Part shown: piece by piece, positions 1 through 27,307 of the stretch
Layout: each line of letters opens with the position of its first letter
Numbering within the stretch: position 1 is the stretch's first letter
DNA from: an uncultured Phycisphaerae bacterium
Lineage (GTDB): Bacteria > Planctomycetota > Phycisphaerae > Sedimentisphaerales > Anaerohalosphaeraceae
Direction of reading: 5' to 3'
DNA: 27,307 nucleotides
NCBI GenBank assembly: GCA_965369915.1
Contig: CBDUSK010000001.1
Span: forward strand, 1-27,307
Notes under the pieces: model-generated
What the model saw: only the letters and a program-made list of their open reading frames with translations
Database searches by the model: none
What the model was told of the DNA's origin: nothing
Position numbers and translations under genes: made by a program

Positions 1-2
1 CA

Positions 3-272
3 GCGGCGGAGAAGGCCCAGGCCGAACGAGCCGCCCAGGCTGAGGAAAAGGCCCAGGCCAAGGAAAAAGCCCAAGCTGAGGAAAAAGCCCAGGCTGAGGA
101 AAAGGCCCAAGCCGAGAAAAAAGCCCAGGCTGAGGAAAAGGCCCAGGCCGAGGAAAAGGCCCAGGCTAAGAAAAAAGATTCTGAGGCGGCGGAAGAAGCA
201 CCTGTCGAATCTTCCGAGGAGCCAGCAGAGACGCCGTCTTGCGATACAGAAGACAGGGAAGTTCAGGAATGA
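3..272 (+). CDS. rpsF: 3' end of a CDS that starts before the window; probably 30S ribosomal protein S6 with a long repetitive, acidic C-terminal tail
   Basis: Open frame 3-272 translates AAEKAQAERAAQAEEKAQAKEK...EDREVQE, ending TGA (270-272) then TAA. No S6 core is visible; identity rests only on the conserved order rpsF-ssb-rpsR-rplI. Confidence 0.6.
   Translation, partial: AAEKAQAERAAQAEEKAQAKEKAQAEEKAQAEEKAQAEKKAQAEEKAQAEEKAQAKKKDSEAAEEAPVESSEEPAETPSCDTEDREVQE
15..176 (+). repeat. Coding tandem repeat, 9 x 18 bp (consensus GCCCAGGCTGAGGAAAAG = AQAEEK)
   Basis: Units start at 15, 33, 51, 69, 87, 105, 123, 141 and 159. All begin with AQA and there are no spacers. Confidence 0.97.
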
Positions 273-351
273 TAATCCGTCCCGGCAGGCGAGTGAACAC
301 CAAGAGTTACGGGCGTTGCTTCATCCGGGCACAAACAAAGGGAGATCGGAT

Positions 352-795
352 ATGGCCAGTTACAATAAGGTGATATTGATGGGTAATCTGACGCGTGACC
401 CGCAGTTGTCCTATACGCCAAACCAGACGGCGGTTGTGGATTTCGGTATCGCGACAAACCGCAGATGGAAAGGCCAGGACGGCACCCAGCGGGACGAAAC
501 ATGTTTTGTGGACTGCAGGATGTTCGGCAAAAGAGCAGAGGTGATAAATAAGTACTGCAAGAAAGGTAATCCGCTGTTTGTCGAGGGGAGGCTGACGTTT
601 GACAGTTGGCAGGGTCAGGACGGCTCAAAGCGGAGCAAGCTAAGGGTAACGGTTGAGAATTTTGAGTTTATGGGTCAGCGTTCATCGGGAAGCGGTCAGG
701 ACGGCAGAGGTGAATTTTCATCGGAGCAGGCTCCGGCGGACAACAATGCCGGACAGCCTTTAGGCGCGAACGAGTCGGACGAGATACCGTTTTAA
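352..795 (+). CDS. ssb: Single-stranded DNA-binding protein
   Basis: MASYNKVILMGNLTRDP, VEGRL, acidic tail ending DEIPF. ATG at 352 follows GGAG at 341-344, so it is preferred over the TTG at 316. Confidence 0.97.
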   Translation: MASYNKVILMGNLTRDPQLSYTPNQTAVVDFGIATNRRWKGQDGTQRDETCFVDCRMFGKRAEVINKYCKKGNPLFVEGRLTFDSWQGQDGSKRSKLRVTVENFEFMGQRSSGSGQDGRGEFSSEQAPADNNAGQPLGANESDEIPF

Positions 796-863
796 CGGAT
801 GTTTTGAATACAAAAACAATGTGTTTCTAAGTTAATAGTATCTGATTTTGAAGGTTATACAGT

Positions 864-1136
864 ATGGCAAGAATGGGAACGAAAAGCAGACCGGGAATGA
901 ACAGGAAAAAGAAAAGGTTTTCTACGAGTATTCGAGAGCAGACTCAATGCCGATTTTGCAGAGAAGGGAAAGAGTATGTCGATTATAAAGACATCGACAC
1001 TCTGCAGAAGCTTTTGACGCACCGCGGCAAGATTTTTTCCCGAAAGCGCAGCGGCAATTGCGCCTCGTGTCAGCGTAAGGTCAAACGGGCGATCAAGCGT
1101 GCCCGGTTCATGGCGTTGCTGCCGTTTACGAGTTGA
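864..1136 (+). CDS. rpsR: 30S ribosomal protein S18, zinc-binding form
   Basis: [38 protein letters not shown]. Confidence 0.97.
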
Positions 1137-1225
1137 CGCAAAAGAACAACGAAATTCTAATAAAAGTCTGGCCGGGAGAAAGGCAGAAAAATTCTACCCG
1201 GCAAGCGAAACGGCGGAGATAGATT

Positions 1226-1711
1226 ATGAAGGTTTTACTTTGTGAAGATGTAGAAGAGCTGGGATGGTTTGGAGATGTCGTAGAGGTAAAGGACGGATAC
1301 GCACGAAATTATCTGTTGCCTCAGGGTGTTGCGACAGTGCCGACCGAGGCCAACGTCAAGTCTTTGGCCGAGGAAAAGACAAAACGGGCCGAGTTCCGCA
1401 AGCTTGCGTTCGAGAAACTCGAGCAGGTAGCCTCTGCGGTGGAAGGCGCTGAAGCCGTGGTAGCTGCCAAAGCTAACGAGCAGGGACATCTGTTCGGCTC
1501 GGTAAGTGAGCGTGACATAGCAACCAATCTTCGTGAGCAGGGATTCGAAATATCGGATAACATGGTGCATCTTGACGGGCACATCAAGGAAGTCGGTACG
1601 CATGAAGTCACGCTAAAGTTATCGGCGGAATTGACCGCCAAGGTCAGTGTCGTAGTGGTTTCTCAGGATGAGAAAGTTGAATCAGTCGACGAAGACATCA
1701 AAAAAGAATAA
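1226..1711 (+). CDS. rplI: 50S ribosomal protein L9
   Basis: MKVLL..DV..LG..GDVVEVKDGYARNYLLPQG, GHLFGSV, IKEVGTHEV. Preceded by GGAG. Confidence 0.97.
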   Translation: MKVLLCEDVEELGWFGDVVEVKDGYARNYLLPQGVATVPTEANVKSLAEEKTKRAEFRKLAFEKLEQVASAVEGAEAVVAAKANEQGHLFGSVSERDIATNLREQGFEISDNMVHLDGHIKEVGTHEVTLKLSAELTAKVSVVVVSQDEKVESVDEDIKKE

Positions 1712-3083
1712 CGGCGATCATGCGGCAGTTACTGCTCCGGCTCCGGCAAGCGCGGGCCGGGGTATGCCGGAGTCGCTGGAAGCCGAAGCCGCGGTGCTGG
1801 GTTCGATGATCCTTGACCGTGAGTGCATCGGTCAGGTTATCCAGTTGATAACTGCCGGGTCATTTTACCGGCCTGAGCACCGGGAGATATTTGACGCCCT
1901 GGTTGCGCTTTATGAAAGTAACAGCCATATCGATCTGGTTTTGCTGCGCGACGAACTCAAAAAGCGCAAAAAGCTGAAATCCGTCGGGGGGGCGGAATAT
2001 CTTGTCAGGGTAGTAGAATCCGTACCGTCATCGGCGAGCGTCGAGTACTATTGTGATATCGTCAAGAACAAATCACTGCTTCGTCAGCTGGTCCAGGCGA
2101 CCAGTGAAATACTCAACGATGCCTACGATGACAACGGAGACGTAAGCGAAAAGCTTGATATAGCCGAGCAGAAAATATTTGCCGTGACCGAGAAAAAGAT
2201 AAGCGGGGCGGTTATTCCGCTGCAGGACCTGCTCCAGGAAGCTTACGATCTTATCGAATCAAGAGAAGGGTCACATATTACCGGCCTTCCAACCGGGTAT
2301 CACGAACTTGACGATCTTCTTTGCGGTCTTCAGAAAAGCGAGATGATAATAATAGCGGGCCGTCCGAGCATGGGCAAGACGAGCTTTGCGCTTAATATCG
2401 CAGAGCATATCGGGGCGGACCACGGAAAGCCGGTAGTGATATTTTCGCTCGAGATGAGCAAACAGCAATTGGTCGAAAGATTCTTATGCAGCCGGGGCAG
2501 GGTAGATCTGCAAAGAGTAAGAAAAGGTACTATCACCACAAACGAATATGAAAAACTAAGAGACGCCTGCAGCGAACTTTTCAATCAGCCTATTTTTATT
2601 GATGACACGCCTGGCCTTACACCGCTTATGATAAGGGCCAAATGCAGGAGGCTCAAAAGCCAGTACGATATCCAATGTGTTTTGATAGACTATCTGCAAT
2701 TAATGACCCTGGGAGGCAAGGCCGAGTCGCGTCAGCAGGAAGTAAGTACGATGTCCAGGTATCTTAAAGCACTTGCCAAGGAATTGGATATTCCCGTTGT
2801 TGTGCTTAGCCAGTTAAATCGTTCGCCCGAAGGCAGAGAAGACCACAGACCGAGAATGAGCGATCTGCGTGAAAGCGGAAGTATCGAACAGGATGCTGAT
2901 GTCGTGATGCTGCTCCATCGGGAAGACTATTATCGCAGGGGCGAGGAAGACGGGAAAAATGATAACACCGCTGAAATCATAGTGGCCAAACAGCGAAACG
3001 GCCCTACTGACAGCGTGAAACTATACTTTGAGAGCGAGTTCACCCGTTTTGAAACGCTTTCACGAGCAGAGGAACCATTTTAG
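1668..3083 (+). CDS. dnaB: Replicative DNA helicase, no intein. Start uncertain: ATG 1668 (overlaps rplI by 44 nt) or ATG 1764.
   Basis: EAEAAVLGSMIL, Walker A GRPSMGKT, FSLEM, IDYLQL, SQLNR, DLRESGSIEQDAD, KQRNGPT. Confidence 0.97.
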   Translation: MRKLNQSTKTSKKNNGDHAAVTAPAPASAGRGMPESLEAEAAVLGSMILDRECIGQVIQLITAGSFYRPEHREIFDALVALYESNSHIDLVLLRDELKKRKKLKSVGGAEYLVRVVESVPSSASVEYYCDIVKNKSLLRQLVQATSEILNDAYDDNGDVSEKLDIAEQKIFAVTEKKISGAVIPLQDLLQEAYDLIESREGSHITGLPTGYHELDDLLCGLQKSEMIIIAGRPSMGKTSFALNIAEHIGADHGKPVVIFSLEMSKQQLVERFLCSRGRVDLQRVRKGTITTNEYEKLRDACSELFNQPIFIDDTPGLTPLMIRAKCRRLKSQYDIQCVLIDYLQLMTLGGKAESRQQEVSTMSRYLKALAKELDIPVVVLSQLNRSPEGREDHRPRMSDLRESGSIEQDADVVMLLHREDYYRRGEEDGKNDNTAEIIVAKQRNGPTDSVKLYFESEFTRFETLSRAEEPF

Positions 3084-3092
3084 GGAATCAAG

Positions 3093-5450
3093 ATGACTAC
3101 TCAAAGGGGATTGACGGTAAAGACGGGAGCTTTGACAATTGTTTTTGTTTTAGCGTTAGTCTTATTTCCCCGGGATTGCTTTGGCCAGGCCGAGACAAGT
3201 CTGAATTCTGAACTGCTTATCAGCAGCGTTGAAGCGACGGGCAATATTACCATAAGCAAGGCGATGATCCTGGCATCGGTTCGGGCCAGGGTGGGTGAAT
3301 TTTTCGACAAAGCTTCTGCGGACGAGGACTCAAGGCGTATCGCCCAGATCGAAGGTGTCGAGTACGCTTATTACAACACCGAGGTCGTGGGCGGTCAGGT
3401 CGAACTGACTTTCGTTGTTGTTGAAAAAAACCTTGTCCGGGTGATCGTCTTCAATGGGAACAAAAAAGTTAAGGCCGGCAAACTTTCCAAGGATCTCGGC
3501 TTTAAAAAGGGAGATTATCTTGATGTTTTTCTGGCACGGGCCGGGGTCGAGATCCTTACCGAACTTTACCGCAAAGCCGGTTACGCCTCGGCGGAGATAA
3601 GCCTTGATGAAAGCGCACTCCAGGCCGGGCGGGTGATCTATAATATCAAAGAAGGGATGCGGGCACGGATCCGAAAAGTCCTTTTCGACGGAAACGAAAC
3701 CATCCCGACAAAGAAATTGAAAAAGGCGATCAAGACCAAGACTCGCAAGTTCTGGTTATGGCCTGCTTACTATGTCGAACAGACTGCCTCTGAAGATGTG
3801 ACGAAACTGCAGAAAGCTTACCAAAAAAGGGGTCATCTAAACGCCCATGTTACATCGCGGACGAACTTCAGTGAAGACGGCAAGTTCGTAGAGGTCACTT
3901 TTGCGATCATGGAAGGGCCTGTCTATACTATGGACGAGATTGTTATTACGGGAAACGAATTCTTTGATGTTGAGACATTACGGAAGGATCTGAAACTAAA
4001 GGCCGGTGAGATTTACAGCAAGGAAAAAGCGGATTCCGATGCCAAAAGCATTGCCAACCGTTACCGTGCGCAGGGGTTTGTCGATGCCGAGGTGAAGTAC
4101 GAGCGCAGGTTTGTCGAGGCATTAAAGGTCGCGGCTGAGTTCAGTATAACAGAAGGAGAGCGTTTCAGGATCGGCCAGGTGATCATAACGGGTAACGAAT
4201 CGACTCACGACAAGGTTGTCCGCCGTATTCTTGATGAGGAGAATTTCAAGCCGGGCCAATGGTACAACGCCGATCTTGCCCGCGGAGACGGCCAGGGGGA
4301 ACTGGAGAAAATAATCAGAAGGACCGTGATGACCGAGTCGGCGTTTATAAAGCCCGTGGGCACGATACGCGGCCAGCGGAATGCCCACGTCAACATCGTC
4401 GAGGGCCAGACCGGTTCGATAATGTTAGGTGCCGGTGTTGCCTCCGACAGCGGGGTGATAGGGCAATTAGTATTCGACCAGCGGAATTTTGATATAAGGG
4501 CCTGGCCGGACAATCTTAAGGATATTTTCTTCGGTGATGCTTTTAAAGGCGCCGGCCAGCGGCTGAGAATCGCTCTCGAACCCGGTACTATTCAAAGCCG
4601 GTACTCGGTGAGTTTCACCGAACGGTATCTTTATGACAAGCCCATCTCGCTCGATGTGGTAGGCTCGAGTTTTGAAAGGGGCAGAGAGGCTTACGATGAA
4701 GAAAGGATCAAGGCATATCTCGGATTTGAAAAACGATACAAAAATAAATGGCGGCGCGGGATCTCATTCAGAGCAGAACAGGTCGATGTAGTGGACCTGG
4801 AACCTGATGCCCCTAAGGAGATCATAGACGTCAAGGGTTCGAACGACCTGGTGGGCATAAGGGCTTTTGTCAGAAAGGACACTACCGACAGCAGGTTCAA
4901 CCCGAGTAAAGGATATAACTTTAACGCCGGGTACGAACAGGTCGGCGGGGACCATACTTTTGGTGTGCTCAGCGGGACCCAGCGCTGGTATAAGACGCTC
5001 TATGAAGACCTGGCGGAACGAAAGACCATCCTCGAAACGAAACTGTATGCTGCGACCATAATCGGGAACGCTCCGCCTTTCGAGAAGTTTTACGCCGGCG
5101 GAACAGGCTCGTTAAGAGGTTTTGACTATCGCGGTGTCAGCACCAGGGGCTTACAGACAAATGTTGTAAACCCGGAACATAAAGACCCGATCGGCAGTGA
5201 CTGGATCATGGTCGCAAACGCCGAGATAGCGGTTCCCCTTACGACGGAAGTTCTGTCCTGGCTGTTATTCGTCGATACCGGCGTAATTGATACAGGCGGT
5301 GTCAGGGCCTCGATAGGCACAGGTATTCAGATAATGATCCCGCAGTGGTTCGGCCCGGTGCCGATGAGGTTCGAACTGGCTACACCGTTTATCAAGGACG
5401 GCGATGACGAGACGCAGGTATTCAGTTTTTCGGTTGGAGCGTTATTCTAA
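3093..5450 (+). CDS. bamA: Outer membrane protein assembly factor (Omp85 family): five POTRA domains plus beta-barrel
   Basis: Signal-peptide-like N-terminus. Five segments with (I/V)xxxGN and mostly ending ..EG/EK, FEKFYAGGTGSLRGF loop-6 motif, terminal Phe. Sits upstream of skp-lpxD. Confidence 0.95.
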   Translation: MTTQRGLTVKTGALTIVFVLALVLFPRDCFGQAETSLNSELLISSVEATGNITISKAMILASVRARVGEFFDKASADEDSRRIAQIEGVEYAYYNTEVVGGQVELTFVVVEKNLVRVIVFNGNKKVKAGKLSKDLGFKKGDYLDVFLARAGVEILTELYRKAGYASAEISLDESALQAGRVIYNIKEGMRARIRKVLFDGNETIPTKKLKKAIKTKTRKFWLWPAYYVEQTASEDVTKLQKAYQKRGHLNAHVTSRTNFSEDGKFVEVTFAIMEGPVYTMDEIVITGNEFFDVETLRKDLKLKAGEIYSKEKADSDAKSIANRYRAQGFVDAEVKYERRFVEALKVAAEFSITEGERFRIGQVIITGNESTHDKVVRRILDEENFKPGQWYNADLARGDGQGELEKIIRRTVMTESAFIKPVGTIRGQRNAHVNIVEGQTGSIMLGAGVASDSGVIGQLVFDQRNFDIRAWPDNLKDIFFGDAFKGAGQRLRIALEPGTIQSRYSVSFTERYLYDKPISLDVVGSSFERGREAYDEERIKAYLGFEKRYKNKWRRGISFRAEQVDVVDLEPDAPKEIIDVKGSNDLVGIRAFVRKDTTDSRFNPSKGYNFNAGYEQVGGDHTFGVLSGTQRWYKTLYEDLAERKTILETKLYAATIIGNAPPFEKFYAGGTGSLRGFDYRGVSTRGLQTNVVNPEHKDPIGSDWIMVANAEIAVPLTTEVLSWLLFVDTGVIDTGGVRASIGTGIQIMIPQWFGPVPMRFELATPFIKDGDDETQVFSFSVGALF

Positions 5451-5490
5451 GTATCGATTTAAAAGGGAGATTTTTACGAAAGGTCAAGTT

Positions 5491-6102
5491 ATGAAAATAA
5501 GAAATATTGTTCTAAGTATATTGTTGTGTTCGATAGCGTTCGGGGCCGGTAAAAAGCTTACTCCCAAGACGATCCCTTTGGCCCTGAAGAAGAAAGCTTC
5601 GCAGGCTCCGCCGAGCCGAATAGCGGTGGTCAGCGTTCGCAGGATATTTGAGAATTGCAAAAAGAACACACAATGGCAGCGGGTAATGGAAGGCGAGCGG
5701 AAAAAGATAGTGGCCGAACTCGAAAAAATATCGAGCGAAGCCAGGGCCTTCAGGGCTGATATGGAGACCAGAAAGCCAGGCAGTACGGACCATGCGAACC
5801 TGATGCGCGAGATGATAGAAAAGGAGTCCTTGCTTGATGCGAAAGAAAAATTCTATCAGCAGGACCTGACTTTCAAAGAGCAGCAATGGACAGAGCAGCT
5901 TTACATGGAGATAGTTGCGGCGATCGGGAATGTGGCGGAGCAAAAAGGCCTGGACCTGGTCCTTGCTAAAGAGGATAACCAGTTTCCGGCGGCGAGCCCG
6001 AACGAACTATTGCTGATAATAAAGACGAGCAAGGTTTTATTTCACGCTGACGACATGGATATAACAAACGAAGTGCTGGCTGCTGTGGATAAGGTGAATT
6101 GA
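5491..6102 (+). CDS. skp: OmpH/Skp family periplasmic chaperone
   Basis: Signal peptide MKIRNIVLSILLCSIAFGA, RIAVVSVRRIF, long helical body, GLDLVL, DITNEVL. Lies between bamA and lpxD. ATG 5491 follows GAAAGGT; the ORF track start at 5404 lies inside bamA. Confidence 0.88.
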   Translation: MKIRNIVLSILLCSIAFGAGKKLTPKTIPLALKKKASQAPPSRIAVVSVRRIFENCKKNTQWQRVMEGERKKIVAELEKISSEARAFRADMETRKPGSTDHANLMREMIEKESLLDAKEKFYQQDLTFKEQQWTEQLYMEIVAAIGNVAEQKGLDLVLAKEDNQFPAASPNELLLIIKTSKVLFHADDMDITNEVLAAVDKVN

Positions 6103-6116
6103 CCAGGGCACAGAAG

Positions 6117-7172
6117 ATGAAAAAGCGTCAGGAAACGGTATTGACGGTTGCCGGTTTAGCCGAGCGGTTAGGCGCTAAGCTTATCGGTCCGGGTTCAGGA
6201 AAGATCACGGGGGTTAACTCGCTTCAAGAAGCCGGCCCGACGGAAGTAAGTTTTATCAGTTCTGCTAAACATGCCGACAGACTTGCCGGGACCAAGGCCG
6301 CTGCGGTGATAGTTTCGAAGGAGACAGGCAGCGGTAATGCCGCCTTGCTGCTGGTTGAAAAAGTCGAAGCTTCTTTGATAACGGCATTAAATCTTTTTGC
6401 GCCGAAGCTGACCGGCACAGGGGGAGTGCATCCCGCTGCGATCGTTGAAGAAAGTGTCAGTCTCGGTGATAAGGTTGAAATCGGCGCCGGTGCCTATATC
6501 GGTCGAAACGTAAGTATCGGCAAGGACAGCATAATCTCACCGGGTTGCGTGATCGGGGCCAATTCGGTCGTTGGGCAAAACACCAGGCTCGATGCCGGTG
6601 TTGTTGTTTACCACGATTGCAAAATAGGCAGCAACTGTATTATCCAGGCAAATTCGACCATCGGTTCGACGGGATACGGCTATTATTTTATCGACGGCGA
6701 ACATCGGCTGATACCACATAACGGCTCAGTGGTGATAGAAGATTGTGTCGAGATCGGTGCCTGCTGCTGTGTTGACCGGGCGAAGTTCGGCAATACCGTA
6801 ATAGGTGCGGGCACCAAGATAGACAATCTTGTCCATATAGCCCACAACGTAACGATCGGCAAGTGCTGTCTGATGGCGGGGATGACGGGCCTTTCCGGCA
6901 GCGCCAAATTAGGCGACGGAGTAGTCATGGGTGGTCAGTCCGGGGTTGGGAACGATGTGACCATCGGGGATGGAGCTATGTTAGCCGCTAAGTGCTCTGT
7001 GCTCAGGAACGTCCCGAAAGGTGGCCGGGTTTTTGGAACCCCGGCAATCGATATAAAGCAGGAGATGAGGAACCATGTGCACATCAAACGACTGCCTAAG
7101 ATGTCAAAAACACTGAAAGAACTTGTAAAGAAAGTAGAAAGACTTGAGGCTGCAGAAGACAATAAACGGTGA
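6117..7172 (+). CDS. lpxD: UDP-3-O-acyl-glucosamine N-acyltransferase (alternative TTG start at 6099)
   Basis: LpxD N-domain (AGPTEVSFI), hexapeptide repeats, IGSTGYGY, DRAKFGNTVIGAGTKIDNLVHIAHNV, GTPA. Confidence 0.95.
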   Translation: MKKRQETVLTVAGLAERLGAKLIGPGSGKITGVNSLQEAGPTEVSFISSAKHADRLAGTKAAAVIVSKETGSGNAALLLVEKVEASLITALNLFAPKLTGTGGVHPAAIVEESVSLGDKVEIGAGAYIGRNVSIGKDSIISPGCVIGANSVVGQNTRLDAGVVVYHDCKIGSNCIIQANSTIGSTGYGYYFIDGEHRLIPHNGSVVIEDCVEIGACCCVDRAKFGNTVIGAGTKIDNLVHIAHNVTIGKCCLMAGMTGLSGSAKLGDGVVMGGQSGVGNDVTIGDGAMLAAKCSVLRNVPKGGRVFGTPAIDIKQEMRNHVHIKRLPKMSKTLKELVKKVERLEAAEDNKR

Positions 7173-8454
7173 GGCAAAGCTTTCGGGCAGGGGCCTTTTT
7201 ACCGGCAAAGACGCAAAAGTTGTGTTTCGTCCGGGTCAGGCGGACACCGGCGTGGTTTTTGTGCGCACAGATATGTCCGAGCCGATAAGGATCCATGCCG
7301 TCACGGCCAACATTGCTGAAAGAGACCGCCGTACGACGATAAAAAAAGGTTCTGTGAGCATCGAGACCTTGGAACATTGTCTGGCCGCGATAAGCGCCCT
7401 TCAGATAAACAACCTTGTAGTCGAAATAGACGGTACCGAGATGCCGGGCTTTGACGGCAGCAGCGATGAGTATTTCAAAACACTTAAAAGATGCGGCATT
7501 GCCGAACAGCAGGCCGAATGCAAACAAATCGTTATTAACAAGCCAATCAGCATCAGTGAAGGCGACAAGTCGATCTATGCCCTGCCTTACGATTCGGAGC
7601 AGCTTAACATTACTTATGACCTGGATTATACCCAGCACACCGGTATCGGAAGACAGCTTTATACCTGTGAGCTAACGACGGCACACTTTGAAAAGAATCT
7701 TTCTTCGGCGAGGACATTTGTCCTGGAAGCGGAAGCAAGACAGATGCGTGCCCACGGCATTGGCACACACCTTACGCCTCGTGATATTCTTGTGATAAAT
7801 TCGGACGGCCCGATCAAAAACAGCTACCGGTTTGCGGACGAGTGTGTCAGGCACAAGATAGTGGACTTGATAGGGGACCTGATGCTGACGGCAAAACCGA
7901 TAGTGGGCCGTATTGTGGCATATAAAAGCGGCCATGCCCTGAATCAGCAGCTTGCCAGGCGGCTTGCCAGTTTGTCCGAACGGGACGAGAGAAGATCGGA
8001 GTTCGGCACCGAATCCCTGCTGGACATCCGCAGGATACAGAGGATACTTCCTCACCGGTACCCGTTTTTGCTGGTGGATAAGATAGTGGAGATAGAAGGT
8101 GACCGGAGAATAAAGGGAATAAAGAACGTTACTTTTAACGAGCAGTTTTTCCAGGGGCATTTTCCCGGGACCCCGATCATGCCGGGAGTGCTGATAATCG
8201 AAGCCCTGGCCCAGGTATCGGGCCTGCTTTTTGCCCAGAAGCTCGAGCATACCGGTAAGCTTGCGGTACTTCTTACGATGGATGGGGTGAAGATACGAAA
8301 GTCGGTTTTGCCCGGCGACCAGTTGATCCTTATTTCCGAGACAACCAGGGTCCGCAGCAGAAGCGCACAGTGTAACTGTACGGCGATGGTGGGCGATGAC
8401 ATAGCAGCCGAGGCACAATTGAAGTTTATGCTTGTTGACGATGAAATGGTTTGA
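7144..8454 (+). CDS. lpxC-fabZ: Bifunctional LpxC deacetylase / FabZ dehydratase fusion. TTG start overlaps lpxD by 29 nt.
   Basis: LpxC: QKTI..SGRGLFTG, TLEHCLAA, DGSS, RHKIVDLIGDL. FabZ: LPHRYPFLLVD, FFQGHFPGTPIMPGVLIIEALAQ. Confidence 0.96.
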   Translation: MRLQKTINGEAKLSGRGLFTGKDAKVVFRPGQADTGVVFVRTDMSEPIRIHAVTANIAERDRRTTIKKGSVSIETLEHCLAAISALQINNLVVEIDGTEMPGFDGSSDEYFKTLKRCGIAEQQAECKQIVINKPISISEGDKSIYALPYDSEQLNITYDLDYTQHTGIGRQLYTCELTTAHFEKNLSSARTFVLEAEARQMRAHGIGTHLTPRDILVINSDGPIKNSYRFADECVRHKIVDLIGDLMLTAKPIVGRIVAYKSGHALNQQLARRLASLSERDERRSEFGTESLLDIRRIQRILPHRYPFLLVDKIVEIEGDRRIKGIKNVTFNEQFFQGHFPGTPIMPGVLIIEALAQVSGLLFAQKLEHTGKLAVLLTMDGVKIRKSVLPGDQLILISETTRVRSRSAQCNCTAMVGDDIAAEAQLKFMLVDDEMV

Positions 8455-8515
8455 TCATTAAATTACGGTTAGCCGGCAGAACCGGCAAAAGAAAACGGAA
8501 GGTTAAGACGAGTTT

Positions 8516-9325
8516 ATGAGTACGAAAATTCACCAAAGCGCAGTCATTGATAAAACAGCACAGTTGGCAGATGGCGTTGTTATTGGGCCTAACTCTGTAA
8601 TAGACGAAGGGGTGGTGATCGGGGAGGGCACTATAGTCGATGCCAACGTTGTGATAGGCAAAAATGTAAAACTCGGCAAAGGCAACCGGCTATTTACCAA
8701 TTGCGCGATCGGCAGGGAACCCCAGCTCCTGGATATGGACCCGGATGCTGAGATCGGCAGGCTGGAAATAGGCGACAATAATGTTATACGTGAACAGGTA
8801 ACGATCCACCCGAGTATACATCCGGGTAAACTGACCAGGCTCGGCAATGATAACATGATGATGGTCGGTGTGCATATCGGCCATGATTGTGTGCTTGAAA
8901 ATAAGATCGTGATAAGCAACTACTCGCAGATCAGCGGCCACTGCAAGATCGAAACGGGCGTCTGGCTGAGCGGCATGGTGGCAGTCCATCAGTTCGTAAC
9001 GTTTGGGAAGTGGTGTTACGCGGCAGGGTTTGCCGGCATCAATCATGATATTCCGCCTTTTGTCATCGTGAGCGGACATTATCCGCCCGAGGTAAGGTCC
9101 GTAAACAAAAGGGGCTTAACCCGTGCCGGCCTTGGCGAACAGCAGCAGAAAGCAATAGCCAATGCGTTCAAGAAGATCTATAAAGGCAATGGTATATTCA
9201 TCGACAGGGTAAAGGCTCTGGGTGCCGAAGACGGGCTTGACGAAAACGTTCGCGATATGGTCGATGCGATCCTCAAAAGCAATGAGCACAGATTCGGCAG
9301 GCACCTGGAATTATTCAGAGATTAA
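8516..9325 (+). CDS. lpxA: Acyl-ACP--UDP-N-acetylglucosamine acyltransferase
   Basis: IHQSAVID, hexapeptide repeats, IREQVTIH, HIGHDC (catalytic His), SGHC, VHQF, VNKRGL. Follows fabZ. Confidence 0.95.
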   Translation: MSTKIHQSAVIDKTAQLADGVVIGPNSVIDEGVVIGEGTIVDANVVIGKNVKLGKGNRLFTNCAIGREPQLLDMDPDAEIGRLEIGDNNVIREQVTIHPSIHPGKLTRLGNDNMMMVGVHIGHDCVLENKIVISNYSQISGHCKIETGVWLSGMVAVHQFVTFGKWCYAAGFAGINHDIPPFVIVSGHYPPEVRSVNKRGLTRAGLGEQQQKAIANAFKKIYKGNGIFIDRVKALGAEDGLDENVRDMVDAILKSNEHRFGRHLELFRD

Positions 9326-9343
9326 CGCAAGAGGAAAACCCGT

Positions 9344-10345
9344 ATGAGCAAACTTCGAACAGCTGTTGTCGGCGCCGGTAAAATGGGGGCCATACACTCC
9401 AAGGTCTACAGCCAGTTAAACGAAAGCGAGTTGGTCGCGGTAGTCGATGTTCAAAAAGACAAGGCCGACACACTGGCCGCTCAATACGGCTGTCAGGCAT
9501 TTACGGATATTGAGGCTTTGATCGACAAGGTCGATGCGGTTACGATATCGGCACCAACGGCCAATCACCTGGAGATTGCGAAGGGTTTTATCGAAAACAA
9601 TATCGCGGTGATGATAGAAAAACCGCTGGCAGCGAACGTTGTCCAGGCCCGCGAGATCGTTGAGCTTGCGAAAAAGCACAACACCATTGTAGCGGTCGGC
9701 CATTCCGAACGATGCAATCCGGTCGTACAGGCGATGAAGCGGCTTGATATCGAGCCGAGGTTCATCGAGGCCAACCGTATCAGTCCATATACTTTCCGCT
9801 CGACGGATATCGGGGTGGTGATGGACGTAATGATACACGATATCGATATCATCCTTTCGTTAGCGGCAAGCGGGATAAAAAAGATAGATGCCGTTGGTGT
9901 TAACGTCATCGGGGACCATGAAGACATCTGTAATGCGAGGATCGTTTTTGAGAACAACTGTGTTGCGAATATTACGGCTTCAAGAGTGGCGTTAAAGACC
10001 GAACGGAAAGTCAGGGTTTTCAGCAGTCAGGCATATTTGAGTCTGGATTACCTGAAGAAGGAAGGGGTTATCATCAAGGCCGCTCCGAACGTTGACGTTG
10101 TCAAATGGATACAGGAACACCAGACCCAGGATTTTGATTTTGCGGATGTTAACTGGCCTGACCTTCTGCATATCGAGCAGCTTGACATCGAGGATGCCGA
10201 GCCATTGCGTATCGAACAGCAGTTATTCCTAAAGGCGGTTTCTGACAAACAGTCCCGTCCGGAAGTCACCGCCGAGGATGGTCTCGCAGCCATGGAATGT
10301 GCGGAGATGATCCTTGCTTCGATCAAGGAGCACAAGTGGGAATGA
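9344..10345 (+). CDS. Gfo/Idh/MocA NAD-dependent oxidoreductase, GnnA-like (probable UDP-GlcNAc 3-dehydrogenase)
   Basis: VVGAGKMG, IEKP, VGHSERCNP, RISPYTFRSTDIGVVMDVMIHDID, DICNARIVFENNCVANITASR. Starts 18 nt after the lpxA stop. Family is secure; substrate is inferred from context. Confidence 0.8.
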   Translation: MSKLRTAVVGAGKMGAIHSKVYSQLNESELVAVVDVQKDKADTLAAQYGCQAFTDIEALIDKVDAVTISAPTANHLEIAKGFIENNIAVMIEKPLAANVVQAREIVELAKKHNTIVAVGHSERCNPVVQAMKRLDIEPRFIEANRISPYTFRSTDIGVVMDVMIHDIDIILSLAASGIKKIDAVGVNVIGDHEDICNARIVFENNCVANITASRVALKTERKVRVFSSQAYLSLDYLKKEGVIIKAAPNVDVVKWIQEHQTQDFDFADVNWPDLLHIEQLDIEDAEPLRIEQQLFLKAVSDKQSRPEVTAEDGLAAMECAEMILASIKEHKWE

Positions 10346-10385
10346 GCCCAAAGCACCGTGTTTTCTTTGCCGGTTAGTATCTGAC

Positions 10386-11060
10386 TTATATTTCCGGTTT
10401 AAGCCTGCTCACGGCCTGGTGCGCCAGGCGAGTCGGTTCCGGCAGCCGGTATTTCGTTGCACAGGTCAAGACGACCCTTATCGCATCTTTCAGAAGACAT
10501 TTATTTCCCACCGAGACGAACATGGGTCTTACATTTTTCCGAGTGCGCAGAACAGCTCCGACAGTTTGGCCCTTGTCTTTAAGCACAGAGTAATCTCCCT
10601 TTTCGATACCGACTTCGTCAAACGTGCCGATGAGCCTGCTTTTTGCGCAGCCGATGGCGGGCTTGTCGAAAAAAAGTCCAAGATGACAGGCCAGACCCAT
10701 TCGGCGCGGATGTGCGGAGCCCTGTCCGTCGATCATGAAAATATCCGGGACGGATCTAAGTTTTGACGCGGCTTTTATACAAACGGGTGCCTCTCGAAAG
10801 GAAAGCAGCCCGGGGATATAGGGAAAGGCAACGTCGGTTACGGCGTGTCTGGTTTCGACGACCTTCATATCCGGAAAGGCCAGTACGACGATGACCGCAC
10901 AGATCCTTTTTTTGTCTTTGCTGAACGCACAGTCGAGCCCGGCTATAAGCCGGGTGTTTTTTTCAAGTTTCTCAAAACGCACGCGTTCGGCAAGCAAGAT
11001 CTGAAGCTTTCTTGCCTGGTCATAAGACAGGTCCCAGTCGTGAAGTTGTTTTATATTCAT
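10386..11060 (-). CDS. nfi: Endonuclease V (deoxyinosine 3' endonuclease)
   Basis: AGLDCAF, FPYIPGLLSFREAP, IDGQGSAHPRRMGLACHLG, IGCAKSRL, YRLPEPTRLAH. Confidence 0.97.
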   Translation of the reverse strand: MNIKQLHDWDLSYDQARKLQILLAERVRFEKLEKNTRLIAGLDCAFSKDKKRICAVIVVLAFPDMKVVETRHAVTDVAFPYIPGLLSFREAPVCIKAASKLRSVPDIFMIDGQGSAHPRRMGLACHLGLFFDKPAIGCAKSRLIGTFDEVGIEKGDYSVLKDKGQTVGAVLRTRKNVRPMFVSVGNKCLLKDAIRVVLTCATKYRLPEPTRLAHQAVSRLKPEI

Positions 11061-11173
11061 GATAGCGGAAATTAAAGATTAGCTTTAATGGTTATATCAC
11101 GGCTGTTCGGGCCTGTCGACGATATAAAGCTGCAAGTTTCAGGCACAGAGTACAAAAACCGCCGTTAAAAAAT

Positions 11174-11204
11174 AGTTTACTTTGTTCTCAAGATATGATA
11201 CAAT
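11174..11204. promoter_or_regulatory. Candidate overlapping divergent sigma70 promoters for uvrA (+) and nfi (-)
   Basis: Plus strand: TTTACT (11176-11181), 17 nt, TACAAT (11199-11204), with TG at 11196-11197 as an extended -10. Minus strand: TTGTAT (11203-11198), 18 nt, TAAACT (11179-11174). Motif match only. Confidence 0.55.
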
Positions 11205-11215
11205 CGTAAAATCGG

Positions 11216-11240
11216 CTTATTGCAGAAATTGTGCAATAAG
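11216..11240. promoter_or_regulatory. Inverted repeat CTTATTGCA-N7-TGCAATAAG, candidate operator or 5'-UTR hairpin upstream of uvrA
   Basis: Perfect 9-bp arms at 11216-11224 and 11232-11240, flanked by the direct repeat TACAATCGTA at 11199-11208 and 11241-11250. The sequence pattern is certain; function is not. Confidence 0.55.
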
Positions 11241-11278
11241 TACAATCGTACTAACCGCAGGGAGCAGGTGTAAAAAAA

Positions 11279-14134
11279 GTGCAAAAAGTGATCAGGATAA
11301 TCGGTGCCAGCGAGCATAACCTGAAGAACATAAATATTGACATTCCCCGCGACAAACTCATAGCCGTCACCGGCATAAGCGGGTCGGGAAAAAGCAGTCT
11401 GGCTTTCGATACGGTCTATGCCGAGGGACAGCGCAAATACGTCGAATCGTTAAGCGCTTACGCCAGGCAGTTTCTCGAGCAGATGCAAAAGCCTCATGTC
11501 GAACACATCGAAGGGCTCCCCCCGACGATCGCGATCGAACAGAGAAGTGCCAGCAGCAATCCGCGTTCGACGGTCGCCACGACCACGGAGATATATGATT
11601 ACTGCAGGGTTCTGTTCGCCCGGGCTGGAGAGCCTCATTGCTGGAAGTGCGGAGCGGCGATAACCAGCCAGCATTCTTCACAGATCGTGGACTCGATCCT
11701 TAGCCGGCCTGAAGGTACGAAGATCCAGATATGCGCCATGCTTATCCGGGGCCAGAAGGGCGAACACAGGGAAGTCTTTGCCAGGGTGCAGCGCGAAGGT
11801 TTTGTCCGTGTCCGTGTGGACGGGAGGATCTACGATATCAGGAACTCACCTGCGCTGGACAAAAACAAAAAACATGATATCGCAGCAGTCGTCGACCGGC
11901 TTATCATAAAAGATTCGATCCGTATCCGATTAGCTGATTCTATAGAAACAGCCCTGAAGATCGGGGAAGGCCTGATAGCGGTAATGGTCCAGGAACCGCA
12001 CGACAACAAGGCAGGCGCCGGCAACGGCGACTGGAAAGATGTTATCTACAGTGAGAAATTTGCCTGCACCAGGCATCCGGAGGCTTCGCTGGAAGAACTT
12101 TCGCCCAGATTGTTCAGCTTTAACAGTCCGTACGGCGCCTGCAAAAGCTGCGACGGGCTCGGGACAATTCTTGAGTTCGACCCCGACCTCATCGCCCCGG
12201 ACAAGACAGTTTCTCTTGAGAACGGCGCGATAGATGCGTGGCGAAAAGGCGGCAAGCGGATGAACATTTATTACAACCGGCTGATAAAGAGATTCTGCAG
12301 GAATTTCGAAATAAGCAAGAAAACGCCTTTCGATAAACTGAGCGTCCGGGTCAGAAAGATACTGCTTTACGGTACGTCGGCGGCGGACGAAAAAAAATAC
12401 GGCTACTCTTTCGAAGGGGTGATCCCAAACCTGGACCGACGATGGCAAAAAACCACCAGCGTATATGTAAAGGCAAGACTGCACAGCTATCTTTCGGAAC
12501 AGTCCTGCCGGAGCTGTAAGGGCGCAAGGCTTCGCCCCGAGGCGATAGCGGTTACGGTTGGCTCTAAAAGCATCAGTGAAATCACCGGGATGAGCATCGA
12601 ACGGGCTCAGAAATTTTTCAGCAGAGTTAAATTTGATGCCGAGAAAACTTTGATCGCCGTCCAGCCGCTCAAGGAAATAAAGGCCAGATTAAAGTTTATG
12701 GTCGATGTCGGATTGGGCTATCTGACTCTCGACCGGATGAGCAGAACGATGTCCGGCGGGGAAGCCCAGAGGATCCGTCTGGCCACGCAGGTAGGCAGCG
12801 GCCTGGTGGGCTGCTGCTATGTTCTTGATGAGCCGACGATCGGATTGCACCGAAGAGACAACAAGCGTCTGCTCGGGATCCTGCGGAGACTTACCGATAT
12901 CGGCAACACCGTCATCGTGGTCGAGCATGATGAAGATGTCATCGAACACGCTGACCATATCATCGATATCGGTCCGGCGGCCGGTGCCCGCGGCGGAGAA
13001 GTCGTCGTTACCGGAACACTGAAAGATATCTGCCAATGCCAAGAGTCGATCACCGGCAAATATCTCAGCGGCGAAAATCGTATCGAACTTCCGGCGCAAA
13101 GACGAAAATACAGCTTAAGGCGGTGTATCGAGGTAAAACAGGCCTGCGAAAACAATCTAAAGAGTATCAGTGTCAAATTCCCCGTCGGCATCTTTACCTG
13201 TGTAACGGGCGTATCCGGCTCGGGCAAGAGCACGCTGGTGACCGAGATACTGCTCAAGGGCCTGAAACGCAGGATCTACAGCTCACGCCAAAGACCCGGC
13301 AAGCATAAAACGATCCTCGGCATTTCGTACATCGATAAGGTCATCGAGATAGATCAATCTCCTATCGGCAGGACGCCTCGAAGCAACCCGGCTACTTACA
13401 CCGGAGTTTTTGATCTTATCAGGCAGCTCTTTGCCATGACAAGAGAGTCGAAGATCCGCGGGTACAAGCCCGGCAGGTTCAGCTTTAATGTCAAGGGCGG
13501 CCGGTGTGAGCATTGCCAGGGCCAGGGTACAAAAAAGATAGAGATGCACTTTCTGCCGGACGTCTATGTTGTCTGTCAGCAGTGCAAGAGTAAGAGGTAT
13601 AACCCCGAGACGCTGCAGATAACTTACAAGGGCAAGAACATCGCCGATGTGCTCGACATGAGGATCGAAGATGCCCGTCAGTTTTTCGCAAACTTCCCGA
13701 AGATAATGCGGCATATCAAGGCCCTTTACGATGTCGGCCTGGGGTATATGACGCTGGGCCAGTCTTCCACGACGCTTTCAGGCGGTGAGGCCCAGCGGGT
13801 CAAGCTTGCTTCCGAATTAGGCAAGCCCAACACAGGCCATACGTTGTTCCTGCTTGATGAGCCTACAACGGGCCTGCATTTCGCGGATATTCATAATCTG
13901 ATGAACGTACTTCGCAGGCTGTGCGACCTGGGCAATACGGTCGTGGTGATAGAGCATAATCTTGACGTTATTAAGATGGCCGATTATATAATCGACCTTG
14001 GCCCCGAAGGCGGAGACGCAGGCGGCAAAGTGATAGCGACAGGTCCGCCGGAGGAGATCATAAAAGTCAAAAACAGCTATACCGCAAAATACCTGAAGAA
14101 AAAGTTAAAGGCCGAAACAAAGCAGTTCTCATAA
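11279..14134 (+). CDS. uvrA: Excinuclease ABC subunit A
   Basis: GTG start. Two ABC ATPase modules (GISGSGKSS, GVSGSGKST), SGGEAQR signatures, LDEPT, CxxC zinc fingers, IDQSPIGRTPRSNPATY. Confidence 0.98.
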   Translation: MQKVIRIIGASEHNLKNINIDIPRDKLIAVTGISGSGKSSLAFDTVYAEGQRKYVESLSAYARQFLEQMQKPHVEHIEGLPPTIAIEQRSASSNPRSTVATTTEIYDYCRVLFARAGEPHCWKCGAAITSQHSSQIVDSILSRPEGTKIQICAMLIRGQKGEHREVFARVQREGFVRVRVDGRIYDIRNSPALDKNKKHDIAAVVDRLIIKDSIRIRLADSIETALKIGEGLIAVMVQEPHDNKAGAGNGDWKDVIYSEKFACTRHPEASLEELSPRLFSFNSPYGACKSCDGLGTILEFDPDLIAPDKTVSLENGAIDAWRKGGKRMNIYYNRLIKRFCRNFEISKKTPFDKLSVRVRKILLYGTSAADEKKYGYSFEGVIPNLDRRWQKTTSVYVKARLHSYLSEQSCRSCKGARLRPEAIAVTVGSKSISEITGMSIERAQKFFSRVKFDAEKTLIAVQPLKEIKARLKFMVDVGLGYLTLDRMSRTMSGGEAQRIRLATQVGSGLVGCCYVLDEPTIGLHRRDNKRLLGILRRLTDIGNTVIVVEHDEDVIEHADHIIDIGPAAGARGGEVVVTGTLKDICQCQESITGKYLSGENRIELPAQRRKYSLRRCIEVKQACENNLKSISVKFPVGIFTCVTGVSGSGKSTLVTEILLKGLKRRIYSSRQRPGKHKTILGISYIDKVIEIDQSPIGRTPRSNPATYTGVFDLIRQLFAMTRESKIRGYKPGRFSFNVKGGRCEHCQGQGTKKIEMHFLPDVYVVCQQCKSKRYNPETLQITYKGKNIADVLDMRIEDARQFFANFPKIMRHIKALYDVGLGYMTLGQSSTTLSGGEAQRVKLASELGKPNTGHTLFLLDEPTTGLHFADIHNLMNVLRRLCDLGNTVVVIEHNLDVIKMADYIIDLGPEGGDAGGKVIATGPPEEIIKVKNSYTAKYLKKKLKAETKQFS

Positions 14135-14160
14135 AGTGTTAAACGCCCAAGGAGTAAAAA

Positions 14161-15228
14161 ATGGATTTTGAAACACTAAAGTGGATCGGTGACACAAAAG
14201 GCTCCCTGGAGCTTACGGACCAGAGGCTGCTTCCCGGGCAATACAAAAAGCTTCGGTGTGAAACCATCGAACAGCTTTATGATGCTATTTTGACGCTTGC
14301 GGTAAGAGGTGCTCCTGCGATCGGCGTCGCCGCGGGGTACGGCATCTGCCTTGCCATGCAAAGTTTTGTGGGCAACGGATCAAAGAATGCGGTATCACAT
14401 CTTGAAAAAAACGCAGACTATCTTGCCGGATCCCGCCCCACCGCGGTAAACCTTTTCTGGGCGCTGGAGAGGATGAAGACTTCCGCGAAAAAATTCATCG
14501 CCGAAAACACGGGCGCATCGGTTGCCGAGCTACGTCAGGCCCTGCTTACCGAAGCTCATGCCGTATGCAAAGAAGACCGGGACATGTGCAAGGCCATAGG
14601 GGTTAACGGCGAAAAATTCATCAGGGAAAACTCCGGGATACTTACCCATTGCAACGCCGGCGCTCTTGCAACTGCCGGGCAGGGGACGGCTCTTTCGCCG
14701 ATGTACGAAGCTTACGCAGGCGGCAGAAAGTTCAGGGTCTATGTCGATGAGACCAGGCCCTTATTGCAGGGTGCCCGCCTCACCGCGTGGGAACTTACCC
14801 GGGCGGGTATCGATGCGACATTGATCTGTGACAACATGGCCGGGGTCCTGATGAAACAGGGCAAGATCGACACCGTAATAACCGGTGCCGACCGGATCGC
14901 GGCCAACGGCGATACCGCCAACAAGATCGGAACGTTCAGTTTGAGCATCCTGGCTAAAGAACACGGCATACCGTTCTATATCGCTGCCCCTTCGAGCACA
15001 TTTGACCTTAAGATAAAGACAGGTGCCCAAATTCCGATCGAGCAAAGAAACGCCGACGAGATCACTTCGTTTGGGAAAACCAGGATTGCACCGAAGGATA
15101 TTAACGTTTATAATCCGGCGTTCGATGTGACGGACGCTGAGAACATAACCGCAATAATAACCGAAAAAGGTGTTATTGAAAAACCGGACACTGAAAAAAT
15201 CAAAAGTCACCTGAAAAAACGGCGATAA
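14161..15228 (+). CDS. mtnA: S-methyl-5-thioribose-1-phosphate isomerase
   Basis: DQRLLP, VRGAPAIG, SRPTAVNL, LTHCNAGALAT, ETRPLLQGARLTAWEL, GADRIAANGDTANKIGT, NPAFDVT. SD AAGGAG. Confidence 0.96.
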   Translation: MDFETLKWIGDTKGSLELTDQRLLPGQYKKLRCETIEQLYDAILTLAVRGAPAIGVAAGYGICLAMQSFVGNGSKNAVSHLEKNADYLAGSRPTAVNLFWALERMKTSAKKFIAENTGASVAELRQALLTEAHAVCKEDRDMCKAIGVNGEKFIRENSGILTHCNAGALATAGQGTALSPMYEAYAGGRKFRVYVDETRPLLQGARLTAWELTRAGIDATLICDNMAGVLMKQGKIDTVITGADRIAANGDTANKIGTFSLSILAKEHGIPFYIAAPSSTFDLKIKTGAQIPIEQRNADEITSFGKTRIAPKDINVYNPAFDVTDAENITAIITEKGVIEKPDTEKIKSHLKKRR

Positions 15229-15262
15229 ATACTAAGTCAATCGAATTTATGTAGGAATACAG

Positions 15263-16312
15263 ATGAAAGTTCTTTTTGATGTGGTACATCCTGCTCAGGT
15301 GCATTTTTTCAAAAACGCTATTGGTCTGTTAAAAGAGCGAGGCGACGAGGTGGTGGTAACTGCTCGCAAAAAGGATGTTACTATCGATCTTCTCAACACA
15401 CTGAACATAGAACATACTTGTATAAGCCGGAAAGGATCGAACCTTATCGCTATGGGCTTTGAGCTTCTTTGGCGTGACTTAAAGCTTATAAAGATCGTGC
15501 GCCGATTCAAGCCTGACGTAATGGTCGCACGCGTCGGTGTTTCAGTCGGACCAGTAGGAAAGCTTATGGGAATTCCAACAGTCGTATACGATGACATGGA
15601 ACACGCAAAGCTTCAGGGGGCAATCGGCATGACGTTCGCCACTTATATTTGTACGGGCCTGGGTTATTATCGTGATTTTGGCAAACGACACATAAGGTTT
15701 AGGGGTCCGCCCGTGCTTGCTTATATGGGGCCGAAATATTTCCAGCCTGACCCGAAACCTTTAAGACAAGCAGGTCTTGACCCCGACAAACCGTACATCT
15801 TTATAAGGACTGTATCGTGGGGTGCAAGTCATGATGTCGGGAGAAAAAGAAGCTCGGAAAATCGGATCACAAAAATTGTCGACAGACTTTCAAAGTTTGG
15901 CAGGATTGTCATAAGTTCAGAGGAATCGCTAAGCGGTGATTTTGCTCAGTACAACAACCCTGTTCCGGTCGAGAAGATGCACAGTCTTTTGGCTTTTGCG
16001 TCACTTTGTATTGTCGAAGGCGGAACCATGGCGGAGGAAGCGGCTACCCTTGGCGTTCCGGTTGTGTGTCTTGGCACGTACGACTTTGGTTACCTGCGTG
16101 CACTTGAGAACGAATACCAAATGATCTTCCGACCTGGGTCGATAGACAAGGCTGTAGATATTGCAGAAGAGCTTTTAAAGGATGCCGATACGTCCGAGAT
16201 ATGGCGAGAGAAACAGCAAAGGCTTCTTGCCGACAGCAACGATGTTACAGAGTTTATGGTTAAGATGATAAATCGTGCCGCTAGAGAGCATCCGGTCGAA
16301 AGAAAAAAGTAA
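15263..16312 (+). CDS. DUF354 / COG1817-type protein, predicted GT-B glycosyltransferase-like
   Basis: MKVLFDVVHPAQVHFFK..TARKKDVTIDLL, VVYDDMEHA, FIRTVSWGASHD, EGGTMAEEAATLGVP, recognised from memory of the family. Confidence 0.75.
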   Translation: MKVLFDVVHPAQVHFFKNAIGLLKERGDEVVVTARKKDVTIDLLNTLNIEHTCISRKGSNLIAMGFELLWRDLKLIKIVRRFKPDVMVARVGVSVGPVGKLMGIPTVVYDDMEHAKLQGAIGMTFATYICTGLGYYRDFGKRHIRFRGPPVLAYMGPKYFQPDPKPLRQAGLDPDKPYIFIRTVSWGASHDVGRKRSSENRITKIVDRLSKFGRIVISSEESLSGDFAQYNNPVPVEKMHSLLAFASLCIVEGGTMAEEAATLGVPVVCLGTYDFGYLRALENEYQMIFRPGSIDKAVDIAEELLKDADTSEIWREKQQRLLADSNDVTEFMVKMINRAAREHPVERKK

Positions 16313-16415
16313 AACCATACTGGAACTCAGTGTGAAGAACAAAAGATTACGAACGTATTTAGCAAAAATCACTGATACGCCGGTTTATTGCTGTTTAAGC
16401 GGCAGTAAAAAACAT

Positions 16416-16443
16416 TTGCAAAATTCGAGAAATGGACTAAACT
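16416..16443 (+). promoter_or_regulatory. Candidate sigma70 promoter for the glycan locus
   Basis: TTGCAA (16416-16421), 16 nt, TAAACT (16438-16443) in the 211-nt spacer before legB. SD GGAGG at 16511-16515. Confidence 0.3.
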
Positions 16444-16523
16444 AAACGAATCTAAACTGTGGTTTTTCAGGCACTTAAAGAGGCCTCAAAACCATGTAAG
16501 GTCTCTAAACGGAGGTTTGTATA

Positions 16524-17501
16524 ATGAAAGTTTTAGTAACGGGAGCCGGGGGCTTTATCGGTTCCCATCTTGTCGAGACACTTATCGAGCGAGGGTATGC
16601 GGTAAGAGCGTTTGTGAAATACAATTCCAGGAACGATTGGGGTTGGCTGGAGCAGATACAGGCTAAAAATAAAATTGAAGTAGTTTCTGGAAATATCCGC
16701 GATTATGATTTTGTATCGGATTCTATAAAGGGATGCGATGGGGTTTTTCATTTAGCAGCCCTTATAGGCATTCCGTATTCATATGTTTCGCCTCTTGCCT
16801 ATATCCAAACAAACATTGTTGGAACCTATAACATTCTCCAGGCTTCTAAGGAACACCAATTAGATAATATTCTTATTACATCTACGAGTGAGACTTATGG
16901 TACCGCACAATATGTTCCTATTGACGAAAGCCATCCAAAAGTCGGTCAGTCGCCTTATTCTGCTACAAAGATATCTGCAGATCAGTTGGCTATCAGCTAT
17001 CACAGGGCGTATGGGTTACCTGTAAAGATTGTCAGGCCCTTTAATACTTACGGCCCCCGCCAATCTGCCAGAGCTATCATTCCAACTATCATTACACAGC
17101 TTTTATCCGGCAAAAAAGAAATAGAACTCGGCGATTTATCTCCCACGCGGGATTTGCTGTTCGTAAAGGACACTGCCAATGGTTTTATAGAAATAGCTGA
17201 ATCTTCTAAGACAGCGGGGGAAGAAATAAATATAGCGACTCAGAGCGAAATATCGATGGGCGATTTAGCCCAAAAGTTAGTTAATATGATCAACCCGAAA
17301 GCGGCAGTAATCAAAGATGCCAAAAGAATTCGGCCCGAAAACAGCGAAGTCGAAAGATTGCTGGGGAGCAACGAGAAGATAAAAAACCTAACTAACTGGC
17401 AACAAAAATATGATCTTGATAAAGGCTTAAGCGAAACCGTGGAGTGGTTCAAAAACAATAAGACCTTGAAGTTGTATAAGCCGGATATTTATAATGTGTA
17501 G
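16524..17501 (+). CDS. legB: LegB-type NAD-dependent NDP-GlcNAc 4,6-dehydratase (extended SDR)
   Basis: TGAGGFIGSHL, YNSRNDWGWL, FHLAALIGIPYSY, STSETYGTA, YSATK, RPFNTYGPRQSARA. Confidence 0.85.
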   Translation: MKVLVTGAGGFIGSHLVETLIERGYAVRAFVKYNSRNDWGWLEQIQAKNKIEVVSGNIRDYDFVSDSIKGCDGVFHLAALIGIPYSYVSPLAYIQTNIVGTYNILQASKEHQLDNILITSTSETYGTAQYVPIDESHPKVGQSPYSATKISADQLAISYHRAYGLPVKIVRPFNTYGPRQSARAIIPTIITQLLSGKKEIELGDLSPTRDLLFVKDTANGFIEIAESSKTAGEEINIATQSEISMGDLAQKLVNMINPKAAVIKDAKRIRPENSEVERLLGSNEKIKNLTNWQQKYDLDKGLSETVEWFKNNKTLKLYKPDIYNV

Positions 17502-18600
17502 GAACATATTCTTGGATGCCCCTAATGTAGGGGGGCTGGAAAAGGAATACCTTAACAAGGCTATCGATACCGGTTTTGTGTCCACTGTAGGACCATTTGT
17601 TCCGGAATTTGAGGAAAAACTGGCTGAATTCTTAGGTGTCGAAAAAGCCGTTTCGACACAAAGCGGAACCGCGGCACTGCACACCTCACTTTATGAATTA
17701 GGTATTGAAGAGGGAGACGAAGTAATTGTGCCGGCTCTTACGTTCGTGGCTACTGTGAACCCAATACTTTATGTTGGAGCAAAACCGATTTTTGTAGACG
17801 TAGATATTAAAAGCTGGAACATTGATCCTGGAGAAATCCAAAAGCATATTACCAAAAATACTAAAGCTATAATACCTGTTCATCTGTTTGGAAATCCTTG
17901 TGATATGGATGTGATAATGGATATTGCCCGAAAACACGAGCTATATGTTATAGAAGATGCAACGGAAAGTTTGGGGGCTAAATATAAAGGCAAATATACC
18001 GGAACTTTTGGAGATCTAGGTTGTTTAAGTTTTAACGGCAATAAAATCATTACCACCGGCGGAGGCGGCATGATAGTGGGCAGTGACCCGAAAAGACTGG
18101 ATCATGTGAAATTTCTTGTAAATCAGGCAAGGGATGAGTCCAAGGGCTATTTCCATCCAGAGATGGGCTTTAATTACAGGATGACGAACATAGAGGCTGC
18201 TATGGGACTTGCTCAAATGGAAAAGCTCGATGGCTTTTTAGACAAAAAAAGGACTTTCAACAAAATCTATAAGGAAGAGTTAAATGATTTGGGATCTATT
18301 TCTTTTCAGGCCGAATGCGAAGGCGCAGAAAGCTGCTGGTGGCTGACTTGTATTGTTTTTGAAAACGAAATGGGCATAGCCGGGCTGCAAGGAAAATTAA
18401 AAACATATGGAATTCCTACTCGAAGGGTATTTGTGCCTGCAACGGACTTTCCTCCATATAAAGATTACAAAGAAGCTGAACTTGCAAATTCTTTTTCTAT
18501 TTACGAAAGAGGATTATGTTTGCCGTGTTCAACACGGAATTCTGAAGACGATATATATTATGTTTGCGAAAAATTCAAAAAACTGGTTAGCAAGAATTGA
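17494..18600 (+). CDS. legC: LegC-type PLP-dependent sugar aminotransferase (DegT/DnrJ family)
   Basis: GFVSTVGPFV, TFVATVN, IEDATESLG, SFNGNKIITTGGGG (PLP Lys), GFNYRMTNIEAA. Overlaps legB by 8 nt. Confidence 0.85.
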   Translation: MCRNIFLDAPNVGGLEKEYLNKAIDTGFVSTVGPFVPEFEEKLAEFLGVEKAVSTQSGTAALHTSLYELGIEEGDEVIVPALTFVATVNPILYVGAKPIFVDVDIKSWNIDPGEIQKHITKNTKAIIPVHLFGNPCDMDVIMDIARKHELYVIEDATESLGAKYKGKYTGTFGDLGCLSFNGNKIITTGGGGMIVGSDPKRLDHVKFLVNQARDESKGYFHPEMGFNYRMTNIEAAMGLAQMEKLDGFLDKKRTFNKIYKEELNDLGSISFQAECEGAESCWWLTCIVFENEMGIAGLQGKLKTYGIPTRRVFVPATDFPPYKDYKEAELANSFSIYERGLCLPCSTRNSEDDIYYVCEKFKKLVSKN

Positions 18601-18602
18601 TT

Positions 18603-19238
18603 ATGAAGAAGAATATTATTTTAATCGGCGGCGGCGGACACTGTAAGTCATGCATAGACGTGATAGAATCAGGGGATGAATTTAAAGTAGTGGGCATAGT
18701 TGACAAAAAAGAGAAAATGTCCCTGAAAGTATCGGGCCACGAGATCATAGCCTGCGACGAAGATTTACCTGAATTAGTCAAGGAATATGAATATTATCTA
18801 ATAACGATCGGACAAATAAAAAGTGCCTTCAAAAGAGTTAAGAAATTCGAATTCATAAAAGAATTAGGGGGAAAGTTTCCGACAATCATATCTCCTTTAT
18901 CATACATTTCGAAGTCAGCTGTTGTTGGAGAAGGAACTATTGTAATGCACAATGCCATTATAAACACCGAGGCATGTGTAGGGAAAAACTGCATAATCAA
19001 TACAGCGGCTATCATTGAACATGAATCGCGAATTATGGACCATTGCCATATATCAACGGGTGTTGTCATAAATGGAGAAAACTTCATAGGCGAGAGCACT
19101 TTTATTGGAAGCAACAGTGTTACCGCAAACAATATTACCATAGAAAGCAATACGGTGCTTGGTGCGGGTTCTTTTGTCAGTAGATCACTCGAAGAAAGCG
19201 GAACTTATGCCGGAAACCCGGCGAGAAAAATTGGATAA
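18603..19238 (+). CDS. PglD/NeuD-family hexapeptide acetyltransferase, probable amino-sugar N-acetyltransferase (alternative TTG start 18597)
   Basis: LIGGGGHCKSC, LITIGQI, left-handed beta-helix repeats with IIEHE, YAGNPA. Confidence 0.85.
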   Translation: MKKNIILIGGGGHCKSCIDVIESGDEFKVVGIVDKKEKMSLKVSGHEIIACDEDLPELVKEYEYYLITIGQIKSAFKRVKKFEFIKELGGKFPTIISPLSYISKSAVVGEGTIVMHNAIINTEACVGKNCIINTAAIIEHESRIMDHCHISTGVVINGENFIGESTFIGSNSVTANNITIESNTVLGAGSFVSRSLEESGTYAGNPARKIG

Positions 19239-19240
19239 GC

Positions 19241-20245
19241 ATGAGTAAGACCTTTATTATAGCTGAGGCCGGAGTTAATCATAACGGCAGTATTGAGTTG
19301 GCCACCCGGCTTATTGATGTTGCGGTTGATGCCGGTGCTGATGCGGTAAAATTTCAAACTTTTAAAGCAGAAAACATTATAAGTAAACACGCGCCAAAGG
19401 CAGATTATCAGCAGGAAACAACAGACAAGGGCGAATCCCAGCTTGAAATGGTCAGAAAGCTGGAACTTGGTGAAGCTGAGCATAAAACGCTGATAGAACA
19501 TTGCAAAGAAAAAGGCATTATGTTCATGTCGGCGCCTTTTGATCTGGAAAGCATAGACCTACTTTCCGAACTTGGACTTGAAATCATGAAAATTCCTTCC
19601 GGAGAAATAACGAATTTACCTTATTTAAGAAAAATCGGTAGTTTGGGTAAACGTATTATTATGTCTACAGGGATGGCAGATTTAAAGGAAATAGAGGATG
19701 CACTTAATATTTTACTGCAATCCGAAACAGATAGAACCAATATAACAATACTACATTGCAATACCGAATATCCTACACCTTTTGAGGACGTGAATTTGTC
19801 GGCTATGCTTACTATCAAAGATGCGTTGAATGTGAACGTGGGCTACTCCGACCATACGCTTGGAATAGAAGTGGCAATTGCAGCAGCGGCTTTGGGAGCC
19901 GACGTGATCGAGAAACATTTTACTCTCGATAAGACTCTGCCTGGACCGGACCACAAGGCGTCTTTGGAGCCGGGTGAACTTAAAGCCATGGTCCAGGCGA
20001 TAAGAAATATTGAAAGATCACTTGGAGACGGGATAAAAAAACCAAGTTCCAGCGAGATAAAAAATATAGCGGTTGCACGGAAGAGTATAGTTGCCAAAAA
20101 ATGCATCAATAAAGGTGAAGTATTTACTACTGACAACATTACAAGTAAGCGGCCGGGGACGGGAGTTAACCCAATGGAATGGGATAACGTAATAGGAAAG
20201 GCAGCGAAAGGAGATTTCGCAGAAGACGAGATGATAGAATTATGA
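19241..20245 (+). CDS. neuB: Canonical NeuB-family nonulosonic acid synthase, probably N,N'-diacetyllegionaminate synthase (LegI)
   Basis: IIAEAGVNHNG, AVKFQ, KIPSGE, MSTG, HCNTEYPT, GYSDHT, IEKHFT, GPDH, C-terminal SAF domain with KRPG. Confidence 0.92.
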   Translation: MSKTFIIAEAGVNHNGSIELATRLIDVAVDAGADAVKFQTFKAENIISKHAPKADYQQETTDKGESQLEMVRKLELGEAEHKTLIEHCKEKGIMFMSAPFDLESIDLLSELGLEIMKIPSGEITNLPYLRKIGSLGKRIIMSTGMADLKEIEDALNILLQSETDRTNITILHCNTEYPTPFEDVNLSAMLTIKDALNVNVGYSDHTLGIEVAIAAAALGADVIEKHFTLDKTLPGPDHKASLEPGELKAMVQAIRNIERSLGDGIKKPSSSEIKNIAVARKSIVAKKCINKGEVFTTDNITSKRPGTGVNPMEWDNVIGKAAKGDFAEDEMIEL

Positions 20246-21429
20246 AAAGAAAGATTTGCATTGTTACCGGCTCAAGAGCAGAGTATGGCCTTTTAAGGCC
20301 TCTGCTTAAAGAGGTAAGTGTAGATCCCGAGTTGACACTTCAGCTTGTGGTAACGGGAATGCATCTTTCAGAAGAATTTGGTTCGACATACAAAGAAATA
20401 GAAAGCGACGGTTTTAACATTGATGAAAAGATTGACATAGGACTCCATTCAGACACACCTACTGGAATTGCTGAGTCCATGGGATTGGCTATGAGTGGAT
20501 TTGCCAAGGCATATGATCGTGTCCGGCCGGACATCGTTGTTGTTTTAGGTGATCGATTCGAGATTTTTATTGCCGCCGCCGCCGCTACAGTAAGCAGGTG
20601 CCATATTGCACATCTCCACGGGGGAGAGCGTACCGAGGGTGTTATTGATGAAGTGTTTCGTCATTCCATTACAAAAATGAGCCACCTGCACTTTACTTCT
20701 ACACAAGAGTATCACAGGAGAGTTGTTCAATTAGGAGAAAACCCTAACAGGGTCTTTAATGTTGGCGCTATCGGGTTGGATAATATCAAGGAACTGAAAT
20801 TGTTATCCAGGAAAGAGCTGGAAAAGAAACTGAATTATAAGTTCGGCAGCAAAAACCTACTGGTAACTTTCCACCCCGTTACGTTGGAAGATAATACTTC
20901 AGGAGAACAATTTCAAATTTTACTTGATGTCTTAAATGGTTTAAAGGACACAAATATTATTTTTACGAAATCAAATGCTGATACGGGAGGAAGAGCGATC
21001 AACAACATGATCGATGAGTACACGTTAAACAACTCTGAAAACACCCTGTATTTTACTTCCATGGGCCAGCTTTTATATTTGTCGACATTGCAGTTTGTTG
21101 ATGCGATGGTAGGAAACTCGTCGAGTGGTATCATAGAGGCTCCGAGCTTTAAGATCGGAACAATTAATATTGGAGATCGGCAGAAGGGAAGGATAAAGGC
21201 TGAAAGTATAATAAATTGCCAGCCGTTAAAGGATGATATTAACAAGGCTTTTCAAAAGCTCTATTCTAAAGAATTCCAGAAAATCCTGAAAAACGTTGAA
21301 AATCCATATGGCACCGGAGGAGCGGCAAAAGAGATAAAGGAAATACTGAAAAAATATGATCTGTGCGATGTTTTAAAGAAAAACTTCTATGATATAAATT
21401 TTGATATAGGAGATATTGATGTTGCTTAA
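20242..21429 (+). CDS. neuC: Hydrolysing NDP-diNAc-bacillosamine / UDP-GlcNAc 2-epimerase (NeuC/LegG)
   Basis: KICIVTGSRAEYG, TGMHLS, VLGDRFE, HLHGGE, RHSITKMSH, VTFHPVT, GNSSSG, RQKGR, NPYG. ATGA overlap with neuB. Confidence 0.92.
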   Translation: MKRKICIVTGSRAEYGLLRPLLKEVSVDPELTLQLVVTGMHLSEEFGSTYKEIESDGFNIDEKIDIGLHSDTPTGIAESMGLAMSGFAKAYDRVRPDIVVVLGDRFEIFIAAAAATVSRCHIAHLHGGERTEGVIDEVFRHSITKMSHLHFTSTQEYHRRVVQLGENPNRVFNVGAIGLDNIKELKLLSRKELEKKLNYKFGSKNLLVTFHPVTLEDNTSGEQFQILLDVLNGLKDTNIIFTKSNADTGGRAINNMIDEYTLNNSENTLYFTSMGQLLYLSTLQFVDAMVGNSSSGIIEAPSFKIGTINIGDRQKGRIKAESIINCQPLKDDINKAFQKLYSKEFQKILKNVENPYGTGGAAKEIKEILKKYDLCDVLKKNFYDINFDIGDIDVA

Positions 21430-22498
21430 AGATATTCTGATCCATAAGTCAGATTCTACAAAAAAAACGCTAAAAAGACTGGACAAAACAGCCGTCAAAG
21501 CTTTGCTTGTTGTAGACAAAGACAACAAACTGCTTGGAGCGATCAGCGACGGGGACATCAGACGCCATATACTAAAAGGCAATAGCCTTGAGGGCGATAT
21601 CAGCGAGATATACAACAAAAGTCCCATTTATATACGAAAAGAAGAACTCTCGATGGAATCGGTAAAAAAGCTGCTTGTCCGGTACAAGATAGAATTGATA
21701 CCGGTTTTAGACAATGAACATAAGGTTGTAGAGTATATAACATGGGACCAATTATTCCCTGAATCAGAGCAACCCCCGTTCAAAAAGAGCCGGATAGATA
21801 TTCCGGTTGTCATTATGGCCGGCGGAAAAGGATCACGCCTGGAGCCGTTTACTAAAATTCTCCCCAAGGCATTGATCCCGGTTGGCGATAAGCCTATTAT
21901 CGAAATGATTATAGATGAATTCAAACAGCAGGGAGTAGAAAAATTTTATCTGACACTAAACCACAAAAGCGAGATGATAAAAGCATACTTTAAGGGCATT
22001 GAAAAAGAGTATAAAGTAAACTATATCAAAGAAAAAACTTTTCTCGGAACAGCAGGCAGTTTGAAACTACTTGAAAACAAAATCAGCGATACTTTTATTG
22101 TTTCAAATTGTGACATTATTGTTAAAGCAAATTTTGAAAATGTACTGGCGCTCCATCAGGAACAAAAAGCCTCGTTAACGATCCTCTCTTCTGTTCAGCA
22201 TTATGAAATTCCATATGGAGTGATAAATCTTAAAGAGGGTGGGGAAGTTGCGAATATCCTTGAGAAACCGGAATATACATTTACGATTAATACCGGTGTA
22301 TATGTTCTAAATAAAGACACCTTAGATTTTATTCCGGCCGACTCACATATGGATATGACCGAGTTGATCAAGATCCTGGCCAAAAACGGTAAAAAAATTC
22401 TCACGTATCCCGTGAATGAAAAAGAATATTTAGATATTGGCCAATGGAAAGAATATAAAAAAGTCTTACAATATTTCCGTGAACAGGAAACAAAGTAA
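21419..22498 (+). CDS. CBS-domain sugar-1-phosphate nucleotidyltransferase (PtmE/LegX-like, probable GlcN-1-P guanylyltransferase)
   Basis: N-terminal CBS pair (GAISDGDIRR), MAGGKGSRLEPFTKILPKAL, LGTAGSL, SNCDI, DIGQ. ATG 21419 follows AGGAGA; alternative TTG at 21416. Confidence 0.85.
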   Translation: MLLKDILIHKSDSTKKTLKRLDKTAVKALLVVDKDNKLLGAISDGDIRRHILKGNSLEGDISEIYNKSPIYIRKEELSMESVKKLLVRYKIELIPVLDNEHKVVEYITWDQLFPESEQPPFKKSRIDIPVVIMAGGKGSRLEPFTKILPKALIPVGDKPIIEMIIDEFKQQGVEKFYLTLNHKSEMIKAYFKGIEKEYKVNYIKEKTFLGTAGSLKLLENKISDTFIVSNCDIIVKANFENVLALHQEQKASLTILSSVQHYEIPYGVINLKEGGEVANILEKPEYTFTINTGVYVLNKDTLDFIPADSHMDMTELIKILAKNGKKILTYPVNEKEYLDIGQWKEYKKVLQYFREQETK

Positions 22499-22522
22499 TT
22501 TAACAATGGCAGGGCCGTTTTC

Positions 22523-23599
22523 ATGAAGAAAAAACAGGAACCATATATTATTGGAGAAACCGCATATAATCACGAAGGAGACGCTGGCTACTTGTATAAA
22601 ATGATAGAGGAGATAGTCGAAATCGGATTAAATGCGGTAAAGTTTCATTTGTTATTGAATCCAGAAAGTTACTTACAGAAAAAACATCCCTTGATTTCCG
22701 AGATCAAAAAATGGATTTTTGATAAAAAACAGTGGGATGCAATTATTAACCATTCGAATAAAAATGGACTGGACGTAGTCACGTTATGCGATGATGTTGA
22801 GTCTTTGGAGTTTATTAATAAAAGCGGATTGGATGTATACGCTGTGGAGTTGCACGCCACCGGACTGAATGACTGGTTCTTGCTTGAAGAAGCGACGAAT
22901 TTTAACGGGCCGGTTTTTTTGGGGGTTGGCGGTTCGTCAATCGACGAAATTGCATACGCAGTGGATTTTCTGAAAAGCAGGCAGAAGAGTAAGATTGTTT
23001 TGATGTACGGGTTCCAGAACTATCCGACTGATTACGCTAACATTAATCTTTCCAAAATGCTCAAGATGGCTAACTTATTCGATCTGCCCGTAGGATATGC
23101 GGACCACACGGCATTTGATGATTCAAACAACGAAGTTGTCAGCACTATGGCTGCGATGATGGGCTTTAATATTTTAGAAAAACACTACACACCGGATTTC
23201 GGTAAGAAACGAATAGATTATCATGCCGCAGTGGGAAAAGAACAGATGTTGAGGATAAAAGAATTGATGAAATTGGCATTGATGGTTTATGGCAACGGCG
23301 AGATAAAAATGTCGACACCTGAACTGGAATACGGCAATACGGGTCCCATGAAAAAAGCCATAGTTGCAAAAAGAAATATCAAAAGAGGAGAAAAACTTTC
23401 GCTGGAGAACCTCTGCTTTAAAAGAACCCAACAGCAAAGCCCTTTAAAGCAGAACCAGTTTTTGCAGTTAATCGGGCTCAAAGCAGATAAAGACATTGAT
23501 GAAGATGAAATAATTGATTTCTCCAAAGTCCACTATGAGTTTAAAAAAGCCGACCTGGAAAAGTTTACATATTTAAACGATGCCGGAGAGCAGCAATGA
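22523..23599 (+). CDS. Second, strongly divergent NeuB-family protein (TIM barrel plus SAF domain)
   Basis: IIGETAYNHEG, AVKFH, NYPT, GYADHT, LEKHYT, KKAIVAKRNIKRGE, FKR. The fold is clear; several catalytic-site motifs differ from the upstream NeuB. Confidence 0.85.
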   Translation: MKKKQEPYIIGETAYNHEGDAGYLYKMIEEIVEIGLNAVKFHLLLNPESYLQKKHPLISEIKKWIFDKKQWDAIINHSNKNGLDVVTLCDDVESLEFINKSGLDVYAVELHATGLNDWFLLEEATNFNGPVFLGVGGSSIDEIAYAVDFLKSRQKSKIVLMYGFQNYPTDYANINLSKMLKMANLFDLPVGYADHTAFDDSNNEVVSTMAAMMGFNILEKHYTPDFGKKRIDYHAAVGKEQMLRIKELMKLALMVYGNGEIKMSTPELEYGNTGPMKKAIVAKRNIKRGEKLSLENLCFKRTQQQSPLKQNQFLQLIGLKADKDIDEDEIIDFSKVHYEFKKADLEKFTYLNDAGEQQ

Positions 23600-24396
23600 A
23601 GATAGGTTTTTTGATCACGGCAAGATTAAAGTCCTCAAGATTGCCCCTGAAAATACTGAAAGATCTAAACGGCAGGACGGTTACAGAAAGGATCATAGAT
23701 AGGTGCAAAGAGGTCCACGGTGTTTCGCAGATCGTTCTTTGTACTTCACCTAATCCCCAGGACAAAGCCCTGGCAGAAGTCGCCAAAAAGAATGGGATAT
23801 CATGTTTTTTAGGGGATGAGGATGATGTTCTCAAGAGGCTTTTGGATGCTTCAATTTTGCATGAGCTGGATTATTTTATTGGTATTACCGCGGACAATCC
23901 CCTGTTTTCGATTTATTATTCAAATTTAATAGCGGATATGATAAACACCGAAGGCCATGATTTTATTAAAGTGCAGGGCCTTCCGCTTGGAGCGGCCACA
24001 TACGGGATGAACGTCAAGGCTTTGGCCACGGTGTGCGAGATCAAAACCATAGTCGATACGGAGATATGGGGATATCTTATCGATCGGCCGGAAGTTTTCG
24101 ATATCAAAACGATCCAGGCCAAAGCGGCACTTAACAGGCCTGAGCTTAGGTTTACGCTGGATTATGAAGAAGACTATGAATTCTTAAACAATATCTATAC
24201 AAATGTTCCTTTTGAAAAGGTGATCAAACTGGACGATGTGATGGACTACCTGAACAAGAATCCCGAGGTAGTAAGGATAAACCAAAAGTGTGTTCAGCGA
24301 GACCTGGACCAGGAGACAAAAGATAAAATAAACGCCCTTTATCTCGAACGAACTGACGAGGTCAGAGAAATAAAAACGAGAATCTATAAAAAATGA
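23596..24396 (+). CDS. SpsF-type acylneuraminate / 3-deoxy-ulosonate cytidylyltransferase family protein
   Basis: ITARLKSSRLPLKIL, GDEDDVLKR, ITADNPL, RFTLDYEED. ATGA overlap with the upstream gene. Confidence 0.85.
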   Translation: MKIGFLITARLKSSRLPLKILKDLNGRTVTERIIDRCKEVHGVSQIVLCTSPNPQDKALAEVAKKNGISCFLGDEDDVLKRLLDASILHELDYFIGITADNPLFSIYYSNLIADMINTEGHDFIKVQGLPLGAATYGMNVKALATVCEIKTIVDTEIWGYLIDRPEVFDIKTIQAKAALNRPELRFTLDYEEDYEFLNNIYTNVPFEKVIKLDDVMDYLNKNPEVVRINQKCVQRDLDQETKDKINALYLERTDEVREIKTRIYKK

Positions 24397-25622
24397 AGCC
24401 GAAAATAGTTTTTATCCCTACACACTGGTATTTATCCAATCCTGTTTTTTTTAGTGTGGCTAAAGAATTTAGGGAGAGATTCCACACGGTTTACTTCAAT
24501 ACGAAGGACCCTGTATTTTCCAGGCACAGCGAAAAAAACATTAAAAAAGAAGAAGTTCTCGAATATTTTGACGAGTACGAGGTAATAGATGAATCGCCCC
24601 TTTTAAGCAAAAGCCGCGGTGTAATGGGAAAGATGCGTTGCTTCAAAGACCAAAAGCCCCGGCTGGAGAGGCAGTTAAAACGACTTGCACCAGATGCAAT
24701 CGTATCTACGAGCGATTCAAGCGGGTATATAAACAGGTTCTGCAATATCTGGGCGGAGAAGAAAAAGATCCCCTTCATAGTGATCCAGCCGTCTTTTATA
24801 AAGGTTAAAAGGGAAAAGAACCCGCTGAAAGAACGCATAGGATATTTGCTTTTTAACGTACTGCTGGACATGCCGTTCTGTCGAAAGCAGAAAGTTTTTG
24901 GAAATGAACGTTCGGGCAATTACCTTTTTGTATGGGGGGAGTTTTTTAAAAATTTCTACAAGGGACTTGAGGTCGAAAAGCATACTTACGTTACGGGCAA
25001 CCCGGCTTTTGACAGGATCCTGAAAACAGCATCTAACGCACACATCCCGGAAAATATAGGTGTCAATATTCCTCACGGAAAGCCGATAGTAACGATATGT
25101 ACCCAGCCGCTTGAAACGCTGCTCAGTGAAAGAGCCTGCGGACTGGTGAATGATTTCTACAGATTTGCCATCAAGGAAAATCCGGACCTGTTTTTTATTG
25201 TTAAGATCCATCCAAGAGAAAATATAGAAAAATATAACGCCATCTTAGAGGGCATAGACACAAAGAATTATATTATTGCAAAGGATGTTAACCTGTATGA
25301 AGTATTTAAGGCAACGGATCTGCAAATGTCGGTTTCGTCGTATACTTCTTTTGAAGCAGTAGTTTTCGGGATACCCATTGTTGTGATAAACCCTCAAAAC
25401 CTTGTAACGCTTCCGGACCACTTCAATAACGAGATCGAGCTGAAAGCAACTACGACAAATGAACTTAAAAAAAATCTTGTAAAGGCTCTTACCGAAGAAT
25501 ACCGGCAGGAGTTTAACGTAAAACGACAAAAATACCTTGAATCAAGGATCGGCTATCTCGACGGAAATAGCAGTGAAAGAACAGCAAAAAAAATTGAGGA
25601 TATTATTATGCTGAAAAAATGA
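24393..25622 (+). CDS. GT-B fold transferase of unassigned family, candidate nonulosonate (sialyl-type) transferase
   Basis: FVWGE, VTGNPAFD, IVKIHPRE (HP motif), SSYTSFEAVVFGIPIVVIN, DGNSSER. ATGA overlap with the cytidylyltransferase. Confidence 0.6.
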   Translation: MKPKIVFIPTHWYLSNPVFFSVAKEFRERFHTVYFNTKDPVFSRHSEKNIKKEEVLEYFDEYEVIDESPLLSKSRGVMGKMRCFKDQKPRLERQLKRLAPDAIVSTSDSSGYINRFCNIWAEKKKIPFIVIQPSFIKVKREKNPLKERIGYLLFNVLLDMPFCRKQKVFGNERSGNYLFVWGEFFKNFYKGLEVEKHTYVTGNPAFDRILKTASNAHIPENIGVNIPHGKPIVTICTQPLETLLSERACGLVNDFYRFAIKENPDLFFIVKIHPRENIEKYNAILEGIDTKNYIIAKDVNLYEVFKATDLQMSVSSYTSFEAVVFGIPIVVINPQNLVTLPDHFNNEIELKATTTNELKKNLVKALTEEYRQEFNVKRQKYLESRIGYLDGNSSERTAKKIEDIIMLKK

Positions 25623-25765
25623 GTTGATTTTAAATGTTATTAAACGTATTTTGTAGAAGAAAGCTTTGATGGATTTCTAGTAAAATAAGAATAAAGGTTC
25701 TAGTGTTTTGGATTTTCTTACCTTAGGTATAATTATTATGTTTTTAAACATACTGATAGGATGAT

Positions 25766-26494
25766 ATGAATAGAATAAAAACGGCTGTAATTCTAGCGGG
25801 GGGTGCAGGTACAAGAATGAATCCTTGTACTGGAAAGAAGCTAAGACCAGACAGACCGAAACCGATGATTGAAATAGCTGGCAAGCCAATACTTCACTGG
25901 ATTCTCGAGAAATGGTTGTCTGCCTACGAGATTAGCCATGTCGTTTTTGGAGTTGCGTATAAAAAAGAGTTCCTTATCGACTATTTCACAACAAATAATA
26001 TGGGTATGAAAATCGATTTTAGTGAGCACTCTGTTGAGGGGGGAACAGGTGAAGGATTCAAAAAGGCCATAAGTAGATTTGTGAATGACGAAGTTTTCCT
26101 TGCAATGAATGGCGATGAATTGACAAATTTAGACATTAACAAATTAGTTGAATCTCATGTTCAAAACGATGGCATTGCAACGATAGTTACGGCTCCTCTT
26201 AAAGCATCATATGGTGTATTGGCAATAGATGAACATAATACAATAACAGGCTTTCACGAAAAACAAGCATGCCATGATATTCCTGTAAGTGCAGGCATAT
26301 ATGTGTTTAACCGAGAAATTGTTGATTATATACCCTCTACAGGATCAATAGAAAGAGTAACTTTTCATGATCTTGCTAAAAAGAAATTATTGAAGGCATA
26401 TCGATTACCTATTAATAAAAAATGGTTTACAGTGAACAATCTGAAGCAGCTTGAAATAACAAAGAAAGAAATAGTTACTTTATGGAGTACTTAG
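25766..26494 (+). CDS. Sugar-phosphate nucleotidyltransferase (NTP_transferase family)
   Basis: AVILAGGAGTRM, PKPMIEIAGKPIL, GGTG, MNGDELT, YGVL, SAGIYVF. Confidence 0.88.
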   Translation: MNRIKTAVILAGGAGTRMNPCTGKKLRPDRPKPMIEIAGKPILHWILEKWLSAYEISHVVFGVAYKKEFLIDYFTTNNMGMKIDFSEHSVEGGTGEGFKKAISRFVNDEVFLAMNGDELTNLDINKLVESHVQNDGIATIVTAPLKASYGVLAIDEHNTITGFHEKQACHDIPVSAGIYVFNREIVDYIPSTGSIERVTFHDLAKKKLLKAYRLPINKKWFTVNNLKQLEITKKEIVTLWST

Positions 26495-26495
26495 A

Positions 26496-27307
26496 ATGGA
26501 AAAAGTATTAATTACAGGAATAACCGGTTTCATTGGTGGGGAACTAGCCCATAAACTTATATCAAAATACGAAGTGCATGGAATTGCAAAACAATGTAGA
26601 TCAAGAAACACAAGCTCTCTTAAAGATATTGTCAAAGAAGTCATCGTGCACGAAGTAGATATAACAGATTATATGTCAATAGAAAGCCTGATAAACAGAA
26701 TAAAACCAGATAAAATAGTACATCTTGCGGCTTTATCTCCTGTCAGAGCTTCCTTCGAACACCCATTGGACTATAATCGAGTGACAGCAACAGGAACGAT
26801 TCATATAGCACATGCGCTGCATAGCCTTAGTGATTATAAAAACCGAAGACTCATTGTTGCGTCAACAGCAGAAGTATATGGGCTACAACCAAAAGACGAA
26901 CCCTATACAGAGAATTTGGCACTTTTTCCCTCCAGTCCTTATGCATGCGCAAAAGCATATAGTGATTTATATATGAGAATGATGATAAATGTATATGATA
27001 TTAATTGTGTTATCTTGAGATGTGTAAATACTTATGGCAGGAAATACGACAAAAGTTTTTATATCGAATATATTATTAATAAAATGCTGAAGAGCGAAGA
27101 AATATATATAGGTGCGCCCAATTCAATCAGGGATTATATGTATGTTGATGATCACGTTAATGCCTATTTATTAGCAATAGAATCGCCAAATGCAAAAGGG
27201 CATGTTTTCAATGTATCTACTGGTTTTGGTATAAGCAACAAAGATACTGCTTTAAAAATTGCTGAAATTATTGGATACGATAAGAACAGATTACACCTTG
27301 GAGAGTA
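26496..27307 (+). CDS. Extended-SDR NDP-sugar 4,6-dehydratase/epimerase (GDP-mannose / dTDP-glucose dehydratase-like), truncated by the window end
   Basis: Absent from the ORF track because it has no stop. My translation from ATG 26496 (GGAG at 26484-26487): MEKVLITGITGFIG, HLAALSPV..SF, ASTAEVYG, YACAK, LRCVNTYG, RDYMYVDD, FNVSTG. Open to 27307. Confidence 0.9.
   Translation, partial: MEKVLITGITGFIGGELAHKLISKYEVHGIAKQCRSRNTSSLKDIVKEVIVHEVDITDYMSIESLINRIKPDKIVHLAALSPVRASFEHPLDYNRVTATGTIHIAHALHSLSDYKNRRLIVASTAEVYGLQPKDEPYTENLALFPSSPYACAKAYSDLYMRMMINVYDINCVILRCVNTYGRKYDKSFYIEYIINKMLKSEEIYIGAPNSIRDYMYVDDHVNAYLLAIESPNAKGHVFNVSTGFGISNKDTALKIAEIIGYDKNRLHLGE

What the first reader, a model, noticed from the sequence alone, without database searches (positions are those of the whole stretch)
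22523..23599. Top candidate: NeuB paralog with a systematically rebuilt PEP site, suggesting a new reaction or a non-catalytic partner
Seen, by manual alignment with the canonical NeuB at 19241: KFQ to KFH, SAPFD to TLCDD, KIPSGE to ELHATG, MSTG to LGVG, HCNTEYP to YGFQNYP, GYSDH to GYADH, and a loop after KF about 13 aa shorter. Retained: the Glu of the AE/GE motif, both metal histidines (DHT, EKH), YP, and the SAF domain with its KR arginine. Known, from recall of Neisseria meningitidis NeuB: K129, S132, S154, S213 and T110 hold PEP; H215 and H236 bind Mn; R314 binds the sugar. All three serines are lost, K129 becomes Glu, and new His residues appear at the 55 and 131 positions, while the gene stays full length and translationally coupled to its neighbours. 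Inference: this looks like repurposing rather than decay. Options are a metal-dependent aldolase using pyruvate or another non-PEP donor, a tailoring enzyme for the nonulosonate, or a heterodimer subunit that changes the specificity of the first NeuB. I cannot confirm the subfamily is undescribed.
Basis: partly seen in the sequence, partly recalled or inferred. Interest (0 to 1): 0.8.

Follow-up and report, generated by a model that had tools for sequence, protein, structure and literature searches.

The report
Rebuilt NeuB paralog in legionaminic operon
A look-alike of sialic-acid synthase has lost its phosphoenolpyruvate pocket yet is as strongly conserved as its working neighbours, and it sits as a fixed pair with the sugar-activating enzyme in legionaminic-acid operons of many phyla, which points to an undescribed late step in making this surface sugar.

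Summary
Window 22523-23599 encodes a 358-aa NeuB-fold protein (X). The metal histidines, the sugar-side residues and the SAF arginine are kept.

This is repurposing, not decay:
- dN/dS is 0.04-0.11, equal to the canonical LegI next door.
- 52 positions are at least 97% conserved, and many are fixed to a residue different from the one in LegI.
- The AlphaFold model has pLDDT 94.

X is not unique to this window. It belongs to a large uncharacterised clade found in several bacterial phyla and in archaea, and always in a genome that also has a canonical NeuB.

Its fixed partner is not the first NeuB. It is the overlapping downstream SpsF-type cytidylyltransferase (Y). X and Y were together in 22 of 22 X-anchored loci and 61 of 61 Y-anchored loci. 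Y is the only candidate CMP-legionaminate synthetase in the genomes checked.

New clue: a YhcH/DUF386 sialate "openase" lies beside X-Y in 9 loci or is fused to X, in genomes that lack an aldolase partner. Another relative is fused to a polysialyltransferase-like domain.

Best reading (0.4): X is a metal-dependent, PEP-independent enzyme that acts on open-chain legionaminic acid before CMP activation.

The scan has flagged this same family twice before on other DNA. No dedicated family model and no paper describing it was found.

The parts
22523..23599 (+). X: a divergent NeuB-family protein (TIM barrel plus SAF domain). The PEP-phosphate pocket is rebuilt; the metal site and the sugar side are kept.
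23596..24396 (+). Y: an SpsF-type cytidylyltransferase (CTP_transf_3, 52.5 bits). It overlaps the X stop codon (ATGA). It is the only candidate CMP-nonulosonate synthetase in the genome.
   Evidence: pairing
24393..25622 (+). GT-B protein with a partial match to the BFO_1060 / surface-carbohydrate family. It is TagF-like and a candidate nonulosonate transferase. By ORF coordinates its start overlaps the Y stop by 4 nt.
   Evidence: orthologue kept in L008 and L003
21416..22498 (+). PtmE-like nucleotidyltransferase (CBS plus NTP_transferase) for supply of the GDP-sugar precursor. It is the usual upstream neighbour of X.
19241..20245 (+). Canonical LegI/NeuB synthase (TIGR03569, 523 bits, above the cut-off). 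All PEP-site residues are present.
20242..21429 (+). LegG/NeuC hydrolysing 2-epimerase.
16524..19238 (+). LegB dehydratase (16524-17501), LegC aminotransferase (17494-18600) and NeuD/LegH acetyltransferase (18597-19238).
15263..16312 (+). DUF354 protein at the head of the cluster. It is conserved with the cluster in L008 (72% identity).

Best explanation
X is a catalytically active, metal-dependent member of the NeuB fold that no longer uses phosphoenolpyruvate. It works late in the legionaminic acid (Leg) pathway.

Proposed order of steps:
1. The canonical LegI makes Leg.
2. X binds the free sugar in its open-chain 2-keto-acid form. For this it uses the retained NeuB sugar side: E12, Y167, D232, R301 and the H195/H221 metal, with K40 for the carboxylate.
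3. X hands its product to the SpsF-type cytidylyltransferase Y, which is encoded by the overlapping next gene.
4. The adjacent GT-B then uses the CMP-sugar.

The most self-contained chemistry for such a site is reversible aldol cleavage and re-addition at C3-C4. That would be an aldolase-type isomerisation, such as editing the configuration at C4, or a pyruvate-dependent re-synthesis pulled forward by CMP activation.

Shown: the fold, the loss of the phosphate pocket, the conserved new residues, purifying selection, the obligate pairing with Y, co-occurrence with a canonical NeuB, and the association with a sialate openase.

Inferred: that X is catalytic, that free open-chain Leg is its substrate, and the type of reaction.
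For: - The residues that hold the PEP phosphate in NmNeuB (K129, S132, S154, S213, N184) are replaced, as is E134. The carboxylate lysine, the metal histidines and the sugar-side residues are kept.
- All changed residues sit at the C-terminal ends of barrel strands 2-7 in a model with pLDDT 94.4 and a NeuB/PseI fold.
- 52 positions are at least 97% conserved in 149 family members. The new invariants include H42, Y50, H55, E109, H111, N116, D117, Q165, N203, R230 and Y270. D194, H195, H221 and D232 are invariant across 98 diverse members.
- dN/dS is 0.04-0.11, the same as LegI, LegG and PtmE.
- X and Y are adjacent in 22 of 22 evaluable X-anchored genome loci. An X-type gene is present in 61 of 61 Y-anchored metagenome loci.
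- Y is the only non-KdsB CTP_transf_3 in three Flavobacteriaceae genomes and in the window's genome. An SpsF-type enzyme acts after Leg synthesis in B. subtilis (PMC7439481).
- A canonical NeuB is present in every genome checked.
- DUF386/YhcH lies beside X-Y in 9 of 26 genome loci and is fused to X in P0159/L037. This family is an 'openase' that supplies the open form of sialic acid to an aldolase (PMC8141875).
- That DUF386 gene is the only one in 5 of 5 genomes checked. Two of these have only one DHDPS-family gene (presumably DapA) and one has none, so the usual aldolase partner is missing.
- A triple fusion of canonical NeuB, a non-canonical NeuB domain and CTP_transf_3 (P0168) has its domains in the proposed pathway order.
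Against: - No activity has been measured.
- I had no model coordinates, so I could not check the geometry of the new His/Glu cluster.
- DUF386 is absent from the window's own genome, which is 85% complete. It is present in only 2 of the 80 loci closest to the window's Y, so the openase clue comes from more distant relatives.
- DUF386 could instead serve Y by supplying the right anomer.
- Strict adjacency, overlapping stop and start codons, and fusions with a transferase-like domain (P0127) or with CTP_transf_3 (relatives that keep K109) would also fit a structural partner.
- A newly invariant R230 could in principle bind a phosphate in a new way.
- 4-epi-legionaminic acid is rarely reported, whereas X is common.
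Confidence: 0.4

Rival explanations
1. X is a non-catalytic or only ligand-binding partner of the cytidylyltransferase Y, and perhaps of the transferase. In this reading it is a NeuB-derived subunit that binds the nonulosonate and delivers it, sets Y's specificity, or scaffolds a complex for synthesis, activation and transfer.
For: - X and Y are an obligate pair in both directions.
- The X stop and Y start overlap as ATGA.
- Related non-canonical NeuB domains are fused to CTP_transf_3.
- An X-type domain is fused to a polysialyltransferase-like domain and followed by Y.
- The Y subfamily is divergent (52.5 bits to CTP_transf_3).
Against: - The metal ligands and E12/E219 are invariant.
- A set of new polar residues at the catalytic face is fixed across phyla. 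Binding alone rarely requires this.
- dN/dS equals that of the enzymes next door.
- B. subtilis SpsF works with a canonical SpsE and no X-type protein, so SpsF-type enzymes do not as a class need such a partner.
Confidence: 0.25
2. X acts earlier, on the free hexose made by LegG (2,4-diacetamido-2,4,6-trideoxy-D-mannose). It would be a metal-dependent epimerase or isomerase of the open-chain aldose, and would change what LegI condenses.
For: The aldose-binding half of the NeuB site is what X retains: E12, Y167, D232, R301 and the metal His pair. An openase could equally open a hexose ring (PMC8141875 discusses such partnerships).
Against: X tracks Y, not LegG or LegI. The carboxylate lysine K40 is kept. 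In the triple fusion the non-canonical domain lies between the synthase and the cytidylyltransferase.
Confidence: 0.1
3. X is still a condensing synthase, but with a different donor (pyruvate, oxaloacetate or another phosphorylated donor bound in a new way) or a different acceptor. It would make a second ulosonic acid, which Y activates.
For: The NeuB fold, the metal site and the SAF arginine are kept. There are new invariant basic and polar residues: R230, H42, H55 and H111. In L035 a related fusion protein coexists with a separate canonical NeuB and NeuA pair.
Against: - In the genomes checked, Y is the only candidate enzyme to activate the LegI product. A separate X/Y sugar would therefore leave Leg unactivated.
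- K129 is replaced by Glu and all three phosphate-binding serines are lost.
- X was found only in genomes that also have a canonical NeuB.
Confidence: 0.1
4. X forms a heterodimer with LegI and alters its specificity.
For: NeuB enzymes are domain-swapped dimers in which the SAF domain caps the partner's active site (established knowledge of 1XUZ). X keeps the SAF domain and its arginine. Both genes are in one operon here.
Against: LegI is not a fixed neighbour. In L011 it is on another contig, and in L017, L025 and L030 the order differs. The conserved partner is Y. An inactive cap would not explain why X's own barrel active site is so conserved.
Confidence: 0.05

Closest known systems
PEP-dependent nonulosonate synthases NeuB / LegI / PseI (N. 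meningitidis NeuB 1XUZ/2WQP; C. jejuni PseI 8H2C; the window's own LegI at 19241-20245)
   Same: The same two-domain fold, TIM barrel plus SAF (TM 0.78-0.80). The same metal histidines, E25/E234 equivalents, carboxylate lysine, Y186, D247 and SAF arginine. The same operon.
   Different: All phosphate-binding residues and E134 are replaced (K129E, S132A, S154G, S213A, N184Q, E134G). Q55 and G131 become His. The loop between strand 2 and helix 2 is about 14 residues shorter. Scores are far below the equivalog cut-offs. X forms a separate clade, nested beyond a K/H/S/D grade.
B. subtilis SpsE/SpsF pair of the sps legionaminic acid pathway (PMC7439481)
   Same: A NeuB-family gene next to an SpsF-type cytidylyltransferase in a Leg pathway. 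Y's best solved relative is an SpsF-like cytidylyltransferase (6OEW).
   Different: SpsE (1VLI) keeps the canonical K-x-x-S-x-E, S-T-A-G and S-D-H motifs and is the only NeuB in that pathway. X lacks these motifs and always comes in addition to a canonical synthase.
YhcH (NanQ) openase plus NanA aldolase of sialic acid catabolism (PMC8141875)
   Same: A DUF386 protein is encoded beside, or fused to, an enzyme that should need the open-chain nonulosonate.
   Different: The setting is biosynthetic, not catabolic. The partner has a NeuB fold with a metal site, not a Schiff-base (DHDPS-family) aldolase. Three of the five genomes checked have no NanA candidate. The window's own genome has no DUF386.
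C. jejuni PtmF (Cj1330), which occupies the same operon slot between PtmE and LegF
   Same: The position between the PtmE-type nucleotidyltransferase and the cytidylyltransferase.
   Different: PtmF is a Gfo/Idh/MocA oxidoreductase (PMC4481668). Locus L001 carries X as well as PtmF/PtmA-like genes. They are not homologous.

Membership tests
Pfam PF03102 NeuB / PF08666 SAF (superfamily level) | Profile match above the gathering score | tested here: met
   NeuB 107.8 bits (cut-off 22.1); SAF 27.7 bits (cut-off 21)
NeuB/LegI/PseI PEP-dependent nonulosonate synthase (TIGR03569, TIGR03586) | Equivalog model score above the curated cut-off | tested here: not met
   155 against 399.65, and 105.6 against 340.25. 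The neighbouring LegI scores 523.
NeuB/LegI/PseI PEP-dependent nonulosonate synthase | TIM barrel plus C-terminal SAF/AFP-like domain | tested here: met
   AF2 model with pLDDT 94.4. Best PDB matches are NmNeuB (TM 0.78) and PseI (TM 0.80).
NeuB/LegI/PseI PEP-dependent nonulosonate synthase | Two metal-binding histidines (Nm H215, H236) | tested here: met
   H195 and H221, invariant in 98 diverse relatives
NeuB/LegI/PseI PEP-dependent nonulosonate synthase | PEP-binding residues K129, S132, S154, S213, N184 (phosphate) and E134 | tested here: not met
   These are E109, A112, G134, A193, Q165 and G114. The replacements are fixed in the family.
NeuB/LegI/PseI PEP-dependent nonulosonate synthase | PEP-dependent condensation with release of phosphate | not testable with these tools
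   Needs an enzyme assay.
SpsE-type Leg synthase (B. subtilis, 1VLI) | Sole NeuB of its pathway, with canonical active-site motifs | tested here: not met
   1VLI shows K-I-A-S-Y-E, S-T-A-G and S-D-H. X lacks them and co-occurs with a canonical NeuB.
PtmF (Cj1330) of the Campylobacter Leg pathway | Gfo/Idh/MocA oxidoreductase fold | tested here: not met
   PMC4481668, Table 5. X has a NeuB fold. L001 has both X and PtmF-like genes.
Pyruvate-dependent aldolases: class I NanA/DHDPS, or class II HpaI/HpcH ('works like' only) | Homology to either aldolase family | tested here: not met
   No Pfam or NCBIfam match other than NeuB/SAF. Structural neighbours after NeuB are DAHP and KDO8P synthases. Whether X works like an aldolase is untested.

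The most novel reading that the evidence does not exclude
X founds a new reaction class in the NeuB fold. It would be a metal-dependent, phosphate-free aldolase-type isomerase that opens legionaminic acid at C3-C4 and re-closes it. Its product would be a stereoisomer such as 4-epi-legionaminic acid, for which I found no described biosynthetic enzyme. The dedicated SpsF-type cytidylyltransferase would then capture that isomer. If so, many 'legionaminic acid' operons of environmental bacteria and archaea would make a different sugar from the one currently predicted.
Probability: 0.15. Interest if true: 0.8.

Novelty: new variant of a known kind. Interest (0 to 1): 0.62.

Why it matters
Legionaminic-acid clusters are currently annotated as complete with six or seven known enzymes. 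Here a seventh or eighth gene is as conserved as the known enzymes. It is present from Planctomycetota and Flavobacteriaceae to Bacillota, Campylobacterota and methanogens, and it is annotated everywhere as a second "N-acetylneuraminate synthase" or "SpsE". It cannot bind PEP in the known way.

If it is catalytic, the end product of these operons, or the route to it, is mis-predicted. The NeuB fold would also gain a new reaction.

If it is a partner of the cytidylyltransferase, it would be a clear case of an enzyme paralog recruited as a subunit of the next enzyme in the pathway.

Cultured carriers make the question directly testable: Kriegella aquimaris DSM 19886, Flagellimonas ochracea, Oceanihabitans sp. 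and Methanocalculus chunghsingensis.

Tried and rejected
1. **X as the PtmF orthologue.** X occupies the same slot as Cj1330. Rejected: PtmF is a Gfo/Idh/MocA oxidoreductase, and L001 has X plus PtmF/PtmA-like genes.
2. **X as one of the A. baumannii Ela or Aci tailoring enzymes.** Rejected: ElaA and ElaC are NAD(P)-dependent enzymes and ElaB is a cytidylyltransferase.
3. **X as an SpsE type.** Rejected: SpsE has canonical motifs.
4. **A canonical LegF elsewhere in the genome that would free Y for another role.** Not found. The other CTP_transf_3 hits are KdsB, GlmU and MobA. Three Flavobacteriaceae genomes hold only KdsB and Y.
5. **X without any canonical NeuB.** Not found. The one locus without a nearby LegI (L011) has canonical NeuB genes on other contigs.
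6. **Phylum-wide survey.** 0 of 400 sampled genomes of the window's phylum carry X at E <= 1e-45. This shows patchy distribution but gave no material for comparison. The PF03102 survey could not separate X-type from canonical hits.
7. **Reciprocal search with a 14-sequence Y alignment.** It failed for lack of conserved stretches. A 5-sequence alignment worked.
8. **Geometry of the new residues.** It could not be examined because model coordinates are not exposed.
9. **Literature searches.** Searches for a described NeuB-like partner of a cytidylyltransferase, and for 4-epi-legionaminic acid biosynthesis, found nothing relevant.

Full report
**What is there**

Window 16524-25622 is a one-strand legionaminic acid (Leg) cluster with these genes, in order:
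- LegB, LegC and a NeuD/LegH acetyltransferase
- a canonical LegI (19241-20245; TIGR03569 at 523 bits, above its cut-off)
- LegG/NeuC
- a PtmE-like nucleotidyltransferase (CBS plus NTP_transferase)
- the finding's ORF, X (22523-23599, 358 aa)
- a divergent CTP_transf_3 protein, Y (23596-24396)
- a GT-B protein with a partial match to the BFO_1060 / surface-carbohydrate family (24393-25622)

The X stop and Y start overlap as ATGA. By ORF coordinates Y and the GT-B gene overlap by 4 nt. A 24-nt spacer precedes X.

The cluster has 39-42% GC, against 50-52% for the housekeeping genes upstream. None of 400 sampled genomes of the same phylum carries an X-type gene. The cluster therefore looks like an acquired island.

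**Check of the observation**

X matches Pfam NeuB and SAF. It reaches only 155 and 106 bits against the NeuB and PseI equivalog models, whose cut-offs are 400 and 340.

I aligned X to the neighbouring LegI and to N. meningitidis NeuB.

| NmNeuB residue | X residue |
|---|---|
| K129 | E109 |
| G131 | H111 |
| S132 | A112 |
| E134 | G114 |
| S154 | G134 |
| N184 | Q165 |
| S213 | A193 |
| Q55 | H42 |

The loop after the KF(H) motif is about 14 residues shorter.

Kept residues are E12 (E25), K40 (K53), Y167 (Y186), H195 (H215), E219/H221 (E234/H236), D232 (D247) and K300-R301 (R314). T110 is kept here as T87 but varies in the family.

An AlphaFold model built on 98 relatives has mean pLDDT 94.4. 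It places every changed residue at the C-terminal end of barrel strands 2-7, which is the catalytic face. Its best structural matches are NmNeuB and PseI, with TM 0.78-0.80 at about 20% identity.

**Not decay**

In 149 family members, 52 positions are at least 97% conserved. About 20 of these are fixed to a residue different from the one fixed in LegI: A14, H42, Y50, H55, E109, H111, N116, D117, G137, G163, Q165, A193, N203, R230, A236, Y270/G271, K277, A279 and T302.

Across 98 diverse relatives, P168, D194, H195, H221 and D232 are invariant.

Pairwise dN/dS for X is 0.04-0.11. That is the same as LegI (0.05-0.14), LegG and PtmE in the same genome pairs.

**How big the family is**

- The word-indexed search returned 788 proteins. 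Many are 66-77% identical to X, and sources name them only "N-acetylneuraminate synthase family protein", "sialic acid synthase SpsE" or, wrongly, "N,N'-diacetyllegionaminic acid synthase".
- The exhaustive search returned 174 clusters (at 50% identity) at E <= 1e-30.
- A tree rooted on canonical LegI shows stepwise remodelling. First comes a grade that keeps K129, S132 and Asp but already has H111, Q165 and A193. Many of these are fused to CTP_transf_3. Then comes a large clade with Glu at the K129 position. Nested inside that clade is the KxH subclade, which contains X.
- X-type genes occur in Planctomycetota, Aerophobetes, Pseudomonadota, WOR-3 and Flavobacteriaceae. The last group includes cultured Kriegella aquimaris DSM 19886, Flagellimonas ochracea and Oceanihabitans.
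- The archaeon Methanocalculus chunghsingensis has an X-type gene at 58% identity.
- Genes at about 30% identity occur in Lachnospiraceae, Tissierellales, Lutibacter and Arcobacter.

**The fixed partner is the cytidylyltransferase**

- In all 22 X-anchored genome loci with enough flanking sequence, a Y-type gene lies next to X. In L015 and L016 one ORF separates them. In L025 and L030 the order is Y then X.
- In the reciprocal test, 61 of 61 Y-anchored metagenome loci with at least 600 nt upstream contain an X-type gene. In 58 it lies directly upstream, in two downstream, and in one 2.7 kb away.
- Canonical LegI, LegG, LegB/C and PtmE are nearly always in the same cluster, although the N-acyl genes vary.
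- The one locus without a nearby LegI (L011) has canonical NeuB genes on other contigs.
- Y is the only CTP_transf_3 besides KdsB in three Flavobacteriaceae genomes. In the window's genome the other hits are KdsB, GlmU and MobA.
- Y keeps the N-terminal R-x-x-S-x-R-L-P-x-K motif and the D-x-P motif. Its best solved relative is an SpsF-like cytidylyltransferase, 6OEW.
- In B. subtilis an SpsF-type enzyme is needed after Leg has been made (PMC7439481).

Y is therefore most likely the CMP-Leg-type synthetase of these clusters, and X is an extra, obligate companion.

**What X is not**

- It is not PtmF, which holds the same operon slot in Campylobacter but is a Gfo/Idh/MocA oxidoreductase (PMC4481668). 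L001 has both.
- It is not one of the Ela enzymes.
- It is not SpsE, whose structure 1VLI shows the canonical K-x-x-S-x-E, S-T-A-G and S-D-H motifs.

**New clues from fusions and neighbours**

- P0159 (L037, a complete 1.96-Mb genome) is an X-type protein fused to a DUF386 domain. It lies next to Y inside a Leg cluster.
- Free-standing DUF386 genes at 129-149 bits lie directly after Y or X in L014, L015, L016, L018, L020, L025, L026 and L031.
- DUF386/YhcH is a metal-dependent sialate anomerase. Its physiological role is to give the aldolase NanA the open form of its substrate, and it is "almost always" found together with that aldolase (PMC8141875).
- In 5 of 5 genomes checked, the DUF386 in the Leg cluster is the only one in the genome. 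Two of those genomes have a single DHDPS-family gene and one has none, so there is no NanA for it to serve.
- P0127 is a polysialyltransferase-like domain fused to an X-type domain and followed by Y.
- P0168 is a fusion of a canonical NeuB, a non-canonical NeuB domain and CTP_transf_3.

All of this places X at the late stage of free sugar, activation and transfer. The openase link argues that X handles the open-chain nonulosonate.

The caveat is that DUF386 is absent from the window's own genome, which is 85% complete. It is also rare among the closest relatives, present in 2 of 80 loci.

**Mechanism**

X keeps the half of the NeuB site that holds the N-acyl sugar, the metal and the carboxylate lysine. 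It has lost the phosphate pocket and gained E109, H111, H42 and H55.

That pattern is what one would expect for binding the 2-keto-acid end of a nonulosonate, or pyruvate, rather than PEP. This step is inference.

For a 3-deoxy-2-keto acid, the chemistry that needs no further cofactor is enolisation at C3 with retro-aldol and aldol at C3-C4. Two outcomes are possible:
- editing the C4 stereocentre, with Y capturing one isomer;
- a pyruvate-dependent synthesis pulled forward by CMP activation.

I give 0.4 to [quoted passage not shown]. Within that, I give about 0.15 to a C4-epimerase-type reaction.

| Rival reading | Confidence |
|---|---|
| Non-catalytic partner of Y | 0.25 |
| Action on the free hexose | 0.10 |
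| A condensing synthase with another donor | 0.10 |
| A heterodimer with LegI | 0.05 |

**Novelty**

No Pfam or NCBIfam model separates this clade. No solved structure has its signature. The held literature yielded no description of it.

Two earlier follow-ups of this scan, on an Omnitrophota genome and a Thermoplasmata genome, reached the same core description: an uncharacterised paralog with a rebuilt pocket, fixed to a cytidylyltransferase. The family is therefore not new to the scan.

This report adds the reciprocal pairing statistics, the selection analysis, the stepwise phylogeny, the DUF386 openase link and the transferase fusion.

Noticed in passing
window 16001-27307 against 1-16000: GC drops from 50-52% to 39-42% at the start of the Leg cluster. 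0 of 400 genomes sampled from the same phylum carry an X-type gene, and same-family genomes lack a canonical NeuB. The whole cluster looks horizontally acquired. L008 (a Planctomycetota MAG) carries the same cluster at 68-84% protein identity.
   Followed up: partly
L015:11034-12404 and the same position in L016: A 456-aa ORF with no Pfam match is inserted between X and Y in two Flavobacteriaceae loci. Its function is unknown. It could be a transferase.
   Followed up: no
L001:11844-13629: A Gfo/Idh/MocA gene and a short-chain dehydrogenase gene lie directly after Y. This domain pair matches both Campylobacter PtmF/PtmA, assigned to precursor supply in the Campylobacter Leg pathway (the ORF table in PMC4481668 lists PtmF only as an oxidoreductase and PtmA as a flagella modification protein), and A. 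baumannii ElaA/ElaC, proposed to epimerise C8 of CMP-Leg (PMC13656337). The two assignments in the literature are hard to reconcile.
   Followed up: no
P0168 (L033:2696-5587); P0264; P0186 (L035:10001-11770): These are multi-domain proteins that join non-canonical NeuB domains to other domains. P0168 has a canonical NeuB and CTP_transf_3 (963 aa). P0264 has a xylose-isomerase-like TIM barrel and CTP_transf_3 (899 aa). P0186 has CTP_transf_3 alone (about 580 aa). In L035 the fusion protein sits beside citrate-lyase/succinyl-CoA-ligase-like genes and a separate canonical NeuB/NeuA pair.
   Followed up: partly
window 24393-25622: This GT-B protein matches only the C-terminal half of the BFO_1060 glycosyltransferase model (100.6 bits against a cut-off of 200) and TIGR04396. 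Its orthologues give weak Glyphos_transf (TagF-like) hits.
   Followed up: no
window 7144-8454 and 9344-10345: The first is an LpxC-FabZ fusion protein. The second is a Gfo/Idh/MocA gene directly after lpxA. Both are ordinary features of some Gram-negative phyla and are unrelated to the finding.
   Followed up: no

Follow-up and report, generated by a model that had tools for sequence, protein, structure and literature searches.

As decorations of flagella, capsules, S-layers and spores, nonulosonic acids influence phage and immune recognition. In the textbook pathway for legionaminic acid (Leg), a bacterial sugar resembling sialic acid, the final steps run from LegI to LegF. The route of Campylobacter jejuni from GDP-GlcNAc to CMP-Leg5Ac7Ac, which uses LegI and LegF together with PtmE, was reportedly described by Schoenhofen et al. 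in 2009. The same upstream set (LegB, LegC, LegH, LegG, LegI and a CBS-nucleotidyltransferase) is encoded in the window studied here, meaning the whole 27,307-nucleotide stretch of DNA that was analyzed. However, where C. jejuni has a NeuA-type LegF, the window instead carries an SpsF-type cytidylyltransferase (CT) and a second NeuB-family protein (NeuB2).

A NeuB-family gene followed by an adjoining SpsF-type (COG1861) gene in a Leg pathway is also found in the SpsE/SpsF system of Bacillus subtilis (Dubois et al. 2020, PMC7439481). In this spore-crust pathway, the genetic evidence puts SpsF downstream of Leg synthesis, and an spsF mutant makes Leg that is not deposited (PMC7439481). SpsE, with its K-I-A-S-Y-E motif, is a canonical synthase and the sole NeuB of its pathway, whereas the window has a canonical LegI in addition to a CT-linked paralog with K129E, His131 and other changes. 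The SpsE structure (PDB 1VLI) scores 192 bits with the LegI of the window versus 51 bits with NeuB2.

Neisseria meningitidis NeuB (1XUU/1XUZ) and C. jejuni PseI (8H2C) resemble NeuB2 in combining a TIM barrel with an SAF domain (TM 0.78–0.80), but identity is only 18–20%. Unlike both, NeuB2 has 5 inserted residues following the DHT motif, ends in a C-terminal tail of roughly 25 residues, and shows a new invariant Arg at the second position ahead of Asp247. For the third gene of interest, the nearest counterparts are the Pse/Leg-derivative transferases Tanf_01245/TFUB4_00887/BFO_1060 of Tannerella forsythia (Tomek et al. 2017, PMC5420450), which likewise lie in a nonulosonate locus and have a homologous HP-bearing C-terminal domain. 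The N-terminal half of the window protein is unrelated to them in sequence, and its score is half the family cut-off. Finally, Escherichia coli YhcH (NanQ), which delivers open-chain Neu5Ac to the aldolase NanA (Kentache et al. 2021, PMC8141875), has a parallel in loci related to ours that pair or fuse a DUF386/YhcH protein with a presumed nonulosonate binder. The E. coli pair serves catabolism, however, and its aldolase NanA has a different fold and works through a Schiff base.

NeuB2, CT and the transferase end a nine-gene operon

The genes of the region are as follows.

16524..17501, + strand: legB, NAD-dependent 4,6-dehydratase, first gene of the operon (TIGR04180, 479 bits, cut-off 475)
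17494..18600, + strand: legC, aminotransferase (TIGR04181, 430 bits, cut-off 420)
18597..19238, + strand: legH/neuD-type N-acetyltransferase (TIGR03570, 194 bits, cut-off 161; PglD_N and Hexapep)
19241..20245, + strand: legI, canonical nonulosonate synthase, NeuB and SAF domains (TIGR03569, 523 bits, cut-off 400)
20242..21429, + strand: legG/neuC-type hydrolysing 2-epimerase (TIGR03568, 492 bits, cut-off 236)
21416..22498, + strand: ptmE-like CBS and sugar-1-phosphate nucleotidyltransferase (PF00571 and PF00483)
22523..23599, + strand: NeuB2, NeuB-fold and SAF paralog with a rebuilt PEP pocket, 358 aa (PF03102, 107.8 bits)
23596..24396, + strand: SpsF-type cytidylyltransferase (CT), 266 aa (PF02348, 52.5 bits)
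24393..25622, + strand: GT-B transferase with an HP motif, 409 aa (C-terminal domain, NF046086, 100.6 bits; TIGR04396)

The legI product is canonical at all catalytic and PEP-site residues. The ptmE-like enzyme is probably the supplier of the GDP-linked precursor, and its gene is the immediate upstream neighbor of NeuB2 in most loci.

An earlier, sequence-only reading of this DNA regarded the last three genes as a self-contained cassette for a second sugar, chained by ATGA overlaps and set off by gaps on either side. The gene identities that it proposed (a divergent NeuB, an SpsF-type cytidylyltransferase and a transferase with an HP motif) are upheld. Likewise, both overlaps (23596–23599 between NeuB2 and CT, 24393–24396 between CT and the transferase) and both gaps (24 nt to the upstream gene, which ends at 22498, and 143 nt to the downstream gene, which starts at 25766) are confirmed. 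However, the overlaps are no distinguishing mark of the trio, as similar ones run throughout the leg genes: the other junctions are −8 (legB/legC), −4 (legC/legH), +2 (legH/legI), −4 (legI/legG, again ATGA) and −14 (legG/ptmE). The G+C content is 38–42% from legB through the transferase versus 51% in the housekeeping part, and a promoter and terminator scan of positions 15000–27307 yielded no boundary between the trio and the leg genes. Because the overlaps and the uniform G+C content extend along the whole run (16524–25622), these nine genes, legB through the transferase gene, form one operon with the trio at its downstream end; a separate second-sugar cassette is not supported.

NeuB2 is a NeuB paralog lacking the canonical PEP pocket

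NeuB2 contains both the TIM barrel (PF03102, 107.8 bits) and the C-terminal SAF, or antifreeze-like, domain (PF08666, 27.7 bits). Its scores fall below the equivalog cut-offs of TIGR03569 (155 versus 399.65 bits) and TIGR03586 (PseI; 105.6 versus 340.25 bits). The AF2 model (pLDDT 93.6) matches 1XUU at TM 0.78 and 8H2C at TM 0.80 in Foldseek, and an ESM Atlas search returned matches labeled only as 'NeuB family'.

The metal ligands His215 and His236, as well as Glu25, Lys53, Asp247 and Arg314 (N. meningitidis numbering), are retained clade-wide. In the numbering of NeuB2 itself, the metal ligands are H195 and H221, and the protein carries E109-x-H111 and R230. Positions 110, 129, 131, 132, 182 and 184 of NeuB surround PEP (PMC7371886), and active-site lists for NeuB include Lys129 and Ser213 (PMC6795526). 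At these positions NeuB2 has T110L, K129E, 131H, S132A, 182G and 184Q, as well as S213A, such that the canonical PEP pocket is absent. This changed pattern is constant across the NeuB2 family, whereas the LegI proteins of the same loci are canonical. Within the family, K40, H111, Q165, D194, H195, E219, H221, R230 and D232 are invariant, and E109 is nearly so.

NeuB2 proteins are 65–77% identical across phyla and form a single clade in the tree, and this clade is old. Judged from its residues, NeuB2 is a predicted functional but altered NeuB paralog that keeps its metal site and the Arg contacting the sugar but no longer has the canonical PEP pocket. Without that pocket, NeuB2 is unlikely to be an ordinary synthase with the 'make' role that had been given to it.

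NeuB2 and CT are the conserved unit

We surveyed 25 usable NeuB2 loci from seven or more phyla. NeuB2 adjoins CT in every one, and 24 of them also have a canonical NeuB no more than 10 kb away. The transferase is present in only six, and this family was seen only beside NeuB2-CT (6/6 contexts examined). Thus, the pair rather than the trio is the conserved unit. These counts bear out the proposed functional coupling for NeuB2 with CT, and for the transferase in the sense that its family occurs only beside the pair. They do not fit the description of the trio as self-contained, nor is the pair independent of leg-type genes. L015 is the single locus with no canonical NeuB within 10 kb; a search for leg genes in the same range found none, and canonical NeuBs are located elsewhere in its genome. 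In some loci (L019 and L020) an additional gene separates NeuB2 from CT.

LegF, on the one hand, and NeuB2 with an SpsF-type CT, on the other, are complementary in most clusters. When a phylum-wide sample of 300 genomes was searched with NeuB2, only canonical NeuBs (≤97 bits) were recovered outside its own genome. The distribution of NeuB2 in this sample is patchy, and the sample is uninformative on co-occurrence. A 464/480-aa protein encoded before NeuB2 in L037 and L039 was considered as a new partner and proved to be a paralog of the transferase. The N-terminus of protein P0177, considered likewise, has no detectable relative.

In eight loci NeuB2-CT is followed by a DUF386/YhcH gene no more than about 5 kb away, mostly directly adjacent, and one NeuB2-DUF386 fusion was found; no such gene is present in the window or its assembly. 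Since YhcH delivers open-chain Neu5Ac to an aldolase (PMC8141875), its position beside, or fusion to, a presumed nonulosonate binder suggests by analogy that a YhcH-type 'openase' may deliver an open-chain nonulosonate in some lineages.

CT is the only candidate activator of the LegI product

CT matches CTP_transf_3 (PF02348) with 52.5 bits against a gathering score of 22.6. Its relatives are named SpsF at JGI, and its top PDB match is 6OEW, 'cytidylyltransferase' (71 bits). The motifs ARLKSSRLPLK and TADNPL align with PARYASSRFRGK and QADEP of KdsB, which represent the N-terminal Arg/Lys CTP-binding and Asp-x-Pro elements. CT falls short of the NCBIfam cut-offs for KdsB, NeuA and PseF equivalogs (top KdsB subfamily score 47.6 bits versus a cut-off of 255; no PseF match).

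The only CTP_transf_3 proteins of the assembly to which the window belongs are KdsB (NF003952, 295 bits) and CT. The two are also the sole such pair in a 2.9-Mb relative and in Kriegella, Flagellimonas, Oceanihabitans and Aquimarina; in the four named genera the strong match was assigned to KdsB by TIGR00466. Where NeuB genes were counted (the assembly itself, the 2.9-Mb relative, Kriegella, Flagellimonas and Oceanihabitans), there are exactly two per genome. In Methanocalculus, KdsB is absent and CT is the sole clear CTP_transf_3 protein, with one further marginal match of 24 bits. A NeuA-type LegF was not found in the assembly of the window, which is 85% complete, so LegF could sit in the missing part.

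With no other non-KdsB cytidylyltransferase in six genomes (this assembly and five others), CT is the only candidate activator of the LegI product. We therefore predict from its sequence that CT is a candidate CMP-legionaminate synthetase, the only one visible here. This corresponds to the situation, activation of Leg from the first NeuB by CT, that the sequence-only reading had named as contrary to its own proposal, and a second sugar alongside Leg is not supported. Its description of genes 2 and 3 as 'activate then transfer' remains a sound prediction. B. subtilis SpsF works with canonical SpsE and without NeuB2, so this class of enzyme does not generally need NeuB2.

Fusions of NeuB, SAF and CTP_transf_3 domains were also found. 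These cannot serve as proof of a link between NeuB2 and CT, because the fused NeuBs retain Lys129 (K-H-S type) and branch outside the E-x-H clade; as K-type fusions they support the predicted role of CT only. Five or six loci (L015, L017, L025, L028 and L031/L032) encode a NeuA/LegF-type cytidylyltransferase beside the SpsF-type one. Two such enzymes would be redundant if the SpsF-type enzyme only made CMP-Leg, which suggests that NeuB2 and CT yield a distinct CMP-sugar, at least in loci with both kinds. The product may be a Leg-derived variant sugar.

The third gene product is a candidate nonulosonate transferase

An HP motif has been described for bacterial sialyltransferase-like enzymes (PMC5420450). 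The transferase has this motif at H273-P274, and K271, H273 and P274 do not vary among 30 homologues. Residues 250–405 align with positions 205–364 of the 365-position profile NF046086 (BFO_1060 family) at 100.6 bits, against a cut-off of 200. Inspection by eye for a D/E-D/E-G motif revealed no [DE][DE]G in the sequence. The AF2 model (pLDDT 87.4) has a GT-B fold, and its Foldseek matches to UDP-GlcNAc 2-epimerases and GT1 enzymes (TM 0.55–0.62) are generic for GT-B. A PDB sequence search gave nothing significant, with KpsC at E 0.79. The protein is thus a GT-B transferase and a candidate nonulosonate transferase.

A proposed pathway and its alternatives

What was observed directly is the order of the genes, their family memberships, the residue patterns, the co-occurrence and the lack of another cytidylyltransferase. 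Pathway steps were assigned by family membership, and we infer the enzymatic activities, above all the reaction of NeuB2. On this basis, it is reasonably probable that the operon makes, activates and transfers a legionaminic-acid-type nonulosonate, wherein CT replaces LegF and NeuB2 is a conserved CT-coupled paralog. The PtmE-like enzyme, LegB, LegC, LegH, LegG and canonical LegI would produce the nine-carbon acid, the SpsF-type CT would convert it to the CMP-sugar in place of the missing LegF/NeuA, and the HP-motif GT-B enzyme would transfer the CMP-activated nonulosonate to an acceptor. NeuB2 would be translationally coupled to CT, and would not be an independent synthase for an unrelated sugar.

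NeuB2 most likely acts on the LegI product ahead of CMP activation. It is possible, although we would put the chance at somewhat short of even, that it binds the open-chain LegI nonulosonate and remodels it by metal-dependent aldolase-like chemistry, such as a retro-aldol/aldol epimerization; CT would then activate the Leg isomer or derivative left by NeuB2. The more specific proposal, that NeuB2 represents a new family that performs no PEP condensation and, by such metal-dependent chemistry, converts open-chain finished Leg (supplied in some lineages by a YhcH-type 'openase') to a stereoisomer for activation by CT, is rather doubtful. 4-epi-legionaminic acid would be an example of such a product. 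If true, this epimerization would, to our knowledge, fill a missing biosynthetic step for Leg epimers.

It is unlikely that NeuB2 is instead a non-catalytic partner, which binds the nonulosonate and hands it over to, stabilizes or regulates CT, with the two together replacing LegF. The strict adjacency and start/stop overlap of NeuB2 and CT, their complementarity with LegF in most clusters and the loss of the PEP-contacting Lys129 would be explained. Yet the former active site is strongly and specifically conserved and retains its metal ligands, which is unusual for a mere scaffold; moreover, B. subtilis SpsF works without such a partner, and an extra gene intervenes in L019 and L020.

A distinctly unlikely alternative is that NeuB2 is a second synthase that joins the product of LegG, or that product with a different N-acylation, to pyruvate or some other three-carbon donor in place of PEP, giving an acid that CT activates. 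A change of donor would explain the rebuilt PEP pocket in a protein that keeps the NeuB fold, the metal site, Glu25, Lys53 and Arg314. However, pyruvate-based condensation is thermodynamically weak, and LegI would be superfluous or would make an unused product wherever the cytidylyltransferase is single, yet canonical LegI persists in 24/25 loci.

Very unlikely is a self-contained cassette of all three genes for a second, unrelated 2-keto-3-deoxy acid sugar with Leg handled apart: K-type NeuB-CT fusions beside a complete Leg set with its own 226-aa cytidylyltransferase (L040/L041) indicate that independent modules of this general kind exist, and the loci with two cytidylyltransferase kinds and L015, with its pair away from leg genes, point the same way, but the trio lacks its own genes for precursor supply, includes the transferase in few loci, nearly always lies near a canonical NeuB and has a NeuB2 that is non-canonical at 6/6 PEP-surrounding positions, and the LegI sugar would never get activated where no second cytidylyltransferase for Leg exists.

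Distribution of the proposed alternative ending

The favored pathway, with roles as predicted above, amounts to a widespread alternative ending for Leg biosynthesis, wherein an SpsF-type enzyme stands in for LegF and is always partnered with a remodeled NeuB paralog. If NeuB2 is catalytic, its reaction would be new to sugar-acid biosynthesis. Current annotations that label NeuB2 a sialic-acid or legionaminic-acid synthase are probably mistaken and lead to too many organisms being counted as "two-sugar". The alternative ending spans hundreds of metagenomic proteins from Planctomycetota, Bacteroidota, Bacillota, Campylobacterota, candidate phyla and methanogens, and cultured carriers of NeuB2 include Kriegella aquimaris DSM 19886, Flagellimonas ochracea, Marinisporobacter balticus and Methanocalculus chunghsingensis.

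The trio is the tail of a nine-gene operon

The sequence-only reading described three open reading frames joined by ATGA start/stop overlaps (23596-23599 and 24393-24396) and flanked by gaps of 24 nt upstream and 143 nt downstream, all of which are seen in the sequence. The same reading held that the trio is set off from its neighbors, a view that the surrounding genes contradict.

Features of the window (scores and cut-offs in bits)
1-15228: housekeeping genes (SSB, L9, DnaB, BamA, LpxD, LpxC-FabZ, LpxA, UvrA, MtnA)
Set directly upstream of the trio: legB (479, cut-off 475); legC (430, cut-off 420); NeuD-type acetyltransferase (194, cut-off 161); canonical NeuB, LegI (523, cut-off 400); NeuC-type hydrolyzing epimerase (492, cut-off 236); CBS-nucleotidyltransferase of PtmE architecture (domain matches)
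22523-23599, + strand: NeuB2, a divergent NeuB paralog (NeuB and SAF domains), co-directional with the next two
23596-24396, + strand: CT, an SpsF-type cytidylyltransferase (CTP_transf_3)
24393-25622, + strand: HP-motif transferase (C-terminal half of the BFO_1060 family; TIGR04396)

Because the leg genes lie directly upstream, the genes from legB to the transferase are closely spaced (junctions of -8, -4, +2, -4, -14, +24, -4 and -4 nt), and G+C content is even over this run (38-42%, vs 51% for the housekeeping genes), the trio is the downstream end of a single nine-gene operon and does not stand apart from the rest. A promoter and terminator scan of 15000-27307 added nothing on the trio versus the leg genes.

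G+C content falls at about 15200-16500, from 51% to 35-42% over the sugar genes, a drop consistent with a surface-glycan island that spreads by horizontal transfer; four genomes from the same family yielded no leg/NeuB2 cluster. Beyond the 143-nt gap (25766-27305, 35-36% G+C), a glucose-1-phosphate cytidylyl/guanylyl-like nucleotidyltransferase and then a 4,6-dehydratase start a further deoxyhexose pathway that continues past the window end. Within the lpxD/lpxC-fabZ/lpxA run, LpxC and FabZ are fused as one 436-aa ORF (7144-8454).

NeuB2 and CT recur together near a canonical NeuB

A large protein collection holds 789 NeuB2 relatives, of which the best 120 are 66-99% identical to the protein in the window; identity between phyla is 65-77%, and 174 cluster representatives were found at E<1e-30. 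We compared 25 nonredundant loci with usable flanks, drawn from Planctomycetota, Aerophobetes, Pseudomonadota, Bacteroidota, Bacillota, Campylobacterota, WOR-3, and Methanomicrobia. An SpsF-type gene lies beside NeuB2 in all 25 (with one extra gene between them in two), and the surrounding 10 kb include a canonical NeuB in 24, a NeuC-type gene in 21, and a PtmE-like gene in 19. The transferase is present in only six, and its own homologs were accompanied by NeuB2-CT in 6/6 contexts examined. The conserved unit is therefore the NeuB2-CT pair rather than the trio, and these counts speak against a trio that recurs apart from leg genes. NeuB2 is patchily distributed, since it was not found in a sample of 300 further genomes of Planctomycetota, the window's phylum.

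The one locus lacking nearby leg genes (L015, a Planctomycetales MAG) has canonical NeuBs on other contigs of its genome. In the region 1479-5858 its NeuB2-CT pair sits amid homologs of Campylobacter jejuni O-methyl-phosphoramidate genes (PPDK-like kinase, C26 amidase, NTP_transf_3 protein, and APS-kinase-like protein), along with genes for a sulfotransferase, Ldh_2, two additional CTP_transf_3 proteins, and an HpcH/HpaI aldolase. At L030 (8061-9971), where no separate NeuC-type gene was detected, the "LegI" ORF of 636 aa may be a NeuC-NeuB fusion. Two other loci (L010, 11844-13629; L038, 6163-9990) carry GFO_IDH_MocA and short-chain dehydrogenase genes downstream of NeuB2-CT, an arrangement resembling the Acinetobacter baumannii ElaA/ElaC pair, which is proposed to epimerize CMP-Leg at C8 (PMC13656337).

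NeuB2 is a constrained paralog with an altered PEP pocket

NeuB2 scores 155 bits on TIGR03569 (cut-off 399.65), far under the synthase equivalog level. NeuB2 proteins were aligned with the LegI proteins of the same loci, with Neisseria meningitidis NeuB numbering transferred via PDB alignments. Glu25, Lys53, Tyr186, Asp214, His215, Glu234, His236, Asp247, and Arg314 are retained, and the changes comprise T110L, F112D/N, K129E, His at 131, S132A/S/P, E134G/C/S, S154G, H181Y, C182G, Gln at 184, S213A, and mostly Q55H. Published active-site residues include Lys129, Thr110, Asn184, and Ser213 (PMC6795526); positions 110, 129, 131, 132, 182, and 184 surround PEP, and Neu, Leg, and Pse synthases share conservation of this region (PMC7371886). 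In a tree of 189 domains (FastTree, midpoint root; supports 0.88 and 0.97), 100 of 101 E/D-x-H sequences form one clade, apart from all Lys129 forms. AF2 models the protein with confidence (pLDDT 93.6), and the model can be superposed on those of NeuB and PseI (TM 0.78-0.80, 18-20% identity). These residue patterns, the clade, and the model together show that NeuB2 is a folded, strongly constrained paralog in which the metal site is kept and the canonical PEP pocket is gone.

We tentatively favor a catalytic role for NeuB2 in remodeling LegI's product, a reading that falls somewhat short of probable. NeuB2 would act on the open-chain form of a finished nonulosonate, a role favored by neighboring genes: eight loci (Flavobacteriaceae, Lutibacter, and Bacillota) carry a DUF386/YhcH gene downstream of NeuB2-CT, immediately next to the pair in most cases and 3.5-5 kb away in two, and in one representative a NeuB2 of the E-x-H type is fused to DUF386. 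YhcH is a zinc protein that opens the Neu5Ac ring, the open chain being handed to the aldolase NanA (PMC8141875). DUF386 was not found in the window's assembly. It is unlikely that NeuB2 serves as a noncatalytic partner of CT; K40, H111, Q165, D194, H195, E219, H221, R230, and D232 (numbered as in the window protein) are invariant within the family, and E109 nearly so. Still less likely is an alternative synthase.

Multi-domain relatives also occur: P0218 (963 aa) joins a canonical NeuB, a second NeuB-like domain, and CT in a single chain; P0314 (899 aa) joins a xylose-isomerase-like TIM barrel, NeuB, and CT; and P0177 (808 aa) has a 408-aa N-terminal region of no assigned family before an E-x-H NeuB2.

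CT is the candidate activating enzyme for LegI's product

CT is a CTP_transf_3 protein whose matches to KdsB models are weak and N-terminal only, and its relatives carry the name SpsF at JGI. The window's assembly (1.73 Mb, 310 contigs, 85% complete) has two NeuB genes, both inside the window, and two real CTP_transf_3 members, KdsB (295 bits on NF003952) and CT; the remaining matches, GlmU and MobA, were not counted as such. A 2.9-Mb relative of matching synteny, as well as Kriegella aquimaris, Flagellimonas ochracea, and Oceanihabitans sp., each carry a single canonical NeuB, a single NeuB2, KdsB, and one SpsF-type enzyme, and Aquimarina has KdsB and an SpsF-type enzyme as its only CTP_transf_3 proteins. 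In the last four of these genomes, all Bacteroidota, TIGR00466 identifies the strong CTP_transf_3 match as KdsB, the coordinates of the two matches being the same. The SpsF-type enzyme of Methanocalculus, where KdsB was not found, is its only clear CTP_transf_3 protein, beside one marginal 24-bit match. Because the surveyed genomes show no other clear non-KdsB member, the SpsF-type enzyme is the only visible candidate in them for making a CMP-sugar from LegI's product. A Bacillus subtilis spsF mutant still makes Leg and deposits none on spores (PMC7439481). NeuB-SAF-CTP_transf_3 fusions are common and support action of this cytidylyltransferase class on NeuB products.

The trio is very probably the last stage of a single pathway and depends on Leg synthesis, with CT as the activating enzyme of that pathway; it is probably not the self-contained module for a second sugar that had been proposed. 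A truly independent cassette, for which a NeuA/LegF-type cytidylyltransferase alongside the SpsF-type one in five or six loci (twice directly upstream of NeuB2) and related K-type NeuB-CT fusions adjoining a full set of Leg genes that includes a cytidylyltransferase of its own could speak, is the least credible reading given the nearby canonical NeuB and the lack of another visible activating enzyme in the surveyed genomes. These second cytidylyltransferases and K-type fusions do indicate that NeuB2 and CT may yield a CMP-sugar other than CMP-Leg, most likely derived from the Leg pathway rather than an unrelated sugar.

On a TARA marine scaffold (L040, 11818-14576), ATP-citrate lyase/citryl-CoA-like genes (ATP-grasp_2/Citrate_bind, CoA ligase, and Citrate_synt) directly follow a NeuB-CT fusion, a hint that the sugar may bear an acidic acyl group or be an unusual ulosonic acid.

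The C-terminal domain of the transferase resembles enzymes needed to attach Pse or Leg derivatives

Family profiles matched by the transferase are that of the BFO_1060 glycosyltransferases, over its C-terminal half, and TIGR04396 ("surface carbohydrate biosynthesis"). Its own family is small (51 matches), with K271, H273, and P274 invariant, and AF2 gives it a GT-B fold (pLDDT 87). The C-terminal domain is homologous to BFO_1060, the strain-92A2 ortholog of Tannerella forsythia enzymes that are required for attaching Pse or Leg derivatives and bear the sialyltransferase HP motif (PMC5420450).

A 349-aa DUF354 protein is encoded 211 nt upstream of legB (15263-16312) and is kept with the cluster in syntenic relatives (72% in L008/L012). 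It has no BLAST similarity to the transferase and lacks the HP motif. Because some transferase homologs (P0165 and P0169) are themselves labeled DUF354, the locus may encode an additional GT-B enzyme in the form of this protein.
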